64,000 nt of DNA, taken from NCBI GenBank assembly GCA_020438215.1, contig JAGQUX010000004.1, positions 4,636-68,635 on the forward strand. Direction: 5' to 3'. This DNA is from Armatimonadota bacterium (lineage in GTDB: Bacteria > Armatimonadota > Fimbriimonadia > Fimbriimonadales > Fimbriimonadaceae). Both the position numbers and the translations under genes were made by a program. This document shows positions 1 to 64,000 of this stretch, in pieces (the stretch's first letter is position 1; each line of letters begins with the position of its first letter). The notes under the pieces are model-generated. The model had not been told where the DNA came from. It did no database searches and saw only the letters and a program-made list of their open reading frames with translations.

Positions 1-844
1 CTTCGCCCGGAACTTCCTGCTGGCCTTCTTGCCCTTCCGAAGTTGAATATTGGAATAGCACCCCACTTGTTGGCTCCGAACCGATGTTCTTGACCATGGC
101 CCGCCATGTGACCATCGCACCGTCGCTCGGCCAAGCTTCGCTATCCAAAACCGGCTCCAAAACCATAAAGGCAAGATCAACGCCCGCGCCCATATCGTCC
201 CCTTCGACCTCGATCTCAAGTCTCGGCGAAAGAAGCGGAATTTCCGCGCTACCAAAGGAAGCAGTTTGCTCCGATTCCAAGCGAAGACCAAAATTCGTCC
301 ACGGCTCATCCATCCACTTTTGAACCGCGCTCTCCAAGCCAGCGATTTCAACAAACTCTGGTGACACAGACGCCGTTCGTGAGCCTAAATCCTGAACATC
401 GGATGGCCCGCTTGCTCCCGGCATATCCCACCGAGTTCCGCCTCGCCCGGCCCGAGCGAAGTTCCAGTTGCTAGAGCCCCATTCGTTGTTGGTGTCACCC
501 AGCACTCGTCCAAGTGATGCTTTGCCCGGCCCCTCGCCCCAAGATTTGCGGAGTGCGCCAACCTTGAAATCCATGGCGTTCGGAGCGCGATTCACTGAGA
601 AAACGAGCTTCGCCGATTTGACTCGTTTGCCAGCATTGTTGGTGTAATCGAACTCAGGGAAACGAATGAGTATGACTTGACCCGGCCCGATTTTCAGCGA
701 TGGGTCGCGCCCTGAGTTTTCTCCCGAAGCAAGCCGCTCAATATACGTATCCTCCACCGGTTGCCCCGGCTTGACCATCTGGTCAAAATAGGTGATCTGC
801 CCAAGTGGGTTCAGAGCAAACGAAGCGGCAACAAGGCCAGTCAT
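1..844 (-). CDS. Secreted protein, DNRLRE-like domain followed by a CARDB-like start (runs off the window edge)
   Basis: Hand translation from ATG at 844 stays open to position 1: MTGLVAASFALNPLG...VEDTYIE...KSAKLVFSV...WGEG...W..PGA...NFGLRL...PRLEIE...DLA...VTWRAMVKNIG. Absent from the ORF track. Confidence 0.7.
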   Translation of the reverse strand, partial: MTGLVAASFALNPLGQITYFDQMVKPGQPVEDTYIERLASGENSGRDPSLKIGPGQVILIRFPEFDYTNNAGKRVKSAKLVFSVNRAPNAMDFKVGALRKSWGEGPGKASLGRVLGDTNNEWGSSNWNFARAGRGGTRWDMPGASGPSDVQDLGSRTASVSPEFVEIAGLESAVQKWMDEPWTNFGLRLESEQTASFGSAEIPLLSPRLEIEVEGDDMGAGVDLAFMVLEPVLDSEAWPSDGAMVTWRAMVKNIGSEPTSGVLFQYSTSEGQEGQQEVPGE

Positions 845-874
845 CCCAGTATTTTATCCGAGGCGGTGGTTGGG

Positions 875-1609
875 CTAGTCCGCCATTTTCACCACGTAGT
901 GCACGCGGTCGCTTTTTCGGTTCGGAGGATCCATTGTGTAAGAGTCGTAAGCTCTTACTTGTGCGAATCCAGCGAGCCGGAGCGCTTCTCGAATTTCTTC
1001 GTCGGAATGTGCACGTTGGACATGCACCTCTTCAAACTCTTCGTCATCCCGCCAAAACTTCATATCCACGCGGATGATGCGGTTGGCCGGGTCGTAGTCC
1101 CCTTTCCAATCGTATTGGATTGCCGCCCGCTTACGCATATCTTTTTGGTCAAACATCCGTTCTTCAAAAGCGTATGCAGTGTTGACATCAAAGATAAAGC
1201 TCCCATTTTCAACAAGATGCCGCCCCACTCCGATAATCGCCTGAGTCACACCCTCTAAGGTCGTGATGTAGTTCAAGCTATCAAAGAATGAATACGCGCT
1301 GTCGAATTTCTTACCCAGGTCAAGGCAGGTTGCATCGGCAACATGATATTTAATCCCGCGTTGGGCTTTCTCTTCTTTTCGCCGCGCCTCGGCAATCATC
1401 GCCTCGCTGATATCGAATCCTTCGACGATATAGCCGTCATCGGCAAGAAACTCCGCTACCGAGCCCGTTCCGCAGCAAACATCAAGTAGCGTATCTGGGT
1501 TCAAATGATGGCTGGCAAGCAAAAGCCGATAGTAGCCCGCCCACATGTCATAGGGGACATTCGACATGAGAAGATCATAGTGAGGCGCAATCGGGCCAAA
1601 GCTCGCCAT
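875..1609 (-). CDS. Class I SAM-dependent methyltransferase
   Basis: LLDVCCGTG motif I, GFDISEAM, YHVADAT, DSLNY. Confidence 0.9.
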   Translation of the reverse strand: MASFGPIAPHYDLLMSNVPYDMWAGYYRLLLASHHLNPDTLLDVCCGTGSVAEFLADDGYIVEGFDISEAMIAEARRKEEKAQRGIKYHVADATCLDLGKKFDSAYSFFDSLNYITTLEGVTQAIIGVGRHLVENGSFIFDVNTAYAFEERMFDQKDMRKRAAIQYDWKGDYDPANRIIRVDMKFWRDDEEFEEVHVQRAHSDEEIREALRLAGFAQVRAYDSYTMDPPNRKSDRVHYVVKMAD

Positions 1610-1623
1610 ATGTTTGGCAGAGA

Positions 1624-2508
1624 TTACACTTTCTTCTGAGCGCGGGCCCGGATTATGATTGCGGCGGAGTTGAGCACAAGAAGGAGAGCAATCAGAACCA
1701 AGATCGCCGCCGCCGCCGCTGTCTTGAATTCAGCGCGAGGGTGTTGCGCCCAATCCAGAATCTGAAGCGGAAGAACCGTATAGCGATCATCGACGCTATC
1801 GGGAAGGAATGTGACCAAGCCAACCGCACCCACAACGATGAGCGGAGCAGTTTCGCCAATTGCCCGCGCCGCCGCCAAAATGATCCCGGTGAGGATTCCC
1901 GGCAGAGCATTCGGGAGAACCACACGGCGCACGGTCTGCCACTGGGTTGTGCCCATTGCCAGGGAAGCTTCTCGGAAGCTTTTGGGTACGGCTTTCAAAG
2001 CCTCCTGGGAAACCAAAATCACCATCGGCAATACCAGGATCGCCATGGTCAGTGCACCGGTGAGGATGGATTTCCCAAAGCCAAACACATAAACAAAGAG
2101 AGTCAAGCCCAGCATCCCAAAAACGATGGAAGGGACGCCAGCCAAGTTTGCGATATTGATGCGAACAAATCGGGTGAACCAATTCTCGCGAGTTTGGAGT
2201 TCCTCCAGATAAATCGCCGCACCCACCCCAAGCGGAACAACGAACAAAATCGTCAGGGCCATGACCCACATGCTCCCCACGAGTGATGACTTGATCCCTG
2301 CCTTTGCCGGGAACATCTGAGATGGCATGGAGGTGAGGAATGACCAACTCACTCGGTTCAACCCATCAACCAGCAGTTTGCCGATCAAGGTGAGCAAAAT
2401 CGCAACAGCAATGAACGCTGCCGCACCGCAAAGTGCGCCGAACATCTGGCTTTTGAGTCGGCGTTTGCGGATATGCGCAAGGTTTGCTCCGCTGAGGGCT
2501 CCGTTCAT
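1624..2508 (-). CDS. pstA: Phosphate ABC transporter permease PstA
   Basis: NLAGVPSIVFGMLG, EAA-loop REASLAMGTTQW, ARAIGETAPL; in an operon with pstC and pstS. Confidence 0.95.
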   Translation of the reverse strand: MNGALSGANLAHIRKRRLKSQMFGALCGAAAFIAVAILLTLIGKLLVDGLNRVSWSFLTSMPSQMFPAKAGIKSSLVGSMWVMALTILFVVPLGVGAAIYLEELQTRENWFTRFVRINIANLAGVPSIVFGMLGLTLFVYVFGFGKSILTGALTMAILVLPMVILVSQEALKAVPKSFREASLAMGTTQWQTVRRVVLPNALPGILTGIILAAARAIGETAPLIVVGAVGLVTFLPDSVDDRYTVLPLQILDWAQHPRAEFKTAAAAAILVLIALLLVLNSAAIIIRARAQKKV

Positions 2509-3452
2509 TTCGCTGGCCTCCCGACTTTGCGGACAAATCGCTGAGCGACCAAGTTCATCGTGAAGGTGATGACGAAAAGAAGCAGCCCAATCGCGAAAAT
2601 GCTGAGGTAGCGAATGTCACCACGATCAATATCCCCTTTGCTGAAGTTGACGATCTGCGCGGTCATCGTCATGATGTCTTTCGTTGGATCAAGCGTGAAC
2701 CGCGGGGTTGCACCCGCCGCGATGGTGACGGCCATTGTTTCGCCAACCGCACGAGATAGCGCAAGGATGAAGCTCGCGACAATTCCGCTGAGTGCGCTCG
2801 GGAGAACAATCTTGATAATGACCTCAGCCTTGGTGCTACCGAGACCGTAAGCCGCTTCGCTGAGTGCCTTCGGTACGGCAGAAATTGCATCCTCGCAAAG
2901 CGAAGCAACCAAAGGCAGAGTCATAAATCCAACAACAATTGCGCCTGCAGCCGCATTGAGTGGGCTAATCCCAGGAATGACATTCTTGAGGGCGGGGGTG
3001 ATCAGGGTGAGAGCAAAATATCCAAAGACAACTGATGGGATGCCAGCCAGCAACTCGAGAAGTGGCTTGAGAACCTTCCTAACACCGGACGGAGCGTATT
3101 CCGCCAAATATATCCCCACCAAGAGCCCAAGCGGGATCGAAACAAGCCCTGAGCCAATAGTGATCATCAACGAGCCCATCAAGAGCGGCCAAACACCGTA
3201 TTGCGGAGTGTTGATGTGAGTGGGCTGCCAGGTTCGTCCGGTTAGGAACTCAATGAGGCTGGCTTCTTTAAAAAACGGCACAGTTTCCGAAACCAGAACA
3301 TAAACAATTCCGACCGTAGCGATGATGGAAACCGCCGCGCAAAAAAAGCAGAACGTGCGAACCGCGTTTTCGCGGATCGCACGTCCCATCGCCTTACTAG
3401 CGGCGTTGGTGATTTTCTCGCCAATCTTGCTTTCAAATCCCAACGTCGCCAT
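2505..3452 (-). CDS. pstC: Phosphate ABC transporter permease PstC
   Basis: ELLAGIPSVVFGYF, EAAYGLGSTK, SRAVGETMAV; 4-nt overlap with pstA. Confidence 0.95.
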   Translation of the reverse strand: MATLGFESKIGEKITNAASKAMGRAIRENAVRTFCFFCAAVSIIATVGIVYVLVSETVPFFKEASLIEFLTGRTWQPTHINTPQYGVWPLLMGSLMITIGSGLVSIPLGLLVGIYLAEYAPSGVRKVLKPLLELLAGIPSVVFGYFALTLITPALKNVIPGISPLNAAAGAIVVGFMTLPLVASLCEDAISAVPKALSEAAYGLGSTKAEVIIKIVLPSALSGIVASFILALSRAVGETMAVTIAAGATPRFTLDPTKDIMTMTAQIVNFSKGDIDRGDIRYLSIFAIGLLLFVITFTMNLVAQRFVRKVGRPAK

Positions 3453-3464
3453 GGCTGTTCAGTC

Positions 3465-4502
3465 TTAGTGTGCACCAAAAAGATCGTTGAGAGTTGCGCC
3501 TTTTGCACCGCTCAACTTGGAACCAGTGTTTCCACCTTCTACCCATGCCTTCACGATATCTACAGTTTCTTGTGGCATTGGGATATAGCCAGATGCGCGG
3601 ATCGCTTCCGGAGCATTCGGCCCGAGGGCGAAGTTCACAAACGCTTTGAGCGCAGGATTCGATTCCATTTTGCTCTTGTTGATGTACATCATCAGCGGTC
3701 GGCTGAACGGAGCGTAAGATCCGTTGAGGATGGTGTCGCCATTCGGTTCCACCGGGCCATTGCCGCCATCAACGGCAACCACACGAACCTTGTCCAGGTT
3801 TTGTTCGACGTATGCGTAGCCAACATAACCAAGAGCGTTTGCATCACCAGCAACACCAGCGATCAGAGGATCGTATTCGGCTTGTTGGGAATAGTCTTGG
3901 CGGGTGTTTTCGCCGTCACCGTTCACGGTTTCGTTGAAGTATTCAAACGTTCCGTGTGCATCGGTTGGACCGTAGAGATTCAACGGTGCATCCGGCCAAG
4001 AAGGATCAATTTCGTTCCACTTCTTGACGGTGGAGTTTGCATCCCACATCTTGTGGAGCTGATCAATAGTGATGGATTGGAGCCAGGTGTTTTCCTTGCT
4101 CACAACAATGCAAAGGCCATCGTAAGCAATCGGCATTTCGATGAATTCGATGCCTGCGTCTTCCAGAGCCTTGATCTCTTTGTCTTTGATCGGGCGGCTA
4201 GCGTCAGCAATATCGGATTCGCCTTTCGCGAATACTTCCATGCCTGCACCGGTGCCCTTCTTGCCAACCGTTACTTTGACATCAGGGTTTTCGCCGTTGA
4301 ATAGCTCAGTCATAGCGGCAGCGATCGGGAAGACCGTACCGGAACCTTCGATGTTTAGTTCACCGGAGACTTTTTCGGAGGAGCCACTGGTAGAGCCAGT
4401 TGTGCCTTCAGTTGATTCGCCACCTTTTGGTCCACAACCAATCAGGGCAGTACCCATCAGAAGGGCAATAGCGCTCGGAATCAGAATTTTTGAAATCTGC
4501 AT
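3465..4502 (-). CDS. pstS: Phosphate-binding lipoprotein PstS
   Basis: Lipobox ALIGC, IEGSGTVFP, GTGAG, IADASRPIK, YAPFSRPL. Confidence 0.95.
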   Translation of the reverse strand: MQISKILIPSAIALLMGTALIGCGPKGGESTEGTTGSTSGSSEKVSGELNIEGSGTVFPIAAAMTELFNGENPDVKVTVGKKGTGAGMEVFAKGESDIADASRPIKDKEIKALEDAGIEFIEMPIAYDGLCIVVSKENTWLQSITIDQLHKMWDANSTVKKWNEIDPSWPDAPLNLYGPTDAHGTFEYFNETVNGDGENTRQDYSQQAEYDPLIAGVAGDANALGYVGYAYVEQNLDKVRVVAVDGGNGPVEPNGDTILNGSYAPFSRPLMMYINKSKMESNPALKAFVNFALGPNAPEAIRASGYIPMPQETVDIVKAWVEGGNTGSKLSGAKGATLNDLFGAH

Positions 4503-4545
4503 GATTGACCTCGATTGTTAAGATCAAGCCGAGTTTTTCGGTTGG

Positions 4546-4564
4546 GAGTTAACGAATTGTTAAG
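4546..4564 (-). promoter_or_regulatory. Candidate Pho box upstream of pstS
   Basis: Minus strand reads CTTAACAA-ttc-GTTAACTC (11-bp period); a third CTTAACAA lies at 4515-4522. Confidence 0.55.
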
Positions 4565-4571
4565 AAACCCG

Positions 4572-4916
4572 TCAAGAGGACTGTTGCTTTTCCAGAACCG
4601 CAAAAGCAACCGCCATTCCCCGCTCGTGAGAGATGGATAAATGGATCGTTTGGCCCTCTTGAAAACTGGAGTGATTGATGGACACTACTGGTGCCCCATC
4701 ATCTGCCCGTAGGATTTCCACGTCATGCCACGAGGTCAGTCCAGGTAAGCATTTGTAGATCGCTTCCTTGGCTGCCCATCGCCCAGCAACAAAATTCGGC
4801 GAGGTTGAAATAGCGATTTCATTCGGGGTCAAGATGCGCTCAAGGAACCCAGGTCGGCGCATTGCCGTTTGGATGCGGCTGGTTTCCACTAAATCCGTAC
4901 CGATACGGACAATCAC
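4572..4916 (-). CDS. acpS: Holo-ACP synthase
   Basis: IGTDLVE, AGRWAAKEA, LSISHE. Confidence 0.93.
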   Translation of the reverse strand: MIVRIGTDLVETSRIQTAMRRPGFLERILTPNEIAISTSPNFVAGRWAAKEAIYKCLPGLTSWHDVEILRADDGAPVVSINHSSFQEGQTIHLSISHERGMAVAFAVLEKQQSS

Positions 4917-6967
4917 TGGTTCGCCTCTTGGAGCAATTCGGCAAGATCAACCAGCTTGATCTCCTCATCAGTCTCTTGCTTGATGCTCGCATCCAGCATG
5001 ATTCGGCAGAACGGACAACTTACGGCAACGGTTTTGGCTCCGGTCGCTAGCAACTCTTTGGTGCGCCGTTCGCTCGGACGCTGACCAGGCTCCTCTTCCA
5101 TCCACATACGACCGCCCCCGGCTCCACAGCAAAGCGTTTTGCGACCGCGATGTTGAGGCTCGGCAAACACGGTGACTTCGTTCGGATCGCGCATCAACTC
5201 GCGCCACATCAAGTTTGTGTTTGCATCTTCATCCGATGCCTGACCTACAATTGCACGCGGAGCATCACTGATATCATTAACACGAGCCAAATAGCAGGGG
5301 TCGTGATAAGTGACATCCCCATTTGCTGGGCGTGCCGGCTGAATTTTTCCGTTTTTGACCAAGTGTTCTAACAATTGAGTGTGGTGCCAGACTTCTAGCT
5401 CTAGCCCCAACTCGGAATATTCGTTTTTGAGTGTGTTCAGGCAGTGCGGGCAGGTGGTGACAACCTTACTGACTCCGTACTTCCGGAAAGTCTCCGCATT
5501 GATTCCCGCTTTGGATTGGAAGGTGTTTTCATCACCGAGCCGGCGAGCCGGGTCGCCGGTGCAGGCTTCTTCGGCCCCCAGACAAGCAAAGTTCACGCCG
5601 CCTTTCTTCATGAGGTGGGCAAACGCTTTTGTCGTTTTGATTGCCCCGGGATCGGTCGCTCCCGCACAGCCCACCCAGTAGAGATACTCAAAATCTTGCT
5701 TTTCCCTGGCGAGCGGGATTTCGAGTCCTTTCATCCAATCTTCGCGCTGAGCAACCGCTTGTCCCCACGCCGAGTTTGTTGATTCCATCTGGCGGAGAAC
5801 AACGGTTGGGGTACCAGAGAGCTTCCCTTCTGCAACCAGATTCCGGCGACCATCCACAATCAAATCCACATGGCGGATGAGAACTGGACACGCTTCGACG
5901 CAGGCGTTGCATGTTGTGCAAGCCCAGAGTGCCTCTTCGCTGACAGTTGCCGCTATGCCATCGCCAGTTGTGAGCGACCGATGGATGTCTTGCACCACTT
6001 GCTTAGGATTCAGGATTTTTCCGCTCCCATAAGCCGGGCAAACCTCTGTACATCGCCCGCAAGACATGCACGCGTCCAAGCTCATCAGGTGCCACTTGGA
6101 ATAATCCTTCGCAAAGGCCGCTCCCGCCGCGATTCCATCCTCATCGAGCTTAGCACTCGGTAATTGACCAATTGGTCTTTCTGGGGTTGCGGCTGCTGTA
6201 AATGTGGCCACAAGGATATGTTTCAACCTCATTTGCGGCAAGGTGATAAAGAATGCCCATACCCAGATCATGTGGAACCACCACACGGCGACATATCCTG
6301 TCGGAGATAGCCCGGGCAGAACTTTCGCCATTCCGAAAGCAATAAAACTCGCGCCATCCCAGGTCTGGGGATCACTCGAGATCCGCGCTGCCTCTAAAAG
6401 GAACCCGGTAAATCCAAGCATCCACAGCACACCAAGAGCGGCGAAATCTTTCCAGTCTGATGTCGCTGGATTGACCGAGCGTTCTAATTTCCCGGTCTCG
6501 GAGTTCAAAACCGGCTCTCCGAGTTCTTGTGTCATCCGGTAGCGACGTAAAAACGCCCAACCAATCCCCACCAAAAAGAGCAAGCCGGCAACCTCAAACG
6601 TCGATTCATAAATCAGATAGTAGGTACCTTGGTGGAAGTGCGGAAGCCCGATTTTCGGCCCGTAAGTGGAGATCGCCAGGAGCGTTGTTGCTAGGAGCAG
6701 CCCCAAGAACCCATAAAAGATAAAGAGGTGCATCGGCGCGGCAGTTTTAGGGCGCGAAGACACCACCTTCCTTTGCCCCAAGATGTATTTGCCAATCCCC
6801 TCAATCGGTTTGATCTTCCAATCAATCTTCCGGCCTTTGTTCCATAACCGGGCGCGACCAAAAATCTGCCACAGCATGATGCCAATGCTCAAAAAAGTCA
6901 GCCCATAAAAAGCCACCTTGAATCCGGGGTGGCCCATAAACAGGAATTCTTCGCGGGTTGGCGTCAC
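4913..6967 (-). CDS. Membrane Fe-S oxidoreductase (FadF/HdrD-like, CCG domains)
   Basis: N-terminal TM region, CMSCGRCTEVCP and CTTCNACVEACP clusters, CCG-type motifs (CTGD, CPHC, YHDPCYL, CCGAGGG, CPFC). Confidence 0.85.
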   Translation of the reverse strand: MTPTREEFLFMGHPGFKVAFYGLTFLSIGIMLWQIFGRARLWNKGRKIDWKIKPIEGIGKYILGQRKVVSSRPKTAAPMHLFIFYGFLGLLLATTLLAISTYGPKIGLPHFHQGTYYLIYESTFEVAGLLFLVGIGWAFLRRYRMTQELGEPVLNSETGKLERSVNPATSDWKDFAALGVLWMLGFTGFLLEAARISSDPQTWDGASFIAFGMAKVLPGLSPTGYVAVWWFHMIWVWAFFITLPQMRLKHILVATFTAAATPERPIGQLPSAKLDEDGIAAGAAFAKDYSKWHLMSLDACMSCGRCTEVCPAYGSGKILNPKQVVQDIHRSLTTGDGIAATVSEEALWACTTCNACVEACPVLIRHVDLIVDGRRNLVAEGKLSGTPTVVLRQMESTNSAWGQAVAQREDWMKGLEIPLAREKQDFEYLYWVGCAGATDPGAIKTTKAFAHLMKKGGVNFACLGAEEACTGDPARRLGDENTFQSKAGINAETFRKYGVSKVVTTCPHCLNTLKNEYSELGLELEVWHHTQLLEHLVKNGKIQPARPANGDVTYHDPCYLARVNDISDAPRAIVGQASDEDANTNLMWRELMRDPNEVTVFAEPQHRGRKTLCCGAGGGRMWMEEEPGQRPSERRTKELLATGAKTVAVSCPFCRIMLDASIKQETDEEIKLVDLAELLQEANQ

Positions 6968-7024
6968 GGTCTTGAGTTTGACTCAACCTAGCGGTTCAAA
7001 GAAACCGATTGCCCCAAAACCTTG

Positions 7025-7723
7025 TTAGCTGAGCTGAAGTGAGTCCATCCTCACCTTGCGGTGCAAGTAATAACACTCCATAACGGGAAGCACACGCACG
7101 AGGTCACGGCTTTGATCCAGGAATTGCAAAAGCTCAGCGTGGTCAGAGGCATCAACCCCACTCTCTCCCTCGCCAACCGCATCAAATGAAAGCACGAGAT
7201 AGCTCGGATGTTTCATCCCCATTCGCACTGCATCGATCAACTGTTCACCGCTCAGGTCATTCATCGGTAGGCACATCAAACTCCGAAAATCCACCTCTGA
7301 CCACAAGTTCATGCCACTCACGCCTGTTCGGATTGCGCGAAAATGAGTCAAATGTGAGAGATAGTTTTCGCCACCAGCACAAGTCGATGCACCGATGGGT
7401 AACCCCAGACTTCGACCTGATGGCAACGGCAGAAACTCCTCCAAAAGCTCCTCGCACTCACAGAGATCGTCTAGGATCATCTCGGGAGTCCAACAGGGAA
7501 GTGAGCCATCGGGCAAACAAGAGCTAAGGAGGGAGCCAACGCTAATCTCATGTCCCTGCTCATGGGCGGACTGCCATGCTCCCAGATTCTCTAAAAAAGG
7601 GATCGGATCAGCGTAGAAAGTTCCTTTGAATCCGTAGCGATCCAACGCCGGAACCACAACCTCTGCTTGGTTGAGAGTTGCGCCATTATAGGTGAGAGAA
7701 ACTGTGCACTGCGGCTCGCTCAT
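7025..7723 (-). CDS. Polysaccharide deacetylase (NodB)-fold protein with degenerate active site
   Basis: VSLTY..., LDRYGFKGTFY and GHEI match the family layout, but the TFDD and HxxxH motifs are altered. Confidence 0.7.
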   Translation of the reverse strand: MSEPQCTVSLTYNGATLNQAEVVVPALDRYGFKGTFYADPIPFLENLGAWQSAHEQGHEISVGSLLSSCLPDGSLPCWTPEMILDDLCECEELLEEFLPLPSGRSLGLPIGASTCAGGENYLSHLTHFRAIRTGVSGMNLWSEVDFRSLMCLPMNDLSGEQLIDAVRMGMKHPSYLVLSFDAVGEGESGVDASDHAELLQFLDQSRDLVRVLPVMECYYLHRKVRMDSLQLS

Positions 7724-7765
7724 TATTTTCGCCCACCATTACTTTAAAGGAAATCTTGTGAATTT

Positions 7766-8464
7766 TCAAGTGCCACGTGTATCGCCAAAGAGGTCAATCT
7801 GTAATCGCGGGCAAACGCGCCAGTTGCGCTCCATGGCAATCGGGACAAGCGCTCGCATGGATTTCCAGAGTTGATCGGAGTCTCGCCCTTCTGGCATGAG
7901 AAGCACACGGTTTGGATCGACTTCGCCGATCTCAGCTAAGAGTGCTTCGATTTCAGGTATGTCCTGCTCTGGCTCCGCAACAACAAATTTGAGCTGAGTA
8001 TTGTAGCGGCTGACAAGCTTAACAAGCGGCCTGAGATTGCTCCTGGTCTCCACATGCCGCTTCACCCAACCTTCATCAATCTTCCCGAGGGGGTCTGAGT
8101 TTGTCAGTTTTGGACTGATGGACATCAGATCAACATCCATTTCCCGATAAACCGTCCCGGCTGTTTCCATCGTGATCGTCTTGCCTTGCTGCTTCAATCC
8201 CGCGACGAGCACTTCAATTGCATCAAAAAGCATTGGCTCGCCGCCGGTCAAAACAACATGATTCAGACTTGAATTACCTGATATTTCGAGAAGTGCCGAA
8301 ATGTCATAGTTGTCACCTTCGGGTGTCCAACTTGCATAAGGTGTATCGCACCACACACACCGCAAATTGCACCCTGAAACGCGGATAAACAGACTCGGAA
8401 TACCGGCCCATATCCCCTCTCCTTGGACAGACTCAAATATCTCAGAAATCCGGAGCTTGTCCAT
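7766..8464 (-). CDS. queE: 7-carboxy-7-deazaguanine synthase (radical SAM)
   Basis: [39 protein letters not shown]. Confidence 0.93.
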
Positions 8465-9134
8465 AGTGCTTCATCCAAAGAGGATCAACCATCCCCAGAG
8501 CGGCAAACGCCTGATTTCGAATTCGGCAGGAATCACACTTCCCGCAGGGCTTACCGTCTTCAAGCGGGTCATAGCACGAAGACGTCAGCGAATAGTCAAA
8601 CCACAAATCCAAGCCCATCTGGATGATCTCCGTCTTTTTGAGTTCAATGAGGGGCGTGTGGATTGTGATGGGGCGACCTTCCACCCCTGCTTTCGTTGCC
8701 AAGCCGGCCATGTTTTGGAATGCAACGATGTACTCCGGGCGGCAATCAGGATAGCCACTGTAATCCACCGCATTCACGCCAATGAAAATATGCTCTGATT
8801 CGGTGACTTCGGCAAGCCCCAGCGCCAGCGAAAGCATGATTGTGTTTCGAGCCGGGACGTAAGTAATCGGAATGCCGCCTTCCGCGCCGTCCTTCGGCAC
8901 ATCAATGTCATCAGTGAGTGCTGATCCACCAAACGCCCGCAAGGGAATATCAAGAACTCGGTGCGAACTTACACCAACCCGTGCGGCAATCTCCCGTGCA
9001 CAATCTAGCTCTATGGAGTGCCTCTGTCCATATGAGAAAGACAGTGCATGGCAATCATAACCTTCGGCGTTCGCAACCGCCAAAACGGTCGCCGAATCCA
9101 ACCCTCCACTCAGCAAAACGACCGCAGATTTCAT
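8442..9134 (-). CDS. queC: 7-cyano-7-deazaguanine synthase
   Basis: [35 protein letters not shown]. Confidence 0.96.
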
Positions 9135-9160
9135 GCGGATAACTTACCTCTGCCCCCCGA

Positions 9161-10063
9161 ATGGCCCCATGCGAAACGAATCCCCTGCCAAGCCAGTACG
9201 TCTATACCATTGTGAGTCTTGTTGCAACCGTCGTTTTCGCCACGGCAGTGAGTCAGCCGATCAGCGCATTTCCTTTCACTTATGCTCAAAAGCAAGAGGA
9301 TGGTCAGTCGGCTGTTTTTCTGCTCAAGTCTCCAAACAGCTCACCCATCCGTATCGGTTTTGGGCACGATCCCATCATCTGTCCAGGCGGAAAATACATG
9401 GCTTACGTTGTCACAGATGGTAAGACCGACCAACGCATCACCGTCACAGAAACAGAATCACAAAAGCTTGTCCGCAATTTCGTTATTGATGGCGCGATGG
9501 CATTCGGAGCACCTAGCTTCAATCGCACTGGACGAGAAGTGATGTTCGAAGTGCAAAAGAAGGACGGCAACGAAATCCTTCGCGGTGACCTAATGCAAGA
9601 TCGCCAGCCGATCAATGTGATGACAATGGGTAACTCCCCTGCGCCAGTTGCGTTTCCGACTTACGCAAAGCTCAGCACCTCGGTGATTTTCCAACTCGAT
9701 CGGCAATGGCAGGAAATTGATTTTTCAACCAATAAATTCTCCACTCTGGATTGGAAAACTTGGCTGGGAGGCCTGCCGAGCAACACTAAAATCACACGCA
9801 TCGCCCCTTGCCCAACAAACGGCTTGATCACCGCGTACTCAGCAGACATTCCTGCAAATCCACCGTTCTCGGCGGTGTTTATCTACGATTCCACGAAAGG
9901 TGAAAGCGTCCGCGTGAGCCCAATCGGTTCTCAGGCGCACACACCGGTGTGGGCGCAAGACAATATCTCGCTCAGCTTGATGGTGAAAGAGCAAAGCGCA
10001 ACCGATTTCGCTCCATACCTTGTGCGATTCGATGGCAAGAATCTTGTCAAAGTCGGTCGGTAG
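9161..10063 (+). CDS. Secreted hypothetical protein with TolB/PD40-like repeats (start may be GTG 9212)
   Basis: Signal-like N-terminus; PIICPGGKYMAYV, APSFNRTGREVMF and PVWAQD repeats. Confidence 0.6.
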   Translation: MAPCETNPLPSQYVYTIVSLVATVVFATAVSQPISAFPFTYAQKQEDGQSAVFLLKSPNSSPIRIGFGHDPIICPGGKYMAYVVTDGKTDQRITVTETESQKLVRNFVIDGAMAFGAPSFNRTGREVMFEVQKKDGNEILRGDLMQDRQPINVMTMGNSPAPVAFPTYAKLSTSVIFQLDRQWQEIDFSTNKFSTLDWKTWLGGLPSNTKITRIAPCPTNGLITAYSADIPANPPFSAVFIYDSTKGESVRVSPIGSQAHTPVWAQDNISLSLMVKEQSATDFAPYLVRFDGKNLVKVGR

Positions 10064-10091
10064 ATCGCCGCAAATCAGTTAGAATCAGGGC

Positions 10092-10955
10092 ATGTCAGTT
10101 CTGCTTGCCCTCGCTATCGCTACCCAAACGGTTGATCCCTATCAGCTTGATATTGGTGCGCCGGGCAAAGTCGCCGTCCACAATAATCTGATCTCCTCTA
10201 AAACTGGTCAGGAAGTGACTGTTGATCAGATCGCGGAAGCCGCGGACAGTTTTTCTTATGTTCTTGTGGGTGAGCAACACGCGACACCCGCTCACCACCA
10301 GATGCAAGCCGATTTGATCCGCGCTCTCCACAAGCGCGGTCGCCGCGTTTTGGTTGGGATGGAGATGTTCACCCGCGACAATCAGTCAAACCTTTTCATG
10401 CTTCCTGCTCAGCGGGAGACTGTGGACGAATTTTTCGAAACGTCCGGCTGGAAAACCCAGTGGGGCCATGATTTCGCTGCTTATCGTCCGGTTTTGGAAG
10501 CTGTCCGCGAACTGAAAACCCCGATCATCGCCCTCAATGCTCCCCGAGATTGGGTACGGCGGATCGGTCGAGAAGGAGCGTCCTCACTCAAACCGGAAGA
10601 GCGAGCTTGGGTGCCAGAAATCCGCACGGATAATGAAAATCACCGCAAAGTCTTCGCCGCTCTGATGGGTGGTCACCCGATGAATGGCCCGCAAGGCGAA
10701 AACATCTACGCCGCTCAAGTGACTTGGGACACAGCAATGGCAAAAAGTGCAATTGATGCGAAAAATGCACGCTACGGCGACAAAACCGTAGTTGTCATCC
10801 TTGCAGGAATTGGGCATGTCATGTACGGTCAGGCGATCAACTACCGCATTAAACAGATGTCAGGTGCAGATAGCCTATCTGTCGTCTGCATCCGTGGCGG
10901 AGAAGCTACAGCAGTCTCTCGTGGGCTCGGGAATTACATCTACCAAAGCCCCTAA
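10092..10955 (+). CDS. ChaN/DUF399 family protein
   Basis: VLVGEQH, VGMEMF, YRPVLE, IIALNAPR, QVTWDTAMA, AGIGH. Confidence 0.8.
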   Translation: MSVLLALAIATQTVDPYQLDIGAPGKVAVHNNLISSKTGQEVTVDQIAEAADSFSYVLVGEQHATPAHHQMQADLIRALHKRGRRVLVGMEMFTRDNQSNLFMLPAQRETVDEFFETSGWKTQWGHDFAAYRPVLEAVRELKTPIIALNAPRDWVRRIGREGASSLKPEERAWVPEIRTDNENHRKVFAALMGGHPMNGPQGENIYAAQVTWDTAMAKSAIDAKNARYGDKTVVVILAGIGHVMYGQAINYRIKQMSGADSLSVVCIRGGEATAVSRGLGNYIYQSP

Positions 10956-11061
10956 CCTTGAGAAATCGGTCCCTCTGCCTAAAATGATCGGATAGAGATG
11001 CGTCATAATAGCCGGGCGCATTGCGATTGGCGATGTGCATCTCTATTAAGGAAACAGTACG

Positions 11062-11232
11062 GTGATCTACGTAAAAGTCCAACCAAACGAAACAATTGAC
11101 CAAGCTTTGAAGCGCTTCAACCTGAAGCTTCAGCAAAGTGGCTTGCTCCGCGAACTCAAAGAGCACTCTCACTACGAAAAGCCCAGCGAAAAACGACGAC
11201 GCAAAGCGCGACGCCGTCCCGGTCGCAATTAA
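11062..11232 (+). CDS. rpsU: 30S ribosomal protein bS21
   Basis: GTG start after AAGGA; MIYVKVQPNETIDQALKRF...ELKEHSHYEKPSEKRRRK. Below the ORF-track cutoff. Confidence 0.95.
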   Translation: MIYVKVQPNETIDQALKRFNLKLQQSGLLRELKEHSHYEKPSEKRRRKARRRPGRN

Positions 11233-11292
11233 AGAAATCTCTTTACAATCGGACGTTTTCTTGATATCCTGACTCCGTGACGGAGTCAAATC

Positions 11293-12792
11293 ATGCCAGA
11301 TTTTTCTTTTGACTCCTTGGCTCAGTTACTGAGCGGAGGCCGGGCAAAACTCGGGGAGATCACCACCCGAGGAGCCACACGCATTGTTGGCGCCATTGTT
11401 ATGGCGGCCTTGCTCTTGCTTAACACCCAATGGCCTTTTGATTGGCTCGTTGGCAGTGGGATGGCTGTGCTCAGCATTATTGCGGGTTTGATGCTCCGCG
11501 CCCACCTCAAAACCGTCACAAAAGCTGCCTACGAACGCCGCAAGTTCGAGCGTCTGATCTGGTTCACTGCGCTGCTTTCGGTTCTCGGTGTTCAACTTGC
11601 GAATCTCTCTCTGACCAGTGGAGAGATGAGCCGAGTAAGTTTCCTTTTCCTTGCTCCTCTCGTTGCTCAAGCGATGCTGGTTTCGGCACTGATTTCACCA
11701 AGTATCGGCCTCGTTGCTCTTTCGATGACGGTTCTGCTCGTAGGAACGGCAGGAATTCTTCCGCTAGAAATCGCGATGGCAGGATGGCTCTCAGGAGCTG
11801 TGGCTTGCCATGTTGTTAATCCACTCAAGCAACGCTCCGATCTTTTGCGAGCCGCCGGGCTCCAAACTCTCGCCCAAGCCGTCATCGGCGCAATCTTGAT
11901 CCTTGTCATCGGCACCCAAATCACCTCTCCTTGGGAAGCTGCCGCCTGGTCGGCTGTTGCCGCGATTATTGCAACCAGTATTTTCTGGCTTGGTGTTGCT
12001 GTTCTCGAAAAGCTTTTCGGGATCGTATCCGACTGGTCACTCCTCGAACTCAGTAGCCCAGATCACCCCCTGATCCGCGAACTCGTTCTTCGCGCTCCCG
12101 GAACATACGCGCACTCGGTCGGTGTTGCTAACCTCGCTGAAGAAGCCGCACGTGCAGTCGGAGCTAATCCGCTCCTCGTCCGGACAATGGCGTATTTCCA
12201 CGACATTGGCAAAACCGAGCGACCGAATTTCTTTATCGAAAACCAGTCGGGTGATAATGTTCACGACGAACTCAGCCCGAACCTGAGCGCACAGGTGATC
12301 TCCGCTCACGTTACAGATGGCGTCAAGATGGCCAAAAAACACCGGCTGCCCCAGGTGATTGTTGATGGGATTGAGCAACACCACGGCACCAGCCTCATCA
12401 CTTACTTTTATCACCGCGCAATGGCGCAAATGGACGAAACAGCACCGGAAATCCTGCAAGAAAAATTCCGCTACCCTGGCCCAAAACCACAAAGCCGAGA
12501 AACTGCCATTCTTCACCTTGCTGACATGGTAGAAGCTGCTAGCCGCACGCTCAAAAAGGGGGATGATGTCGAAGAATTCGTCTCCGAACTCATTGAAAAA
12601 AGCCGCGCCGATGGTCAGCTTGATGAGTCCGATCTGACCTTCAAAGATTTGCAAATCATTGGCAATGCTTTCGTCAAATCACTGAAAGCCCTTCGCCACG
12701 ACCGCATTGAATACCCCGCCCAAGCCGCCATCTCCCCGCTCGAGGAACCGCCCTTTGAAATACCGAATCACGATCCTGAATCAACGGTCTAA
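11293..12792 (+). CDS. 7TM-HD phosphohydrolase (PgpH-like c-di-AMP phosphodiesterase family)
   Basis: Multi-TM region then APGTYAHS, YFHDIGK, FFIENQ, HHGT, FRYPGPKPQ, LADMVEAA. Confidence 0.88.
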   Translation: MPDFSFDSLAQLLSGGRAKLGEITTRGATRIVGAIVMAALLLLNTQWPFDWLVGSGMAVLSIIAGLMLRAHLKTVTKAAYERRKFERLIWFTALLSVLGVQLANLSLTSGEMSRVSFLFLAPLVAQAMLVSALISPSIGLVALSMTVLLVGTAGILPLEIAMAGWLSGAVACHVVNPLKQRSDLLRAAGLQTLAQAVIGAILILVIGTQITSPWEAAAWSAVAAIIATSIFWLGVAVLEKLFGIVSDWSLLELSSPDHPLIRELVLRAPGTYAHSVGVANLAEEAARAVGANPLLVRTMAYFHDIGKTERPNFFIENQSGDNVHDELSPNLSAQVISAHVTDGVKMAKKHRLPQVIVDGIEQHHGTSLITYFYHRAMAQMDETAPEILQEKFRYPGPKPQSRETAILHLADMVEAASRTLKKGDDVEEFVSELIEKSRADGQLDESDLTFKDLQIIGNAFVKSLKALRHDRIEYPAQAAISPLEEPPFEIPNHDPESTV

Positions 12793-13231
12793 GCGCATGG
12801 TTCTCCAACCGGTGCGTGATGCGGTGGAAGCGGCTCTTGAACTCGAAGAACCTCCCCCGGGGCAAATCAACATCTTGATCACAGAGTCAGAGGAAATCAA
12901 AAGCCTAAACAGCGAATTCCGTGGACTTGACAAGACTACAGATGTGCTCTCGTTCCCCGCCCCAGAGTTTCCGCCTGGTCAGATTGGGGATGTAGCTGTG
13001 AACTACGATCACGCCGAGATTCAGGCGAAGCGCAGGAAAGTCAGGCCGGTTGATGAACTTGCTATGCTCGCCGTGCATGGAGTTCTGCACTTGCTCGGAT
13101 ATGATGACGAAACGGAATCAGATAGGGCAGGAATGCAGTCTCGAATGAATGAAGTGATGGCAAAGTGCGGGCTCCCGACCGAGGAAAACTGGACATCCCT
13201 GCCGTATCCGAATGAGGAGGCAGTTCGATAA
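12755..13231 (+). CDS. ybeY: rRNA maturation endoribonuclease YbeY
   Basis: TDVLSF, HGVLHLLGYD; TTG start chosen for the GAGGAA RBS 7 nt upstream. Confidence 0.92.
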   Translation: MKYRITILNQRSKRMVLQPVRDAVEAALELEEPPPGQINILITESEEIKSLNSEFRGLDKTTDVLSFPAPEFPPGQIGDVAVNYDHAEIQAKRRKVRPVDELAMLAVHGVLHLLGYDDETESDRAGMQSRMNEVMAKCGLPTEENWTSLPYPNEEAVR

Positions 13232-13944
13232 TGGCGCAACGTCGTCAGATCGCCCAACCATTCCGCGTTGCATTCAACGGAATCGTTCATACCTTCCGCA
13301 CTCAGCGTCACATGCGGATTCACTTGTATGTGACGATTGTCGTGATTCTTGCGGCGTTCTTCTTTGGCCTCAACATCCGCGAAATCCTAGTTTTGCTGTT
13401 TATGATCACATTCGTTTTGGTGGCGGAGATGTTCAACTCCGCAATCGAGGCAACGGTTGATCTCGTCTCGCCGAACTATCACCCGCTCGCGAAATTCGCC
13501 AAAGATATCGCGGCGGGTGCAGTTCTGATCGCCACGATCATGGCGATTATTGTTGGCTCACTCATCGCAGTGGGGGATGACCAGTGGGAGCGAATCCGCA
13601 TCAGTTTGACCACTGAGACTATCGGCTTACCCGTTATCACTAAAATCGTTGCTGGTACGGTCGTGACCCTTTTTGCAGTAATTATTGGGAAAGGACTCGG
13701 TGGCCATGGTCAGCTCTTGCAAGGAGGCAAAGTCAGCGGACATGCTGCTCTTGGGTTCTTTTATGCAATCACTGCACTTTTTATTTCCGGCAATGTGTTG
13801 GTGGGTGGTATAGCGTTACTTCTTGCCGCCATCATCGCACAGAGCCGCTATGAAGCTAAGTTTCACTCGATCTTTGAACTCACGCTCGGCGCTGCCGTCG
13901 GAGTCATTGTGGGAGTGATTTTTTTCGGAGTTCTGCCGAAATAG
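13231..13944 (+). CDS. dgkA: Diacylglycerol/undecaprenol kinase with C-terminal PAP2-like extension
   Basis: AEMFNSAIE, KDIAAGAVL; C-terminal VSGHAAL, SRYEAKFH. Confidence 0.85.
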   Translation: MAQRRQIAQPFRVAFNGIVHTFRTQRHMRIHLYVTIVVILAAFFFGLNIREILVLLFMITFVLVAEMFNSAIEATVDLVSPNYHPLAKFAKDIAAGAVLIATIMAIIVGSLIAVGDDQWERIRISLTTETIGLPVITKIVAGTVVTLFAVIIGKGLGGHGQLLQGGKVSGHAALGFFYAITALFISGNVLVGGIALLLAAIIAQSRYEAKFHSIFELTLGAAVGVIVGVIFFGVLPK

Positions 13945-13965
13945 TAAAATGAAACATCGCACCGT

Positions 13966-15468
13966 ATGAAAAGCGACCCTATTGAACGTAGGCGGCGCTC
14001 AGGCACACGGAGCCGAAATGCGGCCACTTGGTCGCCCGGACTGATGGGACTCACTCTCGCAGTGATCCCGTTCGGGGCTCTATGGACAAGTCTGAGTGCT
14101 GCTATCCGACCCGGCCAAATCGGGGCTGAATTGAGCGTACTGCAGATTGTTGCATTGGCATTTGCCATGCTGGCAATCATTGCCCTGAACGCAGCATTCA
14201 TTGCTGGCGAAGTCGCCATCGATCTTCTTCGTGCATCACACCTCAAGAACGAGGATGAGGATTCACCGAATTCTGCACGCCTCATCAAGTTCCTTGAACG
14301 TAAAGAGCTTTTTGTTGCGGCCTGTGTCCTCGGTGCGCAAACGATGCGGTCTTGGCTGATCCTCCTCTGTTTCTTGCCAGCACCTACGCTGGCAGAATCT
14401 CTCGGCTGGATCAATGCCGACACACCAGTTTCGCAGATGTTCTTGTACATCTTTGGAACTGCCGTGCTCCTCACCCTGCCGGTGATGTTCATCAACGTCA
14501 TTGCGGCGGAATTGGTGGCGAAAAGCTACGCTGTCTCGCGGCCCCACAAGGCGGCGTTGCGGCTCGGCGGCATCCTCAGCTTTTTCGAATTTATTTTCCG
14601 AATTCCTGCGATCATCACCATCCGCGTTGCTGACCTCATCACTCAACGATTCGGTACTGATGCCAGCTTCACCACGGATACAACCAAAGCCGAAGAAGAC
14701 ATCAAAGAAATTCTTGAAACTACGCAGGAATCGGGCGAGCTTGAAGAAGGCGAGCGCGAAATGCTCAGTAGCGTCTTCGAGTTTGGCGACACCGTTGCCC
14801 GTGAGGTCATGACCCCGCGCGTCGATGTCGAAAGCATCCCGAAAGACGCGGATCTGATGAGCGTTGCGTCCCTTGTGGAGGCTACTGGGCACAGCCGATT
14901 CCCAGTTTACGAAGAAACCGACGACCAGATCGTTGGGATTGTCCACGCGAAGGACATCCTCCGCGCACTGGCACGTGGCCAGAAAGACGACAGCTTAGCC
15001 AAGCTCATCCGCCCGCCGATGTTCGTGACAGAAAACAAGAATCTCCACGACCTTCTTGCGGAAATGAAGACCGTCAAAACACAAATGGCGATCATTCAAG
15101 ATGAGTTCGGCGGGACAGCAGGCATTGTCACGATCGAAGACATTGTTGAAGAAATCGTTGGCGAAATCGTGGACGAATACGACACCGATATCATCGAGGT
15201 CGTCAGCGAAGACACTCACCACGTTGTGAACGGCAAAGTCCACCTAGATGACCTGAACGAAGTTATCGGAAGCGGGTTCGAGTCGGAAGAGTTCGACACC
15301 ATTGGGGGCTACGTCTTCGGGCTCTTTGGTCGCCAACCGGAATCCGGTGAGAAGATCGACGATGGAGAATATATGTTCTCCGTCGTGGAAAGCGATGGGC
15401 GACGAATCCTCAGCGTGAAGGTGGAAGAGCTCCCGCCGCAAAACCCCACGCTGGCTCATTCAGACTGA
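13966..15468 (+). CDS. Hemolysin/CorC (CNNM-CBS-CBS-CorC) family protein
   Basis: LNAAFIAGE, VAREVMTPR, GHSRFPVY, DEFGGTAGIVTIEDIVEEIVGEIVDEYD. Confidence 0.92.
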   Translation: MKSDPIERRRRSGTRSRNAATWSPGLMGLTLAVIPFGALWTSLSAAIRPGQIGAELSVLQIVALAFAMLAIIALNAAFIAGEVAIDLLRASHLKNEDEDSPNSARLIKFLERKELFVAACVLGAQTMRSWLILLCFLPAPTLAESLGWINADTPVSQMFLYIFGTAVLLTLPVMFINVIAAELVAKSYAVSRPHKAALRLGGILSFFEFIFRIPAIITIRVADLITQRFGTDASFTTDTTKAEEDIKEILETTQESGELEEGEREMLSSVFEFGDTVAREVMTPRVDVESIPKDADLMSVASLVEATGHSRFPVYEETDDQIVGIVHAKDILRALARGQKDDSLAKLIRPPMFVTENKNLHDLLAEMKTVKTQMAIIQDEFGGTAGIVTIEDIVEEIVGEIVDEYDTDIIEVVSEDTHHVVNGKVHLDDLNEVIGSGFESEEFDTIGGYVFGLFGRQPESGEKIDDGEYMFSVVESDGRRILSVKVEELPPQNPTLAHSD

Positions 15469-15659
15469 CGCTTGAACTCTTTCATTGCAACCGTGCGCCG
15501 CTCAATCAGCGACTCACGGTAGTCATTGAAAATGCAGATCGCCCGAATCCCGTAGATCATCAGAGTTTCGCTGGCTTGTTCATAAGTCAGCGGGTTCAGC
15601 TTGCCATCTTTGCAAGTTTCTTTCTCCGGATCAAAACGATGACAGTCTCGACAGTTCAT
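15456..15659 (-). CDS. Small Cys-rich hypothetical protein (67 aa)
   Basis: MNCRDCHRF...TCKDGK...AICIFNDYRE; convergent overlap with the corC-like stop; no clear RBS. Confidence 0.5.
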   Translation of the reverse strand: MNCRDCHRFDPEKETCKDGKLNPLTYEQASETLMIYGIRAICIFNDYRESLIERRTVAMKEFKRQSE

Positions 15660-15671
15660 ACTGATAGGACG

Positions 15672-16679
15672 ATGATCTTGGGAACGATGCTGGCCACAGC
15701 CGTCATTGGCCAAAACAACGCGAACACCATCACATACGCCAATGGTGTGTTTACCCTGACAAGCTCTCTGGGTGTAGAGCGCGTCAAAGTTGATCCTGGC
15801 CTTGTACCGATGAATATGTCCACCGGGCGACTATGGCTCCCGATTGATAAGGTCGTGGTCACATTCGATCACCAAGGACTTGGAATTCGCCGGAATAATA
15901 AGGCTTCGTATTCGACTTTCAGCCCCATCGCGACCAGCACCGACATCATGTCAAAGGACGCCGCAGATGATGTCAACCGCGCGGTTGCCAACGGCACAAA
16001 AACTCTGGAAGTCAGCTCGATCTCAGGTTGGGAGAAGATTGGTAACGACCTTTATCTGCTCCTTCGCTGGGAAGATTCCAAAGGTGCTACTTGGCTCGAG
16101 GCTCTCACCAAAACGTCGTTCAAAAACGGAAACCCCACGACCACGCTACTCGGGAAATTTGAAGGATTCAGCACCGCCAAAGGCCGCGTGAACGATAAGC
16201 TCAATCTGAACGATAACAAGCTCACCGTGCCAACTCTCCAGGGAAATGAACTTGGCGTTGAAACCTACGATATCGCGAGCGGTCTATTCAGTCGGCTGGG
16301 TGTAGGTGAGGTCAATATTGAAGATGCAAAGATCATCGAAGGATCACGGTACGGCTTCACAATCAAGATGTCGCCCGCGAAAACTTATCTGATCGGACTT
16401 TTTGACACCACTCAGGGTCAACACGAGATGGCGGCGGAAATTCGCGGCAGCCTCGTGAACGTCTACAAGCCTTCGATTCTCTGTTACCTCCGCGGAAACC
16501 AGAAAGTGCTTGTCAATCTCATGACGGGCGCAGAGATCGCGCTACCGCGCGATGTGGAGATTCGCGAAGTCACGCAAGGGCTCCTCATCTGGACACCAGG
16601 CGACAAACCGACCCAAGCCACTCTCTATACTTACGGTGGCTTCCGCACCATTGCGGGATGGAAACAGGTTCCTAAATAG
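15672..16679 (+). CDS. Secreted hypothetical protein, beta-rich
   Basis: AGGAC RBS before ATG 15672, signal-peptide-like MILGTMLATAVIG, long open frame. Confidence 0.7.
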   Translation: MILGTMLATAVIGQNNANTITYANGVFTLTSSLGVERVKVDPGLVPMNMSTGRLWLPIDKVVVTFDHQGLGIRRNNKASYSTFSPIATSTDIMSKDAADDVNRAVANGTKTLEVSSISGWEKIGNDLYLLLRWEDSKGATWLEALTKTSFKNGNPTTTLLGKFEGFSTAKGRVNDKLNLNDNKLTVPTLQGNELGVETYDIASGLFSRLGVGEVNIEDAKIIEGSRYGFTIKMSPAKTYLIGLFDTTQGQHEMAAEIRGSLVNVYKPSILCYLRGNQKVLVNLMTGAEIALPRDVEIREVTQGLLIWTPGDKPTQATLYTYGGFRTIAGWKQVPK

Positions 16680-17646
16680 TCACGAATTCGCCGCCCTGAG
16701 CCACCGATTCGTAGGCAGCAATCGCCACTTTCGAGGCCCAGAGTCCGTCTTCCAGGGTCACCGATGGCTGGCGGTTTTCTTCAATCGCACTCAAGAATTC
16801 GGCAACCATGAGCTGATCGAAGTTTGCCCCCACGCCTCGTTGCGAGAATCCTGCCTCAGTCAGAACTTCAATCCCAGGGATAAAGAGATCGGCTTCGCTC
16901 AATCCCTTTTCACCCAAGACCTTGAGTGTTACATTGCCCCAGGTTTTGTCGTTTTTCGGGCGTGACCAGCTGGAATCCACCGTCGCCAGCGTCCAGTTTT
17001 CAAAACGAATGGTGACCATTGCGGAATCCTCCCACGATTCTCCGTACATCTTGTTACCGACCTGCGCCTGAACCTGCTCTGGCTCACAGCAGAGGAGTCG
17101 CCGCATCAAATCCACGACATGAACGGTGTGATCAATCATTGCTCCGCCGCCGCTCAGCGAAGGATCGACAAACCACCCGAACGGACACTTGCCTTGGTTG
17201 GTGCCATTGATCGCCAGAATCCGTCCAAGATCTTCGTTGCGCACTTTCTGGTTCAACGATTGGAATGTCGGAGAAAACGGGCACGGAAACGCCGTCATTT
17301 TCACGCGATCCAAATCTTCAGTTGCGGCAGAAATGCGATCCAAATGCTCTCGGTTGGGGGCGATTGGCTTTTCGCAGAGGATGTGAAGATTGTGCTTCGC
17401 CGCCCATTCAATGTGATCGGCGTGCTTCATGTTTTCGCTGCAAATCACCGCCGCTTCGATCTTGCCGAACAAAGCGTCCGCCTCATCAAAAAACAGAATC
17501 CCGTGCTTTTCGGCAAACGCGCGACCACGCTCAGCATCGTCATCCCAAATCCCCACGATATTGGCCCGGTCATCCGCCTTGAGTGCGGCAGTGAATCCAT
17601 GGGCGTGCATGTGGGCAGAGCTAATGATCCCGATAGGCGTCGACAT
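16672..17646 (-). CDS. Gfo/Idh/MocA family oxidoreductase
   Basis: ILCEKPIA, SGGGAMIDHTVHVVD. Confidence 0.92.
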   Translation of the reverse strand: MSTPIGIISSAHMHAHGFTAALKADDRANIVGIWDDDAERGRAFAEKHGILFFDEADALFGKIEAAVICSENMKHADHIEWAAKHNLHILCEKPIAPNREHLDRISAATEDLDRVKMTAFPCPFSPTFQSLNQKVRNEDLGRILAINGTNQGKCPFGWFVDPSLSGGGAMIDHTVHVVDLMRRLLCCEPEQVQAQVGNKMYGESWEDSAMVTIRFENWTLATVDSSWSRPKNDKTWGNVTLKVLGEKGLSEADLFIPGIEVLTEAGFSQRGVGANFDQLMVAEFLSAIEENRQPSVTLEDGLWASKVAIAAYESVAQGGEFVTI

Positions 17647-17666
17647 GATGCCCCGAAGTCTATCCC

Positions 17667-18089
17667 CTAATCCAACGCAGGTGGAGTGACAGTGACCACT
17701 CGGCCTGGTTCTTCAAAGGCGATTTCTACTCGCCAAGCATGAGAGGTGACGCGCTCATCCAATCGGTCGGGCCATTCGATGAGGCACAGATGGTCGTGCC
17801 AATACTCTTCCAATCCTGTATCGTCTGCCGATTCCAAACGGTACAAATCAGCATGAAGAACCGGTGGCTCAGTTTCGTAAGTTTGCAATATCGTAAAGGT
17901 GGGAGAGCGGACAGCTTTTGTCCAGCCAAGCTCGGCCAAGATTCCCCGCACGAGGGTCGTTTTTCCTGCTCCCAGTTCTCCGGAAAGCAAAATGCAATCT
18001 CCTGCTTTCCAAAGATCTGCCAGTTCTCGACCCAATTGAATCATTGCGGCTTCATCTGCAACGGCAAATGTTCGCTTCTCAGTCATCAA
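17667..18089 (-). CDS. tsaE: t6A37 biosynthesis ATPase TsaE
   Basis: GELGAGKTT, SPTFTI, HADLYRL, LIEWPD. Confidence 0.95.
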   Translation of the reverse strand: MMTEKRTFAVADEAAMIQLGRELADLWKAGDCILLSGELGAGKTTLVRGILAELGWTKAVRSPTFTILQTYETEPPVLHADLYRLESADDTGLEEYWHDHLCLIEWPDRLDERVTSHAWRVEIAFEEPGRVVTVTPPALD

Positions 18090-19071
18090 AGCACGCCTTT
18101 TCCCAGGTTTCTAACTGACATTTGATCTCATTCCAGGAGGTTTTGAGGCGAGTGAAGGTGCTTCGTAATTCTTGGTCATTACTCACAGCAACAAAATTAT
18201 CGAGCTTTGGTTCATTGATGAGGCGTAGATAAAACTCCTTGTGCTTCTGCACCATCAAAGGCTTTTCGTAATCATCTTCTCCAAAGATGTGATGCAAGCA
18301 CGCAACGCTGATCCGTCCTTGCTCCGACCAGCTCAGCCACTTCTTCGGTTGACCCTCAAAGCAATCTTCAAAGATCACTTCATCAGCACCCCGCAGAAAC
18401 TGTCCGGTCCGAATCTGCATGGTTTCGGGGCGACAACCGTTCTCGGCGTTATCAAGTGCCGCTTTCATCATATTGAATGCGTTCTCAACCAGCTTGAGCA
18501 GATTCACCGTCGCGCTGGCATTGCCGTTCTTCACTGCCTCGAGGAGTTCAGGCAAACTGGAGACGATCAGGCCCGCCCATCGCTCGAATTCGAGATGTGT
18601 CGAGTAGAACCACTCTTCATCCAGCCCGCCGTAGAAATTCTGAATTGCAGCCAGATTCCCGCCCTGAATCCCCGAGTTCATGAAGAGCCTGTGCCAATTA
18701 CAATAGATCGCCGTATCGAAGCCAAATCCGACCTCAAAGCCGAGTTTTTCAGCCACTTCGATCAGAGGCAGAGAAAGGCTCTGCGGAACAATCAGATTGG
18801 GCTCATCTCCTTCCCATATCCAAACTGCAGTGAGCCCTGCAAGGCACACGAACGCTCTCTGCCACTCTCGGTCGCCCCGCAGATCATTTATCGGGAAATT
18901 GGGAGCAAAGCTAATCATTTTGCGGACATTGCCGCTCAGGAGTAGCTTGGGAAGGGCAAGTGCCAACCCCTCGTAATTATCAAATGCGCCCGGCAGGTGA
19001 ATGAGCGGATCTTCAGCAGGGAGAAACCCACGCTCCAAATCAATCCCATAGTCCGATAGCCGCACATCCAT
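18079..19071 (-). CDS. Indoleamine 2,3-dioxygenase-fold protein, degenerate
   Basis: SDYGIDLERGFLP, NW, NFYGGLDEEWF and MVQKHKEF align with the IDO family; the proximal His is not seen. Confidence 0.72.
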   Translation of the reverse strand: MDVRLSDYGIDLERGFLPAEDPLIHLPGAFDNYEGLALALPKLLLSGNVRKMISFAPNFPINDLRGDREWQRAFVCLAGLTAVWIWEGDEPNLIVPQSLSLPLIEVAEKLGFEVGFGFDTAIYCNWHRLFMNSGIQGGNLAAIQNFYGGLDEEWFYSTHLEFERWAGLIVSSLPELLEAVKNGNASATVNLLKLVENAFNMMKAALDNAENGCRPETMQIRTGQFLRGADEVIFEDCFEGQPKKWLSWSEQGRISVACLHHIFGEDDYEKPLMVQKHKEFYLRLINEPKLDNFVAVSNDQELRSTFTRLKTSWNEIKCQLETWEKACFDD

Positions 19072-19091
19072 GCCCTCATTTTGGCTCACGC

Positions 19092-19130
19092 AAAAAAAGA
19101 TCACCCAGGCGGATGCCCGGGTGGTCTTTT
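19092..19130 (-). terminator. Intrinsic terminator after flagellin
   Basis: Minus strand AAAAGACCACCCGGG-catccg-CCTGGGTGATC followed by a T7 tract. Confidence 0.85.
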
Positions 19131-19161
19131 CGCTGTTTGATATAAAAAGCGTGTCACATCA

Positions 19162-20601
19162 TTATCCACGCAGCAAGGAGAGGACTGCTTGCGGAGCCTG
19201 ATTTGCTTGAGCCAGGACGCTCAAGCCGCTTTGCTGAAGGATCTGATATTTGGTGTAGACCGTCATTTCTTCGGCGATATCCGTATCGCGGACTGCCGAT
19301 TCCGATGCGGCCAGGTTTTCTTTTGCGATGCCGAGGCTTCGGACGTTGGATTCCAGCACGTTTCGCATGAAGGAACCGATTTCCCCGCGCCGGCGGCTGA
19401 GCTCGGTGACCGCAGCATCGATGCGTTGCAGAGCGTCATTAGCACCGCTGGTGTTGGTCATGTCAATTCCCGAAACGCTGAGAGCGGAGCTGGAAAAGTT
19501 TCCGATGCTCAAGGTCGCTCGCTGACCAACGTTAGCACCGACTTGGAACTGTGCGGAGCCGACAGTGACGTAGCCTGCACCAGTGTAGGTTGCCACGGTA
19601 GCTGCATCTTTGAGTCGGATGGTGTTCCCATCAGTGTCGGTAAGAGTCAAACCATCGTTGCCCATTTGACCACCTGTGAAGGTGACGGGGGTTCCACCAC
19701 CGATATCCACTTGTGCAATCGCATTGATGCCGGTTCCAGTTACAGTATTTGCTCCAGAGAGAAGCACACCTTGGTCGGTCAAGGTGATGTTGCCTTTGGT
19801 GCCATAAGTGGTTGCGGTGAGGTTGATCGTACCGTTAGTGCCGTCGTGAGCCGCACTTGCGGTAACACCAGTTGCCCCGCTTTGGAGGTTGATCTTATCA
19901 ACAATGTCACCCCAGGTATCGCCAGCTTTCGCTTCGATAGCGACTCCATTGATGTAGAAGGTGCCGTAGTCTGCCGCAGTCAGAGCTGTGCCGTTATAAG
20001 CAGCCAAGTTGGCCGAAGCAATCGTGTTTGTTCCAGGAACCGTTGCTCGCGTTGCCGCTGTTGTCACTTGGACATTAAGAGCACCATTTCCTGTGACAGA
20101 TTGACCATTGAACATCCCCGAGAGAGTGATGTTGTCAATCACGTTCGTGTTCACAACCGCAGCATTCACCCCAGCAGAACCGTTCAGCAGTCGCTTCGTG
20201 CCGAATTGTGTTTCGGCGGCGATTCGGTCGATAGAACTTGCAATCAGGTTCCACTGAGTTTGATTTGCTTGCAGTTGATCTGCACTAAGAATTGCGCTGT
20301 TAGCGCTGGAAACTGCCAGAGCGCGGCCTTCGCGGAGAAGTCGTGCTAATTCGTCGAGAGCGCCTTCAGCGGTTTTTGCGTAGTTGATGGCGTCTTGGTT
20401 GTTGCTGATCGCAGAAGAGAGGCCTGCGATTTGAGATCGGAAATTTTCCGAGAAGATCAGACCCGCCGGATCGTCTGCCGCAGAGTTAATGCGAAGACCA
20501 GTGGAGAGTCGATTAACACTTTGACCAAAAGCTTGGCTGGTGTTATTCAAATTTCGAAGGGCCGACATGGCCGAAGTGTTTGTATTGATGCGAAAAGACA
20601 T
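19162..20601 (-). CDS. fliC: Flagellin
   Basis: MSFRINTN...RLSTGLRINSAADDPAG and RDTDIAEEM...AQANQAPQAVLSLL termini. Confidence 0.97.
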   Translation of the reverse strand: MSFRINTNTSAMSALRNLNNTSQAFGQSVNRLSTGLRINSAADDPAGLIFSENFRSQIAGLSSAISNNQDAINYAKTAEGALDELARLLREGRALAVSSANSAILSADQLQANQTQWNLIASSIDRIAAETQFGTKRLLNGSAGVNAAVVNTNVIDNITLSGMFNGQSVTGNGALNVQVTTAATRATVPGTNTIASANLAAYNGTALTAADYGTFYINGVAIEAKAGDTWGDIVDKINLQSGATGVTASAAHDGTNGTINLTATTYGTKGNITLTDQGVLLSGANTVTGTGINAIAQVDIGGGTPVTFTGGQMGNDGLTLTDTDGNTIRLKDAATVATYTGAGYVTVGSAQFQVGANVGQRATLSIGNFSSSALSVSGIDMTNTSGANDALQRIDAAVTELSRRRGEIGSFMRNVLESNVRSLGIAKENLAASESAVRDTDIAEEMTVYTKYQILQQSGLSVLAQANQAPQAVLSLLRG

Positions 20602-20680
20602 TTCTAGTTTCTTCCTTGAACTATCGCGGAATGCCTGGCCTCATCCTGAGCGCCGTTTCGTGGCTTTCCGTGCTTGTCCA
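20602..20680 (-). promoter_or_regulatory. Flagellin leader with candidate CsrA sites
   Basis: Four GGA motifs, including the CUCA-GGA-UGAG hairpin and the AAGGAAG RBS. Confidence 0.55.
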
Positions 20681-20913
20681 CATGTCTTATTCCCTGTCAG
20701 ATTTACCAGTCACCCAGTAAAATTACCAGTTCTAGCATTTCTAACAGGTTTTTTCTTTCCTAGTAATTGTGCGAGGGTGTGTCTTGAACCTAAAACAGGC
20801 TGTTTTGGGGGCGAAGACTTTTTTGAAAAAAAATTCTAGAAGTTGCGAATTTTGCCCGCTTGGACTGCTGACGCCCTGAAATCAGGCACGGAGTAACTCG
20901 GACGCAACCCTGT

Positions 20914-21222
20914 GTGGCACTGGTGCAACCAGTGAACTTTGAGATCCTTTCCCGAAGATCGGGAGAGGGCAGGGTGAAGGTTGATCGCCCACCGAAAGCA
21001 CGCACAACTAGCTCTCAACCCTCCACTCAATCTCCTCCCAATCTTTGGGAGGAGAAGCTAGAAGCTCAATCGCGTGGCACTAGTGCAACCAGTGTCCCTT
21101 GGGATCCTCACCCGAAGATCGGGAGAGGGCAGGATGAGGGTTGATCGCAAACCCAAAGCACTCTCACCTCGTTCTCAACCCTCTTCTCAATCTCCTCCCA
21201 ATCTTTGGGAGGAAACGCTGGC
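20914..21222. repeat. Two tandem 160-bp REP-like composite palindromic units
   Basis: Copies start at 20914 and 21074 and align without gaps; each holds three hairpins. Confidence 0.85.
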
Positions 21223-21224
21223 AA

Positions 21225-22937
21225 CTATTCCGCGTGACCCTGATAGAACTCCCAATCCCAATCAAAGTCCTTTGTGATTTTCTCGCCACTCAGGATTGCT
21301 CGCACCATGACCCAAGGCATGTTTCCCATGCGGATAACTGCGTCGTGGAAGTCCTTCTCCTTCATCTTGCCGGTATCAACCAACTCGCGACGAATCTCCC
21401 ACATTTGGAACGCCCCTAACATATAAGCCGCCTGATACAACGGCGGATACGTCCCACCGAACGACCGGCGCACCTCACCTTCTGCAGTGGATCGCTCATG
21501 CCCGACTTCATTAACAAGAAGATCAACACACTCTTGTGTTGTCATCTTGCCCAGGTGGAACCCAAGCGAAAACTGGATTCGCGCCGCTCGGTGTTTTCTC
21601 CAGAACAGCATTCCGATCCGGTCTTCGGGGGTTGCCGGGAATCCGCGCTTATATAGTAAGAACTCCCAATAAAGAGCCCAGCCTTCTGTCCAGAACGGAG
21701 TGTTCGTGATTCCCGAGCGGTGAGTATTGAACCGCTCAGCAAAAAAGAACTGAAGATGGTGACCTGGAATCAACTCATGGTGAGTGACCGCGCGTGAGAA
21801 ATGAATGTTATTCGCCCGCATCGACATCAACTTCTGCTCATGCGTCATTTCATCGGTTGGATAACTGACAATAATGGACTCGCCACCCAAAAAGAACGGA
21901 GAAACCAATTGCCGCTCTGGCGACATCATCGTCATCCGCCAGACATCCTTTGCTAAGTCCGGAATCGTAATCAGATCGTTCTTTTCCAGGTATTCGATAG
22001 CTTCTTCTGCCAAGCCGCGCACCATTTCTGGTTGCTTGCCCGGCTCAACGTGCTTCGTTTTGACGTACTCCAAAGCCTCGCGCCAGTCATCGTAGCCAAG
22101 CTCCTTGGCATACTTCTTCAGCTCACGATCACACCAAACGATTTCTTTCTTGGCAATCTCAAAAAGCTCTTCGGGAGTGTAAGAGATCATTTCGTGCTCT
22201 AGCTCCTTTCGGAGCGCAGCATCACCAATCGGATCACCGGGGATTGCCGTGGAGCTGGTATCCCCCATCAGATTCTTCTGAATGAACTCAAGATAAGAAT
22301 TCGTTGCTGATTCAAAGTCCTCCCACGGCTTTTTCACCCACCAGGTAAACATGGGATCATAGCCTGCGGAGTATTCAAACCACTCTTTTGTTCGATCTTT
22401 GAGCCGGCGGATTGTGGCGTGGGCACGGCGAGCATCGGAATCTTTGACTTTACTCGCACCCTGCTGACTTGCATTCCGGTGGGCCTCTTTGACTGACTGA
22501 GTGATCTGAGTTAGGGCTTCGGCACTTGCTTCTGCACTTGGACTCAAACGCTGCGGGCGCTGATCTATCAAGAGGCTCAGATCGTCCAGAAACGGATGCA
22601 AGTCTTTGGTTGATTCGAGCTGCTCTTCGCGAAAGGCTTCTTCATCCAATCGAACTCGCAATTTATGTCGCAACATGATCCAGTCGGCTTTGCCTGGCTC
22701 AGTGAGTTCATCGAACGGCACTTCATCCAGTGCTTTCAGCCAGCCGTGATAAAACTCGTCCATCTTGCCGAGCCGCAAACGAGACTCTTCAATCGGATAA
22801 AGCCGACCCAAAGCCCCTTCGTCAGCGCGGAACCTATTCATCAGGTTTGCCATTGCGCCAGAATCTTCGTATTGCGAGACTGCGGGGATGCCTCCAAGAT
22901 GGGCAGTGAGGGCTAAAGCCAACCAAGTTGTGGTCAT
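21225..22937 (-). CDS. DUF885 family protein
   Basis: HHELIPGHHLQ, TEGWALYWE, QAAYMLG; signal peptide. Confidence 0.88.
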   Translation of the reverse strand: MTTTWLALALTAHLGGIPAVSQYEDSGAMANLMNRFRADEGALGRLYPIEESRLRLGKMDEFYHGWLKALDEVPFDELTEPGKADWIMLRHKLRVRLDEEAFREEQLESTKDLHPFLDDLSLLIDQRPQRLSPSAEASAEALTQITQSVKEAHRNASQQGASKVKDSDARRAHATIRRLKDRTKEWFEYSAGYDPMFTWWVKKPWEDFESATNSYLEFIQKNLMGDTSSTAIPGDPIGDAALRKELEHEMISYTPEELFEIAKKEIVWCDRELKKYAKELGYDDWREALEYVKTKHVEPGKQPEMVRGLAEEAIEYLEKNDLITIPDLAKDVWRMTMMSPERQLVSPFFLGGESIIVSYPTDEMTHEQKLMSMRANNIHFSRAVTHHELIPGHHLQFFFAERFNTHRSGITNTPFWTEGWALYWEFLLYKRGFPATPEDRIGMLFWRKHRAARIQFSLGFHLGKMTTQECVDLLVNEVGHERSTAEGEVRRSFGGTYPPLYQAAYMLGAFQMWEIRRELVDTGKMKEKDFHDAVIRMGNMPWVMVRAILSGEKITKDFDWDWEFYQGHAE

Positions 22938-23072
22938 AGTCCCATTCTAGTCCGTAAGGGTCATAAAGGACCACCCCTCACGCTGGTATCATGATTGACC
23001 TTGCGTCAGCTTGGGGATAACTTCAAGTAATTCTTGGCGCACAAATCGATTTGAATTCAGGGACCACAAGAA

Positions 23073-23207
23073 ATGAAACGAACATTTCAACCGAATAACC
23101 GGAAGCGAAGCAAAACTCACGGCTTCCGAATCCGAATGCGAACGACCGATGGTCAAAACGTTTTGAAGCGACGCCGCCTGCGCGGTCGCAAGCGATTGGC
23201 CGCCTGA
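23073..23207 (+). CDS. rpmH: 50S ribosomal protein bL34
   Basis: [22 protein letters not shown]...[10 protein letters not shown]; not in the ORF track. Confidence 0.97.
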
Positions 23208-23536
23208 AAGGACCTCGACCTTCCCGTTTTGACGAGATTTTCGATACAGGTCTCACTTCTAGTAGCCCAAACCTGAAGCTTTATTCTCTCCCAGGCCAGG
23301 GACTCCTCGGAATCGCAACCAGCCGAAAACTCGGATCACGACCCCGCCGTAACTTGTTTAAGCGGCGGATGAAGGCGATAGCGACGAATTATGGAGATCA
23401 AATGGCGAATTTTGATTGGGTGGTGAGCGTTAAGCACTCTGCCGCCCAAGCGACCTATCCTGACCTCGCTACGGAGTTGGGCGAGCTCATCACGGAGTCG
23501 TTAAGACGATGGGAAAAGCAATCGGAGTTTTCCTGA
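23204..23536 (+). CDS. rnpA: RNase P protein component (probable CTG start)
   Basis: Position between rpmH and yidD; [22 protein letters not shown] matches the RNR-motif region; frame open from a stop at 23096. Confidence 0.85.
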
Positions 23537-23718
23537 TCCGCCTGTACCAAAAATCGACCAAATGGATGCCTCCCACATGTCGCTACACTCCCTCCTGCTC
23601 CCAATACACACTCGAAGCCGTACAAAAGTACGGACTCATCAAGGGCAGTTGGATGGGTGTAAAAAGAATTGCGCGATGCCACCCCTTTCATCCCGGAGGA
23701 GAGGATCCGGTTCCGTAA
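23509..23718 (+). CDS. yidD: Membrane protein insertion efficiency factor YidD
   Basis: [22 protein letters not shown]. Confidence 0.95.
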
Positions 23719-23733
23719 GAACAGTTTGTTGAT

Positions 23734-25185
23734 ATGAAAAGCCAAGCGCCTGCACCAAAGTCGAACCTGATCCAAATGATGATGATCGGAGCCATGATCT
23801 TTCTTGGCTTCCAACTCTTCATGGGGCCAAAAAACAATCAGGACAAGCGGAATTCTGCCGAACAGCTTGTAGATATCCAGAAAATGAACGCGGAGCTCCG
23901 CGACATTGATCTCCAAACTGCGGTTCGTAAGTACGAGCAGACCGTTCGCGCTGAAGGAAAATCAGCGGGCAAATCTCGCGAAGAGATTGATGCGGACGTC
24001 ATGCAGGGCTATGTTCTCCTAGCTGATGCAACCCTCAAAAGCGGCCTTTACCGCACTCACTTGAAAGAGGAAGGCAAAGCGCAAACCGATTACGGTTATA
24101 AGAAAATCCGCCGCGCATATGACTCCTTCAAGCCCAAGTTCGAGGCTTTTCACAAAAAAGACGTTTGGCAAAAAGCAGTGGCAGTCGCTCCAACCGAAGG
24201 GCGTCCACAAACGGAAATCACCCCAGAACAGATTTATGAAGATATCAAGGGAGAACTTAGTCCGCTAGCAGAAAGCCAGCCTGTTATTGGATTCATCCCC
24301 GGATACAAGCTGATTGACACCCTCGTACAAGCTACGGGAGCAAAACCATGGCTGAGTTATACGCTAGCCGCGTTCTTCCTCGCGATTTGTGTACGCGCGA
24401 TTGTCTGGCCCCTCGCTCAAAAACAGTTTATCTGGGGTCGCCGGATGCAACAGCTTCAGCCTATGCTGAAGGAAATCCAGGCGAAGTACAAAGATAAGAA
24501 GACCGGTCAGATTAAAGATCAAGCCGCTTTCCAATCGGAAACGATGGCTTTGTACAAAAAGTACGGCCTCAACCCGTTTGCTGGATGTGGTCCGGCTCTC
24601 ATCCAAATGCCGCTCTTCTTGATCGTGTATCAGTGCATGCGGCACTACGAATTTGAATTCACCAAAGGGTATTTCCTTTGGATTCACCCAGGCTCAACGA
24701 AATTCCTTGGTCTCAACCTCGCCCCAAACCTTGGCGAGCGTGACTACTGGCTCGTTGTTGTCTATGGCATCTCGATGATCACAACAACTCTCTTGATGCC
24801 GGTCAGTGATCCAGCCAACGCCAAGCAGGGCAAATTGATGGGACTCGGGATTGCCGTGTTCTTCACCATCTCCATGTTCTTTTATCCATTGCCGAGCGCG
24901 TTTATTCTCTACTGGATCTTCCTTAACATTTTGTCGACCACTCAGTCCCTTCTCGTGCACCGCATGGAATTGGAACCGCTGCAGCCGGTCGCAAGCGAAG
25001 CAGGAGGCGTTATTCCTGGTCAGGTCGTGGAAAAAGGCGCGGCCGCCACAGGAGCTGCCACTGCTGACCTTTCGCAAAATCCTGGATGTATGTCCGGTGG
25101 GTTTATGAAAGCGCTGGAGCAAGCCCAGCATCGTGCTCAAGCCATTCAAGAAGAACAAGGCAAAGAGGACAAGAAAAAAAAGTAA
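23734..25185 (+). CDS. yidC: Membrane protein insertase YidC/Oxa1
   Basis: VRAIVWPL, LQPMLKEIQAKYK, NPFAGCGPALIQMP, LPSAFILYW; conserved synteny. Confidence 0.92.
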   Translation: MKSQAPAPKSNLIQMMMIGAMIFLGFQLFMGPKNNQDKRNSAEQLVDIQKMNAELRDIDLQTAVRKYEQTVRAEGKSAGKSREEIDADVMQGYVLLADATLKSGLYRTHLKEEGKAQTDYGYKKIRRAYDSFKPKFEAFHKKDVWQKAVAVAPTEGRPQTEITPEQIYEDIKGELSPLAESQPVIGFIPGYKLIDTLVQATGAKPWLSYTLAAFFLAICVRAIVWPLAQKQFIWGRRMQQLQPMLKEIQAKYKDKKTGQIKDQAAFQSETMALYKKYGLNPFAGCGPALIQMPLFLIVYQCMRHYEFEFTKGYFLWIHPGSTKFLGLNLAPNLGERDYWLVVVYGISMITTTLLMPVSDPANAKQGKLMGLGIAVFFTISMFFYPLPSAFILYWIFLNILSTTQSLLVHRMELEPLQPVASEAGGVIPGQVVEKGAAATGAATADLSQNPGCMSGGFMKALEQAQHRAQAIQEEQGKEDKKKK

Positions 25186-25225
25186 CACCAAACTTGCGCT
25201 CTGGTGAAAAATAGGAAAACAAATT

Positions 25226-26068
25226 ATGGAATCAATCGAACTGGTTGCATCGAGTGTTGATGAGGCCCGCGATAAAGCGGCTCTCCAACTTGGCGTTGAC
25301 GCCAAGGACGTCGAAATTGAGGTTTTAGAAGAAGCCAAAGGCCTCTTCGGGAAGCCGGGCAAAGTCACGGTGAAAGCTTCTGCCAAGGCGGCAAAAGCTG
25401 AAAAGCCAAAGAAAGCTCCGGCGAAAAAAGCCAAGGAAGAACCCGCTGAAGAAGCTCCTGTCGAGGAAGTGAAAGAAGAAAAGCCGAAGAAAGCTCCGGC
25501 CAAATCTGCCGCTAAGCCGAAGAAGACAGAAGCCAAAAAAGAAGAATCTTCTGACTCTGGCGAAAAGGAAGAGCGTGAAGAAGCCGAAGCAACTCAAGAC
25601 GATGCCGACATGCTCGTCAACATGCTCAACAGCGTTTTTGAAGCCGGTGACCTGGATGCCAGCGTTTCTTGCAGTGAACTCAACGGTCGTTATGTGAACC
25701 TGGAAATCTCCGGGCAAGATGTCGGATTCCTGGTCGGGCGACGCGGTGAAGTCCTGAACGCGATTCAGTACTACATGAACGTGGTTGCCGCCCGCAAACT
25801 CCACAACGGAGTCCGCGTGACTCTAGAAGGCGACAATTACCGCGAAAAACGAGCGACTTCGCTTAGCAACATGGCGCAAGAAATTGCCGCTGAAGTTGTC
25901 AAGCGAGGCCAAGAAGCTGTTCTCGATCCTCTGCCTGCTTTCGAGCGACGGATCATTCACCAAGCCCTTTCGGAAATTGAAGGCATCAGCACCTACTCTG
26001 AAGGTGAAGAGCCGAATCGACGCATCGTGATTGCTCCTGGCGAAGGCGCAAAAAACAGCGACGACTAA
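25226..26068 (+). CDS. jag: RNA-binding protein Jag/KhpB (Jag_N, KH, R3H)
   Basis: GFLVGRRGEVLNAIQ, ERRIIHQAL, SEGEEPNRRIVI. Confidence 0.93.
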   Translation: MESIELVASSVDEARDKAALQLGVDAKDVEIEVLEEAKGLFGKPGKVTVKASAKAAKAEKPKKAPAKKAKEEPAEEAPVEEVKEEKPKKAPAKSAAKPKKTEAKKEESSDSGEKEEREEAEATQDDADMLVNMLNSVFEAGDLDASVSCSELNGRYVNLEISGQDVGFLVGRRGEVLNAIQYYMNVVAARKLHNGVRVTLEGDNYREKRATSLSNMAQEIAAEVVKRGQEAVLDPLPAFERRIIHQALSEIEGISTYSEGEEPNRRIVIAPGEGAKNSDD

Positions 26069-26089
26069 TCATAGTTTGATTCGTGAGTG

Positions 26090-26130
26090 TCAGTCTGGAA
26101 TTCCAATGGGATTTCAGACTGATTTCTTTT
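26090..26130 (+). terminator. Intrinsic terminator after jag
   Basis: TCAGTCTGGAATTCC-aat-GGGATTTCAGACTGA then TTTCTTTT. Confidence 0.8.
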
Positions 26131-26154
26131 AATCATCAGGGGTAACGTCCCCTT

Positions 26155-27084
26155 ATGGTCACAAAAATCAAGCCGAAAGCTCTCGGCCCGGGCGCACACA
26201 TCCGGATTGTCTCGCCTGCTTCCCCCATTACGCCTGAGAAAAACGCTCGCGGGCTCCAGTTGCTAGAAGATCAAGGCTACTCAACATCAATCGGTGACCA
26301 TGCTTACGATTCCCATTACTATCTGGCTGGCAACGACCGAGATCGTGCTGCTGATCTGATGGCCGCATTCACAGATGACTCCGTGGATTGCGTATTCTGC
26401 GCGCGGGGCGGATATGGATGCGCCCGCCTCCTGCCCTATCTTGATTTGGACGTGATTGCAAACTCCGGCAAAGCGTTCTGTGGGTTCAGCGATGTCACGA
26501 CTCTCCATCTTGCTTTGAACAAACGCGGACTGGTCACACTGCACACACCAATGCTGATCACTCTCAGCGTTGATCGTGAGCCTTGGGTCATTGAATCGTT
26601 CCTCAACATCCTGAAGGGTGAAAACCCAATTCCGAGCGAAGCAAAGCGAGCCGAAACCATTACTTCCGGTTCAGCAGGCGGAGAGATCACTGGTGGATGC
26701 ATGTGCCTCATCACCGATTCAATCGGTACGGCCAACAGCATCGACTGCAAAGACAAAATCGTGATCATCGAAGATGTTGAGGAAGCTCCCCACCGCGTGG
26801 ATGCCATGCTCACCCACCTGCTCAATACAGGTCAGCTTCAAAGTGCAGCGGGAATTGTCTTCGGCGAAATGACGGGAACGGATGAAAAGGCCGACCCGAC
26901 CATCGGGCCATGGCCCTGGAAAGAGATCATTCGGGATCGGGTTGCCAATCTCGGTATTCCCGCAATGATGGACTTCCCGTTCGGGCATATGAAAACAATG
27001 TTGAGCATCCCGTTTGGGGTTCAGGCCGAGATGAACGCAGACTCTGGTACCCTGAAAATTCTGGAATCTCACTGTTCTGGGTAG
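26155..27084 (+). CDS. LD-carboxypeptidase (peptidase S66)
   Basis: ARGGYG, GFSDVT (Ser), IEDVEE (Glu), PFGH (His). Confidence 0.92.
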   Translation: MVTKIKPKALGPGAHIRIVSPASPITPEKNARGLQLLEDQGYSTSIGDHAYDSHYYLAGNDRDRAADLMAAFTDDSVDCVFCARGGYGCARLLPYLDLDVIANSGKAFCGFSDVTTLHLALNKRGLVTLHTPMLITLSVDREPWVIESFLNILKGENPIPSEAKRAETITSGSAGGEITGGCMCLITDSIGTANSIDCKDKIVIIEDVEEAPHRVDAMLTHLLNTGQLQSAAGIVFGEMTGTDEKADPTIGPWPWKEIIRDRVANLGIPAMMDFPFGHMKTMLSIPFGVQAEMNADSGTLKILESHCSG

Positions 27085-27090
27085 TTCCTT

Positions 27091-28494
27091 ATGAAGCTTC
27101 GAATTCCGTTTGCCGTCACCGCACTTGCCCTTGCTGGTCTTGGGCTCGCACAAAGCCAAGCCTGGGAGAAACTCATCACTCCCGGCCTTACATACCGAAT
27201 GGAGATTGATCTCCAACTTCCGCGCGTGATCCATGCACTCCGCTACACGCCCGGGGTCAATGTTTCTAGCCGCCCAGAGATTGCTGGCGAAGTTGTTATC
27301 GACATGGATACGGAAACGAAGGGCCGCGAAGCCCTTTCCACCACCATTGAGCGCAATGGAGCCATCGCGGGCATCAATGCAGACTTCTTCCCCTGGACAG
27401 GTGACCCACTTGGGCTCATGGTTCGGCGCGGAGAACTGCTCAGTTCGCCATTTCCAGACCGATCAGTCTTTGCATGGGGTGCAGGCTACTCTTTTGCTGG
27501 CCCCGCTACATTCCGAGGTTCAATCGTTGGCTCAGGCATGACGCTGAGTCTTGATGGCGTCAACCAGGAATGCCAAGAGGACATGCTCATCCTTAACATG
27601 CCGGTTGGCGGGTTTGCCACTTCAAAAGAGGATGCGCTCTATGTTGTTCTCGAAGGAGCCCAGACCCTCACTCCCAAAAGCAGTTTCAAAGCTCGCGTCG
27701 GGCTCTTCACACCCGATATCAAGCAACTCAAAGTCAATAAAGACCAAATGGTCTTAGTGGGGCATGGGGTTGCGAAAGATAAGCTCGCCAAGCTTGAACG
27801 CGGCTCCGAAGTCACGATCAATATCGCAATGGGCGGTGTGGATTGGGACAAGGCCGTCAATGCCGTGGGAGGTGGCCCACTCCTGCTTTCCAATGGCAAA
27901 GAGTCTATTGATGTCGCTAAAGAGCACTTCGGGGCCGCTTTTGCAACTGATCGCCATCCGCGAACCGCCATCGGATCCACTCCACAGGGAGATGTCTGGC
28001 TGGTAGTCGTTGATGGGCGCCAAGACATGAGCCGCGGTGCAACGCTCGCTGAGATGGCCGCAATCATGCGCCGCCTCGGGTGCACAGGCGCAATTAACCT
28101 TGATGGTGGCGGTAGCTCCACGCTCAACGTTATGGGTGTGACGATGAACCGCCCTTCCGGTGGAGCCGAGCGAGCAATCTCTAACAGTCTTTTGCTGTTT
28201 GGGGTTGATCCGGTTGTAGGCACTGACCCGGGAAGCTTTGTCATCAAAGGTGTGCCTCGCGTCGAAATGGGCAAGACCGCTAGCTTTTCGGTTGTTGATG
28301 TTGCTGGCAACACAATCCCAGTCCGCGATGTTTTCTGGTCGGCAATGGGTGACGCTTGGATTGACCAAGCCGGAATCCTTCGCACCCTCAAGCCGGGCAA
28401 ATGCCAGATCACTGCATGGGTCAAGGGCGTAAAAATGACCGTAGAAGTCACCGTCGAGGGTGCATCCGCCCCACCACCAGCTCAAAAAAGCTAA
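27091..28494 (+). CDS. Phosphodiester glycosidase (NAGPA) family protein
   Basis: AGINADFF, GGGPLL, HPRTAIG, VVDGRQ, AINLDGGGS. Confidence 0.9.
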   Translation: MKLRIPFAVTALALAGLGLAQSQAWEKLITPGLTYRMEIDLQLPRVIHALRYTPGVNVSSRPEIAGEVVIDMDTETKGREALSTTIERNGAIAGINADFFPWTGDPLGLMVRRGELLSSPFPDRSVFAWGAGYSFAGPATFRGSIVGSGMTLSLDGVNQECQEDMLILNMPVGGFATSKEDALYVVLEGAQTLTPKSSFKARVGLFTPDIKQLKVNKDQMVLVGHGVAKDKLAKLERGSEVTINIAMGGVDWDKAVNAVGGGPLLLSNGKESIDVAKEHFGAAFATDRHPRTAIGSTPQGDVWLVVVDGRQDMSRGATLAEMAAIMRRLGCTGAINLDGGGSSTLNVMGVTMNRPSGGAERAISNSLLLFGVDPVVGTDPGSFVIKGVPRVEMGKTASFSVVDVAGNTIPVRDVFWSAMGDAWIDQAGILRTLKPGKCQITAWVKGVKMTVEVTVEGASAPPPAQKS

Positions 28495-28579
28495 AAATGC
28501 ACAAATGAGGAATCCTGCGCAAGCTGAGCAGCGTAGGAACCAAACGTTTTGGCACGCAAATGTGCCTGAGAGAAGAATA

Positions 28580-31500
28580 ATGGTTCTAACTTCAATTATC
28601 GCGGCAGTCGCAGCTCAATCTGCCGACGGAGAGATCCGGCTCGCCCGATATCCCGATATCCACGGCGATAAGTACGTCTTCGTCTATGCATCCGACCTCT
28701 GGGTTGCAGATCGAGATGGCGGTGTTGCCCGGCGACTCACCTCCCACCCTGGTTTAGAGCAAAACCCCCGATTCTCCCCCGATGGGCAGTGGATCGCATT
28801 TACCGGTCAATACGACGGAAGCAGCGATGTCTATGTGATCTCGGTCAATGGCGGCACCCCAAAGCGCCTGACCTACGAAAACGGCACCGAGCATGTCCGT
28901 GACTGGACTCCCGACGGCAAGAAAGTCGCCTACGTCTCCAGCTACGGCAACTCGGCTGGCATGGGCAGGCTGTGGTTCGTCAGCAAAGATGGGGGTCTCC
29001 CCGAACGTACAGATGTTCAAGAAGCGTTCGATGTCAGCTTCAACTCAGACGGAAGCAAAATGGCTTTCAACCGCGCGCCGAGCCACATGTTCAACTGGCG
29101 ACGGTACCGAGGCGGAACCCAAGGCCGAATCTCATTCTGGGATTTTGCGAACAACGGCTACTCCGAAATTCCATCTGGACGTGAGCAAAACTACTTCCCC
29201 ATGTGGGTTGATGACTCTGTCTTCTACATCAGTGATAAAAATCAAGGCAATTTGAATCTATATCGCTACGATACGGGCAACAAACGAGTCACTCAGCTCA
29301 CCAACTACACCGATGGCGACATTCGCTGGCCTGGAACCGATGGCAAGACCATTATTTTCGAGCGAAATCTCCGCCTTCACGTTTACGACATCAAGTCTGG
29401 TGCGGTGAAGCAGCTCGAACCACGAGTTTCCGGCGACGACTATTCCATGATGCCGCGCTATGTGAGCATGAGCAACAGCATCAACGGTTTCGGAATCTCT
29501 CCAACTGGTAAGCGGCTCGTTGTGGAATCACGGGGTGAAATTTTCTCCGTGCCGGCGAACCGGGGCGAGGCTCGCAACCTCACCGACTCAAACGGTGCTC
29601 GCGAAAGCCTCGCGGAATGGTCACACGACGGTCAGCATATTTACTATTTGACCGATCGTTCTGGAGAAACACAGCTTGTTCGTCAGGCTCAAATGGGCGG
29701 CGAAGAGGTCGTTGTCCCTACGAATTCAGCTGATCCGCTGGAAGGCTTCCAAGTCTCCCCGGTTGGCGGCAAAGTGATCTTCACCACCACTACCGACGAA
29801 ATGTGGGTGATGGATCTGGATGGCAGGAACAAGAAGCTCATCCACAAGAATATGGGTGGACAGGTTCTCCCTTACGAATGGTCAGGCGACGGGAAGTTCA
29901 TCGTTTACGGAAAGACAGCGGCGAATCAACTCACCAGCACGGCGATCTACGATGTTGCCGCAGGCAAAAGCCACCAAGTCACCACCGGGTTCTACAACGA
30001 TTCCGGCTGGACATTAGATCGAACCGGCAAATTCCTGTACATCGCCTCTGATCGAACCTTCAGCCCGACGATGTCCTTGTTCGAAATCTCCATGATTCAG
30101 AACAACACGACTCGTATCTATGTCATTCCGCTGGAAAAGGGCTCAGAAAACCCGCTCACCCAGCCTGACGACGAAGAGCCAGTCAAATCTGATAAGGCAG
30201 ACGGCGAAGGCGATAAACAGGAAGAGAAGAAAGAAACTGAGTACGACTTCACCAACATGGAGAAGCGCATGCTCGTTCTTCCGTTCCCGCCCGCACAGTA
30301 CGGACAAATTGCTGGCGTTCGCAACGGCGTTCTGGTGCAAACAGCAACAGGTCAACTGCTTCAGTTCAGCATGGGTTCCAAATCCATCGCTCCTGTTGCC
30401 TCTGGAGTTGCATTCTTCACCTTCAACGCTGATCGTTCCAAGATGGCTCATACCGACGGCCAAAACGTCTTTATCAACGACGTTCGACCGGGAATCCAAC
30501 CTGGGCAAGGTCAAGTCACTCAGCCGAACATCGGTAACACCATCGACCCGCGCAAGGAATACGCACAGATGTTCGATGATGTTTGGCGATACCAACGCGA
30601 TGAGTTCTACGACAAAGACATGCTCGGTCTAGATTGGGATGCAATCGGTAAGAAATACCGAGCGATGCTCCCGTTCATCGGCGATCGCTCTGATTTCGAC
30701 TACATCATTGGTCAATTGATTGGTGAGCTCGGTACAGGTCACGCTTACGTGACGCCTGGCGCAGGTGGTTCTGACCCAATGAGCCAAATCACTGGTTACC
30801 TGGGCGCAGACTTCAAGGCCGTTGGCGATCGAGTGCAGATGACTAAGGTTTATCGAGGTTTCAACTTCGATCCTTCGGCTCGTGGCCCGCTCGGTGAACC
30901 AGGAATGGATGTCAACGACGGCGATTACATCTTGGCGATTGATGGCGTGCAAGTCACCGCTCAAACCGGTGTGAGTCCACTCCTCGCCGGAAAGATCAAC
31001 CGCAAAGTCAGCGTGACAGTGAACGACAAACCATCTATGGATGGCGCGCGCACCATCTCGGTACGGCCAGTTAGCAGCGAATCGAACCTCCGCTACGAAA
31101 CTTGGGTTGAAGAACGACGCCAAATGGTTTCGGAAATGTCCGGTGGCCGAATTGGCTACATGCACGTTCCCAACACCAACGTTGCCGGGATCATCGGCTT
31201 TGTGAAGGGCTTCTACTCCCAAGCGGACAAGGAAGCCATGGTTGTCGACGAGCGGTACAACGGAGGCGGCTGGATTCCAACCTTCTTCATTGAGCATCTG
31301 CAGCGAGACTTCACCAACATCATTGCTCCGCGGCACGGCGCAGAAACTGGCTTGCCCAGTAGTCTGCGCGGACCGAAAGCCATGCTGATCAACGGCTATG
31401 CCGGTTCGGGTGGCGATCTCTTCCCGTACCTGTTCAAGAAAGCTGGCCTTGGCCCGCTCATCGGAACACGAACTTGGGGCGGATTGGTCGGGATTTCCGG

Positions 31501-31747
31501 CGGACGCAACCTCATCGGTGGCGGTTCGGTGACTTCTCCAGCGTTTGGTATCTACGATCCCGACACCAAGAAGTGGATCGCAGAAAACACAGGTGTTGAT
31601 CCTGATATCAACATCGACGATCGCCCAGATCTCGCCGCGAAGGGTCAGGATCCTCAGCTAGAGCGCGCAGTTCAAGAGTTGATGAAGCAACTCAAAGAAC
31701 CTGCAAAACCGCTTCAGCGTCCTCCCTTCCCGAAAGTTGACAAGTAA
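28580..31747 (+). CDS. Tricorn-like protease (S41; propellers plus PDZ)
   Basis: PD40 repeats, GELGTGHAY, RIGYMHVP, DERYNGGG, AGSGGD, TWGG; ATG 28580 gives a signal peptide. Confidence 0.93.
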   Translation: MVLTSIIAAVAAQSADGEIRLARYPDIHGDKYVFVYASDLWVADRDGGVARRLTSHPGLEQNPRFSPDGQWIAFTGQYDGSSDVYVISVNGGTPKRLTYENGTEHVRDWTPDGKKVAYVSSYGNSAGMGRLWFVSKDGGLPERTDVQEAFDVSFNSDGSKMAFNRAPSHMFNWRRYRGGTQGRISFWDFANNGYSEIPSGREQNYFPMWVDDSVFYISDKNQGNLNLYRYDTGNKRVTQLTNYTDGDIRWPGTDGKTIIFERNLRLHVYDIKSGAVKQLEPRVSGDDYSMMPRYVSMSNSINGFGISPTGKRLVVESRGEIFSVPANRGEARNLTDSNGARESLAEWSHDGQHIYYLTDRSGETQLVRQAQMGGEEVVVPTNSADPLEGFQVSPVGGKVIFTTTTDEMWVMDLDGRNKKLIHKNMGGQVLPYEWSGDGKFIVYGKTAANQLTSTAIYDVAAGKSHQVTTGFYNDSGWTLDRTGKFLYIASDRTFSPTMSLFEISMIQNNTTRIYVIPLEKGSENPLTQPDDEEPVKSDKADGEGDKQEEKKETEYDFTNMEKRMLVLPFPPAQYGQIAGVRNGVLVQTATGQLLQFSMGSKSIAPVASGVAFFTFNADRSKMAHTDGQNVFINDVRPGIQPGQGQVTQPNIGNTIDPRKEYAQMFDDVWRYQRDEFYDKDMLGLDWDAIGKKYRAMLPFIGDRSDFDYIIGQLIGELGTGHAYVTPGAGGSDPMSQITGYLGADFKAVGDRVQMTKVYRGFNFDPSARGPLGEPGMDVNDGDYILAIDGVQVTAQTGVSPLLAGKINRKVSVTVNDKPSMDGARTISVRPVSSESNLRYETWVEERRQMVSEMSGGRIGYMHVPNTNVAGIIGFVKGFYSQADKEAMVVDERYNGGGWIPTFFIEHLQRDFTNIIAPRHGAETGLPSSLRGPKAMLINGYAGSGGDLFPYLFKKAGLGPLIGTRTWGGLVGISGGRNLIGGGSVTSPAFGIYDPDTKKWIAENTGVDPDINIDDRPDLAAKGQDPQLERAVQELMKQLKEPAKPLQRPPFPKVDK

Positions 31748-31774
31748 ATTCAGCTTTCACCCTGTAGAAAATAC

Positions 31775-31815
31775 GAGGGACTCCCGAGATAAAAAACCGG
31801 GAGTCTCTCGCTTTT
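31775..31815 (+). terminator. Probable terminator after tricorn protease
   Basis: GAGGGACTCCCG...CGGGAGTCTCTC stem then CTTTT. Confidence 0.65.
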
Positions 31816-31883
31816 AAGCCTGAGATTTTTCCGCAACAAGTTGGCGCATTACCAAGCGAAACAGAGGAAAACAGGAAAACGAT

Positions 31884-34800
31884 ATGGCCGATAAGTTCAA
31901 ATGGGGCAAATTAGTTGGCAAAGGAAAGAAGAAAGATAACACCATCAACATGATGGCGCCGCTCGAGCCGGATCCACCGATGGCACCGGTTGTCGATCTC
32001 AACAACACCTCCACCAATCAACCGATAGCTTCTCAACCTCCGGTGGCTCCACCTGCACAGCAAGTGAGCGAAGCTCCGAAAGAAGAGCGTGCTCCGCTAG
32101 TGATTGAGTGGAACACATATCAAGAAGAGCAACGTCAAGCAACCGGCACTGAAGGTCAACTCGTGACCGCAGGCGGTAGTAACCATCAGTCTCAAGTTCA
32201 AAATTACGGCGGTGCGCCTACCCCCATGGCACCTCCGACCTCGGCCCCAACTACGCCTCCTGTTTCTCACGCACCCATTGCACCAACTCCTTCTGCAGAA
32301 TCAGCGCCAGCCGCGCCTGCGACTCCACCAACTGGTGGATTCAGCTGGGATGCTGTTCTGAATCCAAGTGCATCTCAAGAAGTCACCCCAAAGGCTGAAC
32401 CCGAAATCCCTGCTGAGCACGCCCCCGACAATGGGATGGGGCCGATCACACGTGGCTGGGATGATGTGGAACTCACGCCTTCCGAGAAAAACACTTTAGA
32501 TACGACTTTCCGAGGTCAAGAAAGCGGCCCAATCAGCATGGACACAGTCAAGGGCGCGACTCCAGAGTCGATTGCGAACAACCCTGCATGGGATGAACCA
32601 ACATCGTCTCCAGCACCTGCGGCACCAGTTCAGCCGCCGGTCAGTGCCGCACCTCCTGCTCCGGTAACTCCACCCGTGAATACTCCTCCAGTTGAAGCGC
32701 AACCGCCAGTTGCGAGTGCGAATTCACCTGCGGAAATTGAGCCATCGATAGAAGAGATTGTCAACCAAGCGGTTGAAACCCCCACATACTCGGCTCCTGA
32801 ACCAAATGCACCTGTCGTAGAATCTTCAGTAGCTCCGGAACCTGAGTCAGCTCCTGAGCCGACCTATTCTGCACCATTGGCTGCTCAACTAGGAGACATT
32901 GATCCAATCCCAGTGCCAGAAACCAATTCTGCGCCGACTACTGAAGAGGTCACCACACCTCCAGCGAATGTTTCACCGGAAGCTGCGCAGGCACCTGCAT
33001 GGAACACGACTTCGGCGACAGCTGGTTCATTTGGTCTTCAAAATCCTTTTGAAGCGAAGCAAGAAGAGCCTATATTGACCGGCGATTCTGCACCAGAAGA
33101 TGCGGTTAACCAGGTTGAACCGATCAAAATTCCAGATTTTGAATCGAATGAAGAGTTCGATTGGTCATCGCTCGAGGCATTTGCAAAGCAAAAGGCGGAT
33201 GAGGACAAGCTCTATGCGCAGCCTGCAGCACCGACTCTTCAAGAAGAGCCTGCGGCAGAAGTCGCTCCGATTTCCATCGGAGAATCAGCGCCTGAAATCG
33301 AAGTAGCATCAGCGCCGATTACGGAGCCAGTAGACGATCAACCAAACGGTGAATTCAGCTGGTCAAAGATTATGGGCGCTCCTGCTTCTCAAGAAACTGA
33401 AGAAACGGTTGTCGAAGCTATTGAAGAGGTTGAGGAAGTCGTTGAAGAACCAGTCACGGAAGCAAATGAAGTAGCAATTCCAGTTACTGAAGTGCAAGAG
33501 ACTCCTGCTACTGAACCCGAGGCACCGGCTGCCGTAGAAACACCTACGTCGGAATCAGAAACCACCGAGGCAGCACAGCCAACATCCCGAGTCAATTGGG
33601 ATGCGCTGGAAGAAACTGCAGCCGCTTCAGAGCCTGTGATCGAGGAAGCAATTCAACCAATTGCTCAGGAGCCAGTCATCGCGCCACCAGCACCGCCTGT
33701 CCAAGAGCAGGTTGTTGCCGACGCTCGAGCTGATATTCCAGAACAATATAAGCGAATTCTCGACGAATCTGAGTTCGATGCTGCAAAGGAAGTCCGAGTT
33801 GGAGACTTGCTGCTTCAAAACGGGCTGATCACGCAAGCTCAATTGGATCGTGCACTGGAGCGACAAAGTGAGTCAAGAGAGAAGCTTGGTCAAGTACTCA
33901 TCTCGATGAACATCATGAGCGAGGAGCGATTGCTCCAGGCAGTTGCGGCGCAAAAGGGTGTGAACCCCTGGCACTTGCAACATGATGCTCCGAGCCTTGA
34001 TGCCGTCAAGATGCTGCCGGAAGGCACATGCCGGATGTTCCAGGCATTGCCAGTAGCGATTCGGGATAACCATTTGGTTGTCGCCATGCGCGACCCATCA
34101 GACGACGAAGCGAAGCATTCTCTTGCCGCCGTCGCGAAGATGGACATAGAGGTTGTTTTGGCTGATGATGCACGCCTTGCCTATGCCATTGACAAATCGT
34201 TTGGCCTCAACGAGGCGAAACGAATTGCCGAGGCGGATGAGCAAGTTGCGATGGCAATGAAGGCTTATCAAACGCTTGCGGAAGGTCAACTGGGCGTTCA
34301 TATTCCCGCAAATGAAGAATCGGTACGAGTTGTATACGGCCTTGTAGATTCCATCATACAGGATGGTATCAGCATGCAAGCGAGCGATATCCACTTTGAG
34401 CCCGCTAAGGATGCCACTTTGATTCGATATCGACTTGATGGGCGCTTGAAAACCGTGCGCGAAATCCCACGAGACCTCACCCATTTGGTTGAATATCGAC
34501 TGAAAAATCTGGCCGAAATCAACACGAATGAAAGCCGAGTTGCTCAAGAAGGACGTTATTCAGCCTCGTATGGTCCGAACCAAGTTGAAGTCCTTGTCAA
34601 TACAATGCCGAGTACACATGGTAGCCGAATCACCCTCCAAGTTCTTGATCGAACCATTGGGTTGAAGAAGCTCCACGATCTCGGGATGAACACGAAGAAC
34701 GAAAAGCTCTTCCGCGATCTCATCAACAAACCGTACGGTCTATTCTTGATCGCTGGGCCATCATCAAGCGGTAAAACGACAACTGCGTATGCTGCCCTGT

Positions 34801-35507
34801 CTGAGCTTCAATCGGAAGATCGCAACATCATTACCTGTGAAAACCCAGTTGAGTACGACCTCAAGGGTGTGACGCAAACGCAGATTAACCAAAAGGTGGG
34901 TAGCAGTTACAGCGACCAAGTTCGGTCGGCTCTCAAGCAAGATCCGGATGTCATCTTCATCGGTGAGATTGCTGATCGGCAGACCGCTGACATCGCTCTC
35001 CGCGCGGCAATGACAGGTCACTTTGTGATCGCAACTGTGCCGGGCAATGATGCTGCGTCATCTATTCCAAATCTTCTTAATCTGGGAGTTGACCCGCACC
35101 TGCTCAGCTCCGTATTGATCGGCACAATGAGCCAGCGTCTCCTGCGTAAGTTGGATGCAACTCAGCGAGAATCAACTCAGCCGACCGATGAAGAACGCTT
35201 TGTTCTCTATCGCTTCTTCAAAGAAGATGAGGTCAACGAAGTCTATCAACCAACTGGTGAGAATAGCTGGACGGGGCGTATCGCGATCCACGAAGTCTTG
35301 CCCGTCACAGCTTCGATCAAGAAACTCATTACCGACAAAGCGACTTCGCCGGAAATCCGCGAAGCAGCAATGGAAGCAGGATTTGTTCCAATGCAAAAGC
35401 TCGCAATGGACAAGGTGAAAGCAGGCGATACAACCGTCAGTGAAGCGATCCACCAGCTCGCGTTCGAGATCACCGAACCATACGGTGAAGATCGCGCTTC
35501 TGCCTAA
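31884..35507 (+). CDS. GspE/PulE/PilB family protein with MshEN domain and ~630-aa low-complexity N-terminus
   Basis: SDIHFEP, RYRLDG, GPSSSGKTTT, QDPDVIFIGEI, AMTGH, GRIAIHEVL; MshEN motif from residue 638. Confidence 0.9.
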   Translation: MADKFKWGKLVGKGKKKDNTINMMAPLEPDPPMAPVVDLNNTSTNQPIASQPPVAPPAQQVSEAPKEERAPLVIEWNTYQEEQRQATGTEGQLVTAGGSNHQSQVQNYGGAPTPMAPPTSAPTTPPVSHAPIAPTPSAESAPAAPATPPTGGFSWDAVLNPSASQEVTPKAEPEIPAEHAPDNGMGPITRGWDDVELTPSEKNTLDTTFRGQESGPISMDTVKGATPESIANNPAWDEPTSSPAPAAPVQPPVSAAPPAPVTPPVNTPPVEAQPPVASANSPAEIEPSIEEIVNQAVETPTYSAPEPNAPVVESSVAPEPESAPEPTYSAPLAAQLGDIDPIPVPETNSAPTTEEVTTPPANVSPEAAQAPAWNTTSATAGSFGLQNPFEAKQEEPILTGDSAPEDAVNQVEPIKIPDFESNEEFDWSSLEAFAKQKADEDKLYAQPAAPTLQEEPAAEVAPISIGESAPEIEVASAPITEPVDDQPNGEFSWSKIMGAPASQETEETVVEAIEEVEEVVEEPVTEANEVAIPVTEVQETPATEPEAPAAVETPTSESETTEAAQPTSRVNWDALEETAAASEPVIEEAIQPIAQEPVIAPPAPPVQEQVVADARADIPEQYKRILDESEFDAAKEVRVGDLLLQNGLITQAQLDRALERQSESREKLGQVLISMNIMSEERLLQAVAAQKGVNPWHLQHDAPSLDAVKMLPEGTCRMFQALPVAIRDNHLVVAMRDPSDDEAKHSLAAVAKMDIEVVLADDARLAYAIDKSFGLNEAKRIAEADEQVAMAMKAYQTLAEGQLGVHIPANEESVRVVYGLVDSIIQDGISMQASDIHFEPAKDATLIRYRLDGRLKTVREIPRDLTHLVEYRLKNLAEINTNESRVAQEGRYSASYGPNQVEVLVNTMPSTHGSRITLQVLDRTIGLKKLHDLGMNTKNEKLFRDLINKPYGLFLIAGPSSSGKTTTAYAALSELQSEDRNIITCENPVEYDLKGVTQTQINQKVGSSYSDQVRSALKQDPDVIFIGEIADRQTADIALRAAMTGHFVIATVPGNDAASSIPNLLNLGVDPHLLSSVLIGTMSQRLLRKLDATQRESTQPTDEERFVLYRFFKEDEVNEVYQPTGENSWTGRIAIHEVLPVTASIKKLITDKATSPEIREAAMEAGFVPMQKLAMDKVKAGDTTVSEAIHQLAFEITEPYGEDRASA

Positions 35508-35520
35508 TCAAGCAAACAAA

Positions 35521-35555
35521 TGAGGGTAGCCAATCGGCTACCCTCATTTTTCTTT
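35521..35555. terminator. Bidirectional terminator between convergent genes
   Basis: TGAGGGTAGC-caatcg-GCTACCCTCA, A-rich on the left and T5 on the right. Confidence 0.85.
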
Positions 35556-36263
35556 GCGCAGCCCGTAAATATGGAAGTTCGGCACCCGAAACTCCTCGCG
35601 ATACCAAATGTGATCCTCTGGTGGAAGCGGTTCAAGAAATTCCGTCAGTACAAATCCCCGATCGAAGAAGAGTTTCAAGATATAAGAAAGCGGACGATGG
35701 AAGTTTCTTACCCGGATCCCGCGCCATTCCAGGTCAAGCGAGAAATGCTCCATATAGCGATCAATCGTTCGATAAAGGCGGTTCCCATCATCATCCTTTA
35801 CCCACCCGTCTGATGTCGAAGCCAGGTTAGATATGGTAACAATCCTGGATTCACCACCTGGGCGAAGAACACGAGCAATCTCGTCCGCAGCTTTCTCCAA
35901 ATCAGGAATGTCGATGATAGTCAAATACGACAATACGGCGTCAAACGAATCATCCGCGAAAGGCAAGTTTTCGGCAACACCTACGCGAAATTCACCGTTT
36001 GGATAATCGGATTTCGCTTTGGCAATAAACTTCTCAACCGGATCAATCCCCACAGCTTTCACGCCGCACGAAAGCATTTTCCCGCAGTATCGCCCTTGCC
36101 CGCACCCCAAATCGAGCACTCTCTTACCAGCGAGCCCAGATAGCCACGTCTCGAGAGCAGGATCAAGAATCAGTCGGCGTGATTGGTCGCCCTCCGACCC
36201 TTGATCTACGATCCAAGCATCGGCAGACTCTTCCCAAAGCTCCAAGGGTGTTTTGTCTTGCAC
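35544..36263 (-). CDS. Class I SAM-dependent methyltransferase
   Basis: VLDLGCGQG, GIDP, AENLPF, VLRPGG. Confidence 0.9.
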   Translation of the reverse strand: MQDKTPLELWEESADAWIVDQGSEGDQSRRLILDPALETWLSGLAGKRVLDLGCGQGRYCGKMLSCGVKAVGIDPVEKFIAKAKSDYPNGEFRVGVAENLPFADDSFDAVLSYLTIIDIPDLEKAADEIARVLRPGGESRIVTISNLASTSDGWVKDDDGNRLYRTIDRYMEHFSLDLEWRGIRVRNFHRPLSYILKLFFDRGFVLTEFLEPLPPEDHIWYREEFRVPNFHIYGLRKEK

Positions 36264-36277
36264 CTTAGAATATATCC

Positions 36278-37399
36278 TTAGCCAAGACGATCAGGATTCA
36301 AGCCTTCCAGCTCCGGTATCACAAAAAGGCCATCCTTACGGATCAATTGTCCATCAAACCAGACTTCGCCGCCGCCGTATTCAGGGCGCTGAATGCAAAC
36401 GATATCCCAGTGGATCGCACTCTTATTGCCGTTGCCGCCTGGGCCCGTGTAAGCATTGCCGGGAGTGAGGTGGAAGCTGCCAGCGATCTTCTCATCAAAG
36501 AGCGTGTCCTTCATGGGATGGAGGACATGCGGGTTATAGCCCAGCGACCATTCGCCAAAGTATCGCGCGCCTTCATCGGTATCCAGAATGTCATTGAGCT
36601 TATCCGCATTAACTGCGGCGTCCGCCTCAATGATCTTGCCATCCTTCACTTTGAACCGAATATCTTTGAACTCCGTGCCTTGGTAGAGAGAAACCGTGTT
36701 GTACTGAACCGTACCGTTCGCACTCTCCTTGACCGGGCAGGAGAAACACTCACCATCGGGAATGTTCCGCTTGCCATGGCAACTCACCGAGCCAATATCT
36801 TTGATGCTGAAGGTCAAATCTGTGCCTGGCCCTTTTAGCTGAACGATGTCAGTCTTATTCATCAGTTCAACAAGTGGCTTGGCCGCCTCTTCCATGCGGC
36901 CGTAATCCACCGTTGTAACATTGAAGAAGAACTCTTCAAAAGCGGATGTGCTCATGCTCGCCATGTTCGACATGCCAGGGCTCGGCCAGCGGGTCACCAC
37001 CCACCTTGTTTGGGGCACGCGATAGCCAGTGACAACCTCTTGCCCATAAATCGTGCTCCAAAGCTTGCGCTTGTCGTCAGGCACATCACTCATTTCGCTG
37101 GCATTGTCGCCACCACGAAGCGCAATGTAGCAAGTCATCTGCTTCATCTCATGAAGCTCAATTTCTGTAGCTAACTTGACCGCGCGTTCATCCGATCCGG
37201 ATTGGAGTTGGCGGCGCACTTTCGCAGATTCCAGCCTCACGGCAACGGATGCTCCGCGCTCTTGTGCGGCTCGAACGAACTCAGCAACCGCATCTTCGGG
37301 GATGTCGAAAGCGTGGATCAGCACACTGTCATTTTTGGTGAGTTCCAGGGAGTGATCGCAGAACAGGTCGGCAAGCTTCGTGACGCGAGGGTCTAACAT
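36278..37399 (-). CDS. Aminopeptidase, M29 (AmpS/AmpT) family
   Basis: NIPDGECF, GARYFGEW, LFDEKIAGSFHL, SAIHWD. Confidence 0.92.
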   Translation of the reverse strand: MLDPRVTKLADLFCDHSLELTKNDSVLIHAFDIPEDAVAEFVRAAQERGASVAVRLESAKVRRQLQSGSDERAVKLATEIELHEMKQMTCYIALRGGDNASEMSDVPDDKRKLWSTIYGQEVVTGYRVPQTRWVVTRWPSPGMSNMASMSTSAFEEFFFNVTTVDYGRMEEAAKPLVELMNKTDIVQLKGPGTDLTFSIKDIGSVSCHGKRNIPDGECFSCPVKESANGTVQYNTVSLYQGTEFKDIRFKVKDGKIIEADAAVNADKLNDILDTDEGARYFGEWSLGYNPHVLHPMKDTLFDEKIAGSFHLTPGNAYTGPGGNGNKSAIHWDIVCIQRPEYGGGEVWFDGQLIRKDGLFVIPELEGLNPDRLG

Positions 37400-37446
37400 G
37401 GGCACAGATTACCGCCGCCATGCTGGGCCATCTCTTGTTCAGGACC

Positions 37447-37452
37447 TATAAT
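37447..37452 (+). promoter_or_regulatory. -10 box of the rnpB promoter
   Basis: Perfect TATAAT 7 nt upstream of the RNase P RNA 5' end; no clear -35. Confidence 0.6.
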
Positions 37453-37459
37453 TTCCATT

Positions 37460-37779
37460 GAGAGTTGGTCGGGTGACGGCTGTTCTGGCTTCGGCTGGGA
37501 TGGAGGAAAGTCCGGACTTCATAGGGCGCGGTGCCTGGCGCAAGCCAGGGCGGGGTAACCCGACGGAAAGTGCAACAGAAAGCAGACCGCCAGCAATGGC
37601 AAGGGTGAAACGGTGGTGTAAGAGACCACCAGCGTCCGGGGTGACTCGGACGGCTTGGCAAACCCCACCGGAAGCAAGGCCAAATAGGGAGGGGGTGAAG
37701 CTGCCCGCAGACCCTCCGGGTAGGCCGCATTAGTCAAATCGTCACACAAATACAGAATCCGGCTTATAGACCAACTCTC
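37460..37779 (+). ncRNA. rnpB: RNase P RNA (type A-like, lacking P18)
   Basis: GAGGAAAGTCC, GAAAGTGCAACAG, AAGGGTGAAA, GAAGCAAGG, ACAGAATCCGGCTTA; 11-bp P1 GAGAGTTGGTC/GACCAACTCTC. Confidence 0.97.
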
Positions 37780-38161
37780 ACTTTTCTTCTGGAGTTGCGC
37801 GTGCCTGAATAGCCTTCATTGTGAGAGTTGCAAAGAGCGAGCCCGTGCAAATCACGACACCACCTCGGATATGTGTTGCGTACCCCGGTGTGTTGGCAAT
37901 AAATACATTTATCCCCATGGTCATACCGCACAGGAGCCCAACCAATTGCCAATAATCTCGGGAGCCAAATCTGAGCGCGAGAATCCCAACGACCGTATTG
38001 ATGATTCCGAGCACGAGATACGGAATCACATTGTTCATACGAAATCCGAGCGTTGCTATGAGGAAGCCCGCAAAGGCAAAAATGGGCACAAGAACGAACA
38101 ACCGCCATGCCGTCAATTCGGAAACATTTATTCGCTGAGCACTATCCATTTCATCCACCAA
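37778..38161 (-). CDS. Hypothetical ~4-TM membrane protein
   Basis: Four hydrophobic segments; overlaps the upstream gene; stop codon overlaps the rnpB 3' end. Confidence 0.7.
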   Translation of the reverse strand: MVDEMDSAQRINVSELTAWRLFVLVPIFAFAGFLIATLGFRMNNVIPYLVLGIINTVVGILALRFGSRDYWQLVGLLCGMTMGINVFIANTPGYATHIRGGVVICTGSLFATLTMKAIQARATPEEK

Positions 38162-38567
38162 CCTTCACCGGGAATCCATCATCTTCGACGATGCGCTTGC
38201 CATCCGCGGAGTGATAACTGATCGTGTAGTTTGCTTCGTTTTCGTTGAGTATCTCTACCGACAGTTCGAATTCAGATAAGGGAAGCTGCTCGTTCGCTTG
38301 CTTGGCTCGGTTATTGATCTCGATGTAGCCTTCCGGGAAAAGGGTTTCCAAGTCCTCACCCCACTTGCCATTGATGGCGCGGTAACGCTCTGTTCGGTTT
38401 TGGAAAGTTTCGTACAAGGGGGCGAGCCAGGAATATCGGTACTCCTCTTCGGGAGGTTGATTGCGTTGCTCATTCTGCTTGCCCAGATACACCCACGTTG
38501 CTAGGAAGGCAAAGCAAGTGATTGCGAGGATGAGGAGATTGCGTTGCTTATTGATCACTCTGAACAT
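38151..38567 (-). CDS. Hypothetical protein with a single N-terminal TM anchor
   Basis: Basic N-terminus, hydrophobic helix, acidic soluble domain; overlaps its neighbours. Confidence 0.7.
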   Translation of the reverse strand: MFRVINKQRNLLILAITCFAFLATWVYLGKQNEQRNQPPEEEYRYSWLAPLYETFQNRTERYRAINGKWGEDLETLFPEGYIEINNRAKQANEQLPLSEFELSVEILNENEANYTISYHSADGKRIVEDDGFPVKVGG

Positions 38568-38929
38568 CCCCCCCGTCCAATATGTCCCCCTTCACGGAAG
38601 CGCACCCAGAAGATGTAGATCCCGGCGAGAGCGATTGGCAAGACGCCAATCCACCAGAGAGTCATGGAGAATGAATCATCTCTTGGAAAACTGAGTGTTG
38701 CCATGAGTGCTGGCACCAAAAAGAAATTGCCGCTTACTAGATTTCGCTTATTCTTTTGCTCGAACTGAATAACCGAACCAATTGAAGCCAGTACGCCTAA
38801 TCCGGCATATGAATATCCCGCCAGCTCTCTGAACCAAATCAGCGAAATGATATGAAAAGCCAGGCTAACCAGCGACAGTGCCACCCCAAACACCCAAAAC
38901 CAAACGCTACGCTTTCTCTGCTTGCTCAC
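38555..38929 (-). CDS. Hypothetical ~4-TM membrane protein
   Basis: GTG start after a purine-rich GAGGAGAAGAAGA tract; four hydrophobic segments. Confidence 0.65.
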   Translation of the reverse strand: MSKQRKRSVWFWVFGVALSLVSLAFHIISLIWFRELAGYSYAGLGVLASIGSVIQFEQKNKRNLVSGNFFLVPALMATLSFPRDDSFSMTLWWIGVLPIALAGIYIFWVRFREGGHIGRGGCSE

Positions 38930-39275
38930 TCTTCTTCTCCTCATGTCTCTGAGAATCACCGAAGTTCGATGACAGCATGACAATGCATCCAGCTACGATT
39001 CCTACACAATATAACCCGCCCTGCGCGTAGTCTTTCCGAGGTAGCTGATATGCCGCCTGCATCAAAACAAAAGCAATGGCGATAAAGAATCCAGTCCGAA
39101 ACCACTCTTTTGCTCTGCGAACGACAATTGATGAGGCACTGCAGGCGACCAGCAGAAAAAAGTAAGCCAACCCCGTCTGTGCATCCCACCAACGGAGCGT
39201 CGCCCAATACCAAACTCCGCAGAGAGTCGGCGCCGCCACTCCCCAAATCCAAAACTTCGGAGTGAGCTCTTTCAT
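38907..39275 (-). CDS. Hypothetical ~4-TM membrane protein
   Basis: ATGA overlap with the upstream stop; four hydrophobic segments. Confidence 0.7.
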   Translation of the reverse strand: MKELTPKFWIWGVAAPTLCGVWYWATLRWWDAQTGLAYFFLLVACSASSIVVRRAKEWFRTGFFIAIAFVLMQAAYQLPRKDYAQGGLYCVGIVAGCIVMLSSNFGDSQRHEEKKSEQAEKA

Positions 39276-40033
39276 TTCACCGCCTTTGTGCGGCGTGCCC
39301 GGACGCTTTTCGCGATGATATAGGCTCCAATCCCCGTGTTCAGCACGAGCGAGGCAATAACCAGAACTTCAACAAACGCGGGAATCTCCCCGACATGACT
39401 CATGAGCCCCCGACTAGAAAGGAGCATCAGCAAGCCGTAGCTGGCATACATTGAGTTCATGCGTAGCTTCAACCCCACCAGCGGAGCTACGAAAGAAATA
39501 GCAAGCAAGACATAAAATGCCGAATAACAAATGTTGGGGTTGGTCTGGAAATTGGCGACCATCAAGAAGAGCAGGAGGATGGGCAATCCTCCCGCCAAAG
39601 CCAGCCAATAAAGCGCCCTTTCCTGATCAGATTGATGCACTTTGCTCATGCTCGCTCCTTCCAAGCCGGTTGGCTGAAATACCACTTTCGCGCCCCCGCC
39701 CAGGCAAGTAAACCGATGCCCCAAAATAAAAAGTCCCCAGATGGCCAACCATCCCCGATCAGACCGGAGAGCCATTTGAATAAAACCGATACCAAGTGGG
39801 ATCATACACAGGAGACCCCAACCCTTTTCGCTCTTTGAATATGCAATCTCACGCCATTGAGCAACTAGTACGCTGGCAAAGCCAATAAAGGAGACGCACC
39901 AAACAAAAATAGTTAGCTCGTTTGGAAAACAAAGATAGAACCCGCACGCGTACCCAACGAGAACCCAAGGATGCTCCCCAAAAGCAAAGTGCTTCGCCCA
40001 ATGCGTTTTCTCCCGAGCAGTCATTTGCTCCAC
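39272..40033 (-). CDS. Hypothetical multi-TM protein (two ~4-TM halves)
   Basis: Hydrophobic halves joined by a polar linker that contains an in-frame SD plus ATG at 39649. Confidence 0.7.
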   Translation of the reverse strand: MEQMTAREKTHWAKHFAFGEHPWVLVGYACGFYLCFPNELTIFVWCVSFIGFASVLVAQWREIAYSKSEKGWGLLCMIPLGIGFIQMALRSDRGWLAIWGLFILGHRFTCLGGGAKVVFQPTGLEGASMSKVHQSDQERALYWLALAGGLPILLLFLMVANFQTNPNICYSAFYVLLAISFVAPLVGLKLRMNSMYASYGLLMLLSSRGLMSHVGEIPAFVEVLVIASLVLNTGIGAYIIAKSVRARRTKAVK

Positions 40034-40071
40034 CTCTTTATGATATCAAAAACTTGGCAAAGTTGCCACTA

Positions 40072-41073
40072 TCACTCCAGCGGTTTTTCCGAGAGCCAGC
40101 GCAAAGCAAGAGTATTCTCGTGCTCCTTCCAGTCGCCATAGCCCAACGCCCAAGTGAGGGCATACCAACGCTCCAATGCAACCCAATAAGTGACATTAAG
40201 CTGACTCATGGACATCTCCTTGGTCAGCATCCCATTGATCTTGAAGTCATTGCCATGCCAATCTAATTCCGGCAGGTGACGCTTGATATCCCTCAAGTCT
40301 TCTCCGGACGACGAAGCGCTGTTGATCGCCCTGAAGAAATCCGATTCCCGAATAAAAAGCTCCTCATCGACACGCCACATCACCGCATCACAGATTCGGC
40401 GCGCAATTTCCAGCTCATTTTCGGATCGGAGCTTAGCTCTCCCCCTGTGAGCCTTCCAATTCGTGGTGGGAATCTCGTTTTCTAGCGTTCCGAAATAATC
40501 CGCTTCCCAGATATCAAAGTTGATATCAAATTCGACATAGCCAAGCGCAAAATCGAGAGCGTGCGCCGCCTCACTCCGATATCGAAGATCCGTGTTTTCC
40601 TGTTCGCTGAGCTCGCCGATTGCTTTGTCCATCAGCGCTTGGTCAGCAGGATCAAGCGTAATCACTTCTTGAGAAATTTCTTGCAGGTTTTTCAGAAAAA
40701 CCTGGCTCTCCCGGTCATCCGCGTTGAAATAGTCATCCGAACGCTCTGACATCAAGAACTCCGTCATCATGCGCTCATAAATTGCATCCTGGCTCTGCGG
40801 AGTCCCCTGCTTCAGAGGTTCGCCATACACCGCATTGTCCAGGAGCTTATCGGCAAAGAATCCGAGCACAATCATTGAGATAAAGCACAACCCCGCTGCG
40901 GCAATCAAGAGCCATACCCAAATCGGCACCTTTGATTTCTGTGGTGCGGAAGGGGAGTGCATCGGCGGTGGTGAGGCCGGAAACCCTTGTTGTGGCGGAG
41001 GCATGGACATGTTTCTTTCTCTCCTGATCAACTCATTATGCATCGACCTAAAGCTAAATCCCCTAGAAACCAA
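40072..41073 (-). CDS. Membrane-anchored protein with DUF4272-like C-terminal region (start probably downstream, at MSMPPP)
   Basis: Pro-rich N-terminus, TM helix, C-terminal ERWYALTW resembling the DUF4272 ERHYALNW motif. Confidence 0.6.
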   Translation of the reverse strand: MVSRGFSFRSMHNELIRRERNMSMPPPQQGFPASPPPMHSPSAPQKSKVPIWVWLLIAAAGLCFISMIVLGFFADKLLDNAVYGEPLKQGTPQSQDAIYERMMTEFLMSERSDDYFNADDRESQVFLKNLQEISQEVITLDPADQALMDKAIGELSEQENTDLRYRSEAAHALDFALGYVEFDINFDIWEADYFGTLENEIPTTNWKAHRGRAKLRSENELEIARRICDAVMWRVDEELFIRESDFFRAINSASSSGEDLRDIKRHLPELDWHGNDFKINGMLTKEMSMSQLNVTYWVALERWYALTWALGYGDWKEHENTLALRWLSEKPLE

Positions 41074-41147
41074 TACAGAAATTACCGCGAGGTCCCGCGA
41101 GTGGTGGATTCAATCCCTAACCACGCGGGTATCCTTCGTTGTCCCGT

Positions 41148-41233
41148 GGGGAGTTGCCCGAGTGGCCAATGGGAACAGACTGTAAATCTGTCGGCGGAAG
41201 CCTACGCAGGTTCGAATCCTGCACTCCCCACCA
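41148..41233 (+). tRNA. tRNA-Tyr(GTA)
   Basis: Acceptor GGGGAGT/ACTCCCC, anticodon arm ACAGA-CTGTAAA-TCTGT, long variable arm, GTTCGAATC, encoded CCA. Confidence 0.97.
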
Positions 41234-41243
41234 TATTCATATT

Positions 41244-41318
41244 GCCCCCGTAGCTCAGAGGTAGAGCGTTCCCTTGGTAAGGGAGAGGTCACGAGTTCAA
41301 TTCTCGTCGGGGGCTCCA
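41244..41318 (+). tRNA. tRNA-Thr(GGT)
   Basis: Acceptor GCCCCCG/CGGGGGC, anticodon loop TTGGTAA, GTTCAATTC, encoded CCA. Confidence 0.97.
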
Positions 41319-41365
41319 GTCTATTAATGCCCCTTGCTTCCTGGCAGACATTTCCTTTATTCTAA

Positions 41366-41935
41366 GTGGCAATGTCGCCCAAGCCCCGCATCGACGAAGC
41401 TAAAGTGATCGCCGCAACAGGTCATGGCTGGGATCACTGGTTCGCCATTCTGGATCAGATGGAAGGCCCAAAAATCGGGCATGCGGCAATGGCGAAACGC
41501 CTCCGCGAAGATCACAATATGAATGCCTGGTGGTGCCAGACCGTCACAATTGAGTACGAAATTGCGCGGGGACTCCGTGTCCCGCAACAAAAGACAGATG
41601 GTTCGTTCGCCTGCTCGGGACGACGAAAAGTCAATCTGAGCCCAGCCAAAACATGGGAACGCTTGAGCCACGGCGACTACTCCATCTTCTGGAGTGGAGA
41701 CAAACTCTCTGCCGGGCCGCTCGTAGGGCAAATCAAGAAGATGGAAGAAGGCGAGCTCATCAAGTCAGTGTTTGAAGGAAAGAGCGAAATGACTCTCCAA
41801 ATTCTCAACGAAGATGGCCGCGGCGTGGTGATGCTTGACTTTCAGAATCTGAAATCGCAAGATCACGCTAACGAAATCAAGGAGCTCATCAAGAAGCCCC
41901 TCGATTCTGTTCGTGATGCCCTCAACGGTATTTAG
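41366..41935 (+). CDS. Hypothetical protein (DUF4287-like N-terminus, SRPBCC-like C-terminus)
   Basis: ATGHGWDHWFAILD...WWCQTVTIEYE pattern. Confidence 0.65.
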   Translation: MAMSPKPRIDEAKVIAATGHGWDHWFAILDQMEGPKIGHAAMAKRLREDHNMNAWWCQTVTIEYEIARGLRVPQQKTDGSFACSGRRKVNLSPAKTWERLSHGDYSIFWSGDKLSAGPLVGQIKKMEEGELIKSVFEGKSEMTLQILNEDGRGVVMLDFQNLKSQDHANEIKELIKKPLDSVRDALNGI

Positions 41936-43911
41936 TTGACCAACCGCATTGCCGCATCAACCACATGGTTGACAGTCATTCCCATTTCCGCATAAGCGAC
42001 ATCGCCGGGCGCGCTGGTACCAAAGCGGTCAATGCCAATCGCAATTCCGTTATCGCCGATAACATCGCGCCAACCGTAAGTCACGCCCGCTTCGAGGCTG
42101 ATTCGTGGCAATTCACCTGGCAACACATCAGAGCGATACTCCGGCGATTGCTCCATAAATGTCTCGCGGCACGGCATGGAAACGACTCGCGCATGAACAC
42201 CTTTCTCAGCAAGCGCATCAGCCGATTCCATCGCTAGACCAACTTCTGATCCGCTGGCTACCAGCACGATCTGCGCATCTGCAGAATCCCGCAAAACATA
42301 TGCGCCATTATCAACCTTTTGGTTACTAGTCGCATAATTTTTGACTTTCTGTCGTGTCTCAATGATTGCCGCCGCTCGCCCAGATGCAAACGCCTCTCGC
42401 CAGCAAGCAAAGGTTTCCGCCGTATCTGCCGGGCGATAAACCTTCAGGCCGGGGATCAACCGGAGTGCCGCAACGTGCTCAATCGGCTGATGAGTTGGGC
42501 CATCCTCACCCACAAAAACGGAGTCGTGTGTAAACACCCAGAGCGAGCTCAGATGTGAGAGCGAAGACAGCCGGATGCTCCCTCGCATATAGTCGCTGAA
42601 AACAAGGAAAGTGCTTCCCAGAGCCCGCATTCCGTGGTGGCAAAGCCCATTCACGATTGCCCCCATCGCGTGTTCACGAACGCCGAAGAACAGGTTCCGA
42701 CCTTCGTGATCGTTTGCAGAGAAATTCCCGCTTCCTGACCATTGCGTTTTAGTTGAGCCAGCCAGGTCAGCGGCCCCACCAATAAACCAAGGCACCTTGT
42801 TGGCGATGGCGTTCAGAGCGATCTTTCCGGCATCGCGGGTGGCCATTTCCTGACTCGTGTCGAGAGCTAACAACTCAGAATCCCAGCCATCCGGCAGCGT
42901 GCCGTTCATGATGTGACTGAGTTCGCCCGCTAATGCAGAGTCAAACGACTTCAGTTTTTCAAACTCGTCACTCCAGGTATCAACCAATTGGTTACCTTTC
43001 GATCCAGCGTCCGCAGAAAGCGAAGCAAGCTCATCTGGCACCAGGAACTTGGCGTCTTCGGGCCAACCAAGATTCCGCTTAGTTTCGGCAACGCCATCAG
43101 CACCAATCGGCGCACCATGTACCTTCGAAGTTCCCGCCAACGGTGACCCAAAACCGATCACCGTCTTGACAATAATCAAGCTCGGCTGATCAGTGACGCC
43201 TCTCGCCTCTTCCACCTTTTGGTGAATATCTTCCAGGTCATTTCCATCCGCAACCTCGCTAACGTGCCAGCCCATCGCACGGAATTTCGCCGCTGTATCT
43301 TCACCAAAACTCAGATCGCACGGGCCATCGAGAGAGATGTCGTTGCTGTCGTAGAGATAAATCAACTTGCCTAGCCGCAGGTGTCCAGCAAGAGAAGCCG
43401 CCTCCAAAGCAACTCCTTCCATCAAATCGCCATCCGAGACGATCGCGTAGGTGAAGTGGTCGATCACCTTCGCACCGCCGACGTTGTAGCGTTTGGCGAG
43501 CCAGGCTTCGGCCATTGCCATCCCGACACCATTGGCGAATCCCTGCCCCAGCGGGCCAGTCGTGCATTCCACTCCGGCGGTGTGCCCAGCTTCTGGATGA
43601 CCCGGTGTTTTTGAACCGAGTTGGCGGAATTTTTTGAGTTCGTCTAAGCTCAAATCGTAGCCAAAGATGTGGAGCAACGCATATTGCAAAGCTGACCCGT
43701 GACCCGGAGAGAGGATGAAGCGATCGCGGTCAAACCAGTCCGGCTGACCAGGGTGGAATCGCATCTGTTTAGCAAAAAGCGCATATGCCATTGGCGCCGC
43801 ACCCAAAGGCAATCCTGGGTGGCCCGAATTCGCCTCCTCCACCATGTCCACACTCAAAAATCGCAGAGTATTGACTGCCAACTGATCAATTGCCGCCACC
43901 GTTTGATTCAT
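41932..43911 (-). CDS. tkt: Transketolase
   Basis: SGHPGLP, RDRFILSPGH, TTGPLGQG, GDGD-like SDGDLMEG, THDS, GEDGPTHQPIE. Confidence 0.97.
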   Translation of the reverse strand: MNQTVAAIDQLAVNTLRFLSVDMVEEANSGHPGLPLGAAPMAYALFAKQMRFHPGQPDWFDRDRFILSPGHGSALQYALLHIFGYDLSLDELKKFRQLGSKTPGHPEAGHTAGVECTTGPLGQGFANGVGMAMAEAWLAKRYNVGGAKVIDHFTYAIVSDGDLMEGVALEAASLAGHLRLGKLIYLYDSNDISLDGPCDLSFGEDTAAKFRAMGWHVSEVADGNDLEDIHQKVEEARGVTDQPSLIIVKTVIGFGSPLAGTSKVHGAPIGADGVAETKRNLGWPEDAKFLVPDELASLSADAGSKGNQLVDTWSDEFEKLKSFDSALAGELSHIMNGTLPDGWDSELLALDTSQEMATRDAGKIALNAIANKVPWFIGGAADLAGSTKTQWSGSGNFSANDHEGRNLFFGVREHAMGAIVNGLCHHGMRALGSTFLVFSDYMRGSIRLSSLSHLSSLWVFTHDSVFVGEDGPTHQPIEHVAALRLIPGLKVYRPADTAETFACWREAFASGRAAAIIETRQKVKNYATSNQKVDNGAYVLRDSADAQIVLVASGSEVGLAMESADALAEKGVHARVVSMPCRETFMEQSPEYRSDVLPGELPRISLEAGVTYGWRDVIGDNGIAIGIDRFGTSAPGDVAYAEMGMTVNHVVDAAMRLVN

Positions 43912-43988
43912 CTCACACACCGTTCCTGGGAACAGGGGCAGTTTATCATCGGAACCAGGTGGCGTCCCGTGGCTTTTGCACACTCAGA

Positions 43989-44381
43989 CTAGGTCAGTTT
44001 CCATTCACTGTTATATAGAACCAAACCATAGCCATCGTGATCTTGGAAAGTTCGCCCGCCACGCTTCCAATAGGGGTTGAATGGCTCGATTTCAATAAAG
44101 CCAACCAAAATCATGCGCTCGCAACATTCTTCCCAGTCATTGCGATCTGGAACATAAAACACCAGCAGATCTTCTACAGTCGGAGAGGGGCTGATCGGGT
44201 GATGCTCGCATGTCACAAGTTCCAGATGGTAACTACCCTCCGGATCACCCACCATCACACCACTAAAGCCTTCGTGCTGTTCAAACCCTCCCAGCCGCAT
44301 CCAATTCAAACCAAGGCAATACATTTCTGCCGACCGCTCAAGATTGGAAACTGGTCGGGCAACTCTGAAATGCTGAATCAT
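43989..44381 (-). CDS. VOC/glyoxalase family protein (YycE-like)
   Basis: RVARPV, YHLEL, DLLVFY, NPYW...TFQDHDGY. Confidence 0.88.
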   Translation of the reverse strand: MIQHFRVARPVSNLERSAEMYCLGLNWMRLGGFEQHEGFSGVMVGDPEGSYHLELVTCEHHPISPSPTVEDLLVFYVPDRNDWEECCERMILVGFIEIEPFNPYWKRGGRTFQDHDGYGLVLYNSEWKLT

Positions 44382-44428
44382 GGCAAACAGTCTAATTCAA
44401 TCCTCCGACACAGTATCCTGAACCCGCA

Positions 44429-45421
44429 ATGCGATTAACGCACCTTGTTTCTTGCGCTGGTTGAGCGAGCAAGCTGGGGCCATCCCAGTTGGCGGAGGTT
44501 CTCCGTCATTTGCCGGCACAAAGCCATCCTGATCTGCTGGTCGGTTTCGACACGCGGGACGATGCCGGTGTGCTTCGACTTCCGGATGGGCGCGCATTGG
44601 TGCAAACGGTTGATTTCTTTACTCCGGTGGTTGATGATCCGTACTCATACGGTCAAATTGCCGCCGCCAACGCCCTGAGCGATGTGTACGCGATGGGCGG
44701 TACACCAATTTCTGCATTGAACATCGCTTGCTTTGACCCCGAGGCGGCCCCCGCTGAAGTTTGGGCAGAGATTTTCCGGGGAATGGCAGAAAAAACTCTG
44801 GAATCTGGCGCGGTTCTTCTAGGTGGACACTCTGTCGAAGATGACGAACCCAAATTTGGAATGGCGGTGACTGGCCTTGTTGATCCCGATGCTATTTTCG
44901 CAAACTCCAATGCGAAGAATGGGGAATCCATCTGGCTGAGCAAGCCACTCGGAACCGGGATCGTCACCACCGCCGCGAAGTTTGATAAATGCTCAGCCGA
45001 AACACTTCAAGCTGGCATCCAAACGATGAGTGCGCTGAACAACATCGCGGCAGAAACATCTCGAAAGGCTGGTGTCAAGTGCGGTACCGACATCACTGGT
45101 TTTGGGTTGCTCGGTCACCTGGGGCACATCGCACGGGAAAGCGGCGTCACCATCGAAATCTCTGTTTCTCAGCTCCCATTGCTCCCAGAAATTGAACATC
45201 TCGTCGCTCTTGGCGCAACGACGGGTGGCGCAATCAAGAACCGTGAAATGGTTTCTTCGATGCTCCAATCCGAGATTGATGAAAGCGACTGGCGATGGCA
45301 TGTTCTCGCCGACCCACAAACCAGCGGCGGACTCGCGGTGACCTCAACGACTCCGCTCGAGGGCTTCACCCAGATCGGCAGAGTGGTGTCTGGCCCCGCT
45401 GTGCTCAAAATCGTCGAGTAA
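44429..45421 (+). CDS. selD: Selenide, water dikinase with selenocysteine at codon 12
   Basis: [20 protein letters not shown] in frame with [44 protein letters not shown]. Confidence 0.93.
44472..44490 (+). promoter_or_regulatory. Candidate bacterial SECIS hairpin
   Basis: AGCTGGG-GCCAT-CCCAGTT stem-loop just 3' of the in-frame TGA (44462-44464); loop starts with G. Confidence 0.65.
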
Positions 45422-45443
45422 TCAGAGCCCGGCTCAGGCTAAA

Positions 45444-46841
45444 ATGAGTTCATTCATGGCAAAAACCCTTTTTGAAAAGGTCTGGGAAAACCACGTCGTC
45501 TCTGATCTCCCCGGCGGCGGAACCCTCATTTACATCGACCGCCACCTTGTACACGAAGTCACTTCCCCACAAGCTTTTGATGGTCTCCGCGAAAAGGGTC
45601 GCCCAGTTCGTCGCCCTGACCTCACCTTTGCGACGGCAGATCACAACGTCCCCACCGACGGGCGCGAAATTGATACCTCCAGCCTCAGCGGACAACAGCT
45701 CGCCGCCCTTGATCATAACGCGAAGGAGTTCGGAGTTCCGCTCTTTGGCTATAACCACCCCAAGCAAGGCATTGTCCACATCATCGGCCCGCAACTCGGG
45801 ATTACCCTCCCTGGCTTGACCATTGTCTGCGGTGATAGCCACACCTCAACTCACGGTGCCTTTGGGGCACTCGCTTTCGGGATCGGCACCAGCGAAGTGG
45901 AGCACGTTCTTGCCACCCAAACTCTGCGTTTTGCTAAGAAACCCAAGACTCTCGGGATTGAAGCGACCGGCAAACTGGGAGAAGGGGTTGTTGCCAAGGA
46001 CATCATCCTTGCCATCATCCGCAAACTCGGTGCAGGGGGCGGAACCGGCTATGTCGTCGAATATCGCGGCGACGCTATTCAGTCGCTGGATATGGCTGGC
46101 CGCATGACCATCTGCAACATGAGCATTGAAATGGGAGCCCGCACCGGAATGGTCGCCCCCGATGACGTCACTTTTGACTACATTTCCGCGGAAGATCGAC
46201 CTTATGCTCCAAAAGGAGCCGCTTTTGACGAGATGGTTGCTCATGCGCGGTCGCTAGCGACCGATCCTGGTGCAACATTTGATCGCTCGGAAACCTTGGA
46301 TGTTAATGACCTCAAGCCGCAAGTTTCTTGGGGCACAACCCCCGCGATGACCGTTGATATCGACGAAGCCATCCCTGAGCCAAAAGATGCCGCCGAAAAG
46401 CGCGCTCAGATGTACATGGGCTTGACTCCAGGAACGCCTGTGAATGAACTTGATATCAACACGGTGTTCATCGGCTCCTGTACCAACGCTCGTATTGAAG
46501 ACTTGCGCCAAGCCGCATCTTTAGTTGCGGGTCACCGAGTCGCTGATGGTGTTCGCGCGATGGTTGTCCCGGGTTCTGCCGCCGTGCGGGCCCAAGCCGA
46601 GCAAGAAGGACTCGATCGTACATTCCTCGAAGCGGGATTTGAGTGGCATTACGCGGGATGCTCCATGTGCCTTGGCATGAATGGAGACATCCTCCGACCA
46701 GGGCAACGTAGCGCCAGCACCAGCAACCGCCCGTACGAAGGTCGCCAAGGGCCAGGTTCGCGAACACATCTTGTCAGCCCACTCACGGCAGCGGCAACCG
46801 CCCTCACCGGCAAGCTCGCTGACCCGAGGAAGTACCTCTGA
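45444..46841 (+). CDS. leuC: 3-isopropylmalate dehydratase large subunit
   Basis: [53 protein letters not shown]. Confidence 0.96.
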
Positions 46842-49369
46842 TGTTGTCCACGGTTCTGGCCGCCGCACTCATTGCCGCCCCCGATCCGTGGACAACCCTT
46901 TGGTTTGACCAGCCCGTATCCAATCGGGCGAACTGGGTAGAAGCTTTTCCGATTGGGAATGGTCGCCTGGGGGCAATGGCGTTCGGAGGAGTTGGGAAAG
47001 AACAAATTCTTCTCAATGAAAACACAATCTGGGAACGCGGGAATCCCCAGCCGCAACCAGAGAATTCCGCCGAAGTGATCGCGAATGCGCGCAAACTCGC
47101 CTTCGCGGGAAAGCTCAGGGAGGCGGAGCAAGCCCTCAAGCCGATCATGACCCAGCATCAGGACATCAGCTATCAACCGGCAGGTTGGCTGACGTTCACC
47201 GATTCTGATTACTCTCCCTTCAAGCTCGATTTGACCGATTGGTTCCAAGTCAAAGAAGGCCAAGAAGTTCCCATTGAAAGGCCATTTTTCAACCTAGAGC
47301 CTAACCAGACCGTCGAGTTCGTTGCGAAGTTTGAGCTCACTGAACAACAAGCCAAAGGGATCAACCGCATCCACTTCTCCCCGATTGATGACGAATCCGT
47401 CATCACGCTGAATGGTAAGGAGATCGGGCGCACAACGGATTGGAGCAAAGAGCATGACTTTTCAATTCAAGCTCAGCCGGGCGCAAACACGCTTCATCTC
47501 ATGGTCAAAAACGTAGGCGGAGTGGGGCACGGCCCTGCTTCGGTCACGTTATCTGGCGAACCTACTGCGCAGAACTATCGCCGATCCCTAGATATGCAAA
47601 CGGGGATCAGCACCACAACTTTTGAGCAAAACGGTTTCCAATACGGACAAGAAGTTTTTGCGAGCCAACCCGCGCAGGTCATAGTGATTCGGAAGTGGAC
47701 AAACAATCCGGATGGGCTCAACTTCCGAGTGGGATATGAATCTGAGCTTGCCGAATTCAAATGGGAATCGGGTGCCTTGGTCGCGCAAACCAAACCTGAT
47801 CGGCAAGGCACTCAGTATCGAACTGTCGTTCAGCCAAACGCGGCAAATGGAGCCCCTGCTCCCAACCATTTCCGGGGGATGCGCGAGGTTGTTTTCTTTG
47901 TCACTATTGAGACGGACTACCGCACAAGTAGAGCGAATTTAGATCAGGCGCAAGTGCAGACACAAAAAGCTAAAGCACTTGGCTACGAAAAACTCAAACA
48001 AGCCGCAATCGAAGACCACCAAGCACTTTATGATCGTTGCCGCCTCAAGATCGGAACCGAAGCAGAAGCACTCAAAAAGCAGGAGCTTCCCCTCGATCAG
48101 CGGATTGCGAACTACAAAGCCAAGCCGGACGATCAAGCACTGGAAGGAATGCTTTTTGAGTACGGTCGCTACCTCCTTATTGCATCCAGCCGCCCCGGTG
48201 GGCTCCCCGCAAACCTCCAAGGACTCTGGAATCCCCACATGAAGGCACCTTGGAATAGCGATTACCACACCAACATCAATTTGCAGATGAACTACTGGCC
48301 CGCCGAAGTCACCGGGCTGGGTGATTTACATCAGCCGCTTTTTGATTGGTTGAAAATGGTTGCCGATGGTGAGGGCAAGCGGATGGCCAAGAACCTGGGG
48401 AGCAACGGATTTGCCATCGCTCATACATCCGATGCCTGGGGATGGGCCAGCACTAACGGTCAGCCAGTATGGGGGATGTGGGTGATGGGAGGTGCATGGA
48501 CGTCCAATCACCTGATGGAGCACTACCGCTTCACCGAAGACAAAAAATTCCTCCGTGAGCAAGCCTATCCCTTGCTCAAATCTTCTGCAGAATTCCTGCT
48601 GGATTGGCTGACTCTTGACCCGAAAAGCGGCAAGCTCGTGTCTGGGCCGACAACTTCTCCCGAGAACACCTACATCGTAGATGGGAAGCGAATAGCAGTC
48701 AGCATGGGGCCGGCGATGGATCAGTACATCGCCTACGAAAACTTCTCGAATGTGATTGAGGCGGCAAAAGCACTCAGGATTGATGATGATTTCACTCAGC
48801 AAGTCTGGAAAGCCAGAGCCCAACTCAAAATGCCCGAAATCGGCTCCGACGGACGACTGATGGAGTGGAGTGAGGCGTATCAAGAGGCTGAACCAGGGCA
48901 TCGTCACATGAGTCATGTCTACGGACTTCATCCGAGTAATCAGATCACTCCGAGCGACAAGGCACTCTACAACGCGATTCGGAAATCGGTCGAGTATCGG
49001 CTGTCTCATGGAGGCGGGCACACCGGCTGGTCACGAGCTTGGATTATCAATATCTGGGCTCGCCTCCACGATGGTGAAAGGGCGCACGAAAATGTTCAAG
49101 CTCTGCTTCAAAAATCAATCGTGGGGGCACTGATGGATAACCATCCCCCCTTCCAGATTGATGGCAACTTTGGCTACACCGCCGGGATCGCCGAGATGCT
49201 CATTCAATCGCACGAGGTGGATTCCAACGGCAAGCCGATCATCCGGATTGCACCAGCCGTGCCCAAAGCTTGGCAGAACCTAGAAATCACTGGGCTCAGA
49301 TTACGCGGAGGCGGTTCCGTAGATATTTCGATCAAAGATGGCAAGGTCAGCCACACCATCCACCGATAA
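46841..49369 (+). CDS. GH95 alpha-L-fucosidase with an inserted beta-sandwich module
   Basis: PIGNGRLGAM, YGRYLLIASSRPG, YHTNINLQMNYWP, SPEN, HRHMSH, GWSRAW, FQIDGNFG. Confidence 0.93.
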   Translation: MLSTVLAAALIAAPDPWTTLWFDQPVSNRANWVEAFPIGNGRLGAMAFGGVGKEQILLNENTIWERGNPQPQPENSAEVIANARKLAFAGKLREAEQALKPIMTQHQDISYQPAGWLTFTDSDYSPFKLDLTDWFQVKEGQEVPIERPFFNLEPNQTVEFVAKFELTEQQAKGINRIHFSPIDDESVITLNGKEIGRTTDWSKEHDFSIQAQPGANTLHLMVKNVGGVGHGPASVTLSGEPTAQNYRRSLDMQTGISTTTFEQNGFQYGQEVFASQPAQVIVIRKWTNNPDGLNFRVGYESELAEFKWESGALVAQTKPDRQGTQYRTVVQPNAANGAPAPNHFRGMREVVFFVTIETDYRTSRANLDQAQVQTQKAKALGYEKLKQAAIEDHQALYDRCRLKIGTEAEALKKQELPLDQRIANYKAKPDDQALEGMLFEYGRYLLIASSRPGGLPANLQGLWNPHMKAPWNSDYHTNINLQMNYWPAEVTGLGDLHQPLFDWLKMVADGEGKRMAKNLGSNGFAIAHTSDAWGWASTNGQPVWGMWVMGGAWTSNHLMEHYRFTEDKKFLREQAYPLLKSSAEFLLDWLTLDPKSGKLVSGPTTSPENTYIVDGKRIAVSMGPAMDQYIAYENFSNVIEAAKALRIDDDFTQQVWKARAQLKMPEIGSDGRLMEWSEAYQEAEPGHRHMSHVYGLHPSNQITPSDKALYNAIRKSVEYRLSHGGGHTGWSRAWIINIWARLHDGERAHENVQALLQKSIVGALMDNHPPFQIDGNFGYTAGIAEMLIQSHEVDSNGKPIIRIAPAVPKAWQNLEITGLRLRGGGSVDISIKDGKVSHTIHR

Positions 49370-49426
49370 CCCAAGTGGGCGAACAAGTGATTGGTAAACT
49401 GGTTTCGCCCATCAAGAGGAAATCGT

Positions 49427-50437
49427 ATGGCAGTCAAAGTTGGAATTAATGGTTTTGGACGAATCGGCCGATTGTCGCTTCGCACACTTCTCTCCCGCTA
49501 CCCGGGTGAAGTCGATGTTGTCGCAATCAATGACCTGACAGATACGGGAACCAATGCCCATCTGTTCAAATACGACACGGTTTATGGCCCGTTCGATGGC
49601 AATGTTTCCAGCGATGAATCTTCCATCACTGTGAATGGTGATCGTTTCCAAGTTTTTGCTGAGCGCGATCCCGCCGCGATCCCCTGGGGTGATCTCGGCG
49701 TAGATATCGTCATCGAATCCACCGGGATCTTCACCGACGCCACCAAGGCAAAAGCTCACCGCGACGCTGGGGCAAAGAAGGTCATTATCTCCGCTCCCGC
49801 AAAGAACGAAGATGTCACTCTGGTTCTCGGTGTCAACGACGAAATGTACGATGCGGCGAATCACCACATCGTGAGTAACGCTAGCTGCACAACGAACGGT
49901 CTGGCTCCGGTGGCGAAAGTGCTCCACGAAACTTTCGGGATCGAGCGCGGGCTACTCACCACGGTTCACGCATACACAAACAGCCAAGCGATTGTTGACA
50001 CAGCCAAGAAAGGTGTTCGTGATAGTCGCGCTGGCGCAGAAAACGTTGTTCCGGCAAGCACTGGTGCCGCAAAAGCTGTCGGTCTCGTGATTCCCGAGCT
50101 TCAAGGCAAGTTCACCGGCATGGCGTTCCGCGTTCCGGTTCCTACCGTGAGCGTCGTGGACTTCACTGCGGTCCTCGCCAAAGCCGCCAGCCCAGATGAC
50201 ATCAATGCAGCAATGAAGAAGGCAGCCGATGGCCCGATGAAAGGCATTCTCCGCTACTCAGATGAAGAGCTCGTGAGTAGCGACCTGCGCGGTGACACTC
50301 ATAGTTCCATCTTTAGCGCGGTGGATACCGTCACAATTGATAACCTCGTCAAAGCTGTGTCTTGGTACGACAACGAGTGGGGCTACTCCTGCCGCATCGC
50401 TGATCTCGTCAAATTCATGGCCGACAAAGGCCTCTAA
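49427..50437 (+). CDS. gap: Glyceraldehyde-3-phosphate dehydrogenase
   Basis: GINGFGRIGR, SNASCTTN, WYDNEWGY; AGAGGA RBS. Confidence 0.98.
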   Translation: MAVKVGINGFGRIGRLSLRTLLSRYPGEVDVVAINDLTDTGTNAHLFKYDTVYGPFDGNVSSDESSITVNGDRFQVFAERDPAAIPWGDLGVDIVIESTGIFTDATKAKAHRDAGAKKVIISAPAKNEDVTLVLGVNDEMYDAANHHIVSNASCTTNGLAPVAKVLHETFGIERGLLTTVHAYTNSQAIVDTAKKGVRDSRAGAENVVPASTGAAKAVGLVIPELQGKFTGMAFRVPVPTVSVVDFTAVLAKAASPDDINAAMKKAADGPMKGILRYSDEELVSSDLRGDTHSSIFSAVDTVTIDNLVKAVSWYDNEWGYSCRIADLVKFMADKGL

Positions 50438-50454
50438 GCCGAAACCCAACGCGG

Positions 50455-50922
50455 ATGCCCTTCGAAAACAGTGATATGGACGAAAAAATCGAAGGGCGTC
50501 CTCCTGCCTCTAAAAGCCTGGAGGCAGAACTCACTCGCGGCTGTTTCCAGATCATTCTGATCAGTTTGGGAGTCTTCTTTTTCTTCGTCTGGCCGTTCAT
50601 CATCTTCCAAGATACGCATACAATGGCAGGGCTGACAAAGGCACTTCTTGTTGGGCCGCTCGTATCGATCCTTGCCGGGGCGGGCATCTGCTACGGACTC
50701 AAAACAGCAGGAGCTACCGGTTACTTGGGAGGAATTTTCGCCTCGTGCATCTTCCTCTTCCTACGAATGCAGCAGATCATGCTGGGAGAAGGTCAAGAAG
50801 GCGTTGCTCAACCCGAATATCCCGGCTACGTGGTATTTGCGCTTCCCCTCGCAATCGTGGCGTTGGCGTTTGCGATTGCTCTCATCTTCACACGAGTTGA
50901 AAAAGAATCTACCGGCTCATAA
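50455..50922 (+). CDS. Hypothetical membrane protein
   Basis: Four hydrophobic segments; fills the gap between gap and fliS. Confidence 0.7.
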   Translation: MPFENSDMDEKIEGRPPASKSLEAELTRGCFQIILISLGVFFFFVWPFIIFQDTHTMAGLTKALLVGPLVSILAGAGICYGLKTAGATGYLGGIFASCIFLFLRMQQIMLGEGQEGVAQPEYPGYVVFALPLAIVALAFAIALIFTRVEKESTGS

Positions 50923-50947
50923 GGAACTGAGTTCAAACCTCCGACAA
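50920..50947 (+). promoter_or_regulatory. Candidate sigma28 (FliA/SigD) promoter
   Basis: TAAG-N16-TCCGACAA versus consensus TAAA-N15/16-GCCGATAA, upstream of fliS. Confidence 0.4.
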
Positions 50948-50993
50948 TTCTCCTTGGACTAAGTCTGTTTTTCAGTTGAGGAGTTTTGGGTCG

Positions 50994-51407
50994 TTGAGTT
51001 ACGGAAAGGCGTCAGTCGAACAATATCGAAAAAGTGCGGTGAATTCCGCATCTCCTTTGCAGCTTGTGGTGATGCTGTACGATGGAGCACTCCGCTTTAT
51101 GGAAGCCGCCAAGCACAATATCGAGCAAGGCGAGCTTTACAAGCAAAACGAGAACTGCAAAAAAGCGCAGAATATCATCTCTGAGCTAATGTCCACTCTC
51201 AATATGGAGCAGGGCGGCGAGATCGCTCAGAACCTGTTTAGCCTTTACACTTTCGCCTACGATAAGCTAATCGAAGGCAACATCAACGACAACCCCAAAT
51301 CAATTTCTGAGGCAATGGAAGTCATGAGTCAACTCCGCGAAAGCTGGGTTCAACTCGAGAAAATGACCGCCCAATCTGGCGCAAGTGAGGTTCAACATGC
51401 CGCATAG
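50994..51407 (+). CDS. fliS: Flagellar export chaperone FliS
   Basis: ASPLQLVVMLYDGALRF, AQNIISEL, NLFSLY, LRESW; TTG start after GAGGAG. Confidence 0.95.
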   Translation: MSYGKASVEQYRKSAVNSASPLQLVVMLYDGALRFMEAAKHNIEQGELYKQNENCKKAQNIISELMSTLNMEQGGEIAQNLFSLYTFAYDKLIEGNINDNPKSISEAMEVMSQLRESWVQLEKMTAQSGASEVQHAA

Positions 51408-51735
51408 CAAAACTAAGATTCAACCAGCGATCGAACGGTTTCTTATCCTCTCGCTGGAGCTCAAACAAGCTTGTCACAGCACTGAGCCCGAGGCTCTCAC
51501 ACAGCTTTTGGATCAACGCCAAGACGCCTTGGATGCTATTGACGGTGAAAACCTTTCATCTGAAGAAGTGGAAGCTTTACGCACCGCCCAACAGGCAGAA
51601 CACGAAGCGAGAGCGGTTCTGGCTCAGCGCAGATCTGAGCTTGTTCAAGGCTTAGTCAAGCGGCAGAAAGAGAAAGTCGGTCAGTTGGAATACGCAAAAC
51701 CCCGGCTAGATCGAGCTTACGACCTCGCTGGATAA
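51397..51735 (+). CDS. Hypothetical helical protein, FliT-like by position
   Basis: Overlaps the fliS stop; LTQLLDQRQDALDAI resembles FliT helices. Confidence 0.5.
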   Translation: MPHSKTKIQPAIERFLILSLELKQACHSTEPEALTQLLDQRQDALDAIDGENLSSEEVEALRTAQQAEHEARAVLAQRRSELVQGLVKRQKEKVGQLEYAKPRLDRAYDLAG

Positions 51736-51736
51736 G

Positions 51737-51770
51737 AAAAAGCCTCTCGGAAATCCGAGAGGCTTTTTTT
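51737..51770. terminator. Bidirectional intrinsic terminator
   Basis: AAAAAGCCTCTCGG-aaat-CCGAGAGGCTTTTT. Confidence 0.92.
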
Positions 51771-51790
51771 TGTCCATGCAGGCTTCGGCG

Positions 51791-53644
51791 TTAGCCGCCG
51801 AGTAGTTCGAGCTTCGCCATGTCTGTCTTCAAAGTGTAAGGAGCGGGAACCCCACCACGTCGTCGCACAGATTGAATAGTAAAGACTCTGACCTTGACTC
51901 CCATGCCAGGAGAACTAATGAAGTCTGTCGCACCCTTTCGAGTCTTGAACGAGAACTCAGTATTCGGGCCACCCAAATTTGTGGATGTTTGATACTCCCA
52001 GGCGTTAGTTACATAGTTGAAGAAGTAGATGTAAACCGCAGTCGGCAGCCCATCTGTCGTTCCTTCCAAACTGAGTTGCATCGTCTCCACGTCAGTCGTC
52101 GTTCCAGCTACAAATGTCATGTCGTACGCAGCATAGAAGCCACGATCGGGCACAAGCACCGAAAGGATGTCATATGAGTTACTATCACCAGATACGTGGA
52201 AACTATAGAAGTTTCCGCCAGTGTTAGATCCAATCACTGGAACAACATTGTTCACGTTAGATGTGCCAATTACTTGACCGGCAATAGCGTTCGCGAGGTT
52301 GACGCGTCCGCCAGGAACCTTACCAACAATGCCCGCTGGCTTATCGGTGACGTCGAGAATGATATCCAGTGACTCTCGGGCGGTCTTGCCCGGATTCAAG
52401 GAGCGAATCACACCAATGACACCTGCCATGTGAGGAGTTGCCATCGAAGTTCCAGAAATCGAAGCATAGTTGTTGTTCGGGAAGGTGCTCAGAATGTCTG
52501 AGCCAGGAGCAGCGACTTCAATCAATGTTCCCCAGTTGGAGAATCCCGAAACAGTATCATTCCGCGTCGAACTCGCAACGAACACAACGTTATCGTGCAT
52601 TTGTCGCAGAGCTTGGCGAGGTGGGTTTTGCTGACCGTTATTTCCTGCCGAGTTACAGTAGACAACGTCGGCTGCCTTTGCGCGCCCAACAGCATCTGCC
52701 ATTGCTTGCGTAAAACCGTCAATGTTGTAGCTGACACTTAGTACTGTCGCGCCATTTTCCCAGCCGTAGTCAATTGCAGCGGTGAGAGAGGACATGAATC
52801 CACCCGCGCCACCGTACATGCGGAGTCCCATCAAGCGGATGTTCGGGCCGACGCCGGCAACGCCCTTGCCGTTGTTCATTTCAGCACCTACGGTGCCTGC
52901 AACGTGAGTTCCATGAATATCGCCCGGTGCAGGTTGAATGTCCTTGTCACCATCGCTAAAATCCCATCCATTTGTATCGTCGATAAAGCCGTTCGCGTCA
53001 TCGTCGATGTTGTTATTCGGAATTTCGCCTGGATTTGACCACATCACGTTCATCAAATCTTCGTGGTTGTAGTCAAAACCGTCATCGCAAACGCCGACGA
53101 CAACTTCCGGGTGGGTCATGATTACATCCCAAGCTTCCGGTGCATCAATATCGGCATCAGCGGTTCCGCCTGACTGACCAGTATTGTGCATCCCCCATTG
53201 CTGACCAAACAGTGTGTCGTCAGGGATAAAGTCGGGAGTGATCTTCGTATCAAACTCCGCAAATCTGATCGCTGGATTTTCCAGCAAACGCGCAACGGCT
53301 TTTTCGACCGTCATTCCCATGCTTTCTGCTTCAGGTGTGATATCCATGATCACAAATCGGTCATATCGATTGGCTTGCCGAATAGTCAGACCAACTTGAT
53401 TCGCCGCGTATTGCATGGTCGCATAGTGAGTATTTGCATAAAAACCGACAACGACGTGATCGCTTGCATACTGAGTTCCAGCCGGAAGTGCAAACGGGTT
53501 CATCACCCCGGGTCGCAGCTGTACTTGCCCAACAGTTTTCACGAAAGTGGATTGCGCAAAAGCTTGAGTTCCCAACAGAACAACTACCGCAGTGGCGGCA
53601 AGCCCTCGAACAAATCCTAAAGATTTGATATCTCGCATAATCAT
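51791..53644 (-). CDS. Secreted S8 (subtilisin-like) serine peptidase with C-terminal accessory domain
   Basis: Signal peptide, propeptide, triad VCDDG / HGTHVAG / GTSMATP. Confidence 0.93.
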   Translation of the reverse strand: MIMRDIKSLGFVRGLAATAVVVLLGTQAFAQSTFVKTVGQVQLRPGVMNPFALPAGTQYASDHVVVGFYANTHYATMQYAANQVGLTIRQANRYDRFVIMDITPEAESMGMTVEKAVARLLENPAIRFAEFDTKITPDFIPDDTLFGQQWGMHNTGQSGGTADADIDAPEAWDVIMTHPEVVVGVCDDGFDYNHEDLMNVMWSNPGEIPNNNIDDDANGFIDDTNGWDFSDGDKDIQPAPGDIHGTHVAGTVGAEMNNGKGVAGVGPNIRLMGLRMYGGAGGFMSSLTAAIDYGWENGATVLSVSYNIDGFTQAMADAVGRAKAADVVYCNSAGNNGQQNPPRQALRQMHDNVVFVASSTRNDTVSGFSNWGTLIEVAAPGSDILSTFPNNNYASISGTSMATPHMAGVIGVIRSLNPGKTARESLDIILDVTDKPAGIVGKVPGGRVNLANAIAGQVIGTSNVNNVVPVIGSNTGGNFYSFHVSGDSNSYDILSVLVPDRGFYAAYDMTFVAGTTTDVETMQLSLEGTTDGLPTAVYIYFFNYVTNAWEYQTSTNLGGPNTEFSFKTRKGATDFISSPGMGVKVRVFTIQSVRRRGGVPAPYTLKTDMAKLELLGG

Positions 53645-53693
53645 CTACCTGGACGCACCCAAAAAGCGTCCAAGTTCAATGGTACCTACAATG

Positions 53694-53715
53694 TTTAGGT
53701 TCAATTCAACCTAAA
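53694..53715. promoter_or_regulatory. Palindromic operator-like site upstream of the S8 peptidase
   Basis: TTTAGGTT-caattc-AACCTAAA. Confidence 0.45.
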
Positions 53716-53756
53716 TCAGGAATACAAATTGAATCTACTTTTGAACCAGCAAATTT

Positions 53757-53796
53757 ACAGAAAAGAGTGGCTTGCACTTTCGTGCAAGCCACTCTT
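53757..53796 (-). terminator. Terminator after the 677-aa secreted protein
   Basis: 15-bp perfect stem AAGAGTGGCTTGCAC-tttc-GTGCAAGCCACTCTT with a T-rich tail on the minus strand. Confidence 0.85.
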
Positions 53797-53817
53797 CATG
53801 TCGGACTGAGATCCTGG

Positions 53818-55851
53818 TTAGTTAGACATGAACTGCAAGTTCGCAAAGTCAGATTGCAGATCATACGGAAGTGGCGAACCACCTCGTCGTCGAATCGGTT
53901 GCAATGAGAACACGCGAACCTGGACATTATTGGAACCATCAATAAAGTCGGAAGCACCAGCTCGAGAAAGGAAGGATAGCTCAGTTTGAGCTGTTCCAAA
54001 CGTTCCAGAACCCATGTACTCCCATGCATTGGTGTTGAAGTTCCAAATGTAGACGTAACCCGCAACAGCCGAAGTCGTCGACTGTGCACTTACTGTTGCG
54101 CGAATACGGTTTGAAGTTGAACTCGGAGCAACAAAGGTCATGTCATACGCCGCATAGAATCCACGATTCGGTACGAGAACTGAAGTCACGTCATAAGTCG
54201 AGGAATCAAGAGCAGCAAAGTCCGCTACGGAGCCACCAGAAACGGAACCGATCACTGGAGTCACGGAAGTTGGTGCAACATCATTAGAGCCACCGCCAAC
54301 GCCGCCTTGGAATTGCCAAGTGACGATATCGGTTGTCCAAGTGAACGAGCTGATCGCTGTATTACAGGTTCCAAAGAATCGTGTGTGATCGTTTGGATCT
54401 GGCACTACGGAAGCATAGTCACCCCATCGCAAAGAGAAGCCAAAACCAGCATAGTTAGGAGATGACGCCAATTTAAAGGGTACGGACATTTGACCAAGCG
54501 GATCCGTTGCCTTGCGGCTCGACACTACAATAGATGGCGATTCGGATTGGCTCGATGCTGTTGCAATAACGGAAATTGTGCCTTGTTGGTTAATCGCAAT
54601 AGAAGGCATATAAATGCTTCGACCTGACTGTGTAGCTTGTATTACACCAGATTGAACCAACGTCGGTGATCCTGAGACAGGCCAATCACTTGGGTCAAAT
54701 TCCCACCAACCAACACGAGCGGCACCACCAGGGCCATCGCCAATGCTCATTGCCGCGACAATTTTGTTGTCGGAGACAGCGGAGCAAAGCACTCGGTCGC
54801 CAATCGTATCGCGAAAATCTCCCACTGCGTTTGCTAAAGGAGCGTTGGAATAAGCTGGAACTGCAATATTCGTTTGACTCAGAACCTTGTTCGGGCCAAC
54901 GCGTCGAATGCGAGTCAATCGCATTGTCGAGTTATTGACTTTACCGATGGCAAAAATGCTGCCTCCAGTATCACCAAAAACTCGGCTCATTTGAAGGGTA
55001 AACCCGTTCGGGAAGAATGAGCTGAGATTCAGATCCGCACCCGTCGCTGCTTCAGCAACATCGAACGCAATGACCATGGCAAAGACGCCACCATTAGCAA
55101 AGGGGAACATATTGAATGAGCAAGCCATCATGTCGCCATTCGATGTGATTGACGGATAGTCGCCCCAGTGCAGATCTCCACCAACACTGACGGTATTTTC
55201 AATCTTATAGGTGTACCAAAGTCCATTTGGATCATCGTCGTCAGAAACGGAGATGAAGAAATACGACTCGAAGGTATCGAAATCAACGTCGAGGACGATG
55301 GTTACAAACCGCTTGGCAACTGGATCGTATACAACCTTCGGGTCGAATACAAAGTTTCCAGCGAGTCCAGCATAGAAGCCGGAATTGTCAAAGTTCTGTT
55401 CGAACTGGATATTCCCCAACTTGTCGTACCAAGCAATCTTGGTATTGACTACCTGAAGAACATGGTTTGGGCCAACCGCAAGGTGCGGGTCTGGCGGGGT
55501 CAAACCAGTAAATCCAATGCCAGGAAACTTTGCGCCAGCCTTGTTATTATTCGGAAGGATGGAATCACCCATGCGAAGGTTGTTCGGCGGGCCAATAAGG
55601 AATCCGTTTGGATCTTTCGGGTTTTCTGGCTTCAAATTCTTGCGCCCAGCAGTTCTATTGACCTGCGGGAAGAATTTTCGGCTATCGGTGATTACTGGCT
55701 TTACGGGAGCACTGCTTACCAACTGCTTTTGGGTGTTGGTATTGCTTCCCGGTTCCGGAGTTTGCGCAATCGCAACGGATGCACAAACTGCCAATGATGC
55801 GGCGAGAAGTCCGCGCCATGAGCCAGCCATTTTCTGTCTCAACGTATTCAT
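53818..55851 (-). CDS. Secreted protein of unknown function (probable beta-propeller) with C-terminal accessory domain
   Basis: Signal peptide; PPDPHLAVGP, FDPKVVYD, WGDYPSI, RWGDYASVVPDP. Confidence 0.8.
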   Translation of the reverse strand: MNTLRQKMAGSWRGLLAASLAVCASVAIAQTPEPGSNTNTQKQLVSSAPVKPVITDSRKFFPQVNRTAGRKNLKPENPKDPNGFLIGPPNNLRMGDSILPNNNKAGAKFPGIGFTGLTPPDPHLAVGPNHVLQVVNTKIAWYDKLGNIQFEQNFDNSGFYAGLAGNFVFDPKVVYDPVAKRFVTIVLDVDFDTFESYFFISVSDDDDPNGLWYTYKIENTVSVGGDLHWGDYPSITSNGDMMACSFNMFPFANGGVFAMVIAFDVAEAATGADLNLSSFFPNGFTLQMSRVFGDTGGSIFAIGKVNNSTMRLTRIRRVGPNKVLSQTNIAVPAYSNAPLANAVGDFRDTIGDRVLCSAVSDNKIVAAMSIGDGPGGAARVGWWEFDPSDWPVSGSPTLVQSGVIQATQSGRSIYMPSIAINQQGTISVIATASSQSESPSIVVSSRKATDPLGQMSVPFKLASSPNYAGFGFSLRWGDYASVVPDPNDHTRFFGTCNTAISSFTWTTDIVTWQFQGGVGGGSNDVAPTSVTPVIGSVSGGSVADFAALDSSTYDVTSVLVPNRGFYAAYDMTFVAPSSTSNRIRATVSAQSTTSAVAGYVYIWNFNTNAWEYMGSGTFGTAQTELSFLSRAGASDFIDGSNNVQVRVFSLQPIRRRGGSPLPYDLQSDFANLQFMSN

Positions 55852-56001
55852 AACTGTATGGATCCTCAGTTAAAAAAGCCGGGTTTGAACCTGAAAAACA
55901 GTAGTGCTATATATATTGAGGCACAATCCCAGCAATTTTCACTTATTCTAGCATGACAAGGGGCTCAGGTTGCAACGTTCACAGAAAAGTACAATGAAAT
56001 T

Positions 56002-57121
56002 ATGTTGACGCATGAGCAGCATGAAGCGCTGTCCGGTTCGCGAGGGCGACTGGACGCTATCAGGGGGCATCTTTGACCTCCCCCGCCTGCAATCCGAACT
56101 TCAAAAGCTAGACGAAACCTCCTCGGCCACAGACTTCTGGGACGACCCTCAACGTGCTCAGAAAATTCTGCGAGAAGCGTCGCGGCTACGCGAAATCATT
56201 TCCCCATTTGCAACATTTGAAAAACGGCTGACCGATATCAATGAGTTCCTTGAGCTTCTTGAACTTGAGCCGAACGAAGAATTGCAACAAGATACAGAGC
56301 AAGAACTAGAAAGATATCTTTCTGATCTGGACAAATACGAACTGCAAACTCTCCTGAGCGGTGAATACGATGGTCGCAATGCCATCGTTGAAATCAGCGC
56401 AGGAGCCGGTGGTTCAGAAGCTTGTGACTGGGCAAGCATCCTTTTCCGGATGTACTCCCGCTGGGCACAGAATCACAATTACAAGCTAGAAATCATCAGC
56501 GAAACACCCGGGGATGTCACCGGATATCGCAATATCAGCTTCCAGTTAGATGGCCCCAATGCGTATGGCTACATCAAGGCGGAGAGCGGCGTGCATAGGC
56601 TAGTGCGAATCTCACCGTTTGACGCGGCATCCCGGCGGCACACATCGTTCTGCCGGTTAGAAGTTCTTCCCGAAATGGATGAAACCGAAGTCGTGATCAA
56701 CCCTGATGAGATCAAGGAAGAAACTCTGCGATCATCCGGTGCTGGTGGCCAGCACGTCAACAAAACGGAATCTGCCGTTCGCATGACGCACATCCCAAGT
56801 GGGATCGTGGTTCTCTGTCAGAACGAGCGGTCGCAACATAAGAATCGCGCCAGTGCACTCAAGATTCTTGCCGCCCGCCTCGCTGAAATCCAACGCGCTG
56901 AAGATGCGGAAAAAGCAAGAGCAATCAAAGGTGATGTTGGCCCCGCAGAGTGGGGCCGTCAAATCCGAAGCTATGTCATGCAGCCGTATACGATGGTCAA
57001 AGATCACCGAACGGGGCATGAAACCGGCAACGTCTTAGGCGTGATGGATGGCCAAATCGATGATTTCATCGAAGCGTTCTTGCGTCTACCCAAAGGTGCT
57101 GAGGACACATTCATCGAGTAG
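56002..57121 (+). CDS. prfB: Peptide chain release factor 2 with programmed +1 frameshift
   Basis: ATG 56002, AGGGGG-CAT-CTT-TGA-C slip site at 56062-56077; SPF and GGQ motifs. Confidence 0.97.
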
Positions 57122-57164
57122 CGCAAGTCTGATTCGTGCGTCAAATTCAAGGTAACTCCAATCT

Positions 57165-58784
57165 ATGAGCTCACTTCTGATCGCAAGCCTTCTGATCGCC
57201 CAAGCGAAAGGGCAGATAGAACCTGGCCCAATGTGCCCCCCCGGCACATCGGCCGCATTTCAGAACAATGTACGCCAGATTCTTGATCTCATGGAAGTGA
57301 GCAAATTCGCGGAAGCCAAGAAACTCCTTCCTCGACTGCCTGATACTCAAATCGAATTCTCTTGGGATGACAGCAATGTTCCAGAAGTTCTGAGAGCTGG
57401 ATTCATCGAAGAACGTGACCGGGCTATTTCGACATGGATGGAAATGTATCCGGATTTGAAGATAGTTGAGTCCAAAACCCCCGATGTCACCATCTCGTTC
57501 GCGGATGAGTTGGCGATCAATCCAGATTCGGGGATTCCTTATGGACATGTCGTCTTTGAGACAGAGGGTGAAAAGGCTCCCTACTTTGAGTCCATTATTG
57601 GCCTCAACCGGATGAAGCCCTCGGTTCCGACAGAACGGAACGTCATTGGCACAGAAGTGTCCTTTTTGATCGGTAATATGCTCGGTCTTGCTCCGGCAGT
57701 ACGGCCAGGTGGTGCGATGGGGAGACTCGATACTGCACATTCAATGCGCTCAGCAATAATTCCGTACGAAATCAAAATGGCGCGTGAGAACATAGCCATT
57801 ACCAAGCAACTCAAAAAAGCGATTGAAGAAAAGAAGCCACTTCGTTTTGTTTCCGCAGAGATAGGCGTGCAAACGCAAACTTTGGATTACGGCACATTCT
57901 CTCAAGGTGATGTCCCAGTCAAGCAAGTTGAGGTGACCAATCTTGGTACCGGAAAATTGAGTTTTATTGTTCAGCCAGACTGCAGTTGCTTCCGGGTCGA
58001 TGGACCGCGAGAGCTTGCTCCCGGTCAAAGCGGCATCCTAAATATTTACTTAGACAGCACAGAATTCCCAGGCAAGCAAGATAAGAAGATCGCGATTCTG
58101 AGTAATGACCCTGATCGCTCCACCATCGTTCTGCCGGTTAAAGGATTTGCGACTCCTGCATATCGGTTCCTGAATGAGAGCTCCTCAACACGCACGCTGA
58201 TCATGCCGGCGAACGGGGCTAAATCACGGCTCTATTTGGCATACGATCCTGCAAAGCCTTTCAAAATCCAATCGATTGAAGTTTCAGGAGTTTCCGGTAT
58301 TGCCGACTACTCGGCATGGAAAGGAAGTCTTCCTGACCCTGTCAATAACGAGTCTCCGATGGATCGCGAAGGGTACGCGATTGACCTCCTGCTCTCGCCA
58401 AGTGGGTTTTCTGGGCGCATGCCCGTCACAATAGCGGTCAAAACAGACCATCCGGTCTATTCCACGATTTTCTATCAAATCAATGTTCAAAAAGGTCTGG
58501 CGATGGTGCCGACCAACCTCTACATTGGTCGGGTCAAGAACGTTCCTCAGAGAGTGTTTGGGATTCTCTCTCACCCCAAAGGAAACGTAAAAATTCTGAG
58601 CGTCACCACCAATTCGGAGTATTTCAAAGCTCATGTAGAGCAATTCACGACCGAGGAGTCCAAAATTGTAGTGGAATACGATGGCAAAGCACCCGCGGGT
58701 CTGATTGGTTGTACCGTCACGATCAAAACTGACGACCCCGAAACTCCTCTTATTGAGTATCTCGTTCAGGGCCAAACAGAATGA
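57165..58784 (+). CDS. Secreted DUF1573 (Ig-like) repeat protein with a metzincin-like N-terminal domain
   Basis: VTNLGTGKL...PDCSC...LAPGQSG...KKIAILSNDP repeat; signal peptide. Confidence 0.75.
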   Translation: MSSLLIASLLIAQAKGQIEPGPMCPPGTSAAFQNNVRQILDLMEVSKFAEAKKLLPRLPDTQIEFSWDDSNVPEVLRAGFIEERDRAISTWMEMYPDLKIVESKTPDVTISFADELAINPDSGIPYGHVVFETEGEKAPYFESIIGLNRMKPSVPTERNVIGTEVSFLIGNMLGLAPAVRPGGAMGRLDTAHSMRSAIIPYEIKMARENIAITKQLKKAIEEKKPLRFVSAEIGVQTQTLDYGTFSQGDVPVKQVEVTNLGTGKLSFIVQPDCSCFRVDGPRELAPGQSGILNIYLDSTEFPGKQDKKIAILSNDPDRSTIVLPVKGFATPAYRFLNESSSTRTLIMPANGAKSRLYLAYDPAKPFKIQSIEVSGVSGIADYSAWKGSLPDPVNNESPMDREGYAIDLLLSPSGFSGRMPVTIAVKTDHPVYSTIFYQINVQKGLAMVPTNLYIGRVKNVPQRVFGILSHPKGNVKILSVTTNSEYFKAHVEQFTTEESKIVVEYDGKAPAGLIGCTVTIKTDDPETPLIEYLVQGQTE

Positions 58785-60010
58785 AATGGGTTGGCTTGCT
58801 CGCGGCACTCGCATTTCTGACTTTAGTCGGGATGTCGCGCGGTGAGCAAGCCGAAGAACCCTGGGCCATCATAATCAGCGGGGATACGGCGGGTTATCTG
58901 TCTCCTTGTGGATGCACTAAGCCGATGACTGGCGGCATCCGCCGCCGCGCCACCGCAATCAATCAATTCCGGCAAGGCGAAAAGACACTCGTTCTGGACA
59001 CGGGCCAAATTTCTGGTGGAGCCGGGCGACAACACGAGATCAAAGCAGAAACCGTCGCAGAAATCCTTGGACGACTGAAGGTAGATGCGATGAACTTAAC
59101 CCGAGAGGATGTCCAGGCTGGACTTGGCAATTTGGCTGCCCTCCAACGACTTTCAGGAGATGCTTTCGTTTCTGCAAATGTCCCCGATCCTGGTTTGGGC
59201 GGCTATCTTTTCGCGAAGTCAAAGGTGCCTTTCCTTATCTCGGGAATTGATCCGCGACTCGGCCCTTACGAATCTAAGGTCAAAGAGTTTGTCAATGAGG
59301 CGCAAATTTCCAAGACCGTTCCCATCCTGATGACAACCGGAGATGAAAAACACGCTCGCGAACTTGCCGAGAAGTTCAACGGTCTCCGCCTCATCATCTA
59401 TCGGAGCACGAGCCAAGTTTCTGACCAACCGATCCAAATTGGGTACACAACCCTCGTGAGCCCCGGCGAAAAGGGAAAAGCGGTCATCAAATTGAGCTGG
59501 ACTGGAAGTGGCTTTTCGGGGTACGTGGCCAACCACCTCAGCGAAGAGGTTCCCAATGATCCTGCGGCTCAAGAGTCATTTTCAACTTATCTGAGCCGTG
59601 TCAAAGCCGAAAAACTCCTGGATATGAAGCCGCGTACTAGTCATGATGCATTCGCCGGCTCGAAAGCTTGCCAAAGCTGCCATCAGCGAGAGTACGACAT
59701 TTGGGCGCACTCCAAACACGCCGAGGCTCTCAAAACGCTAGAGAAGGACGGACACGATTTCGATCCGGATTGCGTGAGTTGTCATGTTGTTGGGTTGGAC
59801 TCTACGAAAGGGTTCAAAAGCCGTGATCTCACCCCACTCCTCACCGATGTCGGGTGCGAAAGCTGCCACGGCCCCGCAACCGAACATGTAATGAAACCAA
59901 AGAAACATCCTCTTCCGAAAGCAGGAGAAAAATCGTGCAGCTCTTGCCACAATCTTGAACACTCTCCGACTTTTGATTTCGTTGACTACTGGCGAAAAAT
60001 CAAGCACTAA
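58781..60010 (+). CDS. 5'-nucleotidase-like (degenerate) domain fused to a tetraheme cytochrome c
   Basis: SGDTAGYLSPCGC, GGIRRR, LDTG; CQSCH, CVSCH, CESCH, CSSCH; signal peptide; ATGA overlap. Confidence 0.85.
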   Translation: MKWVGLLAALAFLTLVGMSRGEQAEEPWAIIISGDTAGYLSPCGCTKPMTGGIRRRATAINQFRQGEKTLVLDTGQISGGAGRQHEIKAETVAEILGRLKVDAMNLTREDVQAGLGNLAALQRLSGDAFVSANVPDPGLGGYLFAKSKVPFLISGIDPRLGPYESKVKEFVNEAQISKTVPILMTTGDEKHARELAEKFNGLRLIIYRSTSQVSDQPIQIGYTTLVSPGEKGKAVIKLSWTGSGFSGYVANHLSEEVPNDPAAQESFSTYLSRVKAEKLLDMKPRTSHDAFAGSKACQSCHQREYDIWAHSKHAEALKTLEKDGHDFDPDCVSCHVVGLDSTKGFKSRDLTPLLTDVGCESCHGPATEHVMKPKKHPLPKAGEKSCSSCHNLEHSPTFDFVDYWRKIKH

Positions 60011-60033
60011 ATCAACGCCCTATTTTGTGCCGC

Positions 60034-60062
60034 TGTGGAAAAGAATGCTTGCCCGTGGAAAA
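60034..60062. promoter_or_regulatory. Two DnaA-box-like sites
   Basis: TGTGGAAAA (= TTTTCCACA, consensus match) and CGTGGAAAA (one mismatch), 20 bp apart. Confidence 0.5.
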
Positions 60063-60278
60063 GTCACTCTGCTGAGTTGAAACTTTTCCCCGCAATTCCG
60101 ATCCTTGCTCATTTTGAACCTAATTTTCTGTCTCAACTGTCCTGATCGGGTCTTGACAAGCACCGCTCAAAAGCGGGATTCTGGATGCACTTCACCGCCA
60201 GAGTGAAGACTTCTCCACTTTCCCTGAGAGAGCAATCGTTGAAATGTATCCAGTACCAAGAGGTTATCGCGAAGCAAA

Positions 60279-61235
60279 ATGAGACCAACTCGTCCAGAAA
60301 GCCGAGTTGTTGCCAAACGTTCGCGCAAACTCCTTACGCCACTCCCCAGCAATATCCAGGCGATCAATGCGGTAGAGCAGTTGCTTTCTGGCTATCAACC
60401 GTATGTTCTCATCTGCGGGCAAAGCGGGTGGGGCAAATCACACCTTTTGAGAAGTTGCGCTGTTCTCGCCGAAGAACATAGCCAAGATCGAGTTCTTTCC
60501 ATGTCTGCGATTGAGTTCCTGAAGACCGCTATCGATCCTGGCCTGACTGGACATCTGATCCTCGACGACATTCAAGACGCACTCCGCAATCCGCGCACTC
60601 GCCATGAGTTGATGTACCGCCTAGAACGAAGAATGCGCCTTCATCGACCGACGCTGCTCAGTTCTTCGCTTCCGGCAACAAACAAGAAGCTAATCGCAGC
60701 CCTTCCCAGCTACCGGCGATGGCTCGTTGTTTCGATGGATCGCCCATCGGCAAGCGAGCGCGTTCAAATCGTCGCAAAAATTGCTGAATCAGAAGGAATT
60801 CGAATTCACCCCTCTCTCGCCGAGTTGATGGCGAACCACATGAACGGGAACGGCAATTCCATTGTTGGAGCACTCCAGCGACTCAGGTTGATGAATACAA
60901 ACTGGTCGCAGGAAAGTTCGCTCCTTGAAGCATGCGGAATTCTCATGCCCTACCTCATCGGCAAGCAAGGATGGGATCCACGAGATGTCATCCATGACAT
61001 TTGTGACCAAACAATCAAAAACCAGAGTCTTGGCCTCAATATTGAGGATGTCGCCTGCTATTTGATGCTATCTCGCGCCAAATTCTCCGAGCAATCAGTC
61101 AGCGATTTTGTTGGAAAGACGGTTGGGCAATGCTATCTTGCCTCAGCCCGCATCCGCAAACAAATCCAACGTGACGAAACACGGGCAAAAGTAGAAATCT
61201 GCGAGCAGGAGGTTCTGAAGGCCCTCGCAAGTTGA
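60279..61235 (+). CDS. DnaA-related AAA+ protein (no domain I, divergent domain IV)
   Basis: PSN, GQSGWGKSHLL, LILDDIQ, ERVQIV, GAL; C-terminal VACYL helix. Confidence 0.75.
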   Translation: MRPTRPESRVVAKRSRKLLTPLPSNIQAINAVEQLLSGYQPYVLICGQSGWGKSHLLRSCAVLAEEHSQDRVLSMSAIEFLKTAIDPGLTGHLILDDIQDALRNPRTRHELMYRLERRMRLHRPTLLSSSLPATNKKLIAALPSYRRWLVVSMDRPSASERVQIVAKIAESEGIRIHPSLAELMANHMNGNGNSIVGALQRLRLMNTNWSQESSLLEACGILMPYLIGKQGWDPRDVIHDICDQTIKNQSLGLNIEDVACYLMLSRAKFSEQSVSDFVGKTVGQCYLASARIRKQIQRDETRAKVEICEQEVLKALAS

Positions 61236-61286
61236 TAGGGAAAAGCACTCCAACTTCCATTGGCCCGGAAATTGCATCCGGGAAAG

Positions 61287-62432
61287 ATGGTTGCGGATGT
61301 TATCCTTCACCCTCTTTCTCCCATGCGCACCATAGCTGAACTCGGATTGAACAAGCTCACGGTCAGTACCGACCGTCGAGTTTCCGAAGCGTTGTCGATC
61401 ATGCAGCGCTCGAATCAAGCCGCATTGACCGTTGAGGAAAACGGACAAGCGGTGGGCATGCTCACGCTAGAAGCGGCTGTCCTCTCCGATTCCGATGCAA
61501 CTGTTCTTAGCGTCATGCGAGGGATTCCCTTCCGGATTGATGCTGATGCACTTGTTCGCCAAGCAGCCAAAGATTTCGTCAATGAGCAAGCCGAATTCGC
61601 CGCCGTTTACAAAGATCAGAAGTTCGTTGGGCTGGTCAGCGCCCTCATGCTCATCACCGAGCTTGGTCGAAGCTGGGATCCACTCACCGGGCTGAGTTGG
61701 AGCGACCGCCTCCGCGATTGGGGCGTCGATTGTCTCGATAATGGTCAGGAGATCAGTATTGTCTTCTTTGACCTCAACGATTTTGGCGTCTACAACAAGA
61801 AGCACGGGCATATCATCGGCGACAACGTTCTCAAGGGATTTGCGCGATTGCTGACCCAAGCGATTGACCCAAATCGAGATGTCCTAGTCCGCTATGGCGG
61901 TGATGAATTTGCCATCGGCACGACCCGGAATCGCGAGGAGACTATGACGCTTCTCGAGAATTTGGGCGAGCCCAGCTTTTCCATTCCTGGTTTGGAAGAG
62001 CCGGTCGGGTTCTGTTACGGAGTCAGTGGCGGCAAGCGCACTCAGGAACCGAGCCGCAATCACGTTGCCGCTACGCTGGATAATTTGATCAACTTGGCTT
62101 CGCAGGCTTGTTTAGCCAGCAAGCCCGGCGCACAGAAAGGAAAGATACTCCTGGATGCCCCGAAAGCCGAGCCCATCCGCTCGGGCCATGTTCCCAGCGG
62201 CCACGAACTACAAGCCATCGCAGAAAATGCGGCCAAGAACCTTGATAGTAAGTCATTTCGCATTACGGAAACCCTGTTTGTCATGGACGAGTCCGGTTCA
62301 AAGGTCGCGGTGATCGGGGAACGCATAGGCAAAAAAGGCACGAAGCGCGTATCCGGTGAAAGTAGCTTGAACGGCGACATTGATCAGGCGGCAATCCAAG
62401 CTGTTCACGATGCTTTTGACCGATTGGCCTAA
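61287..62432 (+). CDS. CBS-domain diguanylate cyclase (GGDEF) (start uncertain: 61260, 61287 or 61323)
   Basis: CBS pair, DPLTGL, FFDLNDF, HGHIIGDNVL, RYGGDEF. Confidence 0.88.
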   Translation: MVADVILHPLSPMRTIAELGLNKLTVSTDRRVSEALSIMQRSNQAALTVEENGQAVGMLTLEAAVLSDSDATVLSVMRGIPFRIDADALVRQAAKDFVNEQAEFAAVYKDQKFVGLVSALMLITELGRSWDPLTGLSWSDRLRDWGVDCLDNGQEISIVFFDLNDFGVYNKKHGHIIGDNVLKGFARLLTQAIDPNRDVLVRYGGDEFAIGTTRNREETMTLLENLGEPSFSIPGLEEPVGFCYGVSGGKRTQEPSRNHVAATLDNLINLASQACLASKPGAQKGKILLDAPKAEPIRSGHVPSGHELQAIAENAAKNLDSKSFRITETLFVMDESGSKVAVIGERIGKKGTKRVSGESSLNGDIDQAAIQAVHDAFDRLA

Positions 62433-62495
62433 AATTCTTTTCTGCATTCCTGCGAACTGACACGGCAGATTCCATCGTAGAATCCAATAACTCCC

Positions 62496-64000
62496 ATGGA
62501 TTTGCCGAATGAACACAATGCTCTCTTGATCCTCGATCGGATTGAAGGGCACGTTGGCGCGAGCGATTCCAAGCTCAGTAGCTACCTTTCTGCCCTCCGC
62601 GAAGAACTTCGCAAGGCGGATAAGAAGCAGCGTGACAATGCTGAGGTCATCGCGCAATACGAAGAGGCTTACGAGAAGCTGACCTCACCGGCAAATCGGG
62701 TCGGCATCTTTATCCGGCACTTAGACGATGGGAATGTCGAGGTCCTCCTTGGAGATTCCGAGTACGTCGCAATGGTCGATCCTAAAGTGGATACCGATGC
62801 ACTCAAACCTGGAATGCGGGTTCGCCTGAACGATGCCTATGCGGTTCTCGGTGGAATGAACGGCTCCAGCATCGGCTCAATCGTTAAGGTAACGGACGTG
62901 CGGGAAGACGGGCGGCTCCGTATCAATAACGAGGGCCAGTCCGGGGCGGGTGATCTGATTCTCCGCTCGGAAGCGCTCGTAGGAGCCGAAATCAAAACTG
63001 GTGATGAAGTTAGGCTTGACCCCAGTCGCAAAGTTGCCCTCGAGCATTTCCCCCGTGAAGACACGAAGGATTATTTCATTGAAGACATTCATGAAACTGA
63101 ATGGTCAAAAATCGGTGGGCAGGAGGAAGCCATTGAGCTGATTCGAGAAACAATAGAGCACCCACTTCTCTATCCCGAGATCTACGAGCGGTTTGATAAA
63201 AAGCCGATCAAAGGACTTCTCCTCTATGGCCCGCCCGGGTGCGGCAAAACCCTGATTGGGAAGGCGGTTGCCTACAACCTTGCCAAAGAAGTCAGCGAGC
63301 GCACGGGCAAGGAGACCAAGGAGTGCTTCATGCACATCTCCGGCCCGAAGATCCTGAACATGTGGCTCGGAGAAACGGAACGCATGGTGCGGGAAATCTT
63401 TACAACAGCCCGTAACAAAGCGAAGGAAGGGCATCTGGTTGTCATCTTCATTGACGAGGCGGAATCCATTCTGCGGACACGCAGTTCTGGTCGGTGGCTG
63501 AACATCAGTAATACGGTTGTGCCTCAGTTCTGCGCGGAGATGGATGGACTTGTTGAACTTGAGAATGTCGTTCTCATCATCACCTCCAACCGCCCGGACT
63601 ACATTGATCCGGCAATCCTCCGACCTGAGCGGATTGACCGCAAAATCCGGGTTCGCCGGCCCGATAAAGAAGCCTGCCGCGAGATTCTCAGCATCTATCT
63701 AACCGATAAATTACCAATCGATCCAGAATTCTCAAAAGCGAACGACGGTGATGCCTGTGCGCGCAAAGCACTCGTCGAATCCACGCTCGCCAGCCTCTGG
63801 AAAGAGTCGAAGCAAACAGAGTTCCTCAAAATCCAGATGCGATCGAGTGAAAGCAAAACACTTTATTGGAAAGATTTGGTGAGCGGTGCATTGCTCAAGT
63901 CGGTAGTGGATCGCGCGAAGGATATTGCCATCCGGCGCGCGATTGCAGATCCCAAAACCACACACGGTCTGAACGCGGAGGATTTGGAAGAAGCGTTATT
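62496..64000 (+). CDS. arc: Proteasome-associated AAA+ ATPase ARC/Mpa (3'-partial)
   Basis: Hand translation gives a coiled coil, OB-like domains, IGGQ, GPPGCGKT, KILNMWLGETER, IFIDE, SNRPDYIDPAILRP and LYWKDLVSGA; open to the window end. Confidence 0.9.
   Translation, partial: MDLPNEHNALLILDRIEGHVGASDSKLSSYLSALREELRKADKKQRDNAEVIAQYEEAYEKLTSPANRVGIFIRHLDDGNVEVLLGDSEYVAMVDPKVDTDALKPGMRVRLNDAYAVLGGMNGSSIGSIVKVTDVREDGRLRINNEGQSGAGDLILRSEALVGAEIKTGDEVRLDPSRKVALEHFPREDTKDYFIEDIHETEWSKIGGQEEAIELIRETIEHPLLYPEIYERFDKKPIKGLLLYGPPGCGKTLIGKAVAYNLAKEVSERTGKETKECFMHISGPKILNMWLGETERMVREIFTTARNKAKEGHLVVIFIDEAESILRTRSSGRWLNISNTVVPQFCAEMDGLVELENVVLIITSNRPDYIDPAILRPERIDRKIRVRRPDKEACREILSIYLTDKLPIDPEFSKANDGDACARKALVESTLASLWKESKQTEFLKIQMRSSESKTLYWKDLVSGALLKSVVDRAKDIAIRRAIADPKTTHGLNAEDLEEAL

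What the first reader, a model, noticed from the sequence alone, without database searches (positions are those of the whole stretch)
31884..33794. ~630-aa disordered arm on a PilB/GspE protein studded with [FV]-x-W-x-x-[LIV] motifs
The N-terminal half is rich in P, A, E and T, yet isolated aromatic motifs recur: FKWGKL (aa 5), FSWDAV (153), FDWSSL (425), FSWSKI (491) and VNWDAL (570). Weaker ones include GWDDV, AWDEP and AWNT, and PTYSAP occurs twice. This is the layout of a scaffold carrying short linear docking motifs, as in polar organisers, and is unusual on a secretion ATPase. It suggests multivalent docking or condensate-like localisation of a pilus or secretion machine (inference).
Basis: partly seen in the sequence, partly recalled or inferred. 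Interest (0 to 1): 0.65.

Follow-up and report, generated by a model that had tools for sequence, protein, structure and literature searches.

The report
Trp-studded disordered arm on PilB-like ATPase
A stand-alone pilus/secretion-type motor protein of a wastewater Armatimonadota bacterium carries a real, conserved 635-residue floppy acidic arm, dotted with conserved tryptophan motifs and capped by a conserved N-terminal peptide, while its ATPase engine has lost key catalytic features, so it may act more as a tethered docking hub than as a plain motor.

Summary
ORF 31884-35507 (+) encodes 1207 aa: a P/A/E/T-rich arm (aa 1-~635), a MshEN c-di-GMP motif (638-690) and a PilB/GspE-type ATPase (813-1188). 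All motifs sit where reported, with 5 [FV]xWxx[LIVM] matches against 0.13 expected.

The arm is coding (dN/dS 0.17, SD before the ATG) and AF2 predicts it to be disordered (pLDDT 30-48). It is a family trait: positional orthologues in Fimbriimonadaceae/Armatimonadota carry arms of 200-850 aa.

W is the most conserved residue type in the arm (P=0.0016). An N-terminal cap, M-x-E-x-F-x-W-x-K-L-L plus basic residues, recurs in at least 12 of the 50%-identity clusters. APLVI[DE]WxxY and GWDDVELTPxE are conserved islands. FSWDAV, FDWSSL and FSWSKI are internal copies of the cap motif, multiplied in this lineage.

- The ATPase has lost the gamma-phosphate His of the His box (H to P), the GEIRD Arg and the Zn tetracysteine. 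Two sister lineages show parallel losses.
- The gene never lies next to pilus or T2SS genes.

The scaffold/SLiM reading is partly supported. Binding partners, membrane anchoring and condensate formation remain untested, and the strong net negative charge argues against simple self-condensation. I rate it a new variant of a known kind, interest about 0.55.

The parts
31777..31816 (+). Hairpin (GGGACTCCCG...CGGGAGTC) followed by a T-run after the upstream tricorn-like protease gene. Likely a terminator that separates the two genes.
   Evidence: Read by eye. The scanner did not list it, probably because its 11-nt loop exceeds the scanner's limit. Low-to-moderate confidence.
31863..31876 (+). Shine-Dalgarno-like purine tract (AGAGGA ... 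AGGA). The AGGA ends 7 nt before ATG 31884.
   Evidence: Sequence.
31884..35507 (+). Whole ORF, 1207 aa: disordered arm, then MshEN, then PilB/GspE-type ATPase.
31884..31946 (+). N-terminal cap, aa 1-21: MADKFKWGKLVGKGKKKDNTI. Family consensus is M-[GA]-E-x-F-[SD]-W-[DE]-K-[LV]-L followed by a basic cluster and DNTI.
   Evidence: Conserved at the extreme N-terminus in at least 12 clusters at 50% identity. W7 is identical in 7 of 7 subclade orthologues. In the short-arm orthologue P0129 the cap forms a helix (7-13) with pLDDT ~75, but pLDDT is only 48 in the query model.
31977..32000 (+). Small hydrophobic island, aa 32-39 (PMAPVVDL). Family form is [ML]-[AG]-P-V-A-P-L.
   Evidence: island 34-39.
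32082..32126 (+). Island 2, aa 67-81: EERAPLVIEWNTYQE. Family form is [KR]APLVI[DE]W..Y.
   Evidence: W76 is conserved in 6 of 7. AF2 places a low-confidence helix at 76-86.
32340..32357 (+). Internal cap-like copy FSWDAV (aa 153-158), within the extended pattern P.G.FSW......ASQE.
   Evidence: Cap-PSSM score of 20.8 bits. W155 aligns to W in 5 of 7 ([GK]FW[NGE]x[LM]). Similar to the 491 copy.
32448..32492 (+). Island 3, aa 189-203: TRGWDDVELTPSEKN. Family form is GW[DS]DV[ED]LTP.E.
   Evidence: W192 is conserved in 7 of 7, the longest conserved island of the arm.
32586..32600 (+). AWDEP (aa 235-239), a lineage-specific W.
   Evidence: 0 of 7 conserved.
32781..32876 (+). Two PTYSAP copies (aa 300-305 and 326-331) in a local PE-rich repeat.
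   Evidence: No counterpart in orthologues.
32997..33008 (+). AWNT (aa 372-375).
   Evidence: W373 aligns to W in 3 of 7 (WASLSA, WSS, WTSSQV).
33156..33203 (+). Internal cap-like copy FDWSSL (aa 425-430) plus the following helix-prone SLEAFAKQKADE (aa 429-440). Relates to the IPD[IF]F-AKAMG island of orthologues.
   Evidence: Cap-PSSM score of 14.0 bits. AF2 helix at 429-440 with pLDDT ~57. Alignment.
33354..33371 (+). Internal cap-like copy FSWSKI (aa 491-496).
   Evidence: Cap-PSSM score of 22.8 bits. Counterparts are PFSWSQMS (P0121), SFWDSILG (P0127) and IPDIFAKAMG (P0003, P0004, P0155). Probably a duplicate of the 153 copy.
33591..33608 (+). VNWDAL (aa 570-575), lineage-specific.
   Evidence: 0 of 7 identical. 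Below the cap-PSSM threshold.
33738..33749 (+). [IV]PExY island (aa 619-622) at the junction of arm and MshEN.
33795..33953 (+). MshEN-type c-di-GMP-binding module, aa 638-690: two 24-residue motifs with a 5-residue spacer.
   Evidence: NF053729 scores 62.2 bits against a cutoff of 38. Motif 1 fits the strict consensus of PMC5013675. Motif 2 fits the relaxed consensus except Gly10 to Asn.
33981..34208 (+). Rest of the MshEN/N1 domain (aa 700-775).
   Evidence: PF05157, E=1.7e-12. pLDDT >90.
34320..35447 (+). T2SSE (PilT/VirB11-like) N2 and C-terminal ATPase domains, aa 813-1188.
   Evidence: PF00437, E=1.5e-88. PDB PilF/PilB E=1e-103 to 1e-90. Foldseek TM 0.87-0.90 to PilF/PilB cores.
34755..34781 (+). 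Walker A GPSSSGKTT. The Lys is kept. G961 to S is unusual.
   Evidence: 118 of 120 homologues have G at 961.
34941..34976 (+). Walker B / catalytic Glu segment DPDVIFIGEIAD. Glu1028 is kept and Arg1030 is replaced by Ala.
   Evidence: 118 of 120 homologues have R. P0155 has T at this position.
35013..35054 (+). His box TGHFVIATVPGNDA. The second His is replaced by Pro1053.
   Evidence: 118 of 120 homologues have H. The equivalent H420 of Geobacter PilB coordinates the ATP gamma-phosphate (PMC5424180). P0127/P0274 have K and D at the two His positions.
35154..35267 (+). Region of the lost tetracysteine Zn site (LRKLDATQRE ... TGENSWTGR). There is no Cys after the His box.
   Evidence: 116 of 120 homologues have C at 1091 and 1094..
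35518..35549 (.). Bidirectional intrinsic terminator (14-bp stem) shared with the convergent methyltransferase gene.

Best explanation
The gene encodes a cytoplasmic, stand-alone member of the PilB/MshE/GspE branch of hexameric secretion ATPases. Its N-terminus has been extended by a long, strongly acidic, Pro/Ala-rich intrinsically disordered arm.

The arm acts as a flexible tether that displays short Trp-centred linear motifs:
- a conserved N-terminal cap (F-x-W-x-K-hydrophobic-hydrophobic, followed by Lys/Arg);
- two further conserved islands, APLVI[DE]WxxY and GWDDVELTPxE;
- in this lineage, three or four extra internal copies of the cap motif.

A hexamer would present six arms, so about 24-30 cap-type motifs and 54 Trp. 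Even weak individual contacts would then give strong avidity. I infer that the motifs dock the hexamer to a binding surface. That surface could be the membrane (for the basic cap), a folded partner, or the folded part of the same or another hexamer. Docking would thereby control where and when the c-di-GMP-sensing MshEN-ATPase module acts.

In the window's lineage the ATPase has lost the gamma-phosphate-contacting His, the GEIRD Arg and the Zn site, yet remains under strong purifying selection. So the protein has probably shifted from a fast motor towards a nucleotide-binding scaffold or regulator.

Shown: the architecture, the predicted disorder, the coding status, the motif conservation, the motif multiplication, the degenerate catalytic motifs and the lack of pilus neighbours. 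Inferred: that the motifs bind something, what they bind, the avidity mechanism and the shift to a scaffold role.
For: Coding and start site:
- dN/dS of the arm is 0.17 against a 91%-identical relative, with only one in-frame indel.
- There is an SD before ATG 31884 and a conserved Met-cap.
- Internal starts would cut into the MshEN motif.
- Metatranscriptome contigs of a 90-95% relative cover arm segments (weak evidence).

Disorder:
- AF2 pLDDT is 30-48 over aa 1-625. The same holds for the arm of P0129.

Family trait:
- Positional orthologues share S66-NAGPA-Tricorn-[arm-PilB] synteny in L023, L024, L025, L026 and L034. Their arms are 413-585 aa.
- Further clade members have arms of 210-853 aa.

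Motif conservation:
- W is the most conserved residue type in the arm: 3.56 of 7 identical against 1.38 of 7 overall (P=0.0016; P=0.007 without the cap).
- The conserved islands coincide with W7, W76, W155 and W192.

W enrichment:
- W makes up 1.0-3.2% of 14 of the 15 clade arms (0.7% in P0124) and 0.27-0.49 of their aromatics (0.14 in P0124). It is 0-0.4% in 10 of 11 PilB arms from other lineages (1.1% in P0177) and 0.07 of the aromatics in the query's folded part.
- The context preference is [FI]-x-W-[NDG]-[KD].

Cap multiplication:
- A leave-one-out cap PSSM finds 3 internal hits in the query against 0.01 expected.
- The 153 and 491 copies share P.G.FSW......ASQE.

Degenerate core:
-, with PMC5424180 for the roles of the His box and the Zn site.
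- Core dN/dS is 0.044, so the core is still constrained.

c-di-GMP link:
-.
- An EAL-HDOD protein, an HDOD protein and a PilZ protein lie next to orthologue P0142.

Precedents:
- Truncating the 79-aa IDR of CpaF changes pilus dynamics but not ATPase activity (PMC12019362).
- The bactofilin N-terminal peptide MFSKKKK binds membranes, with avidity from oligomerisation (PMC12448750).
Against: - No binding partner or membrane binding has been shown.
- AF2 gives no confident structure or docking for any W island in the query itself.
- The basic cluster after the cap is not conserved in the more distant clade members (P0005, P0129, P0133, P0142). The helical hydrophobic moment of the caps is only moderate and inconsistent. 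A generic membrane anchor is therefore not a family-wide property.
- The internal cap-like copies lie in acidic surroundings.
- Several query W motifs (236, 572) are not conserved.
- Walker A Lys, Asp-box Glu and the catalytic Glu are intact, so residual ATPase activity is possible and 'scaffold' may overstate the change.
- Arm alignments of low-complexity sequence are uncertain away from the islands.
Confidence: 0.5

Rival explanations
1. Cis or trans self-docking. The cap and cap-like motifs bind the protein's own folded MshEN/ATPase part. Within a chain or hexamer this would give autoinhibition or control of assembly. Between hexamers it would give higher-order networks, with more copies in the query giving higher valence.
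For: In the short-arm orthologue P0129 the cap (aa 1-20, helix 7-13) reaches pLDDT ~75 while the rest of the arm is below 50. That is unusual for a free 7-residue helix and suggests AF2 packs it against something. The cap motif is multiplied in the query. IDRs of related ATPases have been proposed to act allosterically: CpaF and the PilU tail.
Against: In the query model the cap has a pLDDT of only 48 and no W island is confident. Contacts in the models could not be inspected with the tools.
Confidence: 0.17
2. Entropic spacer or bristle. The arm works through its bulk, charge and length, for example by steric exclusion from the nucleoid or from a PilM-type cage, by aiding solubility, or by setting distance. 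It would make no specific motif-mediated contacts, and the W residues would be tolerated or serve only transient intrachain contacts.
For: Arm length varies widely among relatives, from 0 to 853 aa. The linkers drift quickly. Net charge is strong and uniform, -0.07 to -0.16 per residue, with high Pro content. PAE-rich arms without W occur in other PilB lineages.
Against: W is the best-conserved residue type and lies in conserved islands. The N-terminal cap is conserved across at least 12 clusters. W is strongly enriched relative to comparable arms. A pure spacer does not explain any of these.
Confidence: 0.13
3. Homotypic sticker-and-spacer condensate. Trp stickers in a low-complexity spacer drive phase separation of the ATPase into a polar or membrane-associated condensate.
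For: Aromatic (W) enrichment in a disordered low-complexity arm. Hexamerisation multiplies valence. In the query the W spacing is more even than random (P=0.026).
Against: The net negative charge is strong (-0.13 per residue) with few cationic residues, which disfavours homotypic condensation without a polycationic partner. Even spacing is not reproducible across the clade: P ranges from 0.03 to 0.99. The most conserved elements are specific multi-residue islands, not generic single stickers.
Confidence: 0.1
4. Annotation artefact. The arm is not translated. The real protein would start near the MshEN domain and the upstream frame would be open by chance.
For: None positive. Only that the arm is low-complexity and that arm-less relatives exist.
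Against: A 1.9-kb open frame with dN/dS 0.17 and only an in-frame indel. The N-terminal Met-cap is conserved in many orthologues. There is an SD at the 5' ATG. No ATG/GTG/TTG start lies between residue 586 and the MshEN motif at 638, and later starts would truncate that motif.
Confidence: 0.02

Closest known systems
Type IVa pilus extension ATPase PilB / Thermus PilF / Vibrio MshE (PilB-GspE clade of PilT/VirB11-like ATPases)
   Same: Same folded architecture: an MshEN (GSPII) N1 domain with the tandem 24-residue c-di-GMP motif, then N2 and a C-terminal ATPase domain. Best PDB sequence hits are PilF and PilB (E=1e-103 to 1e-90). Foldseek TM is 0.87-0.90. Walker A Lys, Asp-box Glu, catalytic Glu and the conserved Arg residues are present.
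   Different: - A 635-aa disordered N-terminal arm.
- Scores far below the PilB and GspE equivalog cut-offs (400.9 against 675.65, and 380.1 against 630.25).
- The second His-box His, the GEIRD Arg and the tetracysteine Zn site are lost.
- No pilC, pilM, pilT or pilin genes nearby, in the window or beside relatives.
- PilF extends its N-terminus with extra folded GSPII domains, not with disorder.
Caulobacter CpaF N-terminal IDR (Tad pilus motor) and Myxococcus PilU C-terminal IDR
   Same: These are published cases of disordered extensions on type IV filament ATPases. The CpaF IDR is dispensable for ATPase activity but needed for normal pilus dynamics (PMC12019362). The PilU tail is proposed to be regulatory (PMC13584747).
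   Different: They are 79 and ~112 aa, against 635 aa here (up to 853 aa in the clade). No Trp array or conserved terminal cap is described for them. They belong to different ATPase subfamilies.
Bactofilin N-terminal membrane-targeting sequence (MFSKQAKS, consensus MFSKKKK)
   Same: A short aromatic-plus-lysine peptide at the extreme N-terminus of a disordered tail. Binding is weak for a single peptide and becomes effective through oligomer avidity (PMC12448750).
   Different: The cap core here is F-x-W-x-K-L-L, and its basic tail is not conserved in the more distant clade members. Membrane binding has not been tested. The internal copies are in acidic surroundings.
SLiM scaffolds on bacterial IDRs (RNase E C-terminal domain) and polar organisers with acidic IDRs (FimV/HubP, PopZ)
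   Same: A long disordered region in which short conserved islands are embedded in fast-drifting linkers. For RNase E, SLiMs assemble the degradosome (PMC11964227, abstract). The comparison with FimV, HubP and PopZ rests on my own knowledge.
   Different: Here the scaffold is fused to a hexameric secretion-type ATPase. No clients are known. The motifs are Trp-centred.
Eukaryotic Trp-motif hubs (GW182/TNRC6 'Ago hook' W-motifs, W-acidic kinesin-light-chain motifs)
   Same: Functional analogy only, from my own knowledge. Isolated Trp residues flanked by small or acidic residues in a disordered region each insert into a pocket of a folded partner and work multivalently.
   Different: There is no homology. 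These are eukaryotic, and no W-pocket partner has been identified here.

Membership tests
PilT/VirB11-like secretion ATPases (Pfam T2SSE, PF00437) | Match to the family HMM above the gathering score | tested here: met
   297.4 bits against a cutoff of 24.9, covering aa 813-1188.
PilT/VirB11-like secretion ATPases | Walker A Lys, Asp-box Glu residues and the catalytic Glu of the atypical Walker B segment | tested here: met
   K964, E986, E990 and E1028 lie in columns that are invariant in 120 homologues.
PilT/VirB11-like secretion ATPases | His box with the gamma-phosphate-contacting histidine (H420 in Geobacter PilB) | tested here: not met
   The first His (H1046) is kept. The second is Pro1053, where 118 of 120 homologues have His. 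Its role is described in PMC5424180.
PilB/GspE clade | Tetracysteine Zn-binding motif in the C-terminal domain | tested here: not met
   D1091, Q1094 and no Cys after the His box, whereas 116 of 120 homologues have Cys. PMC5424180 reports the motif as conserved in this clade.
Type IV-A pilus assembly ATPase PilB (NCBIfam TIGR02538 equivalog) | Score at or above the curated equivalog cut-off | tested here: not met
   400.9 bits against a cutoff of 675.65.
Type II secretion ATPase GspE (NCBIfam TIGR02533 equivalog) | Score at or above the curated equivalog cut-off | tested here: not met
   380.1 bits against a cutoff of 630.25.
Type IV pilus / T2SS machinery component | Genomic association with platform (PilC/GspF), PilM/GspL, PilT or pilin genes | tested here: not met
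   None among the 30 large ORFs scanned in the 64 kb window, and none within about 10 kb in L023, L024, L025, L026, L027, L033 and L034. Such genes may lie elsewhere in the genome: Fimbriimonas has many (PMC4072686).
MshEN c-di-GMP receptor domain | [quoted passage not shown] | tested here: inconclusive
   NF053729 scores 62.2 against a cutoff of 38. Motif 1 (638-661) fits the strict consensus and the spacer is 5 aa. Motif 2 (667-690) fits the relaxed consensus except that the conserved Gly10 is Asn. Binding was not measured.
Disordered SLiM scaffold | The region is intrinsically disordered | tested here: met
   AF2 pLDDT of 30-48 over aa 1-625. Composition and net charge.
Disordered SLiM scaffold | Short islands conserved among orthologues while the linkers diverge | tested here: met
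   Islands at 4-10, 14-24, 34-39, 67-77 and 189-203. W is conserved at P=0.0016. The arm alone finds only a 90% relative in 5.8 billion proteins.
Disordered SLiM scaffold | The motifs bind defined partner domains | not testable with these tools
   No complex prediction or contact read-out was available. The only lead is the pLDDT of ~75 for the cap in P0129.
Sticker-and-spacer phase-separating domain | Aromatic stickers that are enriched and evenly spaced, with near-neutral net charge | tested here: inconclusive
   Enrichment is met. Even spacing holds for the query (P=0.026) but not across the clade. The net charge of -0.13 per residue is unfavourable.
N-terminal membrane-targeting sequence (bactofilin/MreB type) | N-terminal hydrophobic or aromatic residues plus basic residues, and membrane binding | tested here: inconclusive
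   The sequence pattern is present in the query subclade, with net +1 to +5 over residues 9-20, but absent in the more distant members. The hydrophobic moment is moderate. Binding was not tested.

The most novel reading that the evidence does not exclude
This is a family of PilB-derived hub proteins, confined to Armatimonadota (chiefly Fimbriimonadaceae). A c-di-GMP-sensing hexameric ring, catalytically crippled in the window's lineage, displays six very long acidic arms. The conserved N-terminal cap and Trp motifs on those arms recruit clients, or cross-link hexamers, into a membrane-proximal assembly. That would be a bacterial counterpart of eukaryotic W-motif hubs such as GW182, built on a secretion-ATPase chassis and uncoupled from any single pilus operon.
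Probability: 0.15. Interest if true: 0.8.

Novelty: new variant of a known kind. Interest (0 to 1): 0.55.

Why it matters
Short disordered tails on type IV filament ATPases have only recently been noticed (CpaF, PilU), and their mechanism is unclear. This case is an extreme natural version:
- The arm is larger than the enzyme.
- It has a clearly conserved N-terminal cap and Trp-centred islands.
- One lineage has multiplied the cap motif and at the same time lost catalytic hallmarks.

That combination gives a clean evolutionary series: arm-less, then short arm with a cap, then long arm with a W array, then long arm with a degenerate ATPase. The series could be used to ask what IDRs do on secretion motors, and how a motor becomes a scaffold.

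It also offers defined, mutable motifs (the cap, GWDDVELTP, APLVIDW) for partner discovery in a phylum with unusually many pilin-like genes and almost no cell biology. If the motifs prove to be docking sites, this would be one of the few bacterial examples of multivalent SLiM hubs.

Tried and rejected
1. Searching with the arm alone (aa 1-640) against 5.8 billion proteins found only one 90%-identical relative. The arm is too divergent for direct homology search, so orthologues had to be found through the ATPase part.
2. The genome-contig scan returned only distant PilB/GspE loci at 27-39% identity and no close orthologue.
3. An exact look-up of the window protein found nothing on record.
4. 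A profile search with the cap alone, to ask whether other protein families carry it, failed twice. The 44-aa profile gave 42 word-sharing candidates, none scoring. Whether the cap occurs on other proteins remains open.
5. Regular W spacing as a sticker-spacer hallmark is significant for the query (P=0.026) but not reproducible across the clade, so I rejected it as a family property.
6. The amphipathic-helix test of the caps gave moderate, inconsistent hydrophobic moments, which is not decisive.
7. I looked for cis-docking in the AF2 model of the query. No W island has a pLDDT above 60. The second model (P0129) gave a cap pLDDT of ~75, but contacts cannot be read out.
8. The sigma-70 promoter scan found no more sites than chance.
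9. I considered a functional link to the always-adjacent tricorn-like protease. A hairpin with a T-run separates the genes, and the protease ORF contains a signal-peptide-like segment (MVLTSIIAAVAAQSA), so it is probably exported. I treat the synteny as a marker of orthology, not of function.
10. I considered pseudogenisation of the query ATPase and rejected it: core dN/dS is 0.044. The split gene in the relative's MAG (a 1-nt deletion at aa 783) sits in an assembly with several other split genes and is probably an assembly error.


Full report
**What is there.** Window 31884-35507 (+) is a single 1207-codon ORF. Pfam finds MshEN (aa 700-775) and T2SSE (aa 813-1188). NCBIfam adds the MshE-type c-di-GMP motif at aa 638-690. 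The first ~635 residues match no family.

That stretch contains 15% Pro, 15% Ala, 13% Glu and 8% Thr. It has only 25 aromatic residues, nine of them Trp. The pattern [FV]xWxx[LIVM] occurs five times against 0.13 expected, and none of 20,000 shuffles reached five.

**Is the arm real protein?**
- An AGGA lies 7 nt upstream of ATG 31884.
- A hairpin with a T-run follows the upstream tricorn-like gene, and a 14-bp bidirectional terminator follows the stop codon. The gene therefore looks monocistronic.
- Against a 91%-identical relative (L025, a Fimbriimonadaceae MAG) the arm has dN/dS 0.17 and a single in-frame 21-nt indel. The MshEN region has 0.05 and the ATPase core 0.044.
- That MAG's copy is split by a 1-nt deletion. 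The MAG also has split tricorn and transketolase genes, so I read the split as an assembly error.
- No start codon lies between residue 586 and the MshEN motif, and later starts would truncate that motif.
- A metatranscriptome holds contigs of a 90-95% relative over parts of the arm and the core. This is weak support for transcription.
- AF2 with a 47-sequence alignment gives pLDDT 30-48 over aa 1-625 and >90 from about 635. The arm has only three short low-confidence helices, at 8-11, 76-86 and 429-440, each at or just after a W motif.

**Relatives.** The arm alone retrieves only the 90% relative from 5.8 billion proteins. Searching with the ATPase part, and then with a full-length profile against 1.84 billion representatives, reveals a clade with N-terminal arms of 210-853 aa. 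It includes P0003, P0004, P0005, P0009, P0121-P0129, P0133, P0134, P0142, P0155 and P0157.

Named members are Fimbriimonadaceae or Armatimonadota. One cluster is labelled as coming from filamentous cyanobacterial cultures and may be a contaminant. The window sequence itself occurs in activated-sludge and wastewater metagenomes.

Five loci share the window's gene order, LD-carboxypeptidase, NAGPA, Tricorn, then arm-PilB. These are positional orthologues and all of them have arms. The closest arm-less relatives (P0006, P0010, ~43% identity) lie in other contexts. None of these loci, and none of the 30 large ORFs I scanned in the 64 kb window, encodes a pilus or T2SS partner.

**Are the W motifs conserved while the linkers drift?** Yes, with corrections.

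In an 8-sequence alignment of the query's subclade, W is the most conserved residue type of the arm. On average 3.56 of 7 orthologues are identical at W positions, against 1.38 of 7 overall (P=0.0016; P=0.007 excluding the cap).

The conserved islands are:
- aa 1-24, the cap. The consensus is M-[GA]-E-x-F-[SD]-W-[DE]-K-[LV]-L, a Lys/Arg cluster, then DNTI.
- aa 34-39, M[AG]PVAPL.
- aa 67-77, APLVI[DE]W..Y.
- aa 189-203, GW[DS]DV[ED]LTP.E.

The cap is found at the extreme N-terminus in at least 12 of the 50%-identity clusters, including short-arm members.

W155 (FSWDAV) aligns to W in 5 of 7, W373 in 3 of 7, and W427 and W493 in 2 of 7. W236 and W572 are not conserved.

A PSSM built only from the orthologues' caps (leave-one-out) scores FSWDAVL (20.8 bits), FSWSKIM (22.8) and FDWSSLE (14.0) inside the query arm, against 0.01 hits expected. 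The other arms have few such hits: five in total against 0.49 expected. The 153 and 491 copies share P.G.FSW......ASQE, which suggests an internal duplication. So the window's lineage has multiplied the cap motif.

**Is the W array special?** PAE-rich N-terminal extensions occur in other PilB lineages but nearly all carry 0-0.4% W; one (P0177) has 1.1%. In 14 of the 15 clade arms W is 1.0-3.2% of residues and 27-49% of the aromatics (P0124: 0.7% and 14%). In the query's folded part W is only 7% of the aromatics. Over 146 W sites the context prefers F or I at -2, N/D/G at +1, K/D at +2 and Y/L/I/P at +3.

Even spacing of W is not a reproducible property. The arms carry a net charge of -0.07 to -0.16 per residue.

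**The folded part.**
- It is closest to Thermus PilF and Geobacter PilB (E=1e-103 to 1e-90; Foldseek TM 0.87-0.90).
- It scores well below the NCBIfam equivalog cut-offs for both PilB and GspE.
- MshEN motif 1 fits the strict published consensus. Motif 2 has Asn in place of the conserved Gly10.
- One short-arm orthologue sits between an HDOD protein and an EAL-HDOD protein, near a PilZ protein. That fits a c-di-GMP connection.

Among 120 homologues, only the query and its 95% relative have all of the following:
- Pro in place of the second His-box His (118 of 120 have His).
- Ala in place of the Arg of GEIRD (118 of 120 have Arg).
- Ser in place of Gly961.
- No Zn-site cysteines (116 of 120 have Cys).

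In Geobacter PilB the equivalent His (H420) coordinates the gamma-phosphate. The tetracysteine site is a hallmark of the PilB/GspE clade (PMC5424180).

Parallel degeneration occurs in P0127/P0274, where both His-box His residues and the cysteines are lost and the query's Asp at the first Cys position is shared. It also occurs in P0155, which has GEITD and a deleted Zn loop. The other clade members are canonical. Walker A Lys, the Asp-box Glu residues and the catalytic Glu are retained, and the core is under strong purifying selection. This is an altered ATPase, not a decaying one.

**Mechanism.** The best-supported reading is a flexible acidic tether that presents short Trp-centred docking motifs. 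It is anchored at its far end by the cap, and hexamerisation supplies avidity.

What the motifs bind is unknown. There are three candidates:
- The membrane. The basic caps of the query subclade resemble the bactofilin MFSKKKK targeting peptide (PMC12448750). However, the basic tail is not conserved in more distant members and the hydrophobic moments are moderate.
- A folded partner protein.
- The protein's own folded part. In the short-arm orthologue P0129, AF2 gives the cap a pLDDT of ~75 while the rest of the arm stays below 50. In the query model the cap has a pLDDT of only 48, and contacts could not be inspected.

Published work on CpaF shows that an N-terminal IDR can tune pilus dynamics without affecting ATPase activity (PMC12019362). 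The arm lengthening, cap multiplication and loss of catalytic hallmarks in the window's lineage together suggest a shift towards a scaffold or regulator role. That shift is inference.

**Comparison and novelty.** The protein belongs to the PilT/VirB11-like superfamily and to the PilB/GspE branch by fold. It fails three things: the His-box feature, the Zn-site feature of that branch, and the equivalog thresholds. It also has no machinery context. I therefore file it as a PilB-like ATPase of a distinct Armatimonadota subfamily, not as 'the' PilB or GspE.

I found no description of such arms in the searchable literature. IDRs on related motors are known but are 5- to 8-fold shorter, and no motifs are described for them. 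I rate this a new variant of a known kind, with interest of about 0.55. The architecture and its conservation are solid and unusual. The function is still inferred.

Noticed in passing
window 34755-35267 (aa 958-1128 of the same ORF): The ATPase core is degenerate at near-invariant positions: G961S, R1030A, the second His-box His to Pro1053, and all four Zn-site Cys lost. Core dN/dS is nevertheless 0.044. Parallel losses occur in clade members P0127/P0274 and P0155.
   Followed up: yes
window 37461-37782 (+): Bacterial RNase P RNA class A (272.7 bits). The ORFs listed at 37446-37733 on both strands are spurious overlaps of this RNA gene.
   Followed up: partly
window 41148-41233 and 41244-41318 (+): Adjacent tRNA-Tyr(GTA) and tRNA-Thr(GGT) genes.
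   Followed up: yes
window 28460-31747 (+): A tricorn-like protease (PD40, Tricorn_C1, PDZ_Tricorn, Peptidase_S41), always immediately upstream of the arm-PilB gene in positional orthologues. The listed GTG start is probably too far upstream. An internal MVLTSIIAAVAAQSA looks like a signal peptide, so the enzyme is probably exported.
   Followed up: partly
window 19165-20601 (-): A flagellin gene (Flagellin_N, Flagellin_IN, Flagellin_C). The orthologous locus L026 has FliS near the arm-PilB gene. This lineage appears to be flagellated, unlike the description of Fimbriimonas ginsengisoli as non-motile (PMC4072686).
   Followed up: no
L025 (GCA_041393375.1, JAWKKF010000018.1): The closest relative's MAG has the arm-PilB gene split by a 1-nt deletion at aa 783. 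Its tricorn, Jag and transketolase genes are also split or shortened. This pattern suggests indel errors in the assembly rather than real pseudogenes.
   Followed up: partly
P0045 / P0081 (35% identity, other lineage; proteins only): PilB-type ATPases with ~370-aa Pro/Glu-rich arms (net charge -0.21 per residue) carry a single YDWDLSKIKERL motif near the N-terminus that resembles the cap. This could be convergence or an older origin of the motif. Their taxon is unknown.
   Followed up: no
L033 6610-11748 and 15075-15812: The short-arm orthologue P0142 is flanked by an HDOD protein and an EAL-HDOD protein, with a PilZ-domain protein 5 kb downstream. This is a c-di-GMP signalling neighbourhood not seen in the window.
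   Followed up: no
P0123 (1431 aa), P0128, P0122 (proteins; L027/L028 for P0123): More distant clade members have even longer arms (624-853 aa) with 18-20 Trp. Their N-termini differ: GLFGAGKLFGIFGGK in P0123, and repeated F-x-W-P units in P0122. This suggests the W array is older than the specific cap.
   Followed up: partly
window 37778-39275 (-), 39275-41073 (-) and 53821-55851 (-): A run of small hydrophobic ORFs, which look like predicted membrane proteins, and three larger ORFs (253, 333 and 677 aa) with no Pfam match. The 677-aa one has a 711-aa counterpart without Pfam hits in L026.
   Followed up: no
P0131, P0135-P0141, P0143, P0145-P0151 (proteins): Many ~1000-aa hits have the PilB core at the N-terminus and a second matched stretch. 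They are probably tandem double-ATPase fusions like P0012 and are unrelated to the arm architecture.
   Followed up: no
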